Source of the DNA: an uncultured Alphaproteobacteria bacterium
Lineage (GTDB): Bacteria > Pseudomonadota > Alphaproteobacteria > HIMB59 > GCA-002718135
NCBI GenBank assembly: GCA_902604905.1
Contig: CACLAN010000002.1
Coordinates: 1,560 to 65,559 of the forward strand
DNA: 64,000 bases
Direction: 5' to 3'
Shown: piece by piece, positions 1 to 64,000 of the stretch
How positions within the stretch are numbered: position 1 is the stretch's first letter
Layout: each line of letters opens with the position of its first letter
The notes under the pieces: generated by a model
Database searches by the model: none
What the model was told of the DNA's origin: nothing
The model's input: the letters and a program-made list of their open reading frames with translations, nothing else
Program-made: the position numbers and the translations under genes

Positions 1-374
1 TTATTAAAATTAGATTTTTATCAATTTTATTTGGAGGTTCTATGTGTGCACTTGCAGGATCATATATTTCAATTTGTTATGCTCCAATGTGGCAAGAGGG
101 TATGACAGCTGGTCGTGGATGGATAGCGTTAGCTTTAGTTGTATTTGCAACTTGGAAACCAGAAAGAGTTCTTATTGGAGCGTATATTTTTGGAGGCGTT
201 ACTATTCTTCAAATGAATCTTCAAGCACTAGGTCTAAGATTTCCTGGTCAATTTTTTAGTATGGCTCCTTATGTTGCTACAATTATAGTTTTAGTATTAA
301 TATCTAGTAATAAATTAAGAATAAAACTAAGTGCCCCAGCATCTTTGACTATTCCTTTCTATAAAGGAAGATAA
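1..374 (+). CDS. ABC transporter permease, C-terminal fragment (5' end outside window), BMP/nucleoside-type uptake system
   Basis: The frame of ORF 42..374 is open to the window edge and ends at TAA 372-374. The tail is TM-rich and hydrophobic, and the cognate BMP-family binding protein gene follows. Confidence 0.7.
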   Translation, partial: IKIRFLSILFGGSMCALAGSYISICYAPMWQEGMTAGRGWIALALVVFATWKPERVLIGAYIFGGVTILQMNLQALGLRFPGQFFSMAPYVATIIVLVLISSNKLRIKLSAPASLTIPFYKGR

Positions 375-479
375 ATATCCACTCTTTTTTATTTATTTTT
401 CTTATACAATTATTGATCTGATCTGTTTCTATATTACAAATGTTATTGAGTAATCGTTATATTAGCAGGTGAGGTTAAA

Positions 480-1547
480 ATGATTAGAATAATAACTTTT
501 TTATCTACTTTTTTAGTATTTTCATTTGGTTCTGCTTATGCAGACCCTAAAAAAGTTGGATTTATTTATATAGGTCCTCCAGGAGATCATGGTTGGACAT
601 ATATGCATGATGTAGGAAGAAAATATATGGAGAGTCAATTAGGTGACTCCATAACAACTACATATCTTGAAAATATTCCTGAAAATGCAGATGCAGTAAG
701 AGCAATTCGAAAGCTAGCTGACTCAGGACATGATTTAATATTTACAACGTCCTTTAACTACATGGATCAGACACATGAAGTTGCGAAAGACTTTCCTGAT
801 ATAAAATTTGAGCATGCTACAGGATATATACAAGCTGACAATGTTGCTACATATTCAGCTAGATTTTATGAAGGAAGAATGATTGAAGGTCATATTGCTG
901 GTCATATGACTGAAACTAATACTATTGGTTATATAGCTTCATTCCCTATTCCAGAAGTTGTAAGAGGAATTAATGCATTTTATTTAGCAGCAGCTAAAGT
1001 TAATCCAGATATCAAAATGAAAATAATTTGGGTGTTTACTTGGTATGATCCAGGTAAAGAGGCTGATGCAGCTAATACATTAATTAATCAAGGAGCTGAC
1101 ATAATTGTTCAGCATACAGATACATACGCACCTTGCCAAGCCGCACAAAAAGCAGGTGTTTATGCTTTTGGTCAAGCTTCAAACCAAGAAGAATTCTGTC
1201 CTGATGCACATTTAACTTCAATTGAAGATATTTGGGGTCCTTACTATGCTGCAAGAGCAAAAGCAGTTGTAGATGGCACTTGGTCTTCAGGTGATACTTG
1301 GGATGGTATGGATAAAGGTATGGTGGTAATGTCACCATATAATAATAAACTTATGCCAGCAAGTTTGATTCAAGAAGCTGTAAATATGGAAGTTGGAATT
1401 AAAGATGGAACTATTCATCCTTTCACTGGTCCAATTTACAATCAAGCCGGTGAGCTTGTAGTTCCTGAAGGTGAAGTAGCACCTGACGGAATGTTACTTG
1501 GAATGAACTTTTATGTTCAAGGTATTGACGGCGAAGTACCACAATAA
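480..1547 (+). CDS. BMP-family (PnrA/Med-like) periplasmic substrate-binding protein, probable nucleoside/purine binding
   Basis: Signal peptide MIRIITFLSTFLVFSFGSAYA, then GFIYIGPPGDHGWTYMHD, typical of BMP-family binding proteins. SD-like AGGTGAGG at 467-474. Confidence 0.85.
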   Translation: MIRIITFLSTFLVFSFGSAYADPKKVGFIYIGPPGDHGWTYMHDVGRKYMESQLGDSITTTYLENIPENADAVRAIRKLADSGHDLIFTTSFNYMDQTHEVAKDFPDIKFEHATGYIQADNVATYSARFYEGRMIEGHIAGHMTETNTIGYIASFPIPEVVRGINAFYLAAAKVNPDIKMKIIWVFTWYDPGKEADAANTLINQGADIIVQHTDTYAPCQAAQKAGVYAFGQASNQEEFCPDAHLTSIEDIWGPYYAARAKAVVDGTWSSGDTWDGMDKGMVVMSPYNNKLMPASLIQEAVNMEVGIKDGTIHPFTGPIYNQAGELVVPEGEVAPDGMLLGMNFYVQGIDGEVPQ

Positions 1548-1563
1548 TTAAAATTCTTATAAC

Positions 1564-1589
1564 CCTCTCTCTTTATAAGAGAGAGGTTT
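1564..1589 (+). terminator. Probable rho-independent terminator after the BMP binding-protein gene
   Basis: Perfect 10-bp stem CCTCTCTCTT (1564-1573) / AAGAGAGAGG (1577-1586) with loop TAT, followed by TTTAATTCTTATTTT. The T-tract is short and interrupted. Confidence 0.5.
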
Positions 1590-1614
1590 AATTCTTATTT
1601 TCAAAGGATGATTT

Positions 1615-2118
1615 ATGTCTGATTTACACATTAGTTGGGACGAATATAGAAGTAAAACAGAAGACTTAGCAAAACAAATTCATAAGGATGGATGGCAGTT
1701 TAATCAGGTTGTATGTATAGCAAAAGGAGGCATGAGAGTTGGTGATGTAATGGCAAGAATATTTGATGTTCCTTTAGCAATTCTTTCTGTTGAATCATAT
1801 AAAGGTGAGGGAGTAAAAAATAAAAGAGGTGCAATTACATTTTCAAGAGATTTGGCAAAAACAAGCCCTAATATTGGATCAAAAGTTCTAATAGTAGATG
1901 ATTTAGCAGACTCAGGAATTACTCTAAAAAAAAGTATTGATTGGTTAAATCACACTTATGGTTTTTATATAGATGAACCAATAAGAACAGGGGTTTTGTT
2001 TTATAAGTCGGTATCATCATTTAAACCAAATTATTTTGTTGATTACTTGGAAGATTCTCCTTGGATACATATGCCTTATGAGGTTTATGAAACTATGAAA
2101 CCAGAAGAACTTGGTTAA
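1615..2118 (+). CDS. Purine phosphoribosyltransferase (Gpt/Xpt-like type I PRTase)
   Basis: PRPP-binding motif VLIVDDLADSGITL. Its size (167 aa) and layout match xanthine-guanine PRTases, and it sits next to a nucleoside uptake system. Confidence 0.75.
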   Translation: MSDLHISWDEYRSKTEDLAKQIHKDGWQFNQVVCIAKGGMRVGDVMARIFDVPLAILSVESYKGEGVKNKRGAITFSRDLAKTSPNIGSKVLIVDDLADSGITLKKSIDWLNHTYGFYIDEPIRTGVLFYKSVSSFKPNYFVDYLEDSPWIHMPYEVYETMKPEELG

Positions 2119-2792
2119 AAAATTGAAGTAATTTCCTCAAATTTTTTCTTTTCTTTTGCAAACTTTGGAATTTTTGCATCTTTATCTGGTCGTCCTACAA
2201 TAAGTAAAACAAATGGTTTTTCATTGCTAGGTCTCTTCAAAATTTTGTTAAGAAATGTCATTGGACTTGGTGTGTGAGTTAACATTGCTAAGCCAGAAAA
2301 ATGTAAACAAGTAATTAATATACCAGTAGCTATACCAACAGACTCTTTTACATAATAATTTTTTATTTTTTTATTTTTTGAAATTGAAAATTTTTTTTCA
2401 AATATAGCTATTAAATAAGGTGCATTTTCAATAAATTTTTTATTTTCATCAGTTCCTAAAGGAGTTAATGCATCTAACCACTCTTTAGGAGCTTTGTACT
2501 TATAAAAATTTTCTTCTTCTTTTTCTGCTTCTACTCTAATCTTCTTTTTTACAGTTTTACTTTTTATTACAACAAAATGCCAAGGTTGAAGATTTGCTCC
2601 ATTTGGAGCTGATCCTGCAGATAAGATCGCATTTTTAATAACATTTATATCAATTTTATCTTTTGAAAATTCGCGTATACTTCTTCTCTCTTTAATATTA
2701 TTATAAAAATTTTTTGAATTAATCTTCATTTCTTGAATAGTTTGATTTGAAAATTTTAAATCTTCAGCTATGTATTTTTTAACTTTATGCAT
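2115..2792 (-). CDS. Nitroreductase-family flavoprotein
   Basis: RRSIREFS and NLQPWHFVV motifs typical of the FMN nitroreductase fold; 225 aa. Confidence 0.8.
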   Translation of the reverse strand: MHKVKKYIAEDLKFSNQTIQEMKINSKNFYNNIKERRSIREFSKDKIDINVIKNAILSAGSAPNGANLQPWHFVVIKSKTVKKKIRVEAEKEEENFYKYKAPKEWLDALTPLGTDENKKFIENAPYLIAIFEKKFSISKNKKIKNYYVKESVGIATGILITCLHFSGLAMLTHTPSPMTFLNKILKRPSNEKPFVLLIVGRPDKDAKIPKFAKEKKKFEEITSIF

Positions 2793-2975
2793 TGGTTTGT
2801 TATTATTATTGGGATACTGTTAATTTCTTTATCAATTAGTAACCCACTATATAAACTAATTATAAAAAAACGAATAAGATTTAATCTTTTCATTGAAATA
2901 CTGTTCAGGATAATACTATTTTTAATTAGTATAATTATTATTTTTCTAGGTTTGTACTTAGAGAGTATATCTTAA
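2787..2975 (+). CDS. Hypothetical small membrane protein (62 aa, two predicted TM helices)
   Basis: It is the only ORF filling the 180-bp gap between the nitroreductase start and the rhodanese stop. The translation is strongly hydrophobic. No homology recognised; could be spurious in AT-rich DNA. Confidence 0.3.
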   Translation: MHWFVIIIGILLISLSISNPLYKLIIKKRIRFNLFIEILFRIILFLISIIIIFLGLYLESIS

Positions 2976-3304
2976 TATCTTCTTATATTTCTATCGATTA
3001 ATGCAGCCCATGCATCTATTCCGCCAAGTACATTAACACAATGGTTATAACCTTGTCCTTTAAGCCATTTACATACAGCTTGGCTTCTTGTACCGGTATG
3101 ACACATTACAAAAATATTTTTTTTCTTATCTAACTCGGTGTATCTTTTAGCAATTTCTGAAAGTTTCATGTGTATTGTACCTTTAATATGAGCATGATCT
3201 CTTTCAGTATCTTCTCTTACATCTATAATTTGAATTTTTTTGTCATCTTGTTTAAGTTCATTTAACTGATGAACTGTTATTTCACTGCTACTGTAAAGAT
3301 CCAT
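2972..3304 (-). CDS. Single-domain rhodanese-like sulfurtransferase
   Basis: Active-site loop CHTGTRS (Cys-X4-Arg-Ser) in a 110-aa rhodanese-sized protein. Confidence 0.85.
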   Translation of the reverse strand: MDLYSSSEITVHQLNELKQDDKKIQIIDVREDTERDHAHIKGTIHMKLSEIAKRYTELDKKKNIFVMCHTGTRSQAVCKWLKGQGYNHCVNVLGGIDAWAALIDRNIRRY

Positions 3305-3413
3305 ATGATTATCTTATTATAAATACTACTAGATTTCTACTATTTTAAATAAAATTAATTTTAAAAATTAAATTTGTTATTTTTAAGTTTTTCATGTATG
3401 AGCCCATAACATT

Positions 3414-3713
3414 ATGACGAAGAAAATAACTTTTTCAGCTTTTGGTAGAGATTCATATTATCACAGAGATTGGTTCAAAAAAAATGGTTTTAAATTTGAT
3501 AGAAGTTCTAGAAAATGGACTGTAGAAAATTTACCAATAGACAATGCTGAAGAATTTGCTAGTTATTGTAGAAAATATGGTTTAACATTTGAACGATCTG
3601 ATAGAATGATTACAGAATTTGATTATGCAGATTATCTTTGGGATGGAAGAAGAGATGAATTTATGCAACCTTCTGAAAATATTGAAATTCCTCAACCAAA
3701 AAATAAAATCTAA
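3414..3713 (+). CDS. Hypothetical protein (99 aa)
   Basis: Clean ORF with non-low-complexity composition, followed 3 nt later by the next gene. No family recognised with certainty. Confidence 0.55.
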   Translation: MTKKITFSAFGRDSYYHRDWFKKNGFKFDRSSRKWTVENLPIDNAEEFASYCRKYGLTFERSDRMITEFDYADYLWDGRRDEFMQPSENIEIPQPKNKI

Positions 3714-3716
3714 TTT

Positions 3717-4634
3717 TTGTTAAATAAATTAGTATCAAATAATTTCATACTTCTTATAATTTTAGCTGCTATTTGGGGATCTTCTTTTTTCGTTATTAAA
3801 ATTTGTCTGTCTAGTTTTACTCCTACAAGTATAGCTTCCTTAAGATTAATAATAGCATCAATATTCTTAATTATTCTATATTATTCATATAACAAACATC
3901 CTAAATTTAATCTCGAATTAGTTTTAATTCTTTCTTTTATAGGTATTACTGGAAATTTTTTACCATTCTATCTGATTAGTTGGGCTGAACAATATATTCC
4001 TTCTTCTACTGCAGGTTTATTAATGTCAGTTGGTCCCTTTATAACATTACTAATGTCTCATGTATTAACTTCAGACGATAAGTTTACCTGGATTAAATTT
4101 TTATCAATTATTATAGGTTTTGTAGGTATTATTTTTATATTAGATATAAGTAAATTTAATTTTCAAGATGAAAACTACATAAGTACTTTAGCTAAAATTT
4201 TTGTGATTATAGCAGCATTTGGTTACATGATTTCAAATATTGCTGCTTATAATAAATTAAAGAAATTAAGTCCTATTTCTATTACAACTTTTGCTACATT
4301 GTTCGGAGCGATTATATCATTACCATTTTTATTCTATGATTTTATTAATTATGAAAATAATATTAATAAAATTTCATTAATTTCTATTATTTATTTAGGT
4401 GTTTTTCCAACAGCTATTGCCTTTCATATGCGTTATCAAATAGTTAAACAATCTGGTCCAGTTTTCTTATCTTATGTTGCTTATTTAATTCCTGTTTTTG
4501 CTTTAATATGGGGATTCATATTCCTTTCTGAACAAATAGTATTTAGTTCTGTAGTTGGAATTATTTTAGTTTTTATTGGTCTGTTTGTGGGGCAAAAAAA
4601 ATTAATGAGTAAAATATCCGTAAAAAACATATAA
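3717..4634 (+). CDS. DMT-superfamily (EamA-like) transporter
   Basis: About 10 TM helices arranged as two EamA-like halves; 305 aa; TTG start as given in the ORF track. Confidence 0.8.
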   Translation: MLNKLVSNNFILLIILAAIWGSSFFVIKICLSSFTPTSIASLRLIIASIFLIILYYSYNKHPKFNLELVLILSFIGITGNFLPFYLISWAEQYIPSSTAGLLMSVGPFITLLMSHVLTSDDKFTWIKFLSIIIGFVGIIFILDISKFNFQDENYISTLAKIFVIIAAFGYMISNIAAYNKLKKLSPISITTFATLFGAIISLPFLFYDFINYENNINKISLISIIYLGVFPTAIAFHMRYQIVKQSGPVFLSYVAYLIPVFALIWGFIFLSEQIVFSSVVGIILVFIGLFVGQKKLMSKISVKNI

Positions 4635-4732
4635 TACTAATAAAACGGCAATAAAAATAGACACATTTTTGAAGTTAAAGTATTTCATTTATGGTTGATA
4701 TTTAATTTTTTATAGTCCAATATACTTATATT

Positions 4733-6059
4733 ATGAGCGACTCAATTAAATACTTACTTGAAGAAAATAAAGCACCAAAGTTTTGGTATAATATCAATGC
4801 TGACTTACCAAGTCCACCACCACCTCCTTTACATCCTGGAACTAAACAACCGGCTGGTCCTGATGACTTTGCTCCTTTATTTCCAATGGGTCTAATAATG
4901 CAGGAGGTTTCTACTGAAAGAGAAATAGAAATACCTGAACCAGTAAGAGAAGTTTATAAACAATGGAGACCCTCTCCATTATTTCGAGCAAGAAGATTAG
5001 AAAAATTTTTAGATACACCGGCTAAAATTTATTATAAATATGAAGGTGTTAGTCCTACTGGAAGTCACAAACCAAATACTGCGGTCCCTCAAGCATTTTA
5101 AAAGAGATGAATTAAATCATACAGGTGCCCATAAAATTAATAATTGTATGGGACAAATTTTATTGGCAAAAAAAATGGGTAAGTCTAGAATTATAGCTGA
5201 AACAGGAGCAGGACAGCACGGTGTCGCAACAGCAACAGTTTGTGCTCTATTTGGTTTACCATGCATAGTTTATATGGGAGAAAAAGATATCGAAAGACAA
5301 TCTCCAAATGTTTTTAGAATGAAATTACTCGGTGCAGAAATACGATCAGTTTCTACTGGGTCAAAATCACTTAAAGATGCTATGAATGAAGCATTAAGAG
5401 ATTGGGTAACAAATGTTAAAGATACTTTTTATATAATTGGGACCGCTGCAGGACCGCATCCATACCCAGCTATGGTTAGAGATTTTCAATCTGTAATTGG
5501 TAAAGAAGTTCGTAATCAACTTGAAGAACTGGAAGGAAAGGCTCCAGATTTGTTAATGGCATGTATTGGTGGTGGTTCAAATGCTTTAGGATTGTTTCAT
5601 GAATTTTTAGATGACTCAAATGTTGAAATGATTGCTGTTGAAGCAGCAGGGCATGGGATAAAAACTGATAAGCATGCAGCAAGTTTAACAGGTGGTAAGC
5701 CAGGTGTATTGCATGGAAATAAAACATATTTATTACAATCAAAGTCTGGGCAAATTCAGGAGGCGCATTCCATTTCGGCAGGCTTAGATTATCCAGGAAT
5801 TGGACCTGAACATTCATTTTTATTTGAGGAAAAAAGAGTGACATACATGTCGGCAACAGACAAAGAAGCACTGGAAGCTTTTCAATATTGTTGTAAATTA
5901 GAAGGCATAATTCCAGCTTTAGAACCAGCACATGCATTAGCTGCATTAAAAAAAATAGCAAAAAACTATAGTAAAGATAAAATTATTGTCATGAACATGT
6001 GTGGCCGAGGTGATAAAGATATTTTTACAATAGCTGATGAATTAAACATAAAGATTTAA
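4733..6059 (+). pseudogene. trpB: Split/chimeric tryptophan synthase beta locus: a TrpB2-type N-terminal 122 codons (4733..5101, TAA stop), then in the +1 frame a TrpB1-type body lacking about the first 75 codons (homology from about 5097 to 6059)
   Basis: The first part ends ...[44 protein letters not shown], which is the TrpB2 class. The second part reads [16 protein letters not shown]...[13 protein letters not shown]...GGGSNA...GRGDKD, which is the canonical TrpB1 class. The two parts are in different frames and trpA follows at 6060. Confidence 0.7.
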
Positions 6060-6854
6060 ATGACTAATTTAATTAGTCACGCATTTAAAGATGATGAAAA
6101 AAAACTAGTAACATTTGTTACTGGAGGTGATCCTGATTTTGAAACAAGTTTACAAATTATTAAGACAATAATTAATAATGGAGCTGATATTATGGAAATT
6201 GGAATGCCCTTTTCTGATCCAATGGCTGATGGTCCAACAATTCAGTTGTCAAGTAATAGAGCGATAAGTAAAGGAATTGATTTAGAAAATATTTTCTCTT
6301 TAGCCTTCGAGGCAAAGAAAACAAAAAGTGATCTCCCTATTATTTTAATGGGTTACTATAATTTGATTCTATATTTTGGAATTGAGAAGTTTGTAAAAAA
6401 ATGCAAAGAAAATGGAGTTGATGGTTTAATTATTGTAGATCTACAACCAGAAGAAGATGAAGATTTGATCAATGAGCTTAAAAAAAATGATATTGATTTA
6501 ATTAGATTAATTACTCCTACAACTGACGAAGCAAGGCTTAAATTAATATTAAAAAATGCAAGTGGTTTTTTATATTATGTGAGTGTTATGGGAATTACTG
6601 GACAAAAATCTGCTGATCTTAATGAACTTAAAAAATCTGTTGCTTTTATCAAAAAACATACGAGCTTACCAGTTGTGCCAGGATTTGGTATTAAAAACTC
6701 AACTGATGTAAACAATATATGCAAAATAGCTGATGGTGCAGTTGTTGGATCAAGTATAATTAAAATTATTGAAGAGAATTTAAATAACAAAGATAAGATG
6801 TTGTCAGAAATTAATATATTTTCAAAAGATTTGAAAGATGGAACTAAGTTATGA
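6060..6854 (+). CDS. trpA: Tryptophan synthase alpha subunit
   Basis: GADIMEIGMPFSDPMADGPTIQ motif; starts directly after the trpB stop. Confidence 0.95.
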   Translation: MTNLISHAFKDDEKKLVTFVTGGDPDFETSLQIIKTIINNGADIMEIGMPFSDPMADGPTIQLSSNRAISKGIDLENIFSLAFEAKKTKSDLPIILMGYYNLILYFGIEKFVKKCKENGVDGLIIVDLQPEEDEDLINELKKNDIDLIRLITPTTDEARLKLILKNASGFLYYVSVMGITGQKSADLNELKKSVAFIKKHTSLPVVPGFGIKNSTDVNNICKIADGAVVGSSIIKIIEENLNNKDKMLSEINIFSKDLKDGTKL

Positions 6855-7693
6855 ATTGGTTAACAAATTTTGTAAAACCTAAACTATCCTCACTTGTAAA
6901 TAGAAGAAGTGTTCCGGAGAAATTATGGAATAATTGTGTGTCATGTGGAAATATGATTCATCATAAAGATTTAAAGGAAAATTTATATGTTTGTGTAAAT
7001 TGCAATTATCATTTTAGAATGTCTGCAGAAGATAGAATAAAATTGTTTTTCAAAGATGACGATTATAGTGAAATTATCCCAGATAAAATCTCAGACGATC
7101 CACTGAAATTCACAGATAAAAAAAAATATAAAGATAGATTAAAAGAATACAGAAAAAAAACTAATAGAGATGATGCATTTATTCTAATTAAAGGAAAAAT
7201 TAAAGACAAAGAAATTATCTCGGGACTGATGAATTTTGAATTCATGGGTGGTTCTATGGGTAGAGCAGTTGGTGGAGCAATAGTTAAAGGAGCTAAAATT
7301 GCTATAGAAAACAAGCTACCTTATGTAATTGTTACTTCATCTGGTGGGGCAAGAATGCAAGAAGGAATTGTAAGCTTAATGCAAATGCCTAGAACAATTG
7401 CTGCTGTTGATCTGTTAAATGAAAATAATATACCCTACATAGTTGTTCTTACTGAACCTACTACTGGTGGAGTGACAGCTTCTTTTGCAATGCTAGGTGA
7501 TATAACAATAGCAGAACAAGGTGCTACGATAGGTTTTGCAGGTAAAAGAGTTATACAAGACACCATCAGAGAAGAATTACCTATAGATTTCCAAAAAGCT
7601 GAGTACTTAAAAGATCATGGAATGGTTGATATAGTTTCTCATAGAAAAGACCTCAAAGAAACTTTGTACAGAGTATTAGATCATATAAGTTAA
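6851..7693 (+). CDS. accD: Acetyl-CoA carboxylase carboxyltransferase beta subunit
   Basis: N-terminal CxxC-x15-CxxC zinc finger (CVSCGNMIHHKDLKENLYVCVNCNYHF) plus a carboxyltransferase domain; conserved trpBA-accD-folC order. Confidence 0.95.
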   Translation: MNWLTNFVKPKLSSLVNRRSVPEKLWNNCVSCGNMIHHKDLKENLYVCVNCNYHFRMSAEDRIKLFFKDDDYSEIIPDKISDDPLKFTDKKKYKDRLKEYRKKTNRDDAFILIKGKIKDKEIISGLMNFEFMGGSMGRAVGGAIVKGAKIAIENKLPYVIVTSSGGARMQEGIVSLMQMPRTIAAVDLLNENNIPYIVVLTEPTTGGVTASFAMLGDITIAEQGATIGFAGKRVIQDTIREELPIDFQKAEYLKDHGMVDIVSHRKDLKETLYRVLDHIS

Positions 7694-7696
7694 TAA

Positions 7697-8956
7697 GTGA
7701 AATCTAAAACAGAAAAGTTATTAGATGAATTGGTCAAACTTCATCCCAAATATATTGATCTTTCATTAGACAGATTAAAATTATTATTAAAAAAACTAGG
7801 TAATCCTGAAGATCATTTGCCAAAAACAATTCATATTGCAGGTACAAATGGAAAAGGGTCTGTTCAAAGCTTCATAAGAAATATTTTATTGAAGAATGGA
7901 TATAAATGTGATGCATATATCTCACCACATTTATCTAGGTTTAATGAAAGAATAATTCTAAATAATAAAGAAGTAAGTACCAAGAAACTTTACGAAACTC
8001 TAAAATATGTAAAAACAATAAATAATAACAAACCAATAACTTTCTTTGAAATAACAACAGCAGCAGCATTCATATTGTTTAAACAATCAAAATCTGACTT
8101 TCTTATTTTAGAGACAGGATTAGGAGGTCGATTAGATGCAACCAATATAATACCAAAAAAAATATGTAGTATTTTAACGCCAATTAGTTTTGATCATGAG
8201 GAATTTCTTGGAAAAACACTTAAGAAAATTGCTAATGAAAAATTGGGTATAGTGAAGAATTGTAAGTTTGTATTAGTTGGTAAACAAAAAAAAGAATTAA
8301 AAGATCATATTCAAAAAAAACTAAAAAAATTTGAAAATAAATATTTTTATGGAAAAGAATATCGAGTCACAAAATCATTAAAAAATAAGTTTCAGATAAA
8401 AATAGATGGAAAAAAATATTTCTATAATCAACCTTCATTGAATGGAAAGCATCAGGAAGAAAATGCATCAATATGTATTTATTTTGCAAAAATTTTGAAA
8501 AATATGGGTTATAGATTAAACACTAAAGATATTAATGCAGCAATAAAAAAAACTGCATGGCCAGGAAGATTGGAAATTATTAATTATAAACATAAAAAAA
8601 TAATTCTTGATGGGTCACATAATATTGATGGAGCTGATAAACTAAATGAATTTTTAAAAACTAAAAGAATAAAACCCATAGTCTTGTTTGGAATGTTGAA
8701 TAATAAGAAAGCAAATTTATTTTTGAATAAAATAAAAAGAAGAGTATCAAAAGTTTTAGCTATAGAAATTCCGGATGAAAAAAATTCATTTAAAACTAAA
8801 CAAATAAATGAAATTTGTAATTTTCATTCTATTAAATGTGAGCAAATAAATAATATAAATGATGCTTTAAAATATTTTAGATCACATCAACAAAAAATAT
8901 ATTTAATTACTGGTTCTTTGTATTTGATAGGAAAAATTAGAAAAAAACTATTATAA
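7697..8956 (+). CDS. folC: Folylpolyglutamate synthase / dihydrofolate synthase
   Basis: Mur-ligase P-loop HIAGTNGKGS; synteny after accD; GTG start. Confidence 0.9.
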   Translation: MKSKTEKLLDELVKLHPKYIDLSLDRLKLLLKKLGNPEDHLPKTIHIAGTNGKGSVQSFIRNILLKNGYKCDAYISPHLSRFNERIILNNKEVSTKKLYETLKYVKTINNNKPITFFEITTAAAFILFKQSKSDFLILETGLGGRLDATNIIPKKICSILTPISFDHEEFLGKTLKKIANEKLGIVKNCKFVLVGKQKKELKDHIQKKLKKFENKYFYGKEYRVTKSLKNKFQIKIDGKKYFYNQPSLNGKHQEENASICIYFAKILKNMGYRLNTKDINAAIKKTAWPGRLEIINYKHKKIILDGSHNIDGADKLNEFLKTKRIKPIVLFGMLNNKKANLFLNKIKRRVSKVLAIEIPDEKNSFKTKQINEICNFHSIKCEQINNINDALKYFRSHQQKIYLITGSLYLIGKIRKKLL

Positions 8957-9271
8957 ATTGGATTGTATCCAGTTCTCTAATGCTGTTTTAGGAAGACTGC
9001 CAACCTTAGTATCGATTAACTCACCATTTTTAAAGATCATTATTGTAGGAATACCCCTAATACCGTATTTTTGTGGTGTCATAGGGTTCTCATCAATATT
9101 CATTTTATATATTTTAACTTTATCTTTATTCTCAACAGCAATTTCTTCTAAAATTGGGTCAAGTACTTTACATGGACCGCACCATTCTGCACCAAAATCA
9201 ACGACCACTGGAACGTCATTAGTAGATATATCTTTATCAAAAGTTTGATCGTTTGTTATAAGAGTAGACAT
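8951..9271 (-). CDS. trxA: Thioredoxin
   Basis: WCGPC active site; 106 aa. Confidence 0.95.
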   Translation of the reverse strand: MSTLITNDQTFDKDISTNDVPVVVDFGAEWCGPCKVLDPILEEIAVENKDKVKIYKMNIDENPMTPQKYGIRGIPTIMIFKNGELIDTKVGSLPKTALENWIQSNL

Positions 9272-9317
9272 AAATAATATGTAAGAAATATTTATCTATT
9301 ATCAAGCTAAATTAAAT

Positions 9318-9998
9318 CTAATTTTCTAAAATTGATTTTTTATCCCCAATATGTCTAATTTTAGATGGAATTACATAACCTTTGATTTGATTGTTTTTTA
9401 TTAATTTTGTCCAAATTTCATTCATTGGGAATATTTTTTTTCTTTTATTAAAGATTTTTTTAGATACGATTTGAAGGCCGGAGTAATACAATTTCTCATT
9501 TTTATTATTCCAATTTGTAACTACATTTCTTTTTAAATTAAAGTCTCCATTTTCTTTTTTTAAACCTAAAAAATTAATATCTTTAGATAACATCATTTTA
9601 CAGTGAGAAATATCTTGATAATTAGTAAGAAAATATTTGATATGTAATTTATTTTTTTTAGTCCAAAAAATATCAGAATTAACAACACATATTTTTTTTC
9701 TATTTGTATAATTGAAAATATTTTTTACTCCCCCCCCTGTACCAAGTATTTTTTTTTCATAGATAATCTGAATGGGATATTTTTTAAAATTTTTGTCCAA
9801 ATACTTTTTAATTTTATTATGTAAATAGTGTGTATTTATTAAGATTTCATCACATCCAATATTAGTAAAGAAATCAATTGTGTTCTTTAATAATACTTTA
9901 TTTTTATATTTTAACAGAGGTTTTGGGGTACTGCGTGTCAAATTCAGCATTCTTGATCCAAAACCTGCACATAAAATCATTAAAGTAAAATTCTTCAT
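9318..9998 (-). CDS. Sugar-1-phosphate nucleotidyltransferase, MurU-like (MurNAc-1-P uridylyltransferase candidate)
   Basis: N-terminal LCAGFGSRM nucleotidyltransferase motif. It lies downstream of an AmgK-like kinase and tsaE, the usual alphaproteobacterial order. Confidence 0.7.
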   Translation of the reverse strand: MKNFTLMILCAGFGSRMLNLTRSTPKPLLKYKNKVLLKNTIDFFTNIGCDEILINTHYLHNKIKKYLDKNFKKYPIQIIYEKKILGTGGGVKNIFNYTNRKKICVVNSDIFWTKKNKLHIKYFLTNYQDISHCKMMLSKDINFLGLKKENGDFNLKRNVVTNWNNKNEKLYYSGLQIVSKKIFNKRKKIFPMNEIWTKLIKNNQIKGYVIPSKIRHIGDKKSILEN

Positions 9999-10001
9999 AA
10001 A

Positions 10002-10919
10002 TTATAAATACTTTTCATACATTGATCTTAGTTCATAATTTTTAATATTATTCAATGTCGCTATTGTTCTAGATTTAGTTATTTTTAAATAGTTTAAGTA
10101 TTTATTATCATTATTTTTGCTAAGTAATTTTCTCCATCTACCAAGTAATCGAGTCTGTCGAGCTAAACTCAAAACATAATATTGTTCCAGAAAAGTATTA
10201 AAATTTTCAATAATTGAAGTGTTATCATAAAAATATTTAATTAATTTATCATTGTAATCTCTTGTAAAATTAATTCTTGGATTTTCTAATAGTGATATTA
10301 GGTCCCATCCTATAAATCCCTTAAAAGCACTTTGAAAATCAATAATTCCACATTGTAAATGTGATTCACAATTTTCTAAAAAAAATAAATTAACAAATTC
10401 AAAGTCTTTGTGAACAAAGTTTTTCATATTATAATTTTGAGAATAAAATATACTTTTCCATGATTCATAAAATTTTGAAGTTGGAAAATTTGAATTTTTG
10501 CTTCTAGGAATATAATAAGTTACAAACTCTTTAATTTCAATTTTTAAATCTTCAAAAGTGTATTCTTTTAAATTTTTTAAATTATTTAAATTTGATTCAT
10601 TTTGAACAACAATTATATTTTCTACAGCTAGTTTTAAAAGTTTATAAAGATTATCTTTATTGTATATTTTATTAAATCTATTTTTTCCAAAATCTTGCAT
10701 ATATATTTTATATCTCTTTTGATTAACTTCATATATCTTAGGAATTGATATATTGATCTTTTGTAATATTTCATAAACAGTAAGGAAATTTTTAAACTCT
10801 TGTTTATCTCTAGAAAAATCAATTATTATTTTCGTATTCTTTTTTTCATTAATTCTATAAATTAATTTATTAGATAGTCCGTCCTCAATTTTTTCTAAAT
10901 CATTTTGATCAGAATTCAT
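10002..10919 (-). CDS. Aminoglycoside-phosphotransferase-fold kinase, AmgK-like (anomeric MurNAc/GlcNAc kinase candidate)
   Basis: Catalytic-loop-like HKDFEFVN and metal-binding IIDFQSA motifs of the APH/choline-kinase fold; synteny with tsaE and the MurU-like gene. Confidence 0.65.
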   Translation of the reverse strand: MNSDQNDLEKIEDGLSNKLIYRINEKKNTKIIIDFSRDKQEFKNFLTVYEILQKINISIPKIYEVNQKRYKIYMQDFGKNRFNKIYNKDNLYKLLKLAVENIIVVQNESNLNNLKNLKEYTFEDLKIEIKEFVTYYIPRSKNSNFPTSKFYESWKSIFYSQNYNMKNFVHKDFEFVNLFFLENCESHLQCGIIDFQSAFKGFIGWDLISLLENPRINFTRDYNDKLIKYFYDNTSIIENFNTFLEQYYVLSLARQTRLLGRWRKLLSKNNDNKYLNYLKITKSRTIATLNNIKNYELRSMYEKYL

Positions 10920-10923
10920 TAGA

Positions 10924-11370
10924 CTATTGTTTAAAACAAATATTAATTTTTCTTTTAGTTTCTGAAATCATATCTAAATTTATTAAATAATGATTTTTGT
11001 TTAGCGGTAAACTAATTAACATTTCAGGCCACTCTATAAATGTAATATTGTTATTTAAATTTTCGAAGAAATCTAATTCCTCTAACTCCTTTAGGCTCTT
11101 TAATCTATAAAGATCATAATGATATATTTGTGATGAATTAAATTCATATGTTATCAAAATAGGGAATGTTGGACTAGTAATAGAAGATGGTTTTGGTAAA
11201 TTATTTAATACAAAAAGATTATTAATTAATAATCTTATAAATGTTGTTTTACCAGCACCTAGCTCTCCTTGAAATAAGTAAATATCTCCAACTGATATGT
11301 CTTTGCATAAATTTGTAGAGAGTTTTTCAAGTTCACGAAGATCTAAAATTTGATTACTTAATTTTTGCAA
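10924..11370 (-). CDS. tsaE: tRNA t6A37 biosynthesis ATPase TsaE
   Basis: GELGAGKTTF P-loop; about 150 aa; TTG start. Confidence 0.85.
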   Translation of the reverse strand: MQKLSNQILDLRELEKLSTNLCKDISVGDIYLFQGELGAGKTTFIRLLINNLFVLNNLPKPSSITSPTFPILITYEFNSSQIYHYDLYRLKSLKELEELDFFENLNNNITFIEWPEMLISLPLNKNHYLINLDMISETKRKINICFKQ

Positions 11371-11376
11371 ATTTTA

Positions 11377-12546
11377 TTATGCAATACCTTTTAGAGCTTC
11401 CACTAGATCAGTTTTTTCCCAAGTAAAATGTCCCTTGTCACTTGGTTCTCTACCGAAATGGCCATAAGCAGAAGTTGGAACATAAATTGCATTTGTAAGC
11501 TTTAAATGTTCTCTTATTCCTCTTGGACTTAGATCAAATAAATCTTGCACAGATTTTTCAATTTTCTGTTCATCAACTTTATTTGTTCCATTAGTATTTA
11601 CATATACCGATAAAGGTTTTGATACTCCTATTGCATAAGATAACTGTATAGTACACTCATCAGCTAGATCCGCTGCAACAACATTTTTTGCTAAGTACCT
11701 AGCTGCATATGCTGCAGATCTATCAACTTTAGATGGATCCTTTCCTGAAAATGCACCTCCACCATGGGGCGCTGCACCGCCATATGTATCAACTATTATT
11801 TTACGACCAGTTAAACCAGAGTCACCATCAGGGCCTCCAATTACAAAGTTGCCTGTGGGATTAACATAGAATTCTTCATCTTTAAGGCCTTCTAACAAGT
11901 TATTAGGTATGCACTCATATACGTAAGGTTTAACAATTTCTTTTACGTCCTCAGGAGATAAACCTTCTTTGTGTTGTGAAGAAATAACTAAAGAAGTAAC
12001 TTTACTTGGTTTTCCGTTTTCGTAAAGCATTGTAACTTGGCTTTTTGAATCAGGTTCTAGACCAGATGCAGATCCATCTTTACGGGCTTGTGCCATTTTA
12101 TATAATATTTGATGAGAATAATGTATCGGTGCTGGCATTAATGATTCAGTGTCTTTACAAGCAAAACCAAACATGATTCCTTGATCGCCTGCGCCCTCAT
12201 CTTTATTGCTACCAGAATCAACACCCATCGCAATATCAGCTGACTGCTCATGAAGAAAACTTTCGATATCACAGTTCTGCCAATGAAAGCCATCTTGTTC
12301 ATAACCAATATCTTTAATACAATCTCTAACTTGAGATATAATCTTATCTTTAGGAACTGATGGCCCCCTTACTTCTCCAGCTAAAACTACTTTATTGGTG
12401 GTGGTCAAAGTCTCACAAGCTACGCGTGTTTGTGGATCACCAGAAGATAAATAAGTATCAACAACCATATCTGAAATTCTATCACAAACTTTATCTGGAT
12501 GGCCTTCAGAAACTGATTCACTTGTAAACAAATAAGATCTTTTCAT
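11377..12546 (-). CDS. metK: S-adenosylmethionine synthetase
   Basis: [24 protein letters not shown] and GGGAFSGKD motifs. Confidence 0.97.
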
Positions 12547-12554
12547 ATTAACTC

Positions 12555-13862
<1,308 letters not shown>

Positions 13863-13868
13863 TTATAA

Positions 13869-15578
13869 TTACTTTTTTAATGGTAATTTAACAAGAAAAC
13901 AAGCTCCACTAAAGTTTAAATTGTCACTTTCTGTTAATTCAATTGAACCATTGAATGAATTGATTATTTCGTATGATATTGAGAGCCCAAGACCTGAATG
14001 TTGATCTCTGTCATTTATTCTATCAGTATAAAATCTATCAAAAATTTTGTTTTTTTCTTTTAAATCTATACCCATACCTTGATCATAAATTTTTATTTCA
14101 ACACAATTTTCATTTTTTTTATTTGATGTAATTAATACATTTGAATTATTTTGAGCAATTGAAATGCTATTGTCTATCAAATTTAGCATTACCTGCAAAA
14201 ATTTATCTTTGTTAAGAAGCACCAAATTTTTATTATTATCAGTTTGAGTAAAAATTTTAATATTTTTTTTGTTTGTTGAATGTTCCCCAAAATTTTCTTT
14301 TAAAAATTTGTTTACATTAATTAATTCAAAATTTTCTATTTCAATTTCTGCAATAGTTTTTGAAAAATGAGAAATATCAGAAATCAACTTATTCATTCTA
14401 TCTATATCTTTATTAAAATTATTTATTAGTGTTAATCGATTTTTTTCATTCATATTTTTACTAGTTAATAATTCGATAGAAGATTTAATTGCAGTAAGTG
14501 GGTTTTTTAATTCATGTGCAACATCAGAGCTAAATTTTTCTAATTGATTAATCTGCGACTTCAATTCGTTTGACATAAGTTGTATTTGATTAGATAAAAT
14601 ACCAATTTCATCTAATCTTACAGGGTACATTAATTTATTCTTATTAGTTTTATCTCTCTCTAAAACAGTTATTTTAGTTAACTGCTTAAGTGGTGTTATG
14701 AGGCTTCTCAAAAAAATAAATGATAATAAGATTGTAACTAAAATAAATAAAAGAAAAAAATTAAAGAAATTTAAAGATTGTCTAGCTAATTCATTATTAT
14801 TTATTAATAATTTATACTTTATTAAAACAACTCCATAGACCTTATTATCTTGTATTATAGGTGCTGTTAATATTTTAGTTATATCATTATTTTCGTCTCT
14901 AAATGACTTAACAAGTTGTTGCTTATCTTTAATAGTTTCAATAATTAAAATAATCTCATGAACATTTTTATCTAAATTTTTATTAAATTTATTTGCAAGA
15001 ATGTAATTATTAATACGGTTAAAATTATTAATATAAATATTTTCAAAAAAATTTGGAAAATCAACTATATTTTCACTTGTTTCAGATAAATTTATCTCTT
15101 CAACATCTGTTCTCAGAAACAAGTTTGTGGAGTCCGCAATTTTAATCCAATTTTCATTGTAAATAATAGTGTTAAAATCTTTATCACCAAAGTTTTGAAA
15201 TATAAATTGTTCAGTCGTAAACTTTTCTAACTCAGGTTCGGATAATTCAATAGGATTAGTATTATCAACTAAGTTGCAACTCTCCTTATATGTATCAATA
15301 TCTTGAAGATATCTACAACGATAATCATACTGAAAAATTGGGACTCTTAATATTGAGGTATTTTCCAAATATTTTGCTATATTTGATAAATTTAATCTTA
15401 TTGTTTGATCTCTATTATCTATGAATTTATTATTTTGAATTAAATTGAAATTGAAATAAGATAAAAATACTAAACCTAAAAATACAATAATTAAGTTTAG
15501 TATAATGAGTTGAAATGTTAAATTATAACTTGATAAGTTAAATAATCTTTTAATCACGCCAAGAATATCCAGAGCCAT
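13869..15578 (-). CDS. Sensor histidine kinase, ChvG/ExoS/BvrS-like
   Basis: Two TM segments flank a roughly 250-aa periplasmic region. H-box DVAHELKNPLTAI; ATPase G-boxes DQGMGI and GLGLSIS. It overlaps the upstream OmpR-family regulator. Confidence 0.85.
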   Translation of the reverse strand: MALDILGVIKRLFNLSSYNLTFQLIILNLIIVFLGLVFLSYFNFNLIQNNKFIDNRDQTIRLNLSNIAKYLENTSILRVPIFQYDYRCRYLQDIDTYKESCNLVDNTNPIELSEPELEKFTTEQFIFQNFGDKDFNTIIYNENWIKIADSTNLFLRTDVEEINLSETSENIVDFPNFFENIYINNFNRINNYILANKFNKNLDKNVHEIILIIETIKDKQQLVKSFRDENNDITKILTAPIIQDNKVYGVVLIKYKLLINNNELARQSLNFFNFFLLFILVTILLSFIFLRSLITPLKQLTKITVLERDKTNKNKLMYPVRLDEIGILSNQIQLMSNELKSQINQLEKFSSDVAHELKNPLTAIKSSIELLTSKNMNEKNRLTLINNFNKDIDRMNKLISDISHFSKTIAEIEIENFELINVNKFLKENFGEHSTNKKNIKIFTQTDNNKNLVLLNKDKFLQVMLNLIDNSISIAQNNSNVLITSNKKNENCVEIKIYDQGMGIDLKEKNKIFDRFYTDRINDRDQHSGLGLSISYEIINSFNGSIELTESDNLNFSGACFLVKLPLKK

Positions 15579-16263
15579 ATCTTGTTCTTATTTGATCAAA
15601 AGAATTATCATAAGATCTGAATTTTTTTCTTAATCTCTTTATGTGACTATCAATAGTCCTATCATCAACATAAATAGAGTCACCATACATAGCGTCCATT
15701 AATTGATTTCTATCTTTTACTACTCCAGGATACTGAGCAAGTGATTTAATTAAATTAAACTCTGCAACCGTAAGCTCAATTTCTATACCTTTCCAAAAAC
15801 ATAATTGCTTATTTTCATCTAGTATTAAATCACCTTTTACAAAATTTTGTTTTTCAATATTCTTATTTTTTTGATCTTCGGTTCTATTATTATGAATCCT
15901 TAGAACTGTTCTCACTCGTTCATTTAACAATTTTTGTGAAAATGGTTTTTTTATATAGTCTGAAGCACCCATTCTCAATCCGATAATTTCGTCTTGTTCA
16001 TGATCTTTTGATGTTAAAAAAATAATTGGAAGTTCTTTTAATTTTTCAACCTTGCTTGAACGTACTTTTGAAAGAAGTTCATTTCCATCCATTTTTGGCA
16101 TCTTAATATCAAATAACCCCAAATCATAAGATTTGCTTTCAAGAGCCTTCAAAGCCTCAACCCCGTTAATAAATGTATCAACTCTAAACCCCTCACTTTC
16201 TAAAGAAAGAGACACTGATGTGAGAATCGACTGTTCGTCATCTACTAATGCTATATTTGTCAT
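15550..16263 (-). CDS. OmpR/PhoB-family response regulator, ChvI/BvrR-like
   Basis: Receiver domain (VDDEQ, FDIKMPKMDG) plus a winged-helix domain (RTIDSHIKRLRKKF). Confidence 0.9.
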   Translation of the reverse strand: MTNIALVDDEQSILTSVSLSLESEGFRVDTFINGVEALKALESKSYDLGLFDIKMPKMDGNELLSKVRSSKVEKLKELPIIFLTSKDHEQDEIIGLRMGASDYIKKPFSQKLLNERVRTVLRIHNNRTEDQKNKNIEKQNFVKGDLILDENKQLCFWKGIEIELTVAEFNLIKSLAQYPGVVKDRNQLMDAMYGDSIYVDDRTIDSHIKRLRKKFRSYDNSFDQIRTRYGSGYSWRD

Positions 16264-16497
16264 AACAGATTTTATTAATAATTTATGGCAGATTTAAGTT
16301 AAAAGAAAAAATGACTCAATTAATAAATTTAACAAAATGTGACTTAAGTTGATAAGTAAATCTAAATATTTCAATAACTTGTTTGTGTCTGGAAAATATC
16401 AATTAAGTAAGGGATTGACATGATAAAAAAAATATTTATGTTCTTATTTTGTTCTTATTGCGATATTGAGCAAATGTTGTATTGTCCCTTTTCGGCG

Positions 16498-16513
16498 GCA
16501 CTACATATTGTGT
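16498..16513. promoter_or_regulatory. Candidate NrdR box upstream of nrdA
   Basis: GCACTACATATTGTGT matches my recollection of the 16-bp NrdR palindrome acaCwAtATaTwGtgt at 14 of 16 positions. It lies 39 nt before the nrdA ATG. No convincing tandem second box was found. Confidence 0.3.
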
Positions 16514-16551
16514 TTTTCGACAATAATTTTTTAAAAATGGATAGAATTTAA

Positions 16552-19305
16552 ATGGCAGACAATCTACAGGTATCAGCAAACATCTCTGAAGAAAAAAGTG
16601 TAAACATACTTACATTAACCGTTGTACGTCGTGATGGAGCTATTACCCCTTTTAAATCAGACAAAATTTCTAACGCTATTAAGAAAGCATTCTTAGCACA
16701 AACAAAAATTAGAAATGATAAAAATAAAGAAAAAGAGCAACAAGACGGCATTCATAGAACTGTTGAAGCTTTAACACATAAAGTCGTCTCAGCTCTAACT
16801 AGAAGAATTGCTGATGGAGACATGATTCACATAGAAGATATACAAGACCAAGTTGAATTAGCTCTTATGAGGGATGAACACCATAAAGTAGCTAGGGCAT
16901 ATGTTCTATATAGAGAGCAGAGAGCAGCATCGAGGTATCATACAAAAAAACTAAAGGAAGAAGTCGGTGAAAAAGCTTCCTCGATGATGGTAACTAAAAG
17001 AGATGGAAGTAAAGAACCAATTTCATTAGATAAAATTACCAACAGGGTTTCTGTCTTATCTACTGGTCTAAATATTGATCCAATAGTTGTTGTTCAAAAA
17101 GCTGTACCAGGTTTATATAATGATATTAGTTCCTTTGAAATTGATACTTATCTTGCAGAGACTGCCGCTGCTTTAACAGTAGAACATCCTGATTATTCTT
17201 ATCTTGCAGCAAGAATAAAAGTAAATTCATTACATAAAGAAACTCCTGGATTCATAATAACAACAAAAAATTTATACAATGATGGATTGTTAAGAGAAGA
17301 CTACTATAAAAAAGTAATGGAAAATGCAGACTTAATAGAGTCCGTTATTGACTATGACAAAGATTATACTTTTGATTATTTTGCTCTCACAACACTAATC
17401 AGAGCATATTTACTAAAATTTGATAATAAAACAATCGAAAGACCTCAGGACTTATGGATGAGAGTAACCTTAACAGTTACAGGCAACGTGTTTGATTTAG
17501 ATAAAATAAAAGAAACTTATAAGAGTTTATCAAGTGGGATGTACACACATGCTACTCCAACATTGTTTAATAGTGGATTAAAAATGCAACAACTATCTTC
17601 CTGCTTTTTGATAGGCATGGAAGATGATTCAATAGAAGGAATTTTTAATACAATAAAAGATTGTGCACTAATATCTAAAACAGCAGGTGGTATTGGAATG
17701 CATGCTCATAATATTAGAGGCAGTGGAAGTAGAATAAAATCAACAAATGGCAAATCTAATGGTCTTATTCCATTTCTTAAAATTTTTAATGAAACTGCTA
17801 AATCTGTGGATCAAGGTGGAGGAAAAAGAAAAGGTTCTTTTGCTGTTTATTTAGAACCTTGGCACGCAGATATTGAAAAATTTCTGGAACTCAGAAAAAA
17901 TACAGGTGCCGAAGAATTTAGAGCTAGAGATTTATTTTATGCTTTATGGATACCAGATTTATTCATGAAAAGAGTAGAAAATGATGAAGAATGGACACTC
18001 ATGAGTGAACATGAATGTCCAGGCCTTTCAAATGTGTATAGTGACGAGTTTGAAAAACTTTACACAAAGTATGAAAGTGAAATGAAACATCTAGAAAAAA
18101 TTAAAGCAAGAGATTTAATGTCTAAGATCATAGAAGCGCAAATAGAAACAGGACAACCTTATATGCTTTATAAAGACTCGATTAATAGTAAATCAAATCA
18201 AAAAAACATAGGTGTCATTAAATCATCTAACTTATGTGCAGAGATAGTTGAGTATTCAGATAAGAATGAAACATCTGTATGTAATTTAGCTTCAATAGCT
18301 CTACCAAAGTTTGTTAAAAAATCTGATAAAAAATTAATATATGACTATGATGCTCTTTATGAGACTGCAAAATTAGCTACAAAAAACTTAGATGAAGTAA
18401 TAGATATAAATTTTTATCCAACTGACAAAACTGAAAGATCTAATAATAAACATAGACCAATTGGTTTAGGAATACAGGGTCTGGCAGATGTTTACTTCAA
18501 GATGGGTATAGCTTATGAATCTGAAGAGGCTAAAGAGATAAATAAATTAATTTTTGAAACAATTTACTTTGGTGCTTTAGAAGCTTCATGTGAGTTAGCA
18601 AAAGAAAAGGGAGCTTACGAAACATTTGAAAATTCACCTATTTCTGAAGGTAAGTTTCAATTTGATCTATGGAATGTTAATCCATCATCAAAATGGGACT
18701 GGGATACACTTAGAACTAAAATTAAAGAGCACGGTGTAAGAAACTCTTTAACCACAGCCTGTATGCCAACTGCGTCAACAGGGATTATATTAGGTAACAC
18801 CGAAACATTCCAAATACAAACATCTAATATATATAAAAGACAAACGCTTTCAGGTGAGTTTCTACTTGTAAATAGATACTTAGTTAATGAACTCTCTCAA
18901 AGAGGGTTATGGAATAAAGATATGAGAGATAAAATAATCTTAGAAAATGGATCTGTTGAAAATATAAATGAAATTCCGACTGAACTAAAAGAAATTTATA
19001 AAACAGTTTGGGAAGTATCTCAGAAAACTGTCATAGATATGTCTGCTGATAGAGCACCGTTTATTGATCAAACCCAATCAATGAATCTTTGGCTTTCAAC
19101 ACCTACATTTGGAAAAGTTAACTCAATGCATATGTATGCATGGAAAAAAGGGCTTAAAACTGGAATGTATTATCTAAGAAGTAGATCAGCTGTTGATGCT
19201 GTAAAAGTTACAGTTTCATCTGAAAAAGCAGCTAAAGATGCTTACATAAACACGACAATAAATCAAAACAATGAACCAGAAGACTGCGAAACTTGTAGTG
19301 CATAA
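16552..19305 (+). CDS. nrdA: Class Ia ribonucleotide reductase alpha subunit with two N-terminal ATP-cone domains
   Basis: Two VxxRDGxxxxFxxDKI-type ATP cones, catalytic SSNLCAEI, and C-terminal CETCSA redox tail. The core closely resembles eukaryote-type R1. Confidence 0.97.
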   Translation: MADNLQVSANISEEKSVNILTLTVVRRDGAITPFKSDKISNAIKKAFLAQTKIRNDKNKEKEQQDGIHRTVEALTHKVVSALTRRIADGDMIHIEDIQDQVELALMRDEHHKVARAYVLYREQRAASRYHTKKLKEEVGEKASSMMVTKRDGSKEPISLDKITNRVSVLSTGLNIDPIVVVQKAVPGLYNDISSFEIDTYLAETAAALTVEHPDYSYLAARIKVNSLHKETPGFIITTKNLYNDGLLREDYYKKVMENADLIESVIDYDKDYTFDYFALTTLIRAYLLKFDNKTIERPQDLWMRVTLTVTGNVFDLDKIKETYKSLSSGMYTHATPTLFNSGLKMQQLSSCFLIGMEDDSIEGIFNTIKDCALISKTAGGIGMHAHNIRGSGSRIKSTNGKSNGLIPFLKIFNETAKSVDQGGGKRKGSFAVYLEPWHADIEKFLELRKNTGAEEFRARDLFYALWIPDLFMKRVENDEEWTLMSEHECPGLSNVYSDEFEKLYTKYESEMKHLEKIKARDLMSKIIEAQIETGQPYMLYKDSINSKSNQKNIGVIKSSNLCAEIVEYSDKNETSVCNLASIALPKFVKKSDKKLIYDYDALYETAKLATKNLDEVIDINFYPTDKTERSNNKHRPIGLGIQGLADVYFKMGIAYESEEAKEINKLIFETIYFGALEASCELAKEKGAYETFENSPISEGKFQFDLWNVNPSSKWDWDTLRTKIKEHGVRNSLTTACMPTASTGIILGNTETFQIQTSNIYKRQTLSGEFLLVNRYLVNELSQRGLWNKDMRDKIILENGSVENINEIPTELKEIYKTVWEVSQKTVIDMSADRAPFIDQTQSMNLWLSTPTFGKVNSMHMYAWKKGLKTGMYYLRSRSAVDAVKVTVSSEKAAKDAYINTTINQNNEPEDCETCSA

Positions 19306-19320
19306 AGAAGGAGCAATAAA

Positions 19321-20310
19321 ATGATATCAAAAGGGGTTAAATCAATATTTCCAATAAAAAACCAAGAAATTTGGGATAGATATAAACAACATATTCAAGC
19401 CTTTTGGACAACCGAAGAAGTATCATTACAGGATGATCTAAGAGATCTAGAAACTTTAAACGATGGTGAGAAACATTTTATTAAGCATGTACTTGCTTAT
19501 TTTGCAAACTCTGAAGCAATGATTAATGAGAACTTAGCAAGCAGATTCTATAAAGAAATATTAATACCTGAGGCAAGATGCTTTATCTCAATTCAAATGT
19601 TAAATGAATCAATTCATGCAGAAATGTATGGTCTTCAAATTGAAGCTTACGTAAAAGATGCGAAAGAAAAAGATAAGTTGTTTGATGCGATACAAAACGT
19701 GCCTTGCATTAACCATAAAGCACAATGGGTATCAAAATGGCTTAATGGTTCTCAAAATCTATTAACAAGACTAATAGGATTTGGGTTGGTTGAAGGTTTA
19801 TTTTTTGCAGGTTCATTCTGTGCAATATATTATTTTAGAAAAAGAGGTTTACTTCCTGGTTTAGCTTTATCCAACGATTGGATTGCACGAGATGAAGGAA
19901 TGCACTTTAGCTTCTCATCATTGATGTTTAGAACCTTAAGAGACAAATTTAATAATAATACATTAACTGATTCGGATATTAGTGATTTATCATTAATTCC
20001 TTCAGATGTTCCTCAATCACAATTTGAAGAAATTGTTAGAGAAGCAGTAGCATTTGAAAAAGAATTTGTTAAAGATGCTTTACCAGTAGATTTAATTGGT
20101 ATGAACGAAGACCTAATGTGTCAATATATTGAAGCTGTTGCAGATAGAATTGCAGATTTATTTGAATTTGACAGAGTGTTTAACACAGAGAATCCTTTTG
20201 ACTTTATGAGAGCTTTGGACGTTCAAAATGTTACAAACTTTTTTGAAAAAAGAGTATCTGAATATCAAAGACCAACAGACAGGGCTTTAAGTTTTGATGA
20301 AGCTTTCTAA
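19321..20310 (+). CDS. nrdB: Class Ia ribonucleotide reductase beta subunit
   Basis: Di-iron ligand motifs NESIHAEMY and ARDEGMHFSF; C-terminal R1-binding tail SFDEAF. Confidence 0.97.
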   Translation: MISKGVKSIFPIKNQEIWDRYKQHIQAFWTTEEVSLQDDLRDLETLNDGEKHFIKHVLAYFANSEAMINENLASRFYKEILIPEARCFISIQMLNESIHAEMYGLQIEAYVKDAKEKDKLFDAIQNVPCINHKAQWVSKWLNGSQNLLTRLIGFGLVEGLFFAGSFCAIYYFRKRGLLPGLALSNDWIARDEGMHFSFSSLMFRTLRDKFNNNTLTDSDISDLSLIPSDVPQSQFEEIVREAVAFEKEFVKDALPVDLIGMNEDLMCQYIEAVADRIADLFEFDRVFNTENPFDFMRALDVQNVTNFFEKRVSEYQRPTDRALSFDEAF

Positions 20311-20549
20311 TGGAAGCTGAGATATATTCTAAAACTAATTGTGGTTATTGTGATAGAGCTAAATTAAGGTTATCTAAATATAATCCAAAAATTTATATGC
20401 TCGATAAGGATTACACAAGAGAAGACTTTTTTGAAAAGTTTCCAAATGCAAAAACTTTTCCTCAAATAATTTTAAACGGTGAAAAAATTGGTGGGTATCA
20501 TGAGCTTGAAAAGTGGTTTGAAATAAATACTTTTGATGAAGAGTTCTAA
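20310..20549 (+). CDS. Small glutaredoxin-like protein coupled to nrdAB
   Basis: CGYC redox motif near the N-terminus, 79 aa, TAATG overlap with the nrdB stop, Grx-like TFPQIILNGEKIGGY segment. Confidence 0.85.
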   Translation: MEAEIYSKTNCGYCDRAKLRLSKYNPKIYMLDKDYTREDFFEKFPNAKTFPQIILNGEKIGGYHELEKWFEINTFDEEF

Positions 20550-20674
20550 GTAACTCTTTTGTTACCCTTTCTTGTATAGGTTTTTTTACTTCTAATAATT
20601 TGTTGTTTGTACTTAGGTAATTTTAAATCTTGAGCATAGGGATTTCGTTTCTTATTTTTTTTTTTGACAGGCAT
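20546..20674 (-). CDS. Unlisted small basic ORF (42 aa), ArfA-like candidate: MPVKKKNKKRNPYAQDLKLPKYKQQIIRSKKTYTRKGNKRVT
   Basis: Hand-translated. The ATG lies 8 nt after the polA stop, and the TAG (20546-20548) overlaps the convergent glutaredoxin stop. It fills an otherwise empty 132-bp gap. 16 of 42 residues are K/R. The motif resembles E. coli ArfA [31 protein letters not shown]. Confidence 0.45.
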   Translation of the reverse strand: MPVKKKNKKRNPYAQDLKLPKYKQQIIRSKKTYTRKGNKRVT

Positions 20675-20681
20675 AAAAAGT

Positions 20682-23423
20682 CTAATGTGCCTGACCCCAA
20701 TTATCACCAGCACCATAATCAACAGTAAGTGGAACTAAAAAGTTTTTATGTTGTAAATGTACTGACTCCATAATTGTTTTTACATTGTTTACTAAATTAT
20801 CATATTTTCTATTTTCTACTTCAAAAATTAATTCGTCATGTACTTGTAAAAGCATCTCTGCCTCAATGTTTTTAAGTTTAATTTCTTTATGAATTTCAAT
20901 CATAGCTAACTTAATAATATCAGCCGCACTTCCTTGTATTGGAGCATTAATAGCTTGTCTTTCTGCAAAACCTCTAACAGCAAAATTCTTATCTGCAATT
21001 CCCTTAATATTAATTTTTCTTTTAAAAATTGTTTCAACATAGCGATTTGTTTTTGCAAAATCAATTTGATGGTCCATATATTTTTTAATCTTTGGATATT
21101 TATTAAAATATTCATTTATGTAATCTTTTGCTTCCGTATTTGAAATATCAAGTTGCTTAGCCAAACCATATGGGCTAATGCCATACAAAATACCAAAATT
21201 AATTGCTTTAGCTTTTCTTCTGTAATCATTATTTATTTGACTATCTTTTAAATTGAATATTTCCTTAGCAGTTGAAGCATGAATATCTTCATTATCTTTA
21301 AAAGCTTTAATAAAATTGTTATCTCCTGAAATTTCTGCAGCTAGCCTTAGTTCTATTTGAGAATAATCAAAACTGACTAGTTTTTTTCCTTTTGCACTAA
21401 TAAAAGCCGTTCTTATTTTTTTACCATTTTCAGTTCTAATTGGAATGTTTTGAAGATTTGGATCTGTAGAACTTAATCGACCTGTTAGTGTATTAGCTAA
21501 ACCAAAAGATGTATGAACTCTACTTTTATTGTCTGTTAATCTAAATAAAGCATCTGTATAAGTTGACTTTAGTTTCGTTAATTCTCTCCAATCAAGAACG
21601 AGTTTAGCAATTTCAAATCCCTCTGAGGATAAATTATTTAAAGTTGAAGAATCAGTAGAATACGTGCCTGATTTTGTTTTTTTACCACCAGGTATTTTAA
21701 GATTAACAAATAATATCTCTCCTAATTGCTTAGGTGATCCAATATTGAATTCTTTTTGTGAAAGTTTATAAATATTTTTTTCAAGTTTTTTACTTTCATT
21801 TTCAAATTCATTACTTAGATTTGTTAAAAACTTTTTATTTACTTCAATGCCATTTGATTCGATTGAAGATAATACCTCTACAAGAGGTAAATCGATGTTT
21901 CGATAAACAAAATTAGCCTTTTCTTTTATTAAACGAGGATAAAGATAATGAAAAAGCCTGAATGTTAATAGAGAATCTTCTGCAGCATAATTAATTGCGT
22001 TATCAATAGTTACTTTATCAAAAGTAATTTCATTTTTCCCTGTTCCAACGATTTCCTTATATTTAATTGTCGTATGATTTAAATGATTAAATGATAGATC
22101 ATCTAAATTGTGTTTAAAAATTCCATTATCTATTGAATAAGAAATTAACATAGTGTCTGCAATTGAATTAAAAACTACCCCGTACTTATTTAAAATTCTA
22201 ATATCATATTTTATATTTTGCCCAATTTTTAAGATCGATTCATTTTCACATATTTTATTAATATTATTAATTACATATTTTTCCTCTAACTGATTATCAA
22301 TTTTTTTAGAACCGTCTAAAGTAGTGTGGTTTATAGGAATATAATAAGAAGTACTTTCACTACAACAAATTGATATGCCAACTAATTTAGCTTTTTCTAT
22401 ATCGAGTGAATTAGTTTCAGTATCTATAGCGCATATGCCATTTTTTTCAATTTCACTTAAAACTTTTTCAAAATTATTCTTTGTATTAATTAATAGATAC
22501 TTTGGCTCTATTTCTTTTTTTTGAACGCTATTATCATTATCACTAGATATAAAAGAATTAGATTTTAATCTTTCAGATATTGATCTAAAACCCTGCTCTT
22601 TAAGAAAATCAAAGATATTATTATTTTCATTTTTTAATTCATTATAAGTTTTTATTTTATTAATACTCTCAGGTATCTGGACATCATGTTTTAGTGTTAC
22701 AAGTTTTAAACTTAATCTAATGTTATTTTCAGCTTCTATTAAAATATTTCTTCTTTTTTCTTGTTTAATTTTATCAAGATTTTTAATTAAACCGTCAATG
22801 TTACTAAATTCATTTATTAATTGAGATGCTGTCTTAGGGCCTATTCCAGGAGCACCTGGAACATTATCTACTTTATCACCTGTTAAAGCTTGAATAAAAA
22901 TAACCTTATTAGGTTTAACTCCAAATTTTTCCTCAACATCTTTTATTTCAATTTTTTTATTTTTCATTGGATCAAGCATTGTCACTGTATTACTAACAAG
23001 TTGCATTAAATCTTTATCCGAGGAAACTATGATAGTCTCGATTTCATCTTTTTCAGCCAACTTAACATAAGTAGCAATGAGATCATCAGCTTCAAATCCT
23101 TCTATTTCTAATTGGGGGATATTAAAGCTTCGTACACATTCTCTAATTAATGGAAACTGTGGAACTAAATCGTCAGGAGCTTCTCCTCTATTAGCTTTAT
23201 ATTCTGGATAAATTTTATTTCTAAAGTTTTCTCTTGCAGCATCAAAAATGACAATCATTTTATCATCACTATAGTCTTCAATCAGTTTTACTAGCATGTT
23301 AGTAAATCCAAAAACTGCATTAATAGGTGTACCGTCAGCACGATTCATTGGAGGAAGACCATAATAAGCTCTAAAAATGTATGCTGAGCCGTCAACTAGT
23401 ATCAATCTACTCTTTTTATTCAT
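20682..23423 (-). CDS. polA: DNA polymerase I
   Basis: 5'-nuclease N-terminus, 3'-5' exonuclease region, and polymerase motifs DYSQIELR and QVHDELIFE; 913 aa. Confidence 0.97.
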   Translation of the reverse strand: MNKKSRLILVDGSAYIFRAYYGLPPMNRADGTPINAVFGFTNMLVKLIEDYSDDKMIVIFDAARENFRNKIYPEYKANRGEAPDDLVPQFPLIRECVRSFNIPQLEIEGFEADDLIATYVKLAEKDEIETIIVSSDKDLMQLVSNTVTMLDPMKNKKIEIKDVEEKFGVKPNKVIFIQALTGDKVDNVPGAPGIGPKTASQLINEFSNIDGLIKNLDKIKQEKRRNILIEAENNIRLSLKLVTLKHDVQIPESINKIKTYNELKNENNNIFDFLKEQGFRSISERLKSNSFISSDNDNSVQKKEIEPKYLLINTKNNFEKVLSEIEKNGICAIDTETNSLDIEKAKLVGISICCSESTSYYIPINHTTLDGSKKIDNQLEEKYVINNINKICENESILKIGQNIKYDIRILNKYGVVFNSIADTMLISYSIDNGIFKHNLDDLSFNHLNHTTIKYKEIVGTGKNEITFDKVTIDNAINYAAEDSLLTFRLFHYLYPRLIKEKANFVYRNIDLPLVEVLSSIESNGIEVNKKFLTNLSNEFENESKKLEKNIYKLSQKEFNIGSPKQLGEILFVNLKIPGGKKTKSGTYSTDSSTLNNLSSEGFEIAKLVLDWRELTKLKSTYTDALFRLTDNKSRVHTSFGLANTLTGRLSSTDPNLQNIPIRTENGKKIRTAFISAKGKKLVSFDYSQIELRLAAEISGDNNFIKAFKDNEDIHASTAKEIFNLKDSQINNDYRRKAKAINFGILYGISPYGLAKQLDISNTEAKDYINEYFNKYPKIKKYMDHQIDFAKTNRYVETIFKRKINIKGIADKNFAVRGFAERQAINAPIQGSAADIIKLAMIEIHKEIKLKNIEAEMLLQVHDELIFEVENRKYDNLVNNVKTIMESVHLQHKNFLVPLTVDYGAGDNWGQAH

Positions 23424-23454
23424 TGTAAAGTTAAATATATAAGATTTTAAATAA

Positions 23455-24393
23455 ATGTCAGATTATAAATATTCAATTGAAGCTAAAAATGTAAATAAAG
23501 TTTTCTATAAAAAATCTCAAAAAATAAATGCATTAATTGATTTTAATATTAAAATAGAAAAAAGTACAATTCATGGTTTACTAGGGCCTAATGGAGCTGG
23601 TAAATCAACTTTCATAAATATTCTTGGTGGTTTAGTAAATAAAGACACTGGTGATGTTAAAATTTGTGGATTAAATATTGATGAAAATATTAAATTAAGT
23701 AAATTCAAAATAGGAATAGTTCCTCAAGAACTCAATATAGATCCTTTTTTTTCTCCAGCTGAATTGCTAGAGCTTCAAGCAGGTTTATACGGGGTCCCAA
23801 AAAGAAAAAGGAAAACTGATGAAATTCTTGAAAATTTGAAATTGACTGATCAAAGAAATGCTTATGCAAGAACATTATCTGGTGGAATGCGACGAAGGTT
23901 ACTTATAGGAAAAGCCTTAGTGCATGATCCTGAAATGATAATTCTAGATGAACCTACAGCAGGTGTAGACATTGATATAAGAACTTCGGTTTGGAATTAT
24001 ATCAAAAGAATAAGCAAGCAGGGAAAGACTATTTGTTTAACAACTCATTATTTGGAAGAAGCTGAAAATCTTTGTGATAATATAACTATTATTAATTCTG
24101 GTAAAATAGTTATTGAAGGATCAAAGAATGATCTTTTAAATATTGTTTCTACTAAATCAGTTTCCTTTGTCTTAGATAAAAGTGTTAGCATTCCTAAAGA
24201 GTTGAATGGATTTAAACCCATAATTACTAATAACATTTTAAAACTAAATTATGATAAAAATAAAACTAACCTAAAAAAAATTATTAATATTTTGGATAGT
24301 AATGGGATAGAGTTTAAAGAAATTAATACATCTGAAGGCGACTTAGAGGATGTCTTTATTAAAGTGGTTCGTAAAAATGATACTACACTCTAA
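23455..24393 (+). CDS. ABC transporter ATP-binding protein (ABC-2 type) with a C-terminal accessory domain
   Basis: Walker A GPNGAGKST, signature LSGGMRRRL, Walker B IILDEPT. No ABC-2 permease gene is adjacent. Confidence 0.9.
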   Translation: MSDYKYSIEAKNVNKVFYKKSQKINALIDFNIKIEKSTIHGLLGPNGAGKSTFINILGGLVNKDTGDVKICGLNIDENIKLSKFKIGIVPQELNIDPFFSPAELLELQAGLYGVPKRKRKTDEILENLKLTDQRNAYARTLSGGMRRRLLIGKALVHDPEMIILDEPTAGVDIDIRTSVWNYIKRISKQGKTICLTTHYLEEAENLCDNITIINSGKIVIEGSKNDLLNIVSTKSVSFVLDKSVSIPKELNGFKPIITNNILKLNYDKNKTNLKKIINILDSNGIEFKEINTSEGDLEDVFIKVVRKNDTTL

Positions 24394-25699
24394 AAACTTA
24401 TTAAGTTATCTTTTTTTACTGATCCCTTTATTTTTAATTACTGGTCCAGCAATACCTGATATTGTAATTACATTAGGCGTACTATTTGGAATATTTTATA
24501 TTCTTTATCGAAAAGAATATGAAAACATTATAAATTTAAATTTATTTAGAATTTCAATTATATTTTGGTTAAGTTTAATATTAATAAGTTTCTTTTCATA
24601 TAATAAAACATATTCTTTCCAAGATTCTGCAATTTTTATTAGATTTTTATTGATACCATTTTTTTGTTATTTTGTATTTTTTAAAAATAAAAAATTTTTT
24701 GGAAGATTATTATTAGTTTTGTTTGTTATTGTTGCGTTTGTTAGCATAGATACATTTTATCAATTCATTAATTATACATCTAAGGATGGTTTTAAGGAAG
24801 ATTTATTAGGATTTAAATCAAACTGGTATGGAAGATTAACTGGTCCTTTTGGAGATGAGTTAATTCCAGGATCGTATCTTTCAAAGTTTGGTTTATTTGG
24901 TTTTGTATTTCTTATATCTATAAAAAGATTAGAAAATAATATAATTATTCAATCACTTTATTTGTCTTTAATAGTTTTAATTTGTTACATATCTGGCGAA
25001 AGGATGGCATTTGCAACATTCTCTTTAGGCTTAATACTTTTGTTAATTTTTTTAGATGGATTTAGAAAATCTATTTTAATATCAATTTTTATTAGTGCAT
25101 TATTTATATTTTTAGCGATTTATTCTCACCCCTTTTATAATGATTTTAATGTAATTGAGTCTACTCAGTACCATCAAGGTCAGAAAATAGAAAAATTTTT
25201 TCAGTGTGAAAATGATTCTGAAAAAATTTGTTCAAAAATTATAAATATTCAGCCTAATTTTTTTGAGGTAATTAAAAATTTTGGCTCCTCTGCTTATGGT
25301 GAAATTTATTTACTATCGTTTAAAATGTTTTTAGATAACCCAATTACAGGCATTGGTATTAATAATTTTCAATATCTATGTGATTACAATGATTTATACA
25401 AAAACATGATGATAAATTATGATTGCGCATCTCATCCACACAATATTTATATACAATGGTTAGCAGAAGGTGGTTTAATAGTGTTTATTTCATTTATTTT
25501 ATACTTATTTTTCTTAGTCAATTTTATAATAAATAATACTGGTGATAAAAAGTATAAAATAATTTCTACCGTGATCATTATAATAATGTTTTGGCCTATG
25601 ATGTCGACTGGAAGTTTAATCAAAAATTGGTTTGGCGTGACTACATTTTTTATTATTGGATTATGTATGTGCCTCAGCAAATTTAAAAATAGTCACTAA
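24350..25699 (+). CDS. O-antigen ligase/polymerase-family (Wzy_C domain) integral membrane protein
   Basis: About 10-12 TM helices and the Wzy_C-type motif HPHNIYIQWLAEGGLIVF. An ATG at 24377 is an alternative start that would reduce the overlap with the ABC gene. Confidence 0.75.
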   Translation: MSLLKWFVKMILHSKNLLSYLFLLIPLFLITGPAIPDIVITLGVLFGIFYILYRKEYENIINLNLFRISIIFWLSLILISFFSYNKTYSFQDSAIFIRFLLIPFFCYFVFFKNKKFFGRLLLVLFVIVAFVSIDTFYQFINYTSKDGFKEDLLGFKSNWYGRLTGPFGDELIPGSYLSKFGLFGFVFLISIKRLENNIIIQSLYLSLIVLICYISGERMAFATFSLGLILLLIFLDGFRKSILISIFISALFIFLAIYSHPFYNDFNVIESTQYHQGQKIEKFFQCENDSEKICSKIINIQPNFFEVIKNFGSSAYGEIYLLSFKMFLDNPITGIGINNFQYLCDYNDLYKNMMINYDCASHPHNIYIQWLAEGGLIVFISFILYLFFLVNFIINNTGDKKYKIISTVIIIIMFWPMMSTGSLIKNWFGVTTFFIIGLCMCLSKFKNSH

Positions 25700-26714
25700 A
25701 CTTTGAATTTGAGAAAATTCTTTTAAATTTTCGAGCAACAAATAAACCTGATACAAAAAAAATAATTACAGCTAATGTTGTTCCATTACCTTTACCAAAT
25801 AATGAACCAACAAAAATAAAAAGAAATATTATTGTTGAAGACAAAATTTTAAAATGAATTCCTAAAATAGAACCTAAAATGAAAAAAATAAAAATAAAAA
25901 AAGTATTTCCTAATCCCATACCAAAGTGAGATCCTACAAACGCCATATAAATTGAAGAATAGATAATTGATAAATTCGTTGGAACAGAATTATCAAAGAA
26001 TCTAACTTTAATAAGATAATAAAATGATTTTAACCCATCAACCCATGTAATTTTTTTTCCTTGAGTTTTAGATCTAAAAAAATATGAAACACCAAACTCA
26101 TATATAAAAAAGTTATTTCTTACAATTTGTGATGCTAGATCAATTTCAATACCAAAGTCATTTATACTAAGTTTAATTTTTTCAATTACACTTCTGTGTA
26201 AAATTTTTAATCCACAGTGAACATCACTTAATGATTGTGAAAAAAACATATTGAATATTAAAGAATTTATTTTTCCCACAAGGTTATTAAAAAAATAATT
26301 ATTTTTCTTTAATTTACCTGATACATATCTACTACCAAATATACATTTTATATCTTTGTTAGTAGTTATCATTTCAAACATTTCTTTAGCATCTTTACAG
26401 TCTAATTCTAAATCTGCATCTTGAAGCAAAACATATTCTCCATTTGAATTTTTAATACCTGTCTGAATTGCTTTTCCTTTTCCTGAATTAATATCAAGTC
26501 TAATAATTTTAAACGAAAACTTGTAGTTATTGTTTTTTTTTAATTCTGCTAGTAAATTTGAAGAGCCGTCAGTTGAGCCGTCATCAACTACAATAATTTC
26601 GGTATGTTTATCGTTAAAAAATTTTTTAATTTGTACAAAGAGTTCGTTAAGAAAGTTTATTTCATTAAAAACAGGTATAACTATAGATAAGGTTTTACTA
26701 TTCTCTTGGGGCAT
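25683..26714 (-). CDS. Family-2 glycosyltransferase with a C-terminal multi-TM region (polyprenyl-phosphate glycosyltransferase-like)
   Basis: VIPVFNE, DDGSTDGS and QDADLE motifs of GT2 enzymes, with about 4 TM helices at the C-terminus. It overlaps the regA stop by 17 nt. Confidence 0.85.
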   Translation of the reverse strand: MPQENSKTLSIVIPVFNEINFLNELFVQIKKFFNDKHTEIIVVDDGSTDGSSNLLAELKKNNNYKFSFKIIRLDINSGKGKAIQTGIKNSNGEYVLLQDADLELDCKDAKEMFEMITTNKDIKCIFGSRYVSGKLKKNNYFFNNLVGKINSLIFNMFFSQSLSDVHCGLKILHRSVIEKIKLSINDFGIEIDLASQIVRNNFFIYEFGVSYFFRSKTQGKKITWVDGLKSFYYLIKVRFFDNSVPTNLSIIYSSIYMAFVGSHFGMGLGNTFFIFIFFILGSILGIHFKILSSTIIFLFIFVGSLFGKGNGTTLAVIIFFVSGLFVARKFKRIFSNSKFSDYF

Positions 26715-27225
26715 GTTTATTCAGTATTCTTTGTAATGTGCGTCTATGCATTCTTAATCTTCTAGCTGTTTCAGATACATTTCTATTACACTGTATAAAC
26801 ACTCTTTGAATATGTTCCCATCTAATTCGATCTGCTGTCATTGGATTTTCTGGTGGCGGAGGTAGTATTTCCTTTGAGTTAGTAAGAGCATCATAGATTT
26901 GATCAATTTCTGCTGGTTTTGGTAGATAGTCTATTGCTCCTGATTTAATTGCAGCTACTGCTGTTGCAATGTTTCCATAACCAGTTAGTAAAAGTGATTT
27001 AGTTTGAGGGCTAATTTTTTGAAGTTCTTTTACCAATTCTAAACCAGAGCCATCCTCTAATCGCATATCCACAACGGCATAATCAAAGTTATTTTCGGAT
27101 ACTTTACTTAAGGAATCTTTAAATCCTGGAGAAGATATTACGTCAAAACCCTTTTTTTCCATTGATCTGGATAATCTTTCCCTAAAGGGTAAATCGTCAT
27201 CTACAATTAAAAGTTTCATACTCAT
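26698..27225 (-). CDS. regA: Redox response regulator RegA/PrrA/ActR
   Basis: Receiver domain plus the near-invariant HTH NVSETARRLRMHRRTLQRIL; 175 aa. Confidence 0.92.
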   Translation of the reverse strand: MSMKLLIVDDDLPFRERLSRSMEKKGFDVISSPGFKDSLSKVSENNFDYAVVDMRLEDGSGLELVKELQKISPQTKSLLLTGYGNIATAVAAIKSGAIDYLPKPAEIDQIYDALTNSKEILPPPPENPMTADRIRWEHIQRVFIQCNRNVSETARRLRMHRRTLQRILNKHAPRE

Positions 27226-28451
27226 ATATTTAAGATAGAGTTATCAAATATAATTTCAACAACAGCATTTTCATCAATTGAATTATAAAAAGAGAGTTTT
27301 CCTCCCATATTTTCTATCAAATTTTTTGATATAAAAATTCCCAATCCCATACCTTCAGTGTTTTTGGAAATATAAGGCTCGCCTAACTTATCTATTATCT
27401 CTTTTGAAAAACCATTTCCATCATCAGTAATAATGATTTTTACACTTAAATTATCATAAATAATATTTACTGTAACAATGGATTTAGAGTGGAATATTGC
27501 ATTCTGAATAATATTTCCCAATGCATACATTATTTCATCTTTAAAAATAATTTCAGGTTCATCAACAACAACTGTTTTTTTAATTTTTAAAGATTTACCT
27601 TTATTAAATTTTTCAAAATTTATTTTAATTAGATCAGTAAGCTTAACTTTATTGAGAAATTTATCTTTAATTTTTAAAGGATTTTTTGAAAGACGTTGCA
27701 AAATCTCTTTACACCGTTCAGCTTGAGATTTTAATAAAATTATATCTTTTACAATGTTTTTATCCTCAATTAACTTTTTTTCTTTAAGTAAATCATTTAA
27801 AATTAAAAAAATAGTATTGAGTGGAGTGCCCAATTCATGTGCAGTAGCTGCACTTAATGAACCAACTTCTGTAATTTTTTTTTGATTTAAAATTTGTAAT
27901 TTTGAAACTGATAAAGCATTTGATATCTTTCTTGAAGAACTAGCAAACAGGTATGCATAAATTGCTATAAAAATTACAGTTATAATTAATGATGAAACTA
28001 AACCAAAACTATATATGTCTGGTAAATAAAATTGCTGTCCGAGATCGAGAGGAATAAAATAAAAGTTTAATAAGAAAATAATAATTATTGATATTGTCGA
28101 TAAAATTACTGTCATCAAAGCAGGAAGATAAGATGCTGATGTGATTACCGGCGCTAAAATTAATATTGAGAATGGATTAATTATGCCACCTGTTAAAAAT
28201 AATAAAAATCCCAATTGTAACGTATCAAAAAGTAAAAATAAAAAAGCTTTAATATTGCTAATTGTTTTATTTTTTCTTTCTTCAAAATATGAATAGAAAT
28301 TAATAATTACAGAAAGTAGAATTATTGATAATGTTTCATACAAAGGAATTTGTATTTTAAGTACATAAGCAACAAAAAATATAGCTAAAATTTGTCCGAA
28401 TATAGCAATCCATCTAATTTTTATTAAATTACCTAATAAAATTGTATTCAT
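27222..28451 (-). CDS. regB: Redox sensor histidine kinase RegB/PrrB/ActS
   Basis: Six TM helices with the quinone-site motif GGIINPF, H-box AATAHELGTPLNTI, and a conserved Cys in AERCKEIL. Confidence 0.9.
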   Translation of the reverse strand: MNTILLGNLIKIRWIAIFGQILAIFFVAYVLKIQIPLYETLSIILLSVIINFYSYFEERKNKTISNIKAFLFLLFDTLQLGFLLFLTGGIINPFSILILAPVITSASYLPALMTVILSTISIIIIFLLNFYFIPLDLGQQFYLPDIYSFGLVSSLIITVIFIAIYAYLFASSSRKISNALSVSKLQILNQKKITEVGSLSAATAHELGTPLNTIFLILNDLLKEKKLIEDKNIVKDIILLKSQAERCKEILQRLSKNPLKIKDKFLNKVKLTDLIKINFEKFNKGKSLKIKKTVVVDEPEIIFKDEIMYALGNIIQNAIFHSKSIVTVNIIYDNLSVKIIITDDGNGFSKEIIDKLGEPYISKNTEGMGLGIFISKNLIENMGGKLSFYNSIDENAVVEIIFDNSILNI

Positions 28452-28456
28452 TAAAT

Positions 28457-32001
<3,545 letters not shown>

Positions 32002-32004
32002 ATT

Positions 32005-33120
32005 TTAGACTCTCATTGGCATTAAAACATAGATCAAGTTACTATTTGAATTTTCAAGTGCTATAATTGGAGATGTATTATCTTTCAAGTTAATTGAAAT
32101 TTCTTCATCTTCAAGATTATTAACGATGTCCATAATATATTTAGAATTAAAGCCAATTTCAATTTCATCACCACTATAATCTATTTTTAAATCCTCTGAA
32201 GCTGAACTGCTTTCATTATTTATAGTATTTAAATTAAGAATATTTTGTAATAATTTAAATTTAACTACTGGTGATTTTTCATTAGCTATAGTACTAACTC
32301 TATCTACAGCTGATAATAATATCTCTCTATTTATTTTTAAAATATTTGAATTATCTTTTGGAATTACTCTTTTATAATCTGGAAAACTTCCATCTATTAA
32401 CTTTGAAATAAATATTATATTTTCTATAGTAAATACAATTTTATTTGAGCTAATAGATATGTTAACATCCTTATCTATCTCTGATAATAATTTGCATAAT
32501 TCATAAATAGTTTTTTTTGGAATTATAACTCCTGATACTTGATCAATATTATCTTCTATATTATGACTAAATTTTGCTAAGCGGTGACCATCAGTACCCA
32601 CAAGAGTAAGAATGCTATTACTTTGATCTTTAGTTATATTAAAATATAAGCCATTTAAAAAATATCTCGTTTCTTCATTTGATATAGCAAACTTGGTTTT
32701 ATCAATTAATTTAAAAATAATTTTAGAATTTATTTTGATAGTATTTCCTGAATTCTCTTGATCAATTATTGGGTAATCTTCTTTTGATAAACAAGCTAAG
32801 GAAAATCTTGAGCCATCTGCTCTTAAAGTTAACAAATTTCCATCATTTGAAATAATTTCTATTTCACTATTATCATCAATTTTTCTAACTATATCATATA
32901 AAATCTGTGAATTAATTGTGGTGGAGCCATCTTCTATTACATTACAATCAATTTTTTCAATAATTGAAATATCCATATCCGTTGATGATAATGTTAATGA
33001 ATTATCTTTAGCTTCAATTAATATATTGGATAATATTGGTAATGAATTTTTTTTATCAACTATTCCCTGAAGATGAGATAAAGTTTTAAAAAAATTAGAA
33101 CGAAATATTTTAAATTTCAT
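32005..33120 (-). CDS. dnaN: DNA polymerase III beta sliding clamp
   Basis: 371 aa, three-domain clamp-sized protein directly downstream of dnaA. Confidence 0.92.
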   Translation of the reverse strand: MKFKIFRSNFFKTLSHLQGIVDKKNSLPILSNILIEAKDNSLTLSSTDMDISIIEKIDCNVIEDGSTTINSQILYDIVRKIDDNSEIEIISNDGNLLTLRADGSRFSLACLSKEDYPIIDQENSGNTIKINSKIIFKLIDKTKFAISNEETRYFLNGLYFNITKDQSNSILTLVGTDGHRLAKFSHNIEDNIDQVSGVIIPKKTIYELCKLLSEIDKDVNISISSNKIVFTIENIIFISKLIDGSFPDYKRVIPKDNSNILKINREILLSAVDRVSTIANEKSPVVKFKLLQNILNLNTINNESSSASEDLKIDYSGDEIEIGFNSKYIMDIVNNLEDEEISINLKDNTSPIIALENSNSNLIYVLMPMRV

Positions 33121-33143
33121 AATTAAGCATATGATAAAAAAAA

Positions 33144-34538
33144 TTAAGAATCTATAAGTCTTTTTAACAATTCTAAATCTTCATTAAAATTAACGTCAGA
33201 TAACTTAAGTTCTTCAATTTTTTTAACAGCATGCATTACAGTAGTGTGATCTCTTCCACCAAATTTCCTTCCAATCTCAGGTAGAGATCTTGATGTTATA
33301 GATTTTGCTAAGTACATTGCAATTTGTCTAGGTCTTGCAACAGATCGTGATCTTCTTGGTGAATGCATGTCTGTAATTCTAATATTGAAATGCTCTGCTA
33401 CTTTCTTTTGAATCTCTTCTATTGTTATTTTTTTATTAGAAAATTTTAATAAGTCTTGAAGTACTAATTGAGCTGTTTCAACAGTAATAGCTGTTCCTAC
33501 TAAAGTTGCATGAGCAACTAGTCTGTTTAGAGCACCTTCCATTTCTCTTACATTTGAAATGATTCTATGAGATATAAATTCCAAAACTTTTGGAGGAATT
33601 TCTACACCTCTTTTATGCGCTTTTTCTATTAATATACCAAGTCTGAGCTCGTATGTTGTTGGGTGAATATCTGCGACTAGACCGCAACCTAGTCTAGATT
33701 TTAATCTTTCTTGCACACCATCAAGATCAGTAGGTGTTTTGTCTGCTGATATTACTATTTGTTTATTTTGTTCAATTAAAGCATTGAAAGTATGAAAAAA
33801 TTCCTCTTGAGTATTATCTTTTCCGCTTATAAATTGCACATCATCAATCATAAGTACATCAATGGATCTAAACTGCTCCTTAAATGCAGATGTATCTTTA
33901 TATCTAAGTGCTCTTACAAATTGATACATAAATTTTTCTGCTGAAAGATAAATAACTTTTCTCTCTGGTTTTTGTTCTTTTATTTTCCAACCTATGGCGT
34001 GCATCAAGTGAGTTTTTCCTAAACCAACACCACCACATAAAAATAATGGATTAAATGTTATTTTGTTTGCTTCTGATACTCTTTGAGAAGCAGCAAAAGC
34101 TAATTCATTAGGTTTTCCAACAACAAAATTTTCGAATGTAAATCTGGGATCTAATGGAGCACCAAATTCATTAGGATATGTTGAGGATTGATTAAATCTT
34201 AAATCCATTGAAGATTTCCAATGATTGTCATTGCTTCTAATAGTTCTTGTTGTACCAGGTACTATTCTACCCCCCGAAGGTTTCACAACAAATTTAATTG
34301 TGTCGACTTTTTCAACATGATTTTTTGCTTCACTTTTTATCTTATCAGAATAATTATTTACTATCCAATCTCTTAAAAACTTCGTTGGTACAGAAAATGT
34401 TATAGTAGTTTCTTCTAATGAAACGAGATTTAAATGTTTCAGCCAATTGTTGAAGGCAGAATCACCAACATTTTTTTTGAGATTTTTTTTAAAGGATAAC
34501 CACTTACTTTCGTCAAATATAGTAGATGTATTATCCAT
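33144..34538 (-). CDS. dnaA: Chromosomal replication initiator DnaA
   Basis: Walker A GGVGLGKTHL, Walker B MIDDVQF, and C-terminal DNA-binding segment GGRDHTTVMHA. Confidence 0.97.
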   Translation of the reverse strand: MDNTSTIFDESKWLSFKKNLKKNVGDSAFNNWLKHLNLVSLEETTITFSVPTKFLRDWIVNNYSDKIKSEAKNHVEKVDTIKFVVKPSGGRIVPGTTRTIRSNDNHWKSSMDLRFNQSSTYPNEFGAPLDPRFTFENFVVGKPNELAFAASQRVSEANKITFNPLFLCGGVGLGKTHLMHAIGWKIKEQKPERKVIYLSAEKFMYQFVRALRYKDTSAFKEQFRSIDVLMIDDVQFISGKDNTQEEFFHTFNALIEQNKQIVISADKTPTDLDGVQERLKSRLGCGLVADIHPTTYELRLGILIEKAHKRGVEIPPKVLEFISHRIISNVREMEGALNRLVAHATLVGTAITVETAQLVLQDLLKFSNKKITIEEIQKKVAEHFNIRITDMHSPRRSRSVARPRQIAMYLAKSITSRSLPEIGRKFGGRDHTTVMHAVKKIEELKLSDVNFNEDLELLKRLIDS

Positions 34539-34682
34539 TTTCCCCCAACAAAACGATTTTTTACTAAATATAATTCTACGAAAAAAATCAAAAGCCGTAG
34601 AATGTAATCACCAAATTAATTTCTTAATCAACACCCTTTAAGTATTTTTAGCAAGAAGAAAAGTGAAAAAATTAAAAAAAAA

Positions 34683-34943
34683 TTATTTTTTTGAAATTTG
34701 TTTTGATAAGGAGGATAACTTTCTGGATATGTATTCTTTTTTAAAAATACCTTTTTTTGATGCTCTGGCCATTATTGAGTTGACAATGCTGAAGGATTTT
34801 TGGATTTCTTCTTCATTTTTTGCTTCTACTGATGATTTAAATTTATTTAGAGCATTTCTAAATTTAGATAGATATTGAGAATTAACAGTATTTTTAGTTT
34901 TGTTCTGTCTTGATCTTTTTTTTGCTGAAGCATGGTTTGCCAT
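34683..34943 (-). CDS. rpsT: 30S ribosomal protein S20
   Basis: MANHASAKKRSRQNKTKN N-terminus; 86 aa, basic. Confidence 0.95.
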   Translation of the reverse strand: MANHASAKKRSRQNKTKNTVNSQYLSKFRNALNKFKSSVEAKNEEEIQKSFSIVNSIMARASKKGIFKKEYISRKLSSLSKQISKK

Positions 34944-34995
34944 ATGGATGCTATAAATTCAAAATAGATTAAGTCAATTAATATTTGATATTGAA

Positions 34996-35814
34996 TTACT
35001 TATTATTTTGAAGTTTTGGGCAATAAAATGTAGATCTTCCGTACTGAACAATCTTTTTGACCTTGTCATCACCTATTTTTTTTCCTTCTCTATTATAAAC
35101 TTTAAAATTAGACTGAAAATTTCCTAATGTGCCATCAGTAGACCTATAATCTCGTATACTTGACCCCCCATATTTAATTGCCTTCGTTAAAATTTTTCTA
35201 ATAGACTTAATTAGTTTCATAATGAGACTAATTTCTAAATTCTTACCCAAAGTAAGTGGTGAAATTTTAGCATCAAATAATATTTCAGAAGCATAAATGT
35301 TCCCTATCCCAGCAATTAATTTTTGATTAAGTAAAATCTGCTTAATGGGTACCTCAGATTTGGAAATTTTTTTAAATATAATTTGTGCAGTTAGATCGGG
35401 GCTCAGAGCATCTATACCCAAGCTCATAACATACTTTTGTTTTTGAAGTTCATTTGTTTTTACTAAGTCGATAAATCCAAATTTCCTTGGATCATGATAA
35501 ATCAGCAACTTTTTACTTAAGAAGTATAATATAAAGTGATCATGTTTTATTCTTTTGTAGTTTTTATCGACTGTTTTTAATCTTCCTGACATTCCTAGAT
35601 GTATTACTAGAGAATAATCTGTATCTAAATCTATTATAATGAACTTTGCTATGCGTCTGAGGTTGGATATCTTGGAGTTACGTAGTATATTAATAATATT
35701 ATTAGGAATTTTAAAACGAAGTTTTGATATATGAATTTTGACATTAGATATTTTTTGATTCAATATTACACTAAGTCCTTTAACTGTAGTTTCAACTTCA
35801 GGTAATTCTGGCAT
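34996..35814 (-). CDS. mutM: Formamidopyrimidine-DNA glycosylase (Fpg) with a degenerate C-terminal zinc finger
   Basis: Catalytic N-terminus MPELPEVE and an H2TH region. In the C-terminal finger only one of the four expected Cys residues is present. Confidence 0.9.
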   Translation of the reverse strand: MPELPEVETTVKGLSVILNQKISNVKIHISKLRFKIPNNIINILRNSKISNLRRIAKFIIIDLDTDYSLVIHLGMSGRLKTVDKNYKRIKHDHFILYFLSKKLLIYHDPRKFGFIDLVKTNELQKQKYVMSLGIDALSPDLTAQIIFKKISKSEVPIKQILLNQKLIAGIGNIYASEILFDAKISPLTLGKNLEISLIMKLIKSIRKILTKAIKYGGSSIRDYRSTDGTLGNFQSNFKVYNREGKKIGDDKVKKIVQYGRSTFYCPKLQNNK

Positions 35815-35815
35815 A

Positions 35816-36547
35816 ATGAAAAAAGATTATAATTTTGGTTATACGAAAGTAAACCCTAAACAAAAGACTAAACTTGTTCAGAATGTATTTTCGAGCGTGG
35901 CACCAAACTATGATATTATGAATGATTTAATGAGTTTAGGTATGCATAGATTATGGAAAAAAAGATTTGTAGAGACAGTGGATCTAAACGAAAATGAAAT
36001 AGTCTTGGATGTTGGTTCTGGTTCTGGTGATATTGCCAGCGAAATTTTGAAAGAAAATTTACCAACCAGTCTTTATCTTTTAGATCTAAATGAAGAAATG
36101 TTATTAGAAGGAAGAAAAAGATTAAAAAAAGAAAAAAATATAAAATATTTTATTGGTAATGCTGAAAAGTTAAATTTTGAAAATAATTTTTTTGATAAAT
36201 ATACCATTTCTTTTTGCTTAAGAAATGTGACAGAGTATTTATTATCTATAAAAGAAGCTTACAGAGTTCTTAAACCTGGTGGTAAATATTGTTGCTTAGA
36301 ATTTAGTACGCCTGGATCATCCTTGATTTCAAGTTCATATAAAATTTATAAATCAAAGATTTTACCTCTTTTAGGAGAAATAGTTGCTAAAGATAAAGAT
36401 GCTTATAAATATTTGAGTGAAAGTATTGATTTATTTCCATCCCAAGAAGAGCTTAGTAAAAATCTAAGTGATTGTGGATTTACTAAAGTCGAGACAATTA
36501 ATCTATTCAATGGAATTGTAGCTATACACACTGGTTACAAATTGTAA
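35816..36547 (+). CDS. ubiE: Ubiquinone/menaquinone biosynthesis C-methyltransferase
   Basis: YDIMNDLMSLGMHRLWK and the SAM motif LDVGSGSGD. Confidence 0.92.
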   Translation: MKKDYNFGYTKVNPKQKTKLVQNVFSSVAPNYDIMNDLMSLGMHRLWKKRFVETVDLNENEIVLDVGSGSGDIASEILKENLPTSLYLLDLNEEMLLEGRKRLKKEKNIKYFIGNAEKLNFENNFFDKYTISFCLRNVTEYLLSIKEAYRVLKPGGKYCCLEFSTPGSSLISSSYKIYKSKILPLLGEIVAKDKDAYKYLSESIDLFPSQEELSKNLSDCGFTKVETINLFNGIVAIHTGYKL

Positions 36548-37716
36548 TGAATAAAATTTTATTAATAATAACTGGCTCTATTGCTGCATCCAAATGTAAA
36601 GAAATTATTACTTTGCTAAATATTAATGAAGTTAAGATTAGCTGTATTCTAACTAACGAGGCAAAGAAATATGCAAAAATATTAGATATAAAAAAATTAC
36701 TTAAAAATAGAATATTTACAGATGAACATGAGAAAAAAAATAAGATGCTCCATATTAATTTATCAAGAGATAATGATATAATAGTTGTGTGTCCAGCTAC
36801 AGCAAATTCTATTGCAAAATTTGCTAATGGATATGGAGATAATTTAGCTTCTAATACATTGCTTGCTGCAAATAAAAAAATTTTGTTTGTACCCGCAATG
36901 AATAGTTTTATGTGGCAAAATAAAATTAATCAAAAAAATGTGAGATTATTAAAAGATAATGGTCATGAGTTTATTGGTCCAAAAGTTGGAAATCTAAAAT
37001 GTGGAGAATTTGGTTTAGGAAGAATTGATAACTCAAAAAATATAGTAAATAAAATTTTAAGCAGATTAGAAAATATTAATTTATTTAAAGATAAAAAATG
37101 CCTAGTAACTGCAGGGCCAACAATTGAAATGATTGATCCAGTTAGGTTTATTTCTAATCAATCTTCTGGAAAACAAGGCTATGAAATTGCTTCACAACTA
37201 GTTTTATATGGAGCGAATGTAATATTGATATCTGGACCAACAAAATTAGATCCTCCACCAAATTTGAAATTTATTCAAATAAAATCAGCAAATGAAATGT
37301 ATCAAAAAATTAGAAAAATTTCTAAAATTGATATTGGAATTTTTACTGCTGCAGTATCTGATTTCAAAAATAAAAATATCAATAAATCCAAGATTAAAAA
37401 AAATAAAAAATTAAATATTAGTCTTCATAAGAATATTGATATTTTAGAAAAAATTGGAAAAAGTAAAACTCAAAGGCCTACATTTTTAGTAGGTTTTGCA
37501 GCTGAAACAGGAGGCATTAATAATGCTAAAAAAAAATTAGCAGATAAAAAATGCGATATGATTGTTTACAATAAGATCGATAGTAAAAATAAAGTTTTTG
37601 GTTCAGATTATAATAAAATATCGATAATTACAAAAAACCAGATTAAAAAATTTAAGAAAATGACAAAGGTAAATTGTGCAAAGCAAATTATAAAACAAAT
37701 TTATAATACTTTATAG
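36547..37716 (+). CDS. coaBC: Bifunctional phosphopantothenoylcysteine decarboxylase / synthetase
   Basis: N-terminal flavoprotein domain (ITGSIAASK, PAMNSFMW) and a C-terminal CoaB domain; 389 aa. Confidence 0.92.
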   Translation: MNKILLIITGSIAASKCKEIITLLNINEVKISCILTNEAKKYAKILDIKKLLKNRIFTDEHEKKNKMLHINLSRDNDIIVVCPATANSIAKFANGYGDNLASNTLLAANKKILFVPAMNSFMWQNKINQKNVRLLKDNGHEFIGPKVGNLKCGEFGLGRIDNSKNIVNKILSRLENINLFKDKKCLVTAGPTIEMIDPVRFISNQSSGKQGYEIASQLVLYGANVILISGPTKLDPPPNLKFIQIKSANEMYQKIRKISKIDIGIFTAAVSDFKNKNINKSKIKKNKKLNISLHKNIDILEKIGKSKTQRPTFLVGFAAETGGINNAKKKLADKKCDMIVYNKIDSKNKVFGSDYNKISIITKNQIKKFKKMTKVNCAKQIIKQIYNTL

Positions 37717-37720
37717 ACTT

Positions 37721-38473
37721 ATGAATGATTACTCTGAGGAAGAATATAAAATTTTTAGCAGGTTATTTATTTTAAACGAATTTTCTGAAGACAACCTAAA
37801 AAAATTATCCAACATAAAAATTGGTATTGTTGGTATGGGAGGTATAGGATGTCCTTTAAGCCAATATTTAGTAAACTCTGGAATTAAAGAATTATTAATA
37901 GTAGATGGAGATATTGTTGAAAAAAGTAATCTTAATAGACAAATTTTGTTTAATTTAAATGATATTGGAAAAAAAAAAGTTGATGTAGCAAAGTACAAAT
38001 TAAAATTAATTAATACTGAATGTAAAATTAATACTATTGATGAGAATATTAATTCTTTAAATTTAAATTTTTTAAAAGAATGTTCTATAATTGTTGATGC
38101 AACTGATGATTGGTTCAGTTCTAAATTATTAAATGAATATTGTCTTAAAAACTCAATCAATTTTTTATATTCCTCTGCATTAAGACACGATTTACAAATA
38201 ATTCTTTTCAATAATTCAAATAAAAATAATCATTTGTGTTTAAATTGTATCTTTCCTAACAAAGATGATGTTGATCTTCCCAGATGTAGTGTAGTAGGTA
38301 TTTCAGGCATTTCTGCAGGGTTAGCAGGTTTGATTGCTGCTCAAAAAATAATTAATTTCTATTTAAATTTAAAGGATGAAACTAATATAATGACAATTTC
38401 TGATGGAAAAAAATTAAGCATTGATAATATTGTTATTAAAAGTAAACATGATTGTTATTTAAAATCAGTTTAA
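37721..38473 (+). CDS. ThiF/MoeB/HesA-family E1-like adenylyltransferase
   Basis: Nucleotide-binding GMGGIGC, NLNRQ, and CLNC plus PRCS cysteine motifs. No ThiS/MoaD-like partner is adjacent. Confidence 0.8.
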   Translation: MNDYSEEEYKIFSRLFILNEFSEDNLKKLSNIKIGIVGMGGIGCPLSQYLVNSGIKELLIVDGDIVEKSNLNRQILFNLNDIGKKKVDVAKYKLKLINTECKINTIDENINSLNLNFLKECSIIVDATDDWFSSKLLNEYCLKNSINFLYSSALRHDLQIILFNNSNKNNHLCLNCIFPNKDDVDLPRCSVVGISGISAGLAGLIAAQKIINFYLNLKDETNIMTISDGKKLSIDNIVIKSKHDCYLKSV

Positions 38474-38512
38474 GTTAATTGATAAATACTTTAAAAAAGT
38501 TTAATTAAAATT

Positions 38513-39019
38513 ATGAAACAAAATTCATTTACCTACGATCAATTAATTGATTGTGCAAAAGGTGTTCTTTTTGGAAAAGGGAATGCTCAACTTCCAATGC
38601 CTCCTATGTTAATGTTTGATAGAATTACTTCAATAAATGATACTGGTGGAGAATTTTCTAAAGGCGAGGTTATTGCAGAATTAGATATTAAAGAAGACTT
38701 ATGGTTTTTTGAATGTCATTTTAAAGATGATCCCGTAATGCCAGGTTGTTTAGGTTTGGATGCTATGTGGCAATTACTTGGTTTTTATTTAGGATGGCTT
38801 GGCCAACCAGGAAAAGGTAGAGCTTTAGGAGTTGGTGAAGTAAAGTTTACCGGTCAGGTATTACAAAAAGTCAAAAAAGTAACTTACCATATATCTCTTA
38901 AAAGACTTATACTAAGAAAACTGATTTTAGGAGTTGGAGATGGTGTTTTAAAAGCTGACGGTGAAACAATTTATGAAGCTAAAGATATGAAAGTCGGTTT
39001 ATTTTCACCTGAGAAATAA
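38513..39019 (+). CDS. fabA: 3-hydroxydecanoyl-ACP dehydratase/isomerase
   Basis: [24 protein letters not shown] active-site region. Confidence 0.95.
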
Positions 39020-39022
39020 GTA

Positions 39023-40240
39023 ATGAATAGAGTAGTAGTAACAGGTTTAGGTATAGTATCATGTATTGGTAATAATCAATCGGATGTTATAGACAGTCTT
39101 AAAAATTTGAAATCTGGGATAACTAGTGCAGAAGAGTATGAGGAGTTTTCTTTTAGAAGTCTTGTACACGGTAAACCAAATATAGATATTAGTAACGAAA
39201 TTGATAGAAGATTACTAAGGTTTATGGGTGATGGAGCTGCCTACAACTATATTGCGATGAAAGATGCTATAGACGACTCAGGGCTGGAGGATAGTGATAT
39301 TTCAAATGAAATGACTGGTATAATTGTTGGCTCAGGTGGTCCATCTACACAAAATTTATTTAAGTCTTCTGAAATTGGAAAGAGTTCAGGTTCAAAAAAA
39401 ATTGGACCATTTATGGTACCAAGAGCAATGTCTAGTACAAATTCTGCAACTCTTGCGACTCCTTTTAAAATTAAAGGAGTTAACTACTCAATTACTTCAG
39501 CATGTTCTACAAGTTCACATTGTATTGGTAATGCGTACGAACTAATTCAGATGGGAAAGCAAAATATTGTTTTTGCTGGAGGAGGTGAAGAGCTCCATTG
39601 GACTTTATCAATTTTATTTGATGCAATGGGTGCTTTGTCATCAAAATATAATTCTACTCCAAACAAATCTTCAAGGGCATATGATGCAGATAGAGATGGA
39701 TTTGTAATTGCTGGTGGAGGTGGTACTTTAGTACTTGAAGAATTAGAGCATGCAAAAGCTAGAGGTGCTAAAATATATGGTGAAATAACAGGATATGGAG
39801 CAACCTCAGATGGATACGATATGGTACAGCCTTCTGGAGAAGGAGCAGAAAGATGTATGAAGCAGGCATTAAAAAATATTGATGGTAAAATTGATTATAT
39901 AAATACACATGGAACAAGCACTCCAATAGGAGATGTAAAGGAATTGGAAGCAATCAAAAATGTTTTTGGTTCAAATATTCCTAAAATGAGCTCAACAAAA
40001 TCTTTGACTGGTCATTCTTTAGGGGCAACTGGTGTGCATGAAGCAATTTATAGTTTATTGATGATGAAAAATAATTTTATTAGTGGTTCTGCTAATATTG
40101 AAAATCTTGATGATAGTGCCAAAGATTGTAATATTCTTTTAAAAACGGAAAATGACGTTGAAATCAAGCATGTTATGTCGAATAGTTTTGGATTTGGCGG
40201 TACAAATGCAACATTAGTATTTTCAAAATATCATGCTTAA
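39023..40240 (+). CDS. fabB: 3-oxoacyl-ACP synthase I
   Basis: Active-site ACSTSSHC plus HGTSTP and GHSLGATG; fabA-fabB synteny. Confidence 0.93.
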
Positions 40241-41006
40241 AAATAAAAAAGGTTTAGTATTTGGTATTGCAAATAATCATTCAATTGCATGGGGAATAGC
40301 AAAACAACTAGCTGAAAATGGTGCTGAAATAGCTATTGGTTATCAAAATGAAATATTATTGAAGAGGGTGAAACCACTTTCTGAAGAAATCAATTCAAAA
40401 ATATTAATAGAATGTGATTTTAATAATGATGACTCAATAAACAAATCTGTAGAAATTATAAAAAAAGAATGGGGCACAATTGATTTTGTAATTCATGCTG
40501 TTGCATTTGCAGATAAATCAGAGTTAAATGGAAGATATGTTGATACTACGAAGAATAATTTTATTAATTGTTTAGAAATATCATGTTTTTCTTTAACAAG
40601 TATTGCAAGAAATTTTGAACCTATAATGAATGATGGAGGAAGTATTCTCACCCTTACTTTTTACGGGTCAAATAAAGTAATACCAAATTACAATTTAATG
40701 GGAATTGCAAAAGCCGCTTTAGAAACAAGTGTAAAATACTTGAGTGTGGATTTAGGAAAAAAAAATATTCGTGTTAATGCAATCTCAGCAGGACCTATGA
40801 GAACAATTGCTGGTGCAGCAATAAATAATGCTAGGGAGGTGTTTAAATTTACAGAAGAACATTCAGCATTGAAAAGAAATGCAAAACTTGATGAAATTGG
40901 TAAATCTGCTTTATACTTTGTTAGTGATTTGTCTTCTGCAGTTACTGGTGAAGTACATTACGTTGACTGTGGTTACAATATTATTGGAATGCCCAATAAG
41001 TTCTAA
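40233..41006 (+). CDS. fabI: Enoyl-ACP reductase (NADH)
   Basis: [13 protein letters not shown] cofactor motif and the Y-x6-K region ([11 protein letters not shown]). Confidence 0.93.
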
Positions 41007-41758
41007 AATTTTCCCAATAAATCTAAAGGATTATCAACGAAAATACTATCAACACCTATGGAGAAAATATCATTAGCATTAGATAAATTTATATTTTTAT
41101 CTGAATAAACAGTTATTAAAATATTAGATTTTTTAATTTTTTTAATAATATCAGCTGTAACAAGATCAATATTTAATCCACAAATTTTTAGATCATTATT
41201 AATTGATATGTTAATTAAATCATCAATATTATATTCTTTAAAATCATCTAATAAAAAACTACGTATAGATTGAGGGTAAAGCTTTGAAATTTCTAGAATA
41301 GAAATCATATCAAATGATGAGAAAAAAATATCAATTTGATTAATATTTTTTGTGAGTTTGTAGATTTGATAAGTATTTTCTTTTTCAAAATTTTTATTGG
41401 GTTTTAATTCAATATTTAAATTACCATTATTATTGATGCACAGACTTAAAATATCTTCTAATTTTGGAACAAAAATATTTGTGTTTTTTTTATAAAAAAA
41501 TTTTCCCGCATCAAATTTTTTTAAAATCTCATAATCATAATCAATTGCAAGACCCCTGCCAGTGGTAGTTCTATCTAACGTGTCGTCATGTAATAAAATT
41601 GGGACTTTGTCTTTAGAAATCTTAACATCTATCTCTGCAAAAATTAAGCCTATTTCGAATGCTCTAGCAATAGATTCTAAAGTGTTTTCTGGACACAGAT
41701 CTTTTACACCTCTGTGCCCAATTAATTTAGGTAATTTAAGCGTTTTCTTCTGCGTCAA
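41003..41758 (-). CDS. Glycerophosphodiester phosphodiesterase family protein
   Basis: GDPD motifs IGHRGV and [10 protein letters not shown]; 251 aa. Overlaps the pnp stop by 23 nt. Confidence 0.8.
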
Positions 41759-43829
41759 CTGCTTTCATAGAAAGTTTTATTTTTCCTCTTGAATCGATAT
41801 CCAGTACTTTTACTTTAACGATATCTCCTTCACTAATAACATCTTCAACTTTCTCTACTCTTTCATTTTTTAATTGACTAATATGAACAAGACCATCTGT
41901 AGATCCCATGAAATTAACAAAAGCACCAAAGTCCATTATCTTAATAACTTTACCATCATAAATTTTACCAATTTCTGGCTCTTCGACAATACCTTTGATC
42001 CATTCTAATGCATCATTTCCAGATTTTTGATCTACAGCTGCAATACTCACCAAACCTTCATCATTGATTTCAATTTTAGCTCCAGTTGTTTCAGATATTT
42101 CTCTAATAACTGCTCCTCCTTTACCAATAACTTCTCTAATTTTATCTTTGTTTATTTGAAGATTAGTTATTGTTGGTGCATATTGAGAAATTGATTGGTT
42201 AGGTTTATCAATTGCTTTAGCCATTTCACCAAGTATATGGAATCGTCCATCTTTAGCTTGTGCTAATGCTTCTTTCATAATTTCAGCTGTGATACTAGTT
42301 ATTTTAATATCCATTTGTAATGAAGTTATTCCTTCAGAAGTTCCAGCAACTTTAAAATCCATATCACCAAGGTGATCTTCATCACCAAGTATGTCAGATA
42401 ATATTACATATTTATCATTCTCTTTAATTAAACCCATCGCGATACCCGCTACCGGTCTTTCTAAAGGCACTCCTGCGTCCATTAAAGACATTGAGGTGCC
42501 ACAAACAGTTGCCATAGAACTAGAACCATTTGATTCTGTAATTTCAGATACAACCCTATAAGTGTAAGGAAACTTTTCTTTAGAAGGTAACATTGGATGA
42601 ATAGCTCTCCAGGCTAATTTACCATGTCCTATTTCTCTTCTACTGGTAGAACCTATTCTTCCAACTTCTCCAACAGAGTAGGGTGGAAAATTATAATGTA
42701 ACATAAAATTCTCTGTATATTCACCATCAATTGCATCTATTCTTTGCTCATCTTGTCCAGTTCCTAAAGTTGAGACTACAAGAGCTTGTGTTTCTCCTCT
42801 TGTAAATAATGCAGATCCATGAGTTCTTTCTAAAACTCCAGTTTCACACACAATTGGACGAACTGTTTTTGTATCTCTTCCATCAATTCTATTACCAGTA
42901 TTAATTAATTCTCCTCTAACTATTTCTTTTTCTACATTTTTTATTGCATCTGAAACTAATACTGGTGAAAGTGTTTCACTTACAAATTTTTCAGAAATCT
43001 CGTTTCTTAGTGAAGATAATTTTTCTGATCTTTTTTGTTTTTCAGTTATTTTGTATGCATCTATAAACTCTTTACCAAAGTCTTGATCGATCTTAGATGG
43101 CAGATTTTTGATTTCTTCATCTTTTTCTTTAAGATCCCAAGGTTCTTTTGCAGCTTTTTTAGCTAAGGAAATTATTGCTTCGATCACTGTTTTATAATTT
43201 TCTTGTCCGAGAACAACTGCATCTAGCATTTGTTTTTCTGAAAGCTCGTGAGCTTCAGACTCAATCATTAGTACGCCTTCCTTAGTCCCTGCCAATACTA
43301 ATTCTAGTTTAGAATTTGATAATTGACTCTTACTCGGGTTAACAACAAATTCATCATCTATAAAACCGATCTTAATTGCTCCAAGCGGACCTAAAAATGG
43401 CAAACCAGATAAAGTTAATGCAGCACTTGCCGCTACTATTGCTACAACATCTGAATCATTTTCTTGATCATGTGATAATACAGTACAAGTAACTTGAGTC
43501 TCGTTTTTAAAATCTTTATGAAAAAGAGGTCTAACTGGCCTATCAATTAATCGAGAAACTAATGTTTCTTTTTCAGTTGGTCTAGCCTCTCTTTTAAAAA
43601 AGCCACCAGGTATTTTTCCTACAGAATAATATTTTTCTTGATAATTAACTGTTAAGGGGAAAAAATCCATATCTGGATTTGATTCTTTTGCAGCAACTAC
43701 ATTACACATAACTGTCGTACCACCATAAGTGGCTACAACTGTTGAGTCAGCCTGTCTTGCTATTTTTCCTGTTTCTAATTTTAGTTTTCTTCCAGCCCAT
43801 TCAATTTCTACATTTTTCACATCAAACAT
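41736..43829 (-). CDS. pnp: Polyribonucleotide nucleotidyltransferase (PNPase)
   Basis: Two RNase PH domains ([16 protein letters not shown]) plus KH and S1 domains. Confidence 0.97.
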
Positions 43830-43850
43830 AATTTTTATTTATCCTCTTTT

Positions 43851-44120
43851 TTAACCTCTAATATTTAATTTTTTTATTAAATCTGAATATTCAGATTTAT
43901 TTTTTTTAGATAAGTAGTTTAATAATTTTTTTCTTTTATTAACTAGTGATACTAATCCTCTTTTAGAATGATTATCTTTATTGTGAGTCTTAAAATGTTC
44001 AGTTAAATTTTTTATTCTTTCTGTTAAAACTGCTATCTGAACACTTGTTGATCCAGTATCTTTATCATTCTTAGCAAATTCATTAATAAGATTTTTTTTA
44101 ATCTCTTTAGTTATCGACAT
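43851..44120 (-). CDS. rpsO: 30S ribosomal protein S15
   Basis: [34 protein letters not shown]; 89 aa. Confidence 0.96.
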
Positions 44121-44128
44121 CGTTTCTC

Positions 44129-45034
44129 CTATATTAATATTTTATTTGGTTTAAACAAATTACCATCTAATTTGCCTATTGAGACAATGTCTCCTTTCTT
44201 AAATAAAAAAATATTTTCTTTATTTAAGTTTATTGATGAAGAATTTATAATTTTATTTTCATCAATCATAATGGATCTCCCAAAAGATAAGTTTTCAATA
44301 TCTAATTTTTCTTCAATTTCATAAGCCAAGATGTCGTCCAGCATAGAAATTGTAGAGGAGATACAATTAATTTCTCCGTGCGTTTGTCCTATTTTTATTA
44401 AATCGTCCAGTAAAATCGAAGTTTTTTCTCTGAATTTACCTACTTTTGACCTTTTCAATGATGAAATATGACCATATGTTTTGAGATCTATAGCTAAATC
44501 ACGAGCTAGACTTCTGACATAAAAGCCCTGCCCGCATAAAATTTTAAATGATGTTTTGTTTATACTATAATCGGTAATATACAAATCTTGGACAAAAACT
44601 TTTTTTGGTTGAATCGTAAATTTTTTATTTTCTCTAAATAATTTATAAGCTCTTTTACCATTAATTTTAACTGCCGAAACTTTTGGAGGTATCTGATTTA
44701 TATAACCGATATAATTGATAATTTTTTTTTCTATTTCTTTTCTTTTGGGAAGGTAATTTGATTCAAATAAAATTTTACCATCAGCATCATCTGTTGTTGT
44801 TTGAGTTCCCCAAGTTATTGTAAATTCATATTCTTTATTTATTTTACTAAGATATGGAATTAGTTTTGTGGCTTTTCCTATAGCAATTGGTAACACACCT
44901 TCTGCCATAGGGTCTAAAGTGCCCGCGTGGCCAATTTTATTAATTGAAAATTTTTTTTTAATAAAATTAATGGCTTTAAAAGATGTAATATTTTTTGGTT
45001 TATATAAATTTATCCAACCTTGTTTTGAAATCAT
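44129..45034 (-). CDS. truB: tRNA pseudouridine-55 synthase
   Basis: Catalytic motif [15 protein letters not shown]. Confidence 0.93.
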
Positions 45035-45399
45035 TTCTTAATATCTCTTAGGACATTTTTGTTTAATAATAGGTTTTCAATTTTTTCTGCCTCGTCAAAT
45101 GTGTCATCTAAATAAAAAGAAAGTCTTGGAGTGAATTTTGAATTAATTTTTGCTTTAGAAATAAACTTCTGAAAAATATATTTCCTATCCTTCAAAATAT
45201 CCAAAATTTCTGATTTGTCTTTACCGCCAAGAGGCATGAAATATACGTTTGCAATTTTTAAATCCTTAGACATTCTAACAAATGATATTGTAATAGATGC
45301 AGAATTAATATTTTCGTCAAAAAAATCTTCTTTTAGCAAACAATCACTTAATAATGACCTTATCAACTCACCAAATCTAATTTGCCTCTGCGTATCCAT
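45031..45399 (-). CDS. rbfA: Ribosome-binding factor A
   Basis: Size, position between infB and truB, and an RbfA-like KH-fold sequence. Confidence 0.88.
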   Translation of the reverse strand: MDTQRQIRFGELIRSLLSDCLLKEDFFDENINSASITISFVRMSKDLKIANVYFMPLGGKDKSEILDILKDRKYIFQKFISKAKINSKFTPRLSFYLDDTFDEAEKIENLLLNKNVLRDIKK

Positions 45400-45411
45400 T
45401 GTAAAAAAACA

Positions 45412-47652
45412 TTATAACTTTCTACTTGTAGAAACTTCTTCAAATGTTTCAATAATATCACCTACTTTTATGTCACTATAATTATCTAGCATTACACCAC
45501 ACTCAAAACCTGACTTAACCTCAGATACTTCTTCCTTAAATCTTTTTAAACTACTAATTTGTCCTTTATGAATTACAATATTATCTCTTAAAATTCTAAT
45601 CTGTGATTTTCTAGAAATAAAACCATCTTTAACCATGCAGCCTGCAATATTTCCAACCTTTGAAATATTGAAAACTTCTCTAATCTCAACATTACCTGTA
45701 ATATTTTCAGAAATTTCAGGTTTTAATAAACCAGTTAACAGATTTTTTACATCATCAATAAGTTCATAAATAATTGAATAATATTTTATATCTACACCAT
45801 CTCTTTTTGCTATATCTCTTGCGTGAGGTAGGGCTCTAACATTAAAACCAACAATAAAACCTTTTCCAGAACCAGCTAAGGTAACATCGCTTTCAGTAAT
45901 TGCTCCTACACCTTTATAAATAACATTTACTTTTACTTCATCAGTTGATAGTTTGGTTATTGAGTTTTCAATTGCTTCTGCTGAACCTTGTACATCAGTT
46001 TTAATTACAACTGGAAGACTTGTTGCCTCTCCTTTATTAATTTGAGCAAACATCTCTTCAACGTTAGATTTTGCAACTGTATTTTTTTGGATTTGTAGTT
46101 TACTTGATCTAAATTCTGCTATTTTGCGTGCAATACTTTCATTTTCGACTACAATAAAATCATCGCCAGCTAATGGATTAGAATCAAATCCTAGAACTTC
46201 AACAGGTACTGATGGTTCAGCTTCTTTAATATTTTTACCTTTATCATCAATTAGTGCTTTAACTTTTCCCCACTCAGATCCAGATACAAAAATATCACTT
46301 ACTTTTAATGTTCCTTTTTGTACTAGAATTGTTGCAACTGAACCTCGGCCTTTTTCAAGTTTAGACTCAATTACAGATCCCCTAGCTTTTCTATCAGGGT
46401 TAGCTTTAAGATTAAGAAGATCTGCTTGTAGATGAATTGCCTCTTCTAATTTGTCTAAATTTGTTCGTTTAGTTGCTGAAACTTCAATATCTAAAACTTC
46501 ACCACTTAGTTTTTCAACAATAACTTCATGATTAAGTAATTCATTTCTAACTTTATCAGGATCGGCTCCTGGGAGATCAATTTTGTTAATAGCAACTATT
46601 ATCGGAACTTCTGCAGATTTTGCGTGGGCAATTGATTCAATTGTCTGAGGTTTAATTCCGTCATCTGCAGCAACAACAAGTATAATTATATCAGTTGTTT
46701 TAGATCCTCTAGCTCTCATATTCGAGAAAGCTGCATGACCTGGAGTATCGATAAATGTAACCTTTTTGTTATTATTATTAATTTGATAAGCACCAATATG
46801 CTGTGTAATACCGCCAGCCTCACCAGATACAACGTTACTTTCTCTAAAAGCATCAAGTAAAGAGGTTTTTCCATGATCAACATGGCCCATGATTGTTACT
46901 ACAGGAGCTCTTTTAATAAGACTATCCTTTTGATCTTGAAAATCTTCAATATCATTTAATACATCATCATCTTTAACTACAGTTACTTTATGACCTAATT
47001 CTTCTGCTACTAATTGAGCTGTATCAGACTCTAAAGATTGTGTAGCATTTGCCATAACACCCATTTTCATTAGAACTTTAACTACATCTGCGGTTTTTTC
47101 TGCCATTCTATTAGCTAAATCTTGAACAGTAATAAAATCAGGAATAGAAATTTCTCTAGAGATTTTACTTACATCTTCATCATTTACTGACTTTAATCTT
47201 TCTTTTTCTCTAGCCCTTTTTATTTTAGCTAAACTTGGAAATTTATCGAATTCTTGATCTTCTTGTTCTAAGATTTTTTTTGCATCAGATTTACTAAAAT
47301 CATCTTCGAGCGGCCTTAGAGTTGACTTTTTTTGTTGTGTTTTTTTATCTACATTTTTTTTATTTTTATTTTCAAAATTTCTAGTTTTGTTAGGAGATGA
47401 AAAATTTGGTTGTGGCGAGGAGTTTATACCTGCTCTAGGTGTTCTTAAACTAGATGACCCTCTAAAATTTGATTGAGTTGTAGATGAACTTTTTTGCTGG
47501 TTATTTTTATTTTTGAATACAATTTGAATTGTTTTCTTGTTACCACTACTTCTTGCTTTATCGCCTGCTGGACCAAGATTTTTTCTTATTTGTAATCTTC
47601 CAGATGAAGATAATTTTAGCGGTTTTTTCTTACTACCTTTATCTTTATCCAA
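45412..47652 (-). CDS. infB: Translation initiation factor IF-2
   Basis: G-domain GHVDHGKTSLLD, DTPGH and NKID; basic low-complexity N-terminus; TTG start 2 nt after the nusA stop. Confidence 0.97.
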   Translation of the reverse strand: MDKDKGSKKKPLKLSSSGRLQIRKNLGPAGDKARSSGNKKTIQIVFKNKNNQQKSSSTTQSNFRGSSSLRTPRAGINSSPQPNFSSPNKTRNFENKNKKNVDKKTQQKKSTLRPLEDDFSKSDAKKILEQEDQEFDKFPSLAKIKRAREKERLKSVNDEDVSKISREISIPDFITVQDLANRMAEKTADVVKVLMKMGVMANATQSLESDTAQLVAEELGHKVTVVKDDDVLNDIEDFQDQKDSLIKRAPVVTIMGHVDHGKTSLLDAFRESNVVSGEAGGITQHIGAYQINNNNKKVTFIDTPGHAAFSNMRARGSKTTDIIILVVAADDGIKPQTIESIAHAKSAEVPIIVAINKIDLPGADPDKVRNELLNHEVIVEKLSGEVLDIEVSATKRTNLDKLEEAIHLQADLLNLKANPDRKARGSVIESKLEKGRGSVATILVQKGTLKVSDIFVSGSEWGKVKALIDDKGKNIKEAEPSVPVEVLGFDSNPLAGDDFIVVENESIARKIAEFRSSKLQIQKNTVAKSNVEEMFAQINKGEATSLPVVIKTDVQGSAEAIENSITKLSTDEVKVNVIYKGVGAITESDVTLAGSGKGFIVGFNVRALPHARDIAKRDGVDIKYYSIIYELIDDVKNLLTGLLKPEISENITGNVEIREVFNISKVGNIAGCMVKDGFISRKSQIRILRDNIVIHKGQISSLKRFKEEVSEVKSGFECGVMLDNYSDIKVGDIIETFEEVSTSRKL

Positions 47653-47654
47653 TT

Positions 47655-49193
47655 TTAATCCTTATTTTGTTCTTCAGACCAGAAACTTCTTGCTTCCATT
47701 ATCATGTTGTTAGCTATTTCTTCATCAAGATCTAATTCTTTTAAAATACCTTCATCTTTATCAATAAGTTCAAAAGTAGCTAAATCTGCAAAATCATTAA
47801 CATTAAGAATGTTTGACTTTGCAAGTTCTGCCAAAATACTATTATTCATACCTTTCAAATTTTTTAATTTTTCATCACTAATATTTTTTTCTATAATTTT
47901 TTTATTAGACTCTTCCTTATCTTGAATAAAACTTTTAGATCTATCAATAATTTCTTGAGCTAAAGTAGAATCAAAGCCTTCAATTTTTTCTAAATTTTCC
48001 AAAGTTTCAGTGGCTATAGACTCAACAGTTGTATAACCATCAGTAACAAGCAACTGGGCTATAACATCTTCAACATCAAGAGTCTCAGCTAATAAAACAC
48101 TTTTTTCTTTAAACTCTTGTTGTCTTCTTTCTGATTCTTCATCTTCAGTTAAAATATCTATTTCTAAACTAGTTAGGTTGGAAGCAAGTTTTACGTTTTG
48201 TCCTTTTCTTCCAATAGCTAAACTTAATTGGTCATCAGGTATTACAACCTCAACTTTGTTTTTTTCTTCATATAAAAAAATTTTACTTACTTCTGCAGGA
48301 GCAAGTGCATTAGCTAAGAAAGTAGCTTGATTATCTGACCAAGTAACGATATCTATTTTTTCCCCTTGTAATTCATTTACCACAGCTTGAACTCTTGAGC
48401 CTCTCATACCAACACAAGCACCTACAGGGTCAATTGTAGAATCTTCTGTGAAAACACTAATTTTAGCTCTAGAACCAGGATCCCTAGCAACACTTTTAAC
48501 AACGATAATGCCTTCATATATTTCAGGTACTTCTTGAAAAAATAGTTTTGATAAAAATTGAGGATGAGTTCTTGATAGAAAAACTTGATAACCTTTTACA
48601 TCATTTTTTACTTCATATATGTATGCTCTTACTCTGTCTCCATTCTTAAATGTTTCTCTAGGAATAAGTTCTTCTCTTTTAATTATTGCTTCACTCTTGC
48701 CTAAGTCTATAATTAAATTTCCAAATTCGGTTCTTTTAACTATACCAACTGCTATTTCACCAACTTTATCTTTATATTCTTCATATTGATTAGTTTTGTC
48801 AGCTTCTCTTACTTTTTGTATTATAACTCCTTTTGCATTCTGTGCAGCAACTCTACCTAATTCAATAGGTGGTAATTCTTTTATTATAAATTCTCCTAAA
48901 TTAATATCTGGATTAGCTTTTTTAGCATCATCAAAAAGAATTTGTCTTGATTGTAATTCATCGTTAACACTTTCAACAACCTCTAAATATGAATTTAACT
49001 TAATATCGCCAGTAGCTCTATCTATAGAAATTCTTATGTCAATTTCTTGACCGTATTTAACTCTTGCGGCTTTTTCTAATGCTTCCTCCATTGCTAAAAA
49101 AACTGAATCTTGATCAATGTTTTTTTCTTGCGCTACATTGGATGCAACCTGTAGCATTTCTTCTCTTATTACATTATATTTTTTTTTAGCCAT
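47655..49193 (-). CDS. nusA: Transcription termination/antitermination factor NusA
   Basis: N-terminal domain, S1 and two KH domains, plus a C-terminal acidic repeat region; upstream of infB. Confidence 0.96.
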   Translation of the reverse strand: MAKKKYNVIREEMLQVASNVAQEKNIDQDSVFLAMEEALEKAARVKYGQEIDIRISIDRATGDIKLNSYLEVVESVNDELQSRQILFDDAKKANPDINLGEFIIKELPPIELGRVAAQNAKGVIIQKVREADKTNQYEEYKDKVGEIAVGIVKRTEFGNLIIDLGKSEAIIKREELIPRETFKNGDRVRAYIYEVKNDVKGYQVFLSRTHPQFLSKLFFQEVPEIYEGIIVVKSVARDPGSRAKISVFTEDSTIDPVGACVGMRGSRVQAVVNELQGEKIDIVTWSDNQATFLANALAPAEVSKIFLYEEKNKVEVVIPDDQLSLAIGRKGQNVKLASNLTSLEIDILTEDEESERRQQEFKEKSVLLAETLDVEDVIAQLLVTDGYTTVESIATETLENLEKIEGFDSTLAQEIIDRSKSFIQDKEESNKKIIEKNISDEKLKNLKGMNNSILAELAKSNILNVNDFADLATFELIDKDEGILKELDLDEEIANNMIMEARSFWSEEQNKD

Positions 49194-49198
49194 AATTA

Positions 49199-49225
49199 TA
49201 AAAAAAAGGTGGGATAACCCACCTT
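49199..49225 (-). terminator. Intrinsic terminator/attenuator hairpin in the trmB-nusA spacer
   Basis: The minus strand reads AAGGTGGG-TTAT-CCCACCTT followed by a T-run. The plus-strand A-run 49200-49207 gives 8 Ts, the first two of which can pair. Then comes ATAATT and the nusA ATG (49193). Confidence 0.65.
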
Positions 49226-49265
49226 AATAATATTGCGTATATTAATATTTTACATAATTTCAAGC

Positions 49266-49922
49266 TTATAATTTTCTCAAAATGAATAAAGATGGTTTTC
49301 TTTGAGAATTAATTGCTTTTTTATAATATTTTGTCTCAATATCGAAATAATCTTTTATACTTAAATTAATTTTTGATTGGTTAACCCAAAGAAAATACTC
49401 CTTAGATCTGCAAATTGAGTTTAAAATGAATCTTACATAAATTGTCGAATCTGTAGCTATATAAATCTCACCATTCTCTTTCAAAGTTTTATGAATTTTT
49501 ATTAAAAAATCACAAGTTATCAATCTTCTTTTAGCATGTCTGTTTTTTGGCCATGGATCAGGAAAAAATATCCATACGAGGTTAAAGTATTTTTTATTTG
49601 TAATTTCTATAATATTATAAACATTTCCATTATGTAATAGAATGTTATTTATATTATTCTTTTGAATATTTTTGAGTAATATTATATTTCCATCAATATA
49701 TTTTTCACAAGAAATAACAATTTTGTCTGGAAATTGTTTTGCAAGAAATATACTGGTTTCACCATAGCCAGTACCAACATCTAAAATATATTCTGATTTT
49801 TCATTAAAATTTTTGAACTTATATTTGTCAACTGTTGCGTAATAGTTTTTTAAATTAATTTTTTTTTTACTTCTTCCTCTTGTTCTTCCAAATAATCGAT
49901 TTGTATAATTGTTATTAAACAT
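49266..49922 (-). CDS. trmB: tRNA (guanine-N7)-methyltransferase
   Basis: FFPDPWPKNRHAKRRL motif and SAM-binding DVGTGYG. Confidence 0.9.
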   Translation of the reverse strand: MFNNNYTNRLFGRTRGRSKKKINLKNYYATVDKYKFKNFNEKSEYILDVGTGYGETSIFLAKQFPDKIVISCEKYIDGNIILLKNIQKNNINNILLHNGNVYNIIEITNKKYFNLVWIFFPDPWPKNRHAKRRLITCDFLIKIHKTLKENGEIYIATDSTIYVRFILNSICRSKEYFLWVNQSKINLSIKDYFDIETKYYKKAINSQRKPSLFILRKL

Positions 49923-51366
49923 TTTTCCTTAAATAATAGATGGTAATTAAAAGAAATATAATAAAAAAATAAATTTTTAGTATTAAATGTTCATTAACAA
50001 AATTATTTTTTTCTTGAAGAAATAATTTATGTTTAAATTTTTCAGTATTATTTAGCTGAGTGTTTTTTATTATATTGCCATTATTATCTATCACAGCAGA
50101 TATTCCATTATTAGATACACGTATTATTGGTTTATTAAACTCTGCTGCTCTGATTTTTGTTAAATACAAATGCTGATATGGTCCTATATATTTACCAAAC
50201 CAAAAATCATTAGTTATATTTACAATAAAATTACTTTTGTGATTTAATTTATTTAGTAGCTTCCAATAAAAAACTATCTCATAACAAATTACGGGAATAA
50301 AACTTATATTGTTTGATAAATTAATTATTCTTTCTTCCTTTCCATTTGAATAATTATGAGGACCAGCAATACTCTCTAAAAAAGTAAGTGTATCTCTGAA
50401 TGGTAAGAATTCTCCAAAAGGAACAAGTATTTTTTTGTCAAAATAAGTTACATTTGATGAGTTAATATTGATTAAACTATTATAGTATTTATTGTTCTCA
50501 AATCTTGTAGCACCAATAATCAATACTTGATTTTCTTTTAAAGAATCTTTTAAAATTTTTAGTTCAAGATCATCTATTAGATAGGGGAAATTATTTTCAC
50601 CAAATATTAACATATCTGCAGTACTTTCTTGAATATTATCAATTATTGTATTTAGTGTTTTTTTTGGTGTTAAAGATTGATCATTATTTTTAAAATTTAA
50701 TTGGAATATTTCTAAATCAATTGTGTTAGTTTTTAAATTAGTCTCTTTAGAATAGAAATGTGAAATCATTAAGAAAATTATTGGTAAAGTAATAATAAAT
50801 GAAAGGTATCTAATTTCTTTTTTCAGATTTAATGTCTTAAAAAAAATATAAGGTAAACAGAATATTTGAATTATCAAATAACTTGAGATTAATGTTCCAA
50901 AAGACTTTAATGAAAAAAGTAGATATTCATTACTAGAAACAACCAGAGAAAAGGTAAACCAAGGGAATCCATAAAAAAATACTGAAATTATATATTCACT
51001 AATAGTGAACATAAATGGAATTAAAAAAATTATTGGAATATTTTTACCTAACTTAAAAATTATTGTAAATACTAAACCTAAAATTAAAGATAATAAGATT
51101 ATTAATAACAAAAAAGCTAGAAAAAAAAATTTTGTTTCTTCAAAAACAAAAAAGGGATTTTTAACCCAAAATAAATAACTTATAAAAAATCCAAAACCAA
51201 AAAATAAAAAGTTTTTAAAAATGTTTAAATTACTAATATTTTTTTTATTTAAATCTAATACTAAACAAAGAAAGGGGAAAATTATAAAACCTAATGGTAA
51301 AAAAAAATACGGAGGAAATAGAAGTGATGTTAGAAGTCCTAGGGTTAAATAAATTAAAATAGTCAA
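49915..51366 (-). CDS. lnt: Apolipoprotein N-acyltransferase
   Basis: Multi-TM N-terminus plus a CN-hydrolase domain with catalytic Cys in VICYEIVF; conserved corC-lnt order. Confidence 0.88.
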   Translation of the reverse strand: MTILIYLTLGLLTSLLFPPYFFLPLGFIIFPFLCLVLDLNKKNISNLNIFKNFLFFGFGFFISYLFWVKNPFFVFEETKFFFLAFLLLIILLSLILGLVFTIIFKLGKNIPIIFLIPFMFTISEYIISVFFYGFPWFTFSLVVSSNEYLLFSLKSFGTLISSYLIIQIFCLPYIFFKTLNLKKEIRYLSFIITLPIIFLMISHFYSKETNLKTNTIDLEIFQLNFKNNDQSLTPKKTLNTIIDNIQESTADMLIFGENNFPYLIDDLELKILKDSLKENQVLIIGATRFENNKYYNSLININSSNVTYFDKKILVPFGEFLPFRDTLTFLESIAGPHNYSNGKEERIINLSNNISFIPVICYEIVFYWKLLNKLNHKSNFIVNITNDFWFGKYIGPYQHLYLTKIRAAEFNKPIIRVSNNGISAVIDNNGNIIKNTQLNNTEKFKHKLFLQEKNNFVNEHLILKIYFFIIFLLITIYYLRKNV

Positions 51367-52211
51367 TTATTTTTATTTACTTGAACTATTTCAATTTTTC
51401 TATTGTTTGATTTAACAATCTTGATTCTAAGCTCGTCATTAAAATCAATTACTTCATTATTTTTTGGTATCCTATTTATTTTTTCATATACTAGACCGCC
51501 TACAGAAGAAGTTTCATCATCTGCATTTCTAGGAATATTTATGGCAAAAAATTCCTCTAAGTCTTCTACCCTATAACTAGCATCTACAGTAATTGAGTTA
51601 TCTGATTTTTGATAAACTAATTCCTCATCATCTTCAGCATCATGTTCATCTTCTATTTCGCCAACGATTTCTTCAACTAAATCTTCTATCGTGACCAATC
51701 CGTCTACGCCCCCAACTCCATCTACTACAAGCCCTATATGAATTCTTGATGATCTCATGGTTTTTAGTAAATCTAAAATGGGTGATTTTGGTGCAACATA
51801 TAAAACATCTCTTATAATTTCATTCATTTGAAATGTATCTTGTGATGATTTAATAAAATCTTTGATGTGAAAAAATCCAATTACATTATCAATATTTTTT
51901 TTGTATACTGGAAATCTAGAATGTCCTTCCTCTTTAATGACCTCTAAAATTTCCTTATAAGATTTATCCTGATCTAAAGCAATTATCTCGCTTCTAGGAA
52001 TCATTAAGTCTTCAACGCTTTTTTCATTCAAATTTACAATGTTCTTAATTAGATTTTTTTCATTATTGTCATTAAGATCTTCAAGATCTTTATCATCCTC
52101 ATCATTAGCTATAAAATTTAAGATATCTTCTTTTGTTGAATCATTAGATAATAATTTTTTAATTAACCAATTTTTCCAACTCGATGTTTTATCAGCGTTA
52201 TTTGTGTTCAT
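51363..52211 (-). CDS. CBS-pair / CorC_HlyC domain protein (CorC/TlyC-like magnesium/cobalt efflux accessory protein)
   Basis: Tandem CBS domains and a C-terminal transporter-associated domain; conserved phoH-ybeY-corC-lnt order. Confidence 0.88.
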   Translation of the reverse strand: MNTNNADKTSSWKNWLIKKLLSNDSTKEDILNFIANDEDDKDLEDLNDNNEKNLIKNIVNLNEKSVEDLMIPRSEIIALDQDKSYKEILEVIKEEGHSRFPVYKKNIDNVIGFFHIKDFIKSSQDTFQMNEIIRDVLYVAPKSPILDLLKTMRSSRIHIGLVVDGVGGVDGLVTIEDLVEEIVGEIEDEHDAEDDEELVYQKSDNSITVDASYRVEDLEEFFAINIPRNADDETSSVGGLVYEKINRIPKNNEVIDFNDELRIKIVKSNNRKIEIVQVNKNN

Positions 52212-52690
52212 TGAATTTTATAAGGATTATTTATTCCAAATGATCCTAAAATTTTTATCTCCTCTTTTTTCATTTTTTTAAAATCTAAATTTTTTTTATG
52301 ATCATATCCATTAATGTGCAATAAACTATGGATTAGTAAATGGTTAAAATGATCATATATGCTAACTTTATTTCTATGTATAAATTTTTCAATAATATCT
52401 ATAGAGAAAAAAATATCACAATATAAAATTTTTCCAACATTTTTATTTGAATTCTCTGAAATAAAAGTAAGTACATCTGTGTCTGATTGTTTATTTTTAT
52501 AGATTTTATTAAGTTTTATCATTTTTGATTTATCTGTTAAAATTATGTTTAATTCAAATTTAAGATCTCTTTTAAAATATGCGTTCATCTTATTTATAGT
52601 TTTTTTTGTTATGGTCTTTATTTTAGGCACACGCCTTGGCCATTTTTTTGATTCTGAAAAAAAATCAACTTTTATGTTTTTCATATGCAT
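52208..52690 (-). CDS. ybeY: rRNA maturation endoribonuclease YbeY
   Basis: Zinc motif HSLLHINGYDH. The true start may be the third codon (MKNIK), which would shorten the overlap with phoH. Confidence 0.92.
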   Translation of the reverse strand: MHMKNIKVDFFSESKKWPRRVPKIKTITKKTINKMNAYFKRDLKFELNIILTDKSKMIKLNKIYKNKQSDTDVLTFISENSNKNVGKILYCDIFFSIDIIEKFIHRNKVSIYDHFNHLLIHSLLHINGYDHKKNLDFKKMKKEEIKILGSFGINNPYKIQ

Positions 52691-53624
52691 TAATAATTTT
52701 TTTTACTAAATCATGTCGCACGACATCCTTTTCTGACAATTCAATGAAACCTATATCATTAACTTTGTTTAATTTTTTTAATGCATCTTTGAGCCCTGAA
52801 TCTTTTTCACTTACAAGATCGATCTGTGTAATATCTCCTACAACTACCATTTGACTATTTTTACCTAGTCTTGTTAGAAACATTTTCATTTGTGTTTTTG
52901 TTGTATTTTGAGCTTCGTCTAATATTATAAAACAATCTTCAAGAGTTCTTCCTCTCATGAATGCGATAGGTGCTATTTCAATTGTGTTATTAAGTAATTT
53001 TTTTTCTACTTGTTCAAAAGGAAGCATGGAATATAGAGCATCATAAATAGGTCTCAAAAAAGGGTCAACTTTATCTTTTAAATCCCCTGGTAGAAAACCT
53101 AACTTTTCACCAGCTTCAACAGCAGGTCTTGATAGAATAATTTTATTTACCTTTCCATCTTGAAGTGCTGAAACTGCTTTAGCAACAGCCAAATAAGTTT
53201 TTCCAGTTCCAGCTGGACCAATAGCAAATGTAATATTTTTTGTTTTTAGTAGTTGAAGATATTTATTTTGAATTTGAGTTCTTGGTATAATTTTTCTTTT
53301 TTTAGTCTGAATAAATAGATCCATCTGTTTGTCTGTTTTTATATTCATTGATATTAAGCTTTTATTATCTCTTATTCTATCCTCATCTATTTCAGCACCA
53401 TTTTGTGCTTCTTTAAATAAATTAAGAATAGTTTTCTTGGTTTCAAAAATTGATTTTTTTTTACCTGAGATTTTAATTTTATTTCCACGATATTGAATTT
53501 TAACTTGATTAATCTGTTCTATAAGAGATAAATTTCTATCATTAATTCCAAACAAATTACTTAAAATTGTATTATCATCTAATTCTAATTCCAGATTTTC
53601 GTTCTTATTTACTATATCTGACAT
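52665..53624 (-). CDS. phoH: PhoH-like ATPase (YbeZ)
   Basis: Walker A GPAGTGKTYLA and Walker B IILDEAQN. Confidence 0.93.
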   Translation of the reverse strand: MSDIVNKNENLELELDDNTILSNLFGINDRNLSLIEQINQVKIQYRGNKIKISGKKKSIFETKKTILNLFKEAQNGAEIDEDRIRDNKSLISMNIKTDKQMDLFIQTKKRKIIPRTQIQNKYLQLLKTKNITFAIGPAGTGKTYLAVAKAVSALQDGKVNKIILSRPAVEAGEKLGFLPGDLKDKVDPFLRPIYDALYSMLPFEQVEKKLLNNTIEIAPIAFMRGRTLEDCFIILDEAQNTTKTQMKMFLTRLGKNSQMVVVGDITQIDLVSEKDSGLKDALKKLNKVNDIGFIELSEKDVVRHDLVKKIINAYEKHKS

Positions 53625-54913
53625 TCTAGAGCAAAATTAGTTGAGTTTATAATTTTAACATTCATAACTTGATTAAGTAAATCTTTTTTGGAATTAACAA
53701 ATGTACTTTGATTATAAATCGTACGGCCTATAAATTGATCTTTGTGTCTTCCAATTTTTTCAAATAATACTTCCATGCCTTTATTAACGAATGACTTATT
53801 AAAATTTATTTGTTGTTGTGTAAGTAAAGATTGCAATGCACTTAAACGTGCTTTTTTATCTAATATACTAATATTATCTTTATTTTGAGCAGGTGTTCCT
53901 GGTCTTGGACTATAAATAAAGGAATAAGCAATAACAAAATTAACTTTTTCAATAAATTTCATTGTATCTTCAAAATCTTTATCTGTTTCTTCTGGAAAGC
54001 CAACAATGAAATCTGATGAAAGAGCAATATCTGGACGGACATTTCTTATTTTTTCTACGATTTTTAAATAATCATCAACTGTATGTTTTCTGTTCATTTT
54101 TTTTAAAATTTTATCTGAACCTGATTGAATAGGTAAATGAAGGAATGGCATTAGTTTTGAATTTTCGGCATGAGCATTGATTAAAGAATCTTTCATATCA
54201 ATAGGGTGAGATGTCATATATCTAATCCTCTTAATTTCTTCAATTTCACCTATCTTATTAATTAAATAAGCTAAATCTTTTGATTTTCCATCAGAAGCTA
54301 TACCGTGATAAGCATTAACATTTTGACCTAGTAAAATTATTTCTTTAATTCCATTTGAAACATATTTTTTTGTCTCCTCTACAATATCATTAACTGGTCT
54401 AGAAAATTCTGGCCCCCTGGTGTATGGCACTACACAAAAAGAACAGAATTTGTCACATCCTTCTTGAATAGATAAAAATTCAGATGATAAATTTGAAGAA
54501 TTAAAAATTAAATTTTTAAATTTTTCATTTTGTAAAAATTCACTATTTTCTACTTCGTCAACTCTATCGATCATGTCAGGAAGTTTGTGATAAGATTGTG
54601 GCCCCACAACATAATCAACTGACGGTGATCTTTTTTTTATCTCAAGACCCTCTGCTTGAGCTACACAACCGGCAACCACTAATTTCATGTTCTGTTTTTT
54701 ATCTTTAATTTTTTTTACCCTGCCAATATCAGAGTAAACTTTCTCAACTGCCTTTTCTCTAATGTGACAAGTATTCAAAACAGTTAAATCTGCCTTTGAA
54801 ATGTCGTCAGTTACTTTATATCCCTTATTTGAAAATAAATCTTTAATACGGTTGCTGTCGTATACATTCATCTGACAACCGTATGATTTTATATAAATAT
54901 ACTTATCACTCAT
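53612..54913 (-). CDS. miaB: tRNA-i6A37 methylthiotransferase
   Basis: N-terminal UPF0004 cysteines (GCQMN) and the radical-SAM motif CDKFCSFC; TRAM-domain C-terminus. Confidence 0.95.
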   Translation of the reverse strand: MSDKYIYIKSYGCQMNVYDSNRIKDLFSNKGYKVTDDISKADLTVLNTCHIREKAVEKVYSDIGRVKKIKDKKQNMKLVVAGCVAQAEGLEIKKRSPSVDYVVGPQSYHKLPDMIDRVDEVENSEFLQNEKFKNLIFNSSNLSSEFLSIQEGCDKFCSFCVVPYTRGPEFSRPVNDIVEETKKYVSNGIKEIILLGQNVNAYHGIASDGKSKDLAYLINKIGEIEEIKRIRYMTSHPIDMKDSLINAHAENSKLMPFLHLPIQSGSDKILKKMNRKHTVDDYLKIVEKIRNVRPDIALSSDFIVGFPEETDKDFEDTMKFIEKVNFVIAYSFIYSPRPGTPAQNKDNISILDKKARLSALQSLLTQQQINFNKSFVNKGMEVLFEKIGRHKDQFIGRTIYNQSTFVNSKKDLLNQVMNVKIINSTNFALECQI

Positions 54914-55385
54914 GATTAATTTTTTTTATAAAGCATTTAGCATGAACACTTCTATTATTATATTTATAATAATTATGTCTAAAATTTAAAAAAACAAAGT
55001 TGTTTTTTTTGTAAAAACTTATTGCATCTAAATTATCTTCAGCAACTTCAATGAAAATCTGTGAAAATTTAGTTTTATTTGTTTCAACAAAATTTAATAA
55101 TTCTGTCGCAATTTGTTTTCTTCTTTGATCTTTTGATACAAATAAAATATGTAACTCTAAGTCATAATCTTTATCATTTCTAATTGCATCACCAATTAAT
55201 AGTCCTACAAGGTTATTAGCTTTAAAATATCCAAGAGAGTAATTATTAACTTTGTTAAATTGACTTTCAATATTTTTTTTATTCCATCCTATCTTTTTAA
55301 AATAACTGTATTCATCACTATTATCATTCATAAACTTAATGATTGAAGATAGCTCCTCTTTATTTATTAGACTAATAATGTTCAA
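54906..55385 (-). CDS. rimI: GNAT acetyltransferase, RimI-like
   Basis: GNAT-fold motifs (QRRKQIATELL) and the conserved tsaB-rimI adjacency. Confidence 0.75.
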   Translation of the reverse strand: MNIISLINKEELSSIIKFMNDNSDEYSYFKKIGWNKKNIESQFNKVNNYSLGYFKANNLVGLLIGDAIRNDKDYDLELHILFVSKDQRRKQIATELLNFVETNKTKFSQIFIEVAEDNLDAISFYKKNNFVFLNFRHNYYKYNNRSVHAKCFIKKINHE

Positions 55386-55993
55386 TTTAACAATTGATTA
55401 TTTGATATATAAATTGGTTTAATGATAATATTTTTTTTAAAGTTTAAATTATTATAATTTTTATAAAATTCTTCAAAAAAAGAAAAATGAATTTGTTGTA
55501 ATTTATTATTTTCATTAATTTCAGTCTTATTAAAAAGAATTAACTCAATATGTTTTGGAATTGAGAATTTTTTATTTTCAATTTTATTGTACTCCATCAC
55601 GTTATCTTTATTTCTATAACATAAAAATTGCTGATCATTAGATGACGTTATAAATACTCCTAGATTTTTTTTGTAATATTTTTTTGAATTAAAGTTTAAA
55701 ATGTCATCTATAGATAATGGATAATAAGGGATTTTACGAGATATCATAAGACCTGATATAAATGCTGAACCGACTCTTAAACTTGTATAAGACCCAGGGC
55801 CAATTGTTGTGGAAATTTTTTTAAGATTCTTTGTTAAATTTAAACGATTATCTATTGCTATATAAGATTGAATTATATTATCACTCAACCTATCTGTTTC
55901 GTTATGAATAATTTTCTCCTGTAGTATTACTTTGTTGTCATCAATTACACAAAACTCTGGTATTGATGATATAACATCTAGAAATAATAACAT
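55382..55993 (-). CDS. tsaB: tRNA t6A37 biosynthesis protein TsaB
   Basis: YeaZ-like N-terminal fold (GPGSYTSLRVG) upstream of rimI. Confidence 0.8.
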   Translation of the reverse strand: MLLFLDVISSIPEFCVIDDNKVILQEKIIHNETDRLSDNIIQSYIAIDNRLNLTKNLKKISTTIGPGSYTSLRVGSAFISGLMISRKIPYYPLSIDDILNFNSKKYYKKNLGVFITSSNDQQFLCYRNKDNVMEYNKIENKKFSIPKHIELILFNKTEINENNKLQQIHFSFFEEFYKNYNNLNFKKNIIIKPIYISNNQLLN

Positions 55994-57022
55994 ATGAAAT
56001 TACATAACTACATTTTATTGCTGTTTTTAAAAAGTATTTCTTTAACTTTTTTATTAGTAAGTGGAGCTTTTGCAAATGAGGTAAAAAATTCAGCTACTGT
56101 ATTTATGTATCATAAATTTGGAGTTTCAAAATATCCTTCAACTAGTGTTACTATTGATCAACTTAACAGTCACATTGAAGAACTAACTAAAGAAAAATAT
56201 ACGATTAAATCATTAGATTTTATAATTGATACAATTCTTAATGATGGAGATCTTCCAGAAAATACTATTGGTATAAGTGTGGATGATGCTGATAAGTCTT
56301 TTTTAAAAGTTGGATGGCCTCTATTTAAAAAAAATAATATTCCCGTAACCTTATTTGTAACAACAGGAACAATTTCAAATACTCAAAAATATATTAACTG
56401 GGATCAAATAAGAAAACTTAAAGAAGAAGGTGTGGTAATTGGGGCACACTCACATACACATGCTCATATGCCAGATATTAGTATTGAAGAAGTAAGAAAT
56501 GAAATAGAAACATCTAATAAAATTTTTTTAAAAGAGCTTGGAGAAATACCAACTTTATTTGCATTTCCTTATGGTGAGACAACAAATGAAATTATTGAAT
56601 TAGTAAAAGAATATAAGTTTAAAGTTGCATTTGGTCAGCATTCTGGAATAATTAATGAAACTTCAAATATGTATTACCTGCCAAGGTTTTCTCTAAATGA
56701 AAGATATGGTGAAATAGATAGAGTTAAGTTTGCTGCATCATCCAAGGGTTTGGGGGTTTATGACTTTATACCTCAAAATCCAACAATTAAGCAAAACCCT
56801 CCATTCATAGGTTTTTCTCTTCTTGATGATAAGAAGGCCCAATCTCTAGATTGTTTTGTATTTGATAGTAAAGGTCAGGTTGAAAGGGAAATATATAAAT
56901 TTAATGAAAGAATTGAGATAAGACTTGTGAGAGAATTGTCTCGAGGAAGATCAAGAATGAATTGTACTGTTAAAGATGGTGATGGAAATTGGAGATGGTT
57001 TGGGCACCAATTCTACTTTTAA
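55994..57022 (+). CDS. Secreted polysaccharide deacetylase (NodB-homology) family protein
   Basis: Signal peptide, NodB motifs SVDDADKS and HSHTHAH, and an extra C-terminal domain of about 90 aa. Confidence 0.8.
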   Translation: MKLHNYILLLFLKSISLTFLLVSGAFANEVKNSATVFMYHKFGVSKYPSTSVTIDQLNSHIEELTKEKYTIKSLDFIIDTILNDGDLPENTIGISVDDADKSFLKVGWPLFKKNNIPVTLFVTTGTISNTQKYINWDQIRKLKEEGVVIGAHSHTHAHMPDISIEEVRNEIETSNKIFLKELGEIPTLFAFPYGETTNEIIELVKEYKFKVAFGQHSGIINETSNMYYLPRFSLNERYGEIDRVKFAASSKGLGVYDFIPQNPTIKQNPPFIGFSLLDDKKAQSLDCFVFDSKGQVEREIYKFNERIEIRLVRELSRGRSRMNCTVKDGDGNWRWFGHQFYF

Positions 57023-58045
57023 TTAATAAGAAATAATTTTGTGATCAAAAATACTAAAGTTATTAGTTTTAATAACCTGTTTAATTGTTTTAATATAATT
57101 TTCGTCTTCTGCGTAAGTAGATAATCTTTCAACAAGTAAGTTAACATTTGAGAAATTATTTCTTTCTCTCATTATATTTCGGATTTCACGAAAATCTTCA
57201 TATGCATAATGAGAATTAATATTATTAAAATATGAGGTAACACTATTATTATAAGAATTAAACGCTTTAATTAAATGAGTATCACCGTTTTCTCTTTCCA
57301 GTGGGACAACTCCTTTGGTATTATCATACGTGTATTCACCAAATAATGCATTATATTCCTGTGCAAACCTTGACGATCCCCAACCACTTTCAATTGCAGC
57401 TTGAGCTAAAACAATAGAATTTGGAATCATTTCGACTCTCAAAAGAAGTCTATCAATAATTTCCATTTTGTGCTCATTATCGAATTCTATTTTATATTTT
57501 TTAGAAATTTTTCTTAATTGATTTAGTTCATAATTATTAAGTGAATTGTTTTCACTAAGCTTAGAACGTAAATCCATTAGATCTTTTCTATTTGATAAGA
57601 TTTTTTGGTTTTCATTTATAATTAAGGGTAAAACTGTTTTAACAAATTGTTGTTTTTGTTCATTTAAATGCTGAAAGTCTGTTTCAGATAAATTTGTAAC
57701 TAAATTAACTTGTTCATTATTTGCAATACCGGAATATGACTCTGGATTTAGTGGTTTACTTTTAATATTAACTAAAAGTTTTTTTTTCTTTAATTTATTT
57801 AAAATATCGTTTTTTAGAATGTCTTTTTCAGAATAAAGTTTATTAATTGTATATGAATCATAAGTCTTACAATGATTTAGAACAAGCTCATCCAGTTCTG
57901 CATTTAATTTGTATTTAACATCTAGTGTTGATGGTTTTTCCTCAAAGGCAATGGTTGGAATAGCAGCTGCAAGCCCAATGATTAAGATTGGATATAAAAA
58001 AAGTTTATGCATCAATTGGTCTAACTTCTTGGACCTCAGGAACAT
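57023..58045 (-). CDS. Glucosaminidase-domain protein (Bax/FlgJ-C-like N-acetylglucosaminidase)
   Basis: AQAAIESGWGSSRFAQEYNALFG motif of the GH73-type glucosaminidase domain. A more likely start is MHKLFLYPILIIG at 58012, which leaves only an 8-nt overlap with the upstream gene. Confidence 0.8.
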   Translation of the reverse strand: MFLRSKKLDQLMHKLFLYPILIIGLAAAIPTIAFEEKPSTLDVKYKLNAELDELVLNHCKTYDSYTINKLYSEKDILKNDILNKLKKKKLLVNIKSKPLNPESYSGIANNEQVNLVTNLSETDFQHLNEQKQQFVKTVLPLIINENQKILSNRKDLMDLRSKLSENNSLNNYELNQLRKISKKYKIEFDNEHKMEIIDRLLLRVEMIPNSIVLAQAAIESGWGSSRFAQEYNALFGEYTYDNTKGVVPLERENGDTHLIKAFNSYNNSVTSYFNNINSHYAYEDFREIRNIMRERNNFSNVNLLVERLSTYAEDENYIKTIKQVIKTNNFSIFDHKIISY

Positions 58046-58568
58046 AATGCTTGAGCATATTTTCTATTCCCATCTTAAGTGTAGCTGTAGAACTAGGACA
58101 TCCTGAACATGCTCCTTGCATATGCAGATAGACGACTCCGTCCTTAAAACTGTCATAAACAATATCGCCACCGTCCATTGCTACAGCTGGTCTTACCCTT
58201 GTATCAAGAAGTTCTTTAATCTGTTTAACGATCTCTGTATCATTTTCGTCAACTTTTAACGAAGTATCATCATTCTTTTTTTGAGTGTTGATTGTCACAT
58301 CACCAGAATTATAGTGATCCATAATAGATCCTAGAATTAATGGCTTCATAACTTGCCAGTCTAAAGATTGGTTTTTTGTTATAGTAATAAAATCACTGCC
58401 AAAAAATACACCTTCCACACCCTCTAATTCAAATAAACGCTTCGCGAATGGAGAGTTTGATCCTTCTTCAACATTTTGAAAAAAAGCTGTTCCTTCTTCC
58501 ATAACGACTTTACCAGGAAGGAACTTTAAGGTTTGTGGGTTTGGAGTTTGTTCAGTTTGTATAAACAT
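58005..58568 (-). CDS. NifU/Nfu-type iron-sulfur cluster carrier
   Basis: Nfu N-domain MFIQTEQTPNPQTLKFLPG and C-terminal CSGCPSS motif. Confidence 0.9.
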   Translation of the reverse strand: MFIQTEQTPNPQTLKFLPGKVVMEEGTAFFQNVEEGSNSPFAKRLFELEGVEGVFFGSDFITITKNQSLDWQVMKPLILGSIMDHYNSGDVTINTQKKNDDTSLKVDENDTEIVKQIKELLDTRVRPAVAMDGGDIVYDSFKDGVVYLHMQGACSGCPSSTATLKMGIENMLKHYVPEVQEVRPIDA

Positions 58569-58641
58569 ATGCTGTATATATAGTTATTAATATGTCTTTA
58601 GTATGAATTTTATAAAAAAAAATATTAAATTTGGGGAGTTT

Positions 58642-59649
58642 TTATGTCAAAAAACCAATAATTTCTTTCGTTTTTTGTAAAACAGGTTCTGCAACTGAAG
58701 TTGCATTATCTTTTCCGGTATTTAGAACAGAATCGATATACGAAATATCATTCATAAGTTTATTCATTTCACTAGTAATTGGTTCCAATTTTGAGACAGA
58801 TAAATCAGCTAAATCTTTCTTAAAAATAGAGAATTCTTTTCCAGAATATTCATTAATGACAGTTTCAACTGAAGTATCTTTTAGTGAAGCAAATATGGAA
58901 ATCAAATTTTCAGCTTCAGGTCTTTTTTCTAAATCAGTTTTATTTCCGGGAAGTGGTTTTGGATCTGTTTTTGCTTTTCTTATTTTTTGAACAATATTTT
59001 CTGCTGTATCAGTTAACATTATTCTCGAATAATCAGATGGATCAGACTTACTCATTTTTTTTGACCCATCACGAAGACTCATCACTCTTGTTGCTTCACC
59101 AAAAATTAACGGTTCAGGAATGGGGAATAAATCTGTTTTAAAATCATTATTAAATTTTTGTGCTATATCTCTGGTTAGTTCCAAGTGTTGTTTTTGATCA
59201 TCACCAACTGGTACATGAGTGGCCAAATAAATTAAAATATCTGCGGCCATTAAAGTTGGATAGGAAAAAAGACCAACTGATACATTTTCACTGTTCTTCC
59301 CCGCCTTATCTTTAAATTGTGTCATACGGTTTAACCAGCCCATTCTTGCAACACAGTTAAACAACCAACCAAGCTGTGCATGTTGGGGAACTTGTGATTG
59401 TACAAAAATATTATTTTTCTTTGGATCAATACCAGAGGCAATAAAGGCGGCTGTTACTTCTCTAGTTTTATCTGCCAAAACTTTAGGATCTTGCCATACT
59501 GTAATTGCATGTAAATCAACAACACAAAAAAAACATTCATATTCTTTTTGAAGCGTGACAAAATTTTTTATCGCACCAAGATAATTGCCTAAATGTAGAT
59601 CACCGGAAGGTTGTACTCCTGATAAAATTCTTTTAGTTGGCTTATCCAT
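58642..59649 (-). CDS. trpS: Tryptophan--tRNA ligase
   Basis: [10 protein letters not shown] (HIGH-type) and KMSKS motifs; 335 aa. Confidence 0.96.
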
Positions 59650-59650
59650 T

Positions 59651-61198
59651 TTATTTTTTTAAATATTCTCTTAACTGACTAATCGTTAGGACTTTTAACA
59701 CAATTACTAAGACAAAATAAATAATTATAGCTAAAAAGATGATTAGAAGTAAAAGACCTGAGTTTACAAATGTTGAATTCTCAATAATATTATTAAAGAG
59801 GGCTCCGTTTAATACATATATTGCTACAAATAATATGGTGGAATTGATAAATATTTTGAATGAATTCTTAACTAAAATATCATCAAACTGGATAAAGTTT
59901 CTCGTATATAAAAAGACATAGAGTAACAAAGCATTTATCCATGCGCTAATAGCTGTGGCAAGTGCAATCCCCATTTCTCTCATCGATCCAATTAAAAGAA
60001 GCGATAACAGAATATTACTAATCACGCTTACAATTGAGATATAAAGAGGTGTTCTCGTATCCTCTCTTGCAAAGAAGCAGGAAACTAAAACTTTAATTAT
60101 AATGTAAGCAGGTAGACCTAAGGCAAAGTAACTTAATACTTTAGCAGTATAAAAAGTATCTTCTGCTACAAATGCACCTCGTTCAAATAAGATATGAATA
60201 ATAGGTTCAGCTAAAATAAATAATCCTATGGCTGAAGGTAAAGAAATTAATAACGAAAATTCAATAGATCTATTTTGAATATTATTTGTTGTGTCTAAAT
60301 CAGATTGTTTAATGGCTTTTGATAAACTTGGTAAAAGAACAATACCAAGTGCTATTCCAAATATCGCAAGTGGTAATTGGTTAAGACGATCCGCATAATA
60401 AATATGACTGATAGCACCAACGGGTAAAAAAGAAGCAATAATAGTTCCAATAACAATATTTAATTGAATAACACCTGAACCAACAACACCTGGTAAAAAT
60501 AATTTGAAAAACTTTTTTAATTTTTCATTTAAAACTGGAAGGATAATACGTGGTCGATAAAAATTTAAAACCGCTCTGTATAAATATAAAAATTGTAAAA
60601 CTCCTCCTATTAATACACCATACGATAATGCGTGACCTGCAGTAGTTACAGAAGGTGTTAAAAAGAATAATGACAGAATAAAACTTATATTCAAAATGGC
60701 AGGAGCAAATGCACCAGCAGCGAAACGTTCATGAACATTATTAATTGAAGCAAAGTGAGCAGCTAAGGATATAAAAATAATATAGGGGAAAATTATTTTT
60801 CCAAAATGCACAGCAAGTTCATAGGCCTCTTTATTATCCGTGAATCCAGGTGCTAAAACTTGAATGATATAAGGCATTCCAAAGAAGAAAATGATCGTTA
60901 AAATGATCGTAGCAAATAGTAACATTGAGGTCGTGTTTTCAACAAAATCAGAAGCCTCGCGTTCATCTTTTGGATTAAGAACAACACCTGAGAAAACAGG
61001 GATTAATGCAGCACTGTATGCTCCTTCTGCTAGGACACGGCGAAAGAAATTAGGAATACGAAATGCTACGAAGAATGCGTCAGCAATTACTGTCGATCCA
61101 AGATATCTCGCTATTAATATGTCTCGAATAAAACCTAATACTCGACTTAAAAATGTATAGAAGCTGACAGTAAAGAATGATCTAAAAAGACTCTTCAT
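59651..61198 (-). CDS. murJ: Lipid II flippase MurJ (MviN)
   Basis: N-terminus [18 protein letters not shown] and a 14-TM-sized MOP-family protein. Confidence 0.92.
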
Positions 61199-61293
61199 AA
61201 GATAGTTTTATAGTTTGAATAGTGATTTGTATAAGTGAATTTTAGGGCCTAATTATGCCCAAAGCTATAACTTGCAGATCTTACCGTTCTTAT

Positions 61294-61311
61294 ATTACAG
61301 ATTTGTTACAG
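61294..61311. promoter_or_regulatory. Pho-box-like 7-4-7 direct repeat (OmpR/PhoB-family operator candidate)
   Basis: The plus strand reads ATTACAG-ATTT-GTTACAG. The minus strand reads CTGTAAC-AAAT-CTGTAAT, compared with the Pho box CTGTCAT-AWAW-CTGTCAY. A TAAGAT hexamer lies 10 nt downstream on the minus strand. Confidence 0.3.
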
Positions 61312-61371
61312 AAGTATTATTTTTTTTTATTTATCTTTCGAATCTAATCTAAAAAAATATAAGATTAAAAA

Positions 61372-62331
61372 ATGGAGTTAACCTTAATTTACACAATAAT
61401 AGGTTTCGGCCTTGCAGCATATTCTGTTATTGCCAATGACTCTGTTCAAACTCTCGGAACATTTATAGCTTCAAACCAACGGTTTAAATGGTACTGGTTA
61501 GCTACTGCTGGCTCTGCTGTACTAGCATTTACTCTTATATATGGATGGACCATTAACGATGGTGATATTACTTTTGGACGTTTAAATAAAATTCCGTATC
61601 AGACTATTCAGTGGTATCATGCTTGTGCTCCATTAATTTTAGTGCTTCTTACAAGAGGTGGAATTCCTGTATCTACTACCTTCTTAGTTTTGTCTGCTTT
61701 TGCATCAACAGTCGTATTAGAAAAAGTTCTGATGAAATCTGTAATTGGATATGGATTAGCAGCAATGATTGCGTATATGGTTTGGATTGGTGTAAGTTAT
61801 TTTATCAATGAAAAATTTGATAAAGTTCAAGAGAAACACAGAAGACCATGGGTAATAGCTCAATGGTGTACAACTGGTTTTCTTTGGTATACTTGGTTAA
61901 GTCATGATATTGCAAACATAGCTGTCTTCCTTCCTCGTGAACTTCCATTAAATTTATTAATAGCAATAATTGCTTTATTAAGTGTTCTTTTATTCTATAT
62001 CTTTTGGGACAGAGGTGGACGTATTCAAAGAGTTGTCTACTCGAAGACTGGTACTCGTTACACTCGTTCAGCAACTATAATAGATTTTGTTTATGCAGTC
62101 ATTCTACTCTACTTTAAGCAATACAATGATATTCCGATGTCAACTACATGGGTCTTTGTTGGTTTACTATGCGGAAGAGAATTAGCAATATCCACAATGA
62201 ATAAAGATTATAAACTTCGCTATGTTTTTCCATTAATTGGAAAAGATTTTCTAAAAATGATTTTTGGATTAACAGTATCTGTTGGAATTGTTTTATCAAT
62301 TCATTATGTTTTGATACCAAACGGTTTTTAA
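61372..62331 (+). CDS. Multi-TM permease, distantly PiT/PHO4-like (putative phosphate or sulfate transporter)
   Basis: About 9-10 TM helices. The N-terminal IANDSVQTLGTFIAS and central SHDIANIAVFLP segments resemble the duplicated (G/H)xNDxAN motifs of PiT-family carriers. The family assignment is tentative. Confidence 0.6.
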   Translation: MELTLIYTIIGFGLAAYSVIANDSVQTLGTFIASNQRFKWYWLATAGSAVLAFTLIYGWTINDGDITFGRLNKIPYQTIQWYHACAPLILVLLTRGGIPVSTTFLVLSAFASTVVLEKVLMKSVIGYGLAAMIAYMVWIGVSYFINEKFDKVQEKHRRPWVIAQWCTTGFLWYTWLSHDIANIAVFLPRELPLNLLIAIIALLSVLLFYIFWDRGGRIQRVVYSKTGTRYTRSATIIDFVYAVILLYFKQYNDIPMSTTWVFVGLLCGRELAISTMNKDYKLRYVFPLIGKDFLKMIFGLTVSVGIVLSIHYVLIPNGF

Positions 62332-62825
62332 AGTTTACCTTTTTTCTTTTTGAGTTCTTTTTTTAATTTAGGCCAATCATTATCACTTAAAATATAGCCT
62401 ACGCAATTTCGAGAGCCGCACTTACAAATGTGATCTACAAAATCTGTATCAAAAGGATAACCATAGTTATAAAAAAGTTCGGCACCTTTTTTTATTTGTT
62501 TAATTGATGAAATCCAAATTTCATTATCTATGATGTCTACTTCACAATTAGGATTACATGAGTGATTAATAAATTTTGCAAAATTATAATTAACATCACC
62601 GTCAATGTCGTATCGCTTGTTTAGTTCAAAAACATAGACCATGCCGTTATTTTTATCTTTTTTTGCTTTACGGATTTGTTTGTCTGCTCTTTTGTCACCC
62701 TCTCTTTTAGTAACTTTATCACCAATATATTGGATTACTTTCTGGCCTTTTTTAATATTAGTTTTTGCAAATAATCCAGAACCGTGAAGGGGTGATTTTT
62801 TTTTAAACCAAATTTTCTGGGTCAT
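62328..62825 (-). CDS. SET-domain protein (putative protein-lysine methyltransferase)
   Basis: GSGLFA, NHSCNPNC and ELFYNYG motifs plus a post-SET CKCGSRNCVG. I chose the start MTQKIWF (62825) rather than the track start at 62948. Confidence 0.85.
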   Translation of the reverse strand: MTQKIWFKKKSPLHGSGLFAKTNIKKGQKVIQYIGDKVTKREGDKRADKQIRKAKKDKNNGMVYVFELNKRYDIDGDVNYNFAKFINHSCNPNCEVDIIDNEIWISSIKQIKKGAELFYNYGYPFDTDFVDHICKCGSRNCVGYILSDNDWPKLKKELKKKKGKL

Positions 62826-62911
62826 ACTGTTATTTTTATACAATACACACATATAATAATAAATTGTATTATAAAATGATACTTTTATGTATAAGAACAA
62901 ATCTTTAATTA

Positions 62912-63724
62912 ATGAAATTTGAAAGTAATAAAAAATTTTACCGCACAATTTGGATTTCGGATACCCATCTAGGAACTAGTGGTTGTAAAAGCAAAATGCT
63001 TTTAGAATTCTTAGAAGAAACAGATTCAGAATATCTATTTTTAGTAGGCGACATTGTTGATGGATGGCGCATGCGTAAGAAAATGTATTGGCCTCAAGAA
63101 CATAATGATGTGGTTCAAAAAGTTTTAAAGAAAGCGAAAAATGGAACTAAAGTAGTGCTTATCCCAGGAAATCATGATGAAGTATTAAAAGATTTTACAA
63201 ATTTTTCCTTTGGAGAAATTTCAATCAAAAATGAAGATACACATCAATTAGCTGATGGAAGGAAAGTACTGATTACACACGGAGATGAATTTGATGCTGT
63301 GATCATTAATGCAAGATGGTTAGCCAAAGTGGGATCAGCACTTTATGAATATTTACTAAAGTTAAATAATGTATTTAATTTTATTCGAAGAAAGATGGGC
63401 TTATCTTACTGGTCACTGTCTCAATATTTAAAAAAGAAAACAAAGCATGCAACGAACTTTATTAGTAACTTTGAGTTTGCTGTATCTGATAGAGCTAGAA
63501 GAGAAAATGCTGATGTTGTTGTGTGCGGGCATATACATAGACCAGAAATAAAAGAATTAAATGGTGTTCTCTATTGTAATGATGGTGACTGGATTGAAAG
63601 TTGCACAGCACTCGTTGAAGATGAAATTGGAAATTTATCTATTCTTAATTGGCCCGAAGAAAGAGAAAAATTAAAATTAATTTCTTTTGAAGAAAGACGA
63701 AAAATAAAAGAGGATGCAGCCTAA
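62912..63724 (+). CDS. plcP: LpxH-like calcineurin-type metallophosphoesterase, PlcP-like phospholipase C candidate
   Basis: Motifs SDTHLG, GDIVDGW, GNHDE and GHIH. It is directly coupled (11-nt overlap) to a GT4 glycosyltransferase, as in the described PlcP-Agt lipid-remodelling pair. Confidence 0.7.
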   Translation: MKFESNKKFYRTIWISDTHLGTSGCKSKMLLEFLEETDSEYLFLVGDIVDGWRMRKKMYWPQEHNDVVQKVLKKAKNGTKVVLIPGNHDEVLKDFTNFSFGEISIKNEDTHQLADGRKVLITHGDEFDAVIINARWLAKVGSALYEYLLKLNNVFNFIRRKMGLSYWSLSQYLKKKTKHATNFISNFEFAVSDRARRENADVVVCGHIHRPEIKELNGVLYCNDGDWIESCTALVEDEIGNLSILNWPEEREKLKLISFEERRKIKEDAA

Positions 63725-64000
63725 AAAAATCGCGTTAATTAGTGATGCGTGGGTTCCTCAGGTAAATGGCGTAGTTACGACATTTCAAAGCGTTATACCT
63801 CTCCTAGAAAAAAAAGGTTTTGAAATTAAAGTATTACATCCTGAGATGTTTAGTAATTTTAGTTATCCTTGGTACAAAGAAATTAAAATTTCTTTCAATA
63901 CTAAAAAAATTACAGAAAAATTTTTTAAAGAATTTAATCCAGATATTGTTCATATAATGACTGAAGGTCCAGTAGGTTTTGCTGGTCGGAAGTACTGTCT
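63714..64000 (+). CDS. GT4-family glycosyltransferase, N-terminal fragment (3' end outside window), Agt-like glycolipid synthase candidate
   Basis: Hand translation: MQPKKIALISDAWVPQVNGVVTTFQSVIPLLEKKGFEIKVLHPE..., a typical GT4 N-terminus. The frame stays open to the window edge. Confidence 0.75.
   Translation, partial: MQPKKIALISDAWVPQVNGVVTTFQSVIPLLEKKGFEIKVLHPEMFSNFSYPWYKEIKISFNTKKITEKFFKEFNPDIVHIMTEGPVGFAGRKYC

Follow-up and report, generated by a model that had tools for sequence, protein, structure and literature searches.

How do the front of one gene and the back of another come to lie end to end, and out of frame, within what appears to be a single trpB? The question is raised by one locus in the window, the name used here for the whole 64-kb stretch of DNA that was analyzed. 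Tryptophan synthase beta genes fall into two paralogous classes, and many prokaryotes carry trpB_1 in their trp operons together with an unlinked trpB_2 (PMC1854888, PMC2395257). The lineage under study follows this pattern in that it has both classes, with trpB1 adjoining trpA in an operon and trpB2 unlinked. At the locus in question, an open reading frame of one class stops at a TAA codon, and the sequence continues in the +1 frame with codons of the other class. The original prediction offered three readings of this arrangement: an intermediate in gene replacement or pseudogenization, a recoded gene in which a +1 slip joins the two frames, and a chimera made during amplification or assembly.

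Organization of the trpB Locus

The locus begins with a 122-aa ORF at positions 4733–5101, in which codon 113 (AAA, 5069–5071) specifies lysine. A run of four Ts occupies 5096–5099, and its last base opens the 0-frame stop codon, TAA, at 5099–5101. In the +1 frame, coding sequence extends from 5100 to a stop at 6057–6059 and includes a second lysine codon at 5133–5135, 64 nt past the first PLP-lysine codon. The downstream fragment lacks residues 1–83 of trpB1 as well as any start codon of its own. It is followed by trpA, which starts at 6060, and then by accD (6851–7693) and folC (7697–8956). Every coordinate and sequence statement of the original prediction was reproduced when the sequence was re-read. 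The features of the locus are listed below, with related loci designated by L-numbers.

1–5099, plus strand: left block, the native trpB2 neighborhood, with genes for an ABC permease, a BMP lipoprotein, a phosphoribosyltransferase, a nitroreductase, a rhodanese, a 99-aa protein and EamA, then the trpB2 5′ end; colinear with L100, L102, L103, L086, L087 and L088
3717–4634, plus strand: EamA-family transporter (Pfam EamA), the native upstream neighbor of trpB2
4733–5101, plus strand: trpB2 5′ fragment, codons 1–122, with PLP Lys113 and a TAA created by the junction (NF009057, 181 bits)
5095–5099, no strand: breakpoint ATTTT, the sole stretch common to both parents (left-type alignments run to 5099, right-type alignments from 5095)
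5100–6059, plus strand: trpB1 3′ fragment, codons 84–402 in L003 numbering plus the stop, with PLP Lys at 5133–5135 (TIGR00263, 546.6 bits)
6060–6854, plus strand: trpA, abutting the trpB1 stop (TIGR00262, 288.7 bits; Pfam Trp_syntA)
5095–16000, plus strand: right block, the native trp-operon neighborhood, with the trpB1 3′ part, trpA, accD, folC, thioredoxin and further genes; colinear with L003–L015

The right block was compared as far as position 16000, and the loci of relatives were taken with 10-kb flanks. The window has a G+C content of 28%, with no shift in composition across the join, and searches for repeats, compositional anomalies and Rfam families returned nothing at or near the junction.

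Class Assignment of the Two Fragments

NCBIfam profile searches run separately on the two parts place them in different classes. Residues 4–122 of the upstream part match the TrpB-like/TrpB2 model NF009057 at positions 3–121 of 441 with 181 bits, as against only 18 bits for the TrpB1 model TIGR00263; the 181 bits lie below the NF009057 cutoff of 366, so that the part is classed as a TrpB2 fragment and not as a complete TrpB2 (NF009057, TIGR01415), a protein of about 440–455 aa. The 319-aa downstream part matches TIGR00263 at positions 71–383 of 385 with 546.6 bits, above the cutoff of 392.45, versus 147 bits from position 101 onward for NF009057. Protein comparisons agree with these assignments. 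The 122-aa fragment is 91–99% identical to the TrpB2 proteins of the clade, and the 319-aa part is 99% identical in amino acid sequence to residues 84–402 of the TrpB1 of L003, a close relative, and aligns with E. coli TrpB from residue 74 (tblastn). ORF 4733–5101 comprises codons 1–122 of a TrpB2-type gene, and from 5100 the sequence consists of TrpB1 codons 84–402. The proposal that two paralog classes meet here, as opposed to an indel having struck one gene, is thus confirmed by the separate profile searches.

According to the profile coordinates, about 21 positions centered on the PLP lysine are present twice, which bears out the prediction that the catalytic-lysine segment is encoded in duplicate with an offset of about 21 aligned residues. 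The TrpB1 part is without its N-terminus: the trpB2 5′ fragment and EamA stand where relatives have trpF. A tblastn search of the 64-kb window for the reciprocal product, i.e., another TrpB2 body or a TrpB1 N-terminus, found neither.

The trpB2 Neighborhood to the Left

All 12 left-type sequences follow the window as far as 5099 exactly, beyond which they run on as native trpB2, with the continuation TTAATAAAGAAG or TTAACAAAGAAG. Six sequences (L083–L088) align to exactly 5099 before diverging, with L086, L087 and L088 showing 94–98.4% nucleotide identity. Six further metagenome contigs share the 40 nt left of the junction, and all of them continue with TTAATAAAGAAG, the native trpB2 sequence; in three of these (L100, L102 and L103), colinearity with the window extends from its first base to exactly 5099, at 94–96% nucleotide identity. 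The native continuation can be written ...GCATTTTTTAATAAAGAAG, and its diagnostic k-mer is CAAGCATTTTTTAATAAAGAAG. At the protein level, the closest TrpB2 fragments in the databases proceed from ...PQAF to FNKEEG..., as ordinary TrpB2 does.

The closest left relative is L088 (NCBI assembly GCA_902562455.1, a single-cell genome), with 98.4% nucleotide identity and an EamA protein that is 100% identical. EamA was the sole window protein with an exact counterpart in the public gene collection; TrpA, MetK and the products of the 122-aa and 339-aa ORFs had none there. Its EamA gene is followed by an intact trpB2 of 454 aa and by DUF1015, and the full 454-aa trpB2 is also seen in L086. In contexts reached by way of the EamA neighbor, the native order is rhodanese (minus strand), the 99-aa gene, EamA, trpB2 (454 aa) and DUF1015, and L086 and L087 have the same EamA-trpB2 order. 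The trpB2 contexts of L001, L002 and L089–L098 belong to other sublineages and have different neighbors.

A candidate second instance of the truncated gene was considered and rejected. P0058 (L105) is a 122-aa protein ending in ...PQAF, but it ends there because a TAC codon has become TAA, in frame, within an otherwise normal TrpB2 gene of high GC content. P0073, a further candidate, is another 122-aa TrpB2 fragment, ending in ...QAF.

A separate observation concerns trpB2 in another sublineage of the Pelagibacterales, where an identical 454-aa TrpB2 occurs in at least six neighborhoods as a sharply bounded module of ~1.45 kb. A conserved 29-nt direct repeat, AAAGTCCAAATTTCGTTTGATGTGTGAGG, borders this module on both sides, and ten loci hold 70 same-strand copies of it. 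The repeats separate cassettes of 0.1–3 kb (mostly 0.4–2 kb) whose genes lie in either orientation, and the loci look like a repeat-delimited gene-cassette array. The repeat has no match in Rfam and does not occur in the 64-kb window.

The trpF-trpB1-trpA Operon to the Right

A genome scan with the TrpB1 part yielded 13 close relatives (L003–L015), with 88–93.5% nucleotide identity over 10.9 kb, as well as more distant ones. These 13 are all AG-numbered single-cell assemblies, which we take to be single amplified genomes of the Bigelow SCGC/GORG-Tropics series. At each of the 23 right-type loci (L003–L025), DNA similarity to the window begins at 5095 (at 5097 in one of them) and is colinear through trpA, accD, folC and onward. 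The 10-kb upstream flanks of the same loci contain no match to the window left of 5095.

In the relatives, trpF lies directly upstream of trpB1 (22 of the 22 whose 5′ end was checked), and trpB1 itself is intact at 402–404 aa in 21 of 22 checked, the exception being L011, with a 1-nt insertion in a run of Gs. L003 exemplifies the native order, aroA-cmk-rpsA-ihfB-pyrF-trpF-trpB1(402 aa)-trpA; the native trpB1 sequence before the breakpoint is ...AAAATTTATTTTAAAAGAG, and the upstream diagnostic k-mer is CCAAAAATTTATTTTAAAAGAGATG. It had been suggested that the locus sits in the usual trpBA-accD-folC context. This description is accurate for the right side, but the 5.1 kb on the left come from another locus, and the trpF that precedes trpB1 in 22 of 22 relatives is absent.

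The Breakpoint and Its Uniqueness

To judge from these alignments, the locus is a synteny breakpoint that joins two distant loci and not a lesion within one gene. The first locus (rhodanese, 99-aa gene, EamA, trpB2) is cut after trpB2 codon 122, and the second (trpF-trpB1-trpA-accD-folC) is cut before trpB1 codon 84. When native trpB2 (L088) and native trpB1 (L003) are aligned as the junction joins them, ATTTT is the only stretch they share, with 8 of 11 positions matching around it. The placement of the breakpoint in the T run was correct and can now be refined to the shared ATTTT at 5095–5099. The longest k-mer that the two parental genes have in common is 11 nt, and both parents carry a weak, patchy similarity of the form GGTCC-N7/8-ATTTT. 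In relatives, the two loci are >10 kb apart, and no relative with trpB2 and trpB1 on one stretch was found among the loci taken with 10-kb flanks.

The junction is a singleton. It is absent from all 35 related loci, both left-type (12 of 12) and right-type (23 of 23). A degenerate 30-nt pattern of the junction gave 0 matches in 185,579 species-representative genomes and 0 in JGI metagenome contigs. When 1.84 billion representative proteins were scanned in full with HMMER, none was recovered that spans both halves of the hypothetical 441-aa fusion; the top matches to the fusion query are TrpB1-type and cover residues ~121–435 only. Here the locus parts company with known TrpB1/TrpB2 paralogy, since known genomes keep two separate, intact genes and a natural hybrid with a TrpB2 N-terminus and a TrpB1 C-terminus was not encountered in those 1.84 billion representatives.

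These results bear directly on the proposal that the gene is recoded, whereby a programmed +1 frameshift of the prfB (RF2) type at UUU UAA A would yield a fusion enzyme of 441 aa, TrpB2(1–122)-TrpB1(84–402). In formal terms the site at 5096–5102 is slippery: tRNA-Phe can re-pair from UUU at 5096–5098 to UUU at 5097–5099 with a stop codon in the A site, much as in prfB, where CUU UGA C likewise combines a P-site codon that is re-pairable in the +1 frame with a 0-frame stop. Beyond this the likeness ends. The putative slippery site is the recombination overlap itself and is unconserved, being found in none of the 35 related loci and in neither large collection. The upstream 15 nt, GCGGTCCCTCAAGCA, hold no GGAGG- or AGGGGG-like element, so that the Shine-Dalgarno-like stimulator of prfB is missing. 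Nor would the product be colinear in the manner of RF2, as the two frames encode overlapping parts of two families with a 21-residue overlap, and not consecutive parts of one protein; the ~21 doubled positions include the PLP lysine. On the profile coordinates, such a fusion would not be expected to fold properly. Programmed +1 frameshifting, which the original prediction had entertained, is effectively excluded as an account of the locus.

Both fragments have the appearance of genes kept under purifying selection up to the present. Relative to L003, the trpB1 fragment differs by 35 synonymous and 3 non-synonymous codon changes, and the changes private to the window number 5 synonymous and 1 non-synonymous. 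The trpB2 fragment differs from L088 by a single synonymous change in 366 nt. By this measure, decay and relaxed selection are evident in neither fragment, and the event that joined them is therefore either extremely recent or not biological.

Two mechanisms of joining can be set aside on sequence identity. Homologous recombination between the two genes is ruled out, since no k-mer common to them exceeds 11 nt and they coincide at the junction in ATTTT only, and the same 11-nt maximum, together with the 5-nt overlap at the junction, rules out a misjoin in a de Bruijn graph. With shared k-mers of ≤11 nt and no more than ATTTT at the junction, what remains is a microhomology event, either a polymerase switching templates in vitro or an illegitimate recombination within the cell.

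Origin of the Junction

Any explanation has to account for the breakpoint, for two separate parental contexts, for a microhomology, for a junction that is unique and for fragments free of decay. The probable explanation is that whole-genome amplification or assembly produced a chimeric join, and this is also the best supported of the three readings originally put forward. Such a join would amount to a non-homologous splice of two loci through the 5-nt overlap ATTTT, formed outside the cell when a polymerase switched templates during multiple displacement amplification (MDA) of a single cell. A displaced 3′ end reading ...GCATTTT would have primed on ...TTTATTTT/AAAAGAG, and the assembler would then have taken the switched product into the contig. 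The apparent slippery site, UUU-UAA, would be nothing other than the overlap, and the two PLP-lysine segments would be each parent's own copy. On such a scheme the source organism should keep an intact trpB2 and an intact trpF-trpB1 elsewhere in its genome.

Several lines of evidence favor an in vitro or in silico origin of the join over one in vivo. Almost all of the nearest relatives are genomes amplified from single cells, which suggests the same of the source. MDA chimeras arise at a rate of ~1 per 10–22 kb of product (Lasken & Stockwell 2007, PMC1855051), and 76.8% of them have 2–21 nt of complementarity at the junction (PMC1855051). The join in the window resembles them in its singleton status, in that the segments united are not adjacent in reference genomes and in its 5-nt overlap, which falls within the 2–21 nt range. 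In addition, a sister genome, L086, has a chimera at the same locus: a truncated htpG is joined to an inverted copy of the rhodanese/99-aa/EamA-5′ segment from 6.9 kb away, and this join is an obvious inverted chimera. The benchmark of the SCGC workflow gave 1.5 misassemblies per 100 kb (PMC11247762), a rate that corresponds to about one per 64-kb window.

Other features sit less comfortably with a chimera. Inversions of segments <10 kb apart account for about 85% of MDA chimeras (PMC1855051), whereas the segments joined here lie >10 kb apart; at such distances, direct and inverted MDA joins are about equally common (PMC1855051). Microhomology of 5 nt is equally typical of illegitimate recombination in vivo. 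Contiguous sequence extends from the junction for at least 5.1 kb to the left and ~59 kb to the right, so a chimeric path must have dominated the coverage. Finally, near-register joining of two paralogs is not a known property of MDA. That a random join would bring two paralogs together in the same orientation and within 21 codons of the homologous position is very improbable, at ~5e-5 by our own estimate for a 1.3-Mb genome. We attribute this coincidence to a selection effect, the locus being a striking case among very many chimeric junctions, and it is equally unexplained under a real rearrangement. The GGTCC-N7/8-ATTTT similarity may have helped to bring about a join near register.

A narrower version of the artifact would be purely computational, with contigs set end to end without a spacer in the making of the record or window, or with a metagenomic assembler merging two strains or loci. 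The breakpoint is abrupt, both sides are otherwise perfect copies of native loci, and the contig of one relative (L021) stops, by coincidence, 17 nt upstream of the corresponding position in trpB1, all of which would suit a join of this kind. Blunt concatenation would seldom leave a 5-nt parental overlap, however (~0.3^5, or ~0.2–0.3%, by our own estimate from base composition), graph assemblers need ≥21 identical bases where the two genes share ≤11, and composition is unchanged across the join. We consider a purely computational origin quite improbable.

The remaining alternative is a real and very recent rearrangement in one cell or lineage, in which trpB2 codon 122 would have been fused to trpB1 codon 84 by illegitimate recombination through the ATTTT microhomology. 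We regard this as unlikely, though a good deal less so than a computational join. With its 5-nt microhomology, the junction is built as illegitimate recombination would build it, the sequence on either side is long and clean, and the window shows no frameshift litter elsewhere. Moreover, frameshifted trpB2 alleles recur in independent assemblies of the clade, so trpB2 may be dispensable in some lineages. Like hybrid pseudogenes formed by illegitimate (microhomology-mediated) recombination between distant loci, the locus has two truncated genes fused out of frame, here at a 5-nt overlap, with flanks that keep their native synteny. Real cases, however, are inherited and usually show decay or a population frequency, whereas the present junction is a single sequence without decay: it is missing from the 12 left-type and 23 right-type relatives and from both large collections, and relaxed selection is seen in neither fragment. 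A real event would also destroy trpB1, a strongly conserved gene of which 21 of the 22 relatives checked have an intact copy.

Three variants of such a rearrangement can be envisaged. A deletion would presuppose that the loci share an orientation with trpB2 upstream, and it would also remove aroA, cmk, rpsA, ihfB, pyrF and trpF, the genes directly upstream of trpB1 in L003; the loss of rpsA should be lethal. A tandem duplication would require the trp operon to lie upstream of the EamA locus, and both genes would then persist as intact copies. An inversion would call for loci in opposite orientation; neither trpB gene would remain functional, trpA would be separated from trpF-trpB, and the reciprocal hybrid would lie at another place in the genome. 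Synteny is highly conserved in this streamlined group. Such conservation makes a real rearrangement rarer than an assembly error at 1.5 per 100 kb (PMC11247762). The suggestion of a gene-replacement or pseudogenization intermediate accordingly survives only if recast as a large and very recent rearrangement that united two distant loci; it does not hold as gene replacement.

Implications

Were the rearrangement real after all, a streamlined marine alphaproteobacterial cell would have been caught essentially at the birth of the event, before any decay. As an inversion, it would mean that both tryptophan synthase beta genes were lost at once, leaving a fresh Trp auxotroph or an indole-independent cell.

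Under the preferred reading of a chimeric join, the meaning of the locus is a different one. Most likely it is not a new biological feature but a junction akin to MDA-type chimeras and only superficially similar to prfB. Since the microhomology behind a chimeric join is itself a homopolymer run, the result can pass for a slippery site followed by a stop codon. Taken at face value, the locus would receive one of three misannotations: a trpB pseudogene, from which Trp auxotrophy would be concluded for an abundant ocean bacterium, a recoding site or a hybrid enzyme of TrpB1 and TrpB2. The contig is best treated as broken at 5095–5099, with no metabolic, auxotrophy or recoding inference drawn from the locus.

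Inverted Duplications in Single-Cell Contigs

The locus that makes up the left half of the window also harbors a chimera in a related genome. In L086, a left-type (EamA-trpB2) relative represented by a single-cell contig, the terminal 1004 bp are an inverted copy of the contig's own start, and this copy is fused to an htpG gene cut to 339 aa. The segments brought together by the inverted join are 6.9 kb apart.

L086 (SAG GCA_902571445.1, contig CACGBW010000009.1), 7801-8804 versus 1-1004: inverted copy, equivalent to positions 2771-3774 of the window

The join is a typical inverted amplification chimera that was retained in the deposited assembly. A second single-cell contig, L092 (GCA_902513565.1), which carries a trpB2 context of another sublineage, contains a four-gene block duplicated in inverted orientation, the copies being ~10 kb apart with a tyrosine recombinase between them.

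L092, 1745-4837 versus 14177-17209: inverted duplication of the genes for YjgF, CN_hydrolase, Redoxin and a 134-aa product

This duplication may be a genuine inverted repeat, or it may be a further chimera of amplification.

Anomalies in trpB1 and trpB2

Two other single-cell assemblies, both of right-type (trpB1) relatives, are anomalous within ~30 nt of the trpB1 position that matches the window's breakpoint. L011 (AG-426-J10) has a 1-nt insertion in a G8 run at ~9975-9985, resulting in a trpB1 frameshift, while the contig of L021 (AG-447-A02) ends, at its position 1, 17 nt upstream of trpB1 codon 84. These anomalies may be a coincidence, or they may mark a spot that is hard to amplify or assemble.

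Frameshifted trpB2 alleles recur across independent data sets, namely in loci L083-L085 and L002 and in database proteins P0006-P0009 and P0018. For example, L083-L085, which derive from three independent ENA metagenome assemblies, share an identical 1-nt deletion (GAAGGTGTT to GAAGTGTT) near trpB2 codon 104. A second frameshift, following ...EEGVKK, would fit the shortening of an A-run, which has A7 and would need A8 for the reading frame to be restored. One NCBI single-cell genome, one JGI contig and two ENA contigs carry it. Such alleles may be real pseudogene alleles or may reflect slippage-prone poly(A) tracts.

Repeats and Gene Cassettes around trpB2

Outside the window, among the trpB2 contexts of the other sublineage (L089-L098), exactly the same 454-aa TrpB2 (P0375) occurs in at least six different gene neighborhoods. 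It is encoded by a sharply bordered module of ~1446 nt, with 98.5-99.4% identity. Example stretches, neither of them in the window, are as follows.

L093, 8461-12992: example stretch
L089, 9928-11402: example stretch

Both sides of the module bear a conserved 29-nt direct repeat, AAAGTCCAAATTTCGTTTGATGTGTGAGG. With up to 4 mismatches tolerated, 70 copies of this repeat, all on the same strand, were counted across ten loci of 8-21 kb. The repeat corresponds to no Rfam family, and no paper on it turned up in a single keyword search of the literature. Cassettes between the repeats span 0.1-3 kb (mostly 0.4-2 kb), carry genes in either orientation and, like the TrpB2 module, are shuffled from contig to contig in L089-L098. 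A tRNA gene adjoins the end of the repeat array in L094, and L092 possesses the tyrosine recombinase. The arrangement looks like an array of gene cassettes delimited by repeats, lying within a hypervariable region of Pelagibacterales-like genomes.

What the first reader, a model, noticed from the sequence alone, without database searches (positions are those of the whole stretch)
20546..20674. Unlisted 42-codon, highly basic ORF with an ArfA-like motif fills the polA / glutaredoxin gap
The 132-bp gap is one of the largest in this tightly packed window. On the minus strand it is an uninterrupted ORF: ATG at 20674 (8 nt after the polA stop) to TAG at 20546-20548, which overlaps the convergent glutaredoxin stop. 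The product is MPVKKKNKKRNPYAQDLKLPKYKQQIIRSKKTYTRKGNKRVT, with 16 K/R in 42 residues. It aligns by eye with the ribosome-binding part of E. coli ArfA as I remember it ([33 protein letters not shown]). Shared positions are N, L, P, Q, KK, Y-x-RKG, plus the conservative F/Y, R/K and V/I pairs. The GKG of the KGKGSY stretch is missing. To my knowledge ArfA is a beta/gammaproteobacterial factor, so a homologue here would be unexpected. A small hairpin (GTAAC-N6-GTTAC, 20551-20566) covers the last codons just before the stop. This recalls the RNase III hairpin that makes arfA mRNA non-stop, but the stem here is weak.
Basis: partly seen in the sequence, partly recalled or inferred. Interest (0 to 1): 0.6.

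Follow-up and report, generated by a model that had tools for sequence, protein, structure and literature searches.

The report
GKG-less ArfA-like gene behind polA
The 42-codon frame between polA and the glutaredoxin gene is a real, conserved gene of a marine SAR11-type alphaproteobacterium; it encodes a shortened relative of ArfA, the E. coli factor that frees ribosomes stuck on broken messages, in a bacterial class where published surveys find no ArfA.

Summary
It is a real gene. It sits in the same polA -> ORF -> <- grx <- nrdB arrangement in 62 of 62 related loci. It is found in 77 of 115 genomes of its family and in 1 of 71 of the sister family. In-frame pN/pS is 0.14, against 0.78 and 0.93 in the other two frames.

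The protein itself hits neither Pfam ArfA, NCBIfam nor the PDB. A profile of 140 relatives without GKG hits only E. coli ArfA chains in the PDB (E 1.3e-4). hhalign gives 92.7% probability. The relatives fall in Pfam DUF7230 and phrog_20887, both of unknown function, and are common in phages. Some intermediate members carry KKGKGSY and pass the ArfA cut-off.

The lineage has tmRNA, SmpB and an RF2 that keeps the ArfA-binding pocket. No ArfB was found.

The hairpin is not conserved, and there is no hydrophobic C-terminal extension, so E. coli-type non-stop regulation is not supported. Rescue activity is inferred, not shown.

The scan reached the same reading earlier on another genome (e1-5054410).

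The parts
20546..20674 (-). 42-codon CDS for a GKG-less ArfA-like small basic protein (DUF7230 / phrog_20887 type)
   Evidence: Searches give the ORF. Searches show conservation. One search gives pN/pS 0.144. Searches show homology to E. coli ArfA. One search gives phrog_20887 at E 3.2e-5.
20597..20644 (-). Codons 11-26 (NPYAQDLKLPKYKQQI), the most conserved block. It aligns to ArfA residues 14-29, the RF2-contacting segment. Y22 aligns to ArfA F25.
   Evidence: Alignments. The RF2-contact role of ArfA 15-31 and F25 is from PMC6299226.
20558..20587 (-). Codons 30-39 (KKTYTRKGNK), the basic tail. It aligns to ArfA K33-K34 and S38-H45, the tail that fills the mRNA channel. The GKG of KGKGS is absent.
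   Evidence: with a 3-residue gap opposite ArfA G35-K36-G37.
20655..20665 (-). A11 run inside codons 4-7 (KKKN). A9-A10 runs are kept in relatives.
   Evidence: Some single-cell assemblies show 1-nt indels in these runs (L014, L018).
20675..20681 (-). 7-nt spacer between the polA stop and the ORF start. It has no promoter-like or terminator-like site, which suggests co-transcription and coupled translation with polA.
   Evidence: The spacing is 7 nt in G131, a 4-nt overlap in G123 and 44 nt in G130. Co-transcription is inferred.
20682..23423 (-). polA (DNA polymerase I, 913 aa), the upstream gene on the same strand
   Evidence: Synteny.
20310..20549 (+). Convergent 79-aa CGYC glutaredoxin. Its stop overlaps the ORF stop, a 4-nt gene overlap at 20546-20549.
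20550..20565 (-). It is specific to this genome and is not part of a conserved element.
   Evidence: alifold -1.4 kcal/mol over 44 distinct relatives, and the stem is absent in L002-L013; z = +1.13 against shuffles.

Best explanation
The ORF encodes a minimal ArfA-type alternative ribosome-rescue factor.

[quoted passage not shown] The conserved central block (NPYAQDLKLPKYKQQII) then binds and holds a class-I release factor, most likely RF2, with Y22 taking the place of ArfA F25. The release factor hydrolyses the peptidyl-tRNA without a stop codon.

It would serve as back-up to tmRNA-SmpB in a lineage where no ArfB was found.

Unlike E. coli arfA, the gene has a normal stop codon right after the functional core, no conserved hairpin and no hydrophobic extension. 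It sits 7 nt behind polA. It is therefore probably made constitutively at a low level with polA, rather than being de-repressed when trans-translation fails.

Shown: a real gene under purifying selection; homology to ArfA; the partner factors are present in relatives. Inferred: ribosome binding, choice of release factor, rescue activity and mode of expression.
For: Real gene:
- Found in 17/24 genus genomes and 77/115 family genomes, against 1/71 in the sister family.
- Synteny is kept in 62/62 loci and in three further genera.
- pN/pS is 0.144 in frame, against 0.78 and 0.93 off frame.

Homology to ArfA:
- A profile of the 18 close homologues finds 184 relatives at E<=1e-3 in 1.84 billion proteins.
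- A 140-member profile, with GKG-bearing members removed, finds only the 6 distinct ArfA sequences among the 177,635 distinct PDB sequences searched, at E 1.3e-4. It aligns positions 5-41 to ArfA 8-47.
- hhalign against E. coli ArfA gives 92.7% probability, E 4.4e-7.
- Intermediates P0119 and P0100 combine the NPxAxxL...Y block with KKGKGSY/F and pass the PF03889 cut-off, at 43.3 and 29.9 bits. P0119 matches PDB ArfA at E 8e-7.
- Five of the six nearly invariant family positions (N, L, Y, R, K) are identical in E. coli ArfA. P20, Y22 (for F25), R25, V26 and K30-K31 also match.
- Conservation is strongest in the segment that contacts RF2 in ArfA (PMC6299226), not only in the basic tail.

Partner factors in relatives:
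- SmpB in 20/24 genus genomes and alpha-type tmRNA in 15/24.
- Two class-I release factors and no short ArfB-size RF-1 match in 41 genomes. No ArfB model hit in the 96%-complete G100.
- The RF2 of a congener keeps SPF and GGQ, has I at position 198 and F at 217. Its RF1 has A at 217.

Phage relative: pelagiphage HTVC027P gp30, published as ArfA and highly expressed in infection (PMC12753301), is 52% identical to the ORF over its core.
Against: - No Pfam, NCBIfam or PDB hit for the protein itself, and no ArfA hit with the lineage-only profile.
- The KGKGS motif is incomplete because GKG is missing.
- In the ungapped register, E. coli A18 aligns to Q15 here (K/Q/R in the family). A18T abolishes RF2 activation by steric clash (PMC8012679). 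The family's invariant Ala sits one residue earlier, opposite E17. RF2 activation cannot be identical in detail.
- The regulatory hairpin and C-terminal extension that go with arfA are absent.
- The sister family has neither this gene nor ArfB and evidently manages without.
- Anti-correlation with ArfB across 401 alphaproteobacterial genomes is only a trend: 5/28 against 126/373, Fisher p = 0.10.
- There is no expression or biochemical evidence.
- The window's own genome is 59% complete and shows none of smpB, tmRNA or prfA/B itself. Their presence is inferred from congeners.
Confidence: 0.6

Rival explanations
1. It is a real small basic protein that is homologous to ArfA but has a different job on the ribosome or on RNA. 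Examples are a blocker or protector of the mRNA channel, a hibernation-type factor, or a domesticated phage factor that modulates host translation, without recruiting a release factor.
For: - The family is abundant in phages: at least 535 IMG/VR contigs, phrog_20887 of unknown function, and cultured phages of Pelagibacter, Caulobacter, Sinorhizobium and Acinetobacter.
- Pfam files it as a DUF, separate from ArfA.
- GKG is missing, and the position aligned to A18 carries a bulky residue.
- No member without GKG has been assayed. No paper mentions DUF7230.
Against: The best-conserved block is the one that contacts RF2 in ArfA, including the aromatic residue at F25 (PMC6299226). That is hard to explain if only channel binding mattered. 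The family grades without a break into members that pass the ArfA threshold. The RF2 pocket is kept in the lineage.
Confidence: 0.27
2. It is a canonical ArfA regulated as in E. coli. A hairpin near the 3' end would be cut by RNase III or terminate transcription, so that the message becomes non-stop and the protein accumulates only when tmRNA is overwhelmed.
For: This genome has a 5-bp stem (20550-20565). It also has a 7-bp stem with the stop codon in its loop. As in E. coli arfA/mscL, the gene overlaps a convergent gene by 4 nt, which leaves no room for a terminator of its own.
Against: - Neither stem is conserved in 44 distinct relatives (alifold -1.4 kcal/mol).
- The region folds worse than shuffles (z = +1.13).
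- No terminator-like site is found.
- The ORF stops right after the functional core. There is no dispensable hydrophobic tail of the kind that makes full-length E. coli ArfA unstable (PMC8012679).
Confidence: 0.08
3. It is not a gene. The open frame would be a by-product of A-rich composition in a short intergenic spacer, and the ArfA resemblance would be a chance match of lysine-rich strings.
For: The region is very AT-rich (about 28% G+C). The ORF is short, has no evident Shine-Dalgarno sequence and is absent from annotation. The protein alone has no database hit.
Against: The frame is open in 62/62 loci. pN/pS is 0.144 in frame against about 0.8-0.9 off frame. It is kept across at least seven genera with divergent DNA. 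There are 184 distant relatives with an ordered, non-repetitive motif. The only PDB hits are ArfA.
Confidence: 0.03

Closest known systems
ArfA (YhdL; Pfam PF03889) of E. coli and other gamma/beta-proteobacteria
   Same: - Small basic protein.
- Collinear core N-x5-L-x2-P-x-[FY]-[RK]-Q-[RQ]-[VI] ... KK ... Y-x-R-K-G-x-K.
- The profile hits only ArfA in the PDB, and hhalign gives 92.7%.
- Aromatic residue at F25; basic tail.
- The lineage has tmRNA-SmpB and an RF2 with the F25 pocket.
- Convergent 4-nt overlap with the downstream gene, as for arfA/mscL.
   Different: - 42 aa against 72 encoded (about 55 mature).
- GKG of KGKGS is missing.
- Bulky residue opposite A18, with the invariant Ala shifted by one position.
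- No hairpin, no non-stop message and no hydrophobic extension.
- Fails the PF03889 threshold.
- Alphaproteobacterial host.
- Lies behind polA, not near the ribosomal-protein cluster.
Pfam DUF7230 (PF23876) / phrog_20887, families of unknown function
   Same: Consensus KRNPIAxDLRTPKYRxRVVKSKKxYxRK. 74/140 relatives hit DUF7230 (best E 3.9e-10). 128/140 relatives, and the window protein itself (E 3.2e-5), hit phrog_20887. No GKG.
   Different: The window protein and its lineage do not reach DUF7230 at all. They are a divergent, chromosomal, syntenic branch (KLPKY in place of RTPKY), whereas much of the family is phage-borne.
Pelagibacter phage HTVC027P gp30 (published as ArfA, PMC12753301); Citromicrobium phage RXM gp10 (annotated ArfA, PMC8953757)
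   Same: gp30 is 52% identical over the 25-residue core (NPVAKEVRTPKYKSQIIKPKK). Marine alphaproteobacterial setting. gp30 is transcribed strongly during infection.
   Different: The phage proteins keep a G[KR]GS loop. gp30 has a 25-residue N-terminal extension and scores 20.2 bits on PF03889, below the cut-off. They are phage genes, not core chromosomal genes.
ArfT of Francisella tularensis and BrfA of Bacillus subtilis (other release-factor-dependent rescue factors)
   Same: Very small (ArfT is 40 aa), unannotated, with a basic C-terminal tail, and acting as back-up to tmRNA. [quoted passage not shown]
   Different: ArfT has KKGGSTNKK, lacks a hydrophobic residue at F25 and belongs to another family (PMC6514570). 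No sequence relation to either was detected here.

Membership tests
ArfA (Pfam PF03889) | Scores above the family's curated profile threshold (25.5 bits) | tested here: not met
   No hit at E<=10 for the protein or for the six-frame own genome. 17/140 relatives hit weakly. Only the GKG-bearing intermediates pass.
ArfA (Pfam PF03889) | Detectable homology to E. coli ArfA over the functional core (residues about 8-47) | tested here: met
   The family profile hits only ArfA chains in the PDB, E 1.3e-4. hhalign gives 92.7%, E 4.4e-7. There is a chain of intermediates.
ArfA (Pfam PF03889) | KGKGS motif in the tail that fills the mRNA channel | tested here: not met
   KK-TY here against KKGKGSY, a 3-residue gap. 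According to PMC6299226, no single residue of this tail is essential in E. coli.
ArfA (Pfam PF03889) | Hydrophobic or aromatic residue at F25, which docks into the RF2 V198/F217 pocket | tested here: met
   Y22 aligns to F25, and the column is Y or F in the great majority of relatives. The RF2 of congener G024 has I198 and F217.
ArfA (Pfam PF03889) | Small residue at A18, needed for RF2 activation (A18T is inactive) | tested here: not met
   The ungapped register puts Q15 (K/Q/R in the family) opposite A18, and the invariant A14 opposite E17. A local shift of register on the ribosome cannot be excluded.
ArfA (Pfam PF03889) | Internal hairpin that gives a non-stop mRNA, plus a dispensable hydrophobic C-terminal extension (regulation by trans-translation) | tested here: not met
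   No conserved structure and no terminator. The ORF ends 3 residues after the aligned core.
ArfA (Pfam PF03889) | RF2-dependent peptidyl-tRNA hydrolysis on non-stop ribosomes; synthetic lethality with ssrA | not testable with these tools
   Needs biochemistry or genetics.
DUF7230 (PF23876) / phrog_20887 | Profile match | tested here: inconclusive
   The window protein hits phrog_20887 at E 3.2e-5 but has no DUF7230 hit. 74/140 of its profile-detected relatives hit DUF7230, mostly below the 27-bit cut-off.
ArfT / KGG-repeat family | KKGGSTNKK-type KGG helix | tested here: not met
   The motif is absent from the sequence. The family is described in PMC6514570 and PMC6299226.

The most novel reading that the evidence does not exclude
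The GKG-less DUF7230/phrog_20887 proteins would be a large, unrecognised branch of release-factor-dependent ribosome-rescue factors. This would extend ArfA-type rescue to Alphaproteobacteria (about 4-7% of sampled genomes, and near-universal in this SAR11-like family) and to hundreds of phages. Their way of activating the release factor would differ from E. coli ArfA: no GKG loop, a bulky residue at A18, and possibly use of RF1 as well as RF2. Phages would carry them to keep ribosomes free while host messages are being degraded, or to counter RNA-cleaving defences. This lineage would have fixed one such gene behind polA as a constitutive back-up to tmRNA.
Probability: 0.4. Interest if true: 0.75.

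Novelty: new variant of a known kind. Interest (0 to 1): 0.62.

Why it matters
Reviews and a survey of more than 15,000 genomes state that ArfA is confined to gamma- and some beta-proteobacteria, with 0 of 2,376 Alphaproteobacteria (PMC8012679, PMC11633108). Many genome-reduced bacteria appear to have tmRNA as their only rescue route.

If this 42-aa protein works like ArfA, three things follow:
- An abundant marine lineage has a hidden second rescue pathway.
- A Pfam DUF and a PHROG of unknown function gain a function.
- Phage-encoded ribosome rescue becomes a widespread theme.

It also gives a natural minimal ArfA. That version would show which parts of the E. coli protein (GKG loop, A18, non-stop regulation) are dispensable.

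The case also shows that small genes of this kind are missed by annotation and by single-profile surveys.

Tried and rejected
- Direct family assignment failed: Pfam and NCBIfam scans of the protein, PF03889 on the six-frame genome, and PDB searches with the single sequence and the lineage-only profile. The only hit was a chance dUTPase match, E 1.2.
- The 140-row alignment was too diverse for the search for related loci.
- tblastn of one DUF7230 member (P0038) against cultured phages found nothing. Two other queries did find matches.
No terminator-like or convincing promoter-like site was found.
- ARAGORN found no tmRNA in the window's own genome, which is 59% complete. Neither smpB, prfA/B, arfB nor tmRNA was found there, so presence was judged from congeners.
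- The phylogenetic-profile test against ArfB gave only a non-significant trend (p = 0.10).
- Structure prediction was not run. A 42-aa peptide that is disordered off the ribosome would give no usable model.

Full report
**1. The observation**

The minus strand of 20546-20674 is an uninterrupted 42-codon frame from ATG to TAG. It encodes MPVKKKNKKRNPYAQDLKLPKYKQQIIRSKKTYTRKGNKRVT, with 16 K/R. Seven bases separate it from the polA stop at 20684-20682. Its last four bases overlap the convergent 79-aa glutaredoxin gene at 20310-20549. The window has about 28% G+C.

**2. It is a gene**

- tblastn finds the frame, without stops, in 17 of 24 genomes of the same genus, all incomplete, at 73-83% identity. 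It finds it in none of 16 genomes of the sister family.
- With a family profile the count is 77/115 in the family (seven of the eight genera sampled) against 1/71 in the sister family. That single hit lies on a short contig of a 4%-contaminated bin.
- All 62 lineage loci that I fetched have the same order, polA -> ORF -> <- grx <- nrdB. Three further genera show the same order, with polA-ORF spacing from a 4-nt overlap to 44 nt.
- In the sister family polA also converges on nrdB, but both grx and the small ORF are missing.
- Over codons 8-37 of 18 loci, pN/pS is 0.144 in frame. It is 0.78 and 0.93 in the two shifted frames. 20 of 37 variable columns are third positions.
- The record titles of the relatives are marine single-cell genomes: 'uncultured Alphaproteobacteria bacterium AG-...' and 'Pelagibacteraceae bacterium AG-337-I02'. 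I infer from this a SAR11-type lineage.

**3. What the protein is**

Searched alone, the protein has no Pfam, NCBIfam or PDB match. The ArfA model PF03889 finds nothing in the genome. A profile of the 18 close homologues does not reach ArfA in the PDB either.

Searched against 1.84 billion representative proteins, that profile finds 184 relatives at E<=1e-3. They are 33-160 aa long, with the consensus KRNP[IVM]Ax[DE]LRTPKY[RK]xR[VI]V[KR]SKKxYxRK.

Of 140 of these relatives (for Pfam, for PHROGs):
- 74 hit Pfam DUF7230, of unknown function (best E 3.9e-10).
- 17 hit ArfA weakly.
- 128 hit phrog_20887, also of unknown function. The window protein itself hits it at E 3.2e-5.

Three lines tie the family to ArfA:
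- **Intermediates.** P0119 (...NPMAKVLASGLYKQRIVKSKKGKGSYTRKGK) and P0100 combine the family's N-terminal block with KKGKGS[YF]. They pass the ArfA gathering score at 43.3 and 29.9 bits. P0119 matches E. coli ArfA chains at E 8e-7. Members of their clusters are named ArfA by JGI, while the GKG-less clusters that were looked up (the window's lineage included) are unnamed or 'hypothetical'. The same hybrids occur in other Alphaproteobacteria (L086, L093, L097).
- **PDB search with a GKG-free profile.** I removed every GKG-bearing sequence and searched the PDB with the remaining 140-sequence profile. The only six hits at E<=10 are the six distinct ArfA chain sequences (E 1.3e-4). The alignment covers profile positions 5-41 against ArfA 8-47, with one 3-residue gap opposite G35-K36-G37.
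- **hhalign.** That profile against E. coli ArfA, taken from the MG1655 record, gives 92.7% probability and E 4.4e-7.

Matches include N11=N14, L17=L20, P20=P23, Y22~F25, Q24=Q27, K30-K31=K33-K34, Y33=Y39, R35-K36-G37=R41-K42-G43 and K39~H45.

The best-conserved block is residues 11-27. It corresponds to ArfA 14-30, which lies within the segment that contacts RF2 and includes F25, the residue that docks into the RF2 V198/F217 pocket (PMC6299226). So it is not only the basic tail that is conserved.

**4. Where it departs from ArfA**

- GKG is missing.
- E. coli A18 aligns with Q15 (K/Q/R in the family) in the ungapped register. A18T blocks RF2 activation by steric hindrance (PMC8012679). The family's invariant Ala lies one residue earlier.
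- The ORF ends three residues after the aligned core, so there is no hydrophobic extension.
- E. coli arfA is expressed from a hairpin-truncated non-stop message and is repressed by tmRNA (PMC8012679). RNAalifold over 44 distinct sequences gives -1.4 kcal/mol. The 251-nt region folds worse than shuffled controls (z = +1.13). No terminator-like site is found.
- With 7 nt to the polA stop and no promoter-like site of note, co-transcription and coupled translation with polA is the simplest reading. This is an inference.

**5. Cellular setting**

The window's own genome is only 59% complete. It shows no tmRNA, smpB, prfA/B or arfB, so I used congeners.

- SmpB is found in 20/24 genus genomes.
- Alpha-type two-piece tmRNA is found in 15/24.
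- There are at most two full-length RF-1-domain frames per genome, of about 343 and about 358 aa. No ArfB-sized frame appears in any of 41 genomes, including ten that are over 90% complete.
- The ArfB model NF006718 finds nothing in the 96%-complete congener G100.
- The 343-aa frame is RF2, 45% identical to E. coli RF2. It keeps SPF and GGQ, has I at 198 and F at 217. The RF1 has A at 217.

So the partners an ArfA-type factor needs are present. The gene would be the only known back-up to trans-translation in this lineage.

Across 401 alphaproteobacterial genomes, 28 have a family member at E<=1e-3 (about 16 of them at E<1e-6) and 131 have ArfB. Only 5 of the 28 have both.

**6. Phages**

- Cultured phages of Pelagibacter, Citromicrobium, Roseobacter, Caulobacter, Sinorhizobium, Agrobacterium and Acinetobacter carry them.
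- Pelagiphage HTVC027P gp30 is published as an ArfA-domain protein that is highly expressed early and late in infection (PMC12753301). It reads ...NPVAKEVRTPKYKSQIIKPKKGRGSFKR. It is 52% identical to the window protein over 25 residues. It scores only 20.2 bits on PF03889.
- Citromicrobium phage RXM gp10 is annotated ArfA (PMC8953757).

A phage origin of the chromosomal gene is plausible but untested.

**7. Comparison with what is known, and novelty**

[quoted passage not shown] A 2024 survey found arfA in 0 of 2,376 Alphaproteobacteria (PMC11633108). No paper in the library mentions DUF7230.

ArfT and BrfA are functional analogues from other families. ArfT shows that a 40-aa, normally terminated, unannotated factor can do this job.

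The protein here works most like ArfA and is homologous to it. It fails several defining features of the family as curated: the profile threshold, KGKGS, A18 and non-stop regulation. I therefore file it as a new variant of a known kind, not as a member of PF03889.

The scan has reported the same gene on another genome with the same reading (e1-5054410, and first-reader note e1-3568858). I re-derived the homology and the phage distribution independently.

**8. Verdict**

| Claim | Probability |
|---|---|
| Real gene | about 0.95 |
| Homologue of ArfA | about 0.85 |
| Release-factor-dependent rescue factor | about 0.6 |
| E. coli-type non-stop regulation | under 0.1 |

Noticed in passing
window 19321-20549 (+): NrdB ends ...RALSFDEAF. 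The glutaredoxin that starts on its stop codon ends ...EINTFDEEF. The glutaredoxin therefore carries a copy of the R2 C-terminal tail. The scan has already noted this (e1-3569214).
   Followed up: partly
L100 4432-4650 (E. coli MG1655 arfA) against window 20546-20549: E. coli arfA and the convergent mscL overlap by 4 nt. This is the same geometry as the ORF and grx here. In both cases the arfA-type gene has no room for a terminator of its own. It may be coincidence.
   Followed up: no
window 20655-20665 (-): An A11 run forms codons 4-7 (KKKN). Relatives keep A9-A10 runs here and near the 3' end. Some single-cell assemblies show 1-nt indels in them (L014, L018). Runs of this length are known to promote slippage. 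A -1 slip here would meet TAA at once.
   Followed up: no
L184, L185 (sister-family genomes G025, G026): In the sister family polA also converges on nrdB, but both the RNR-linked glutaredoxin and the small ORF are absent. G025 has an unrelated 83-aa ORF in the gap.
   Followed up: partly
P0013 (metagenome protein): Its N-terminus, MLDTCLLYTSDAADEEDSVDLGGRR, fused to the conserved core looks like adaptor-derived assembly artefact sequence rather than biology.
   Followed up: no
L191 1426-1602 (Pelagibacter phage HTVC027P gp30): The published 'ArfA' of this pelagiphage scores 20.2 bits on PF03889, below the 25.5-bit cut-off. It overlaps the start of the small terminase gene. Its core is a DUF7230-type block followed by KKGRGSF.
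   Followed up: partly
L187 (G024:C6): The RF2 open frame of a congener starts at GGGFDY..., right where E. coli RF2 resumes after its programmed +1 frameshift. The frameshift site is probably conserved in this lineage.
   Followed up: no
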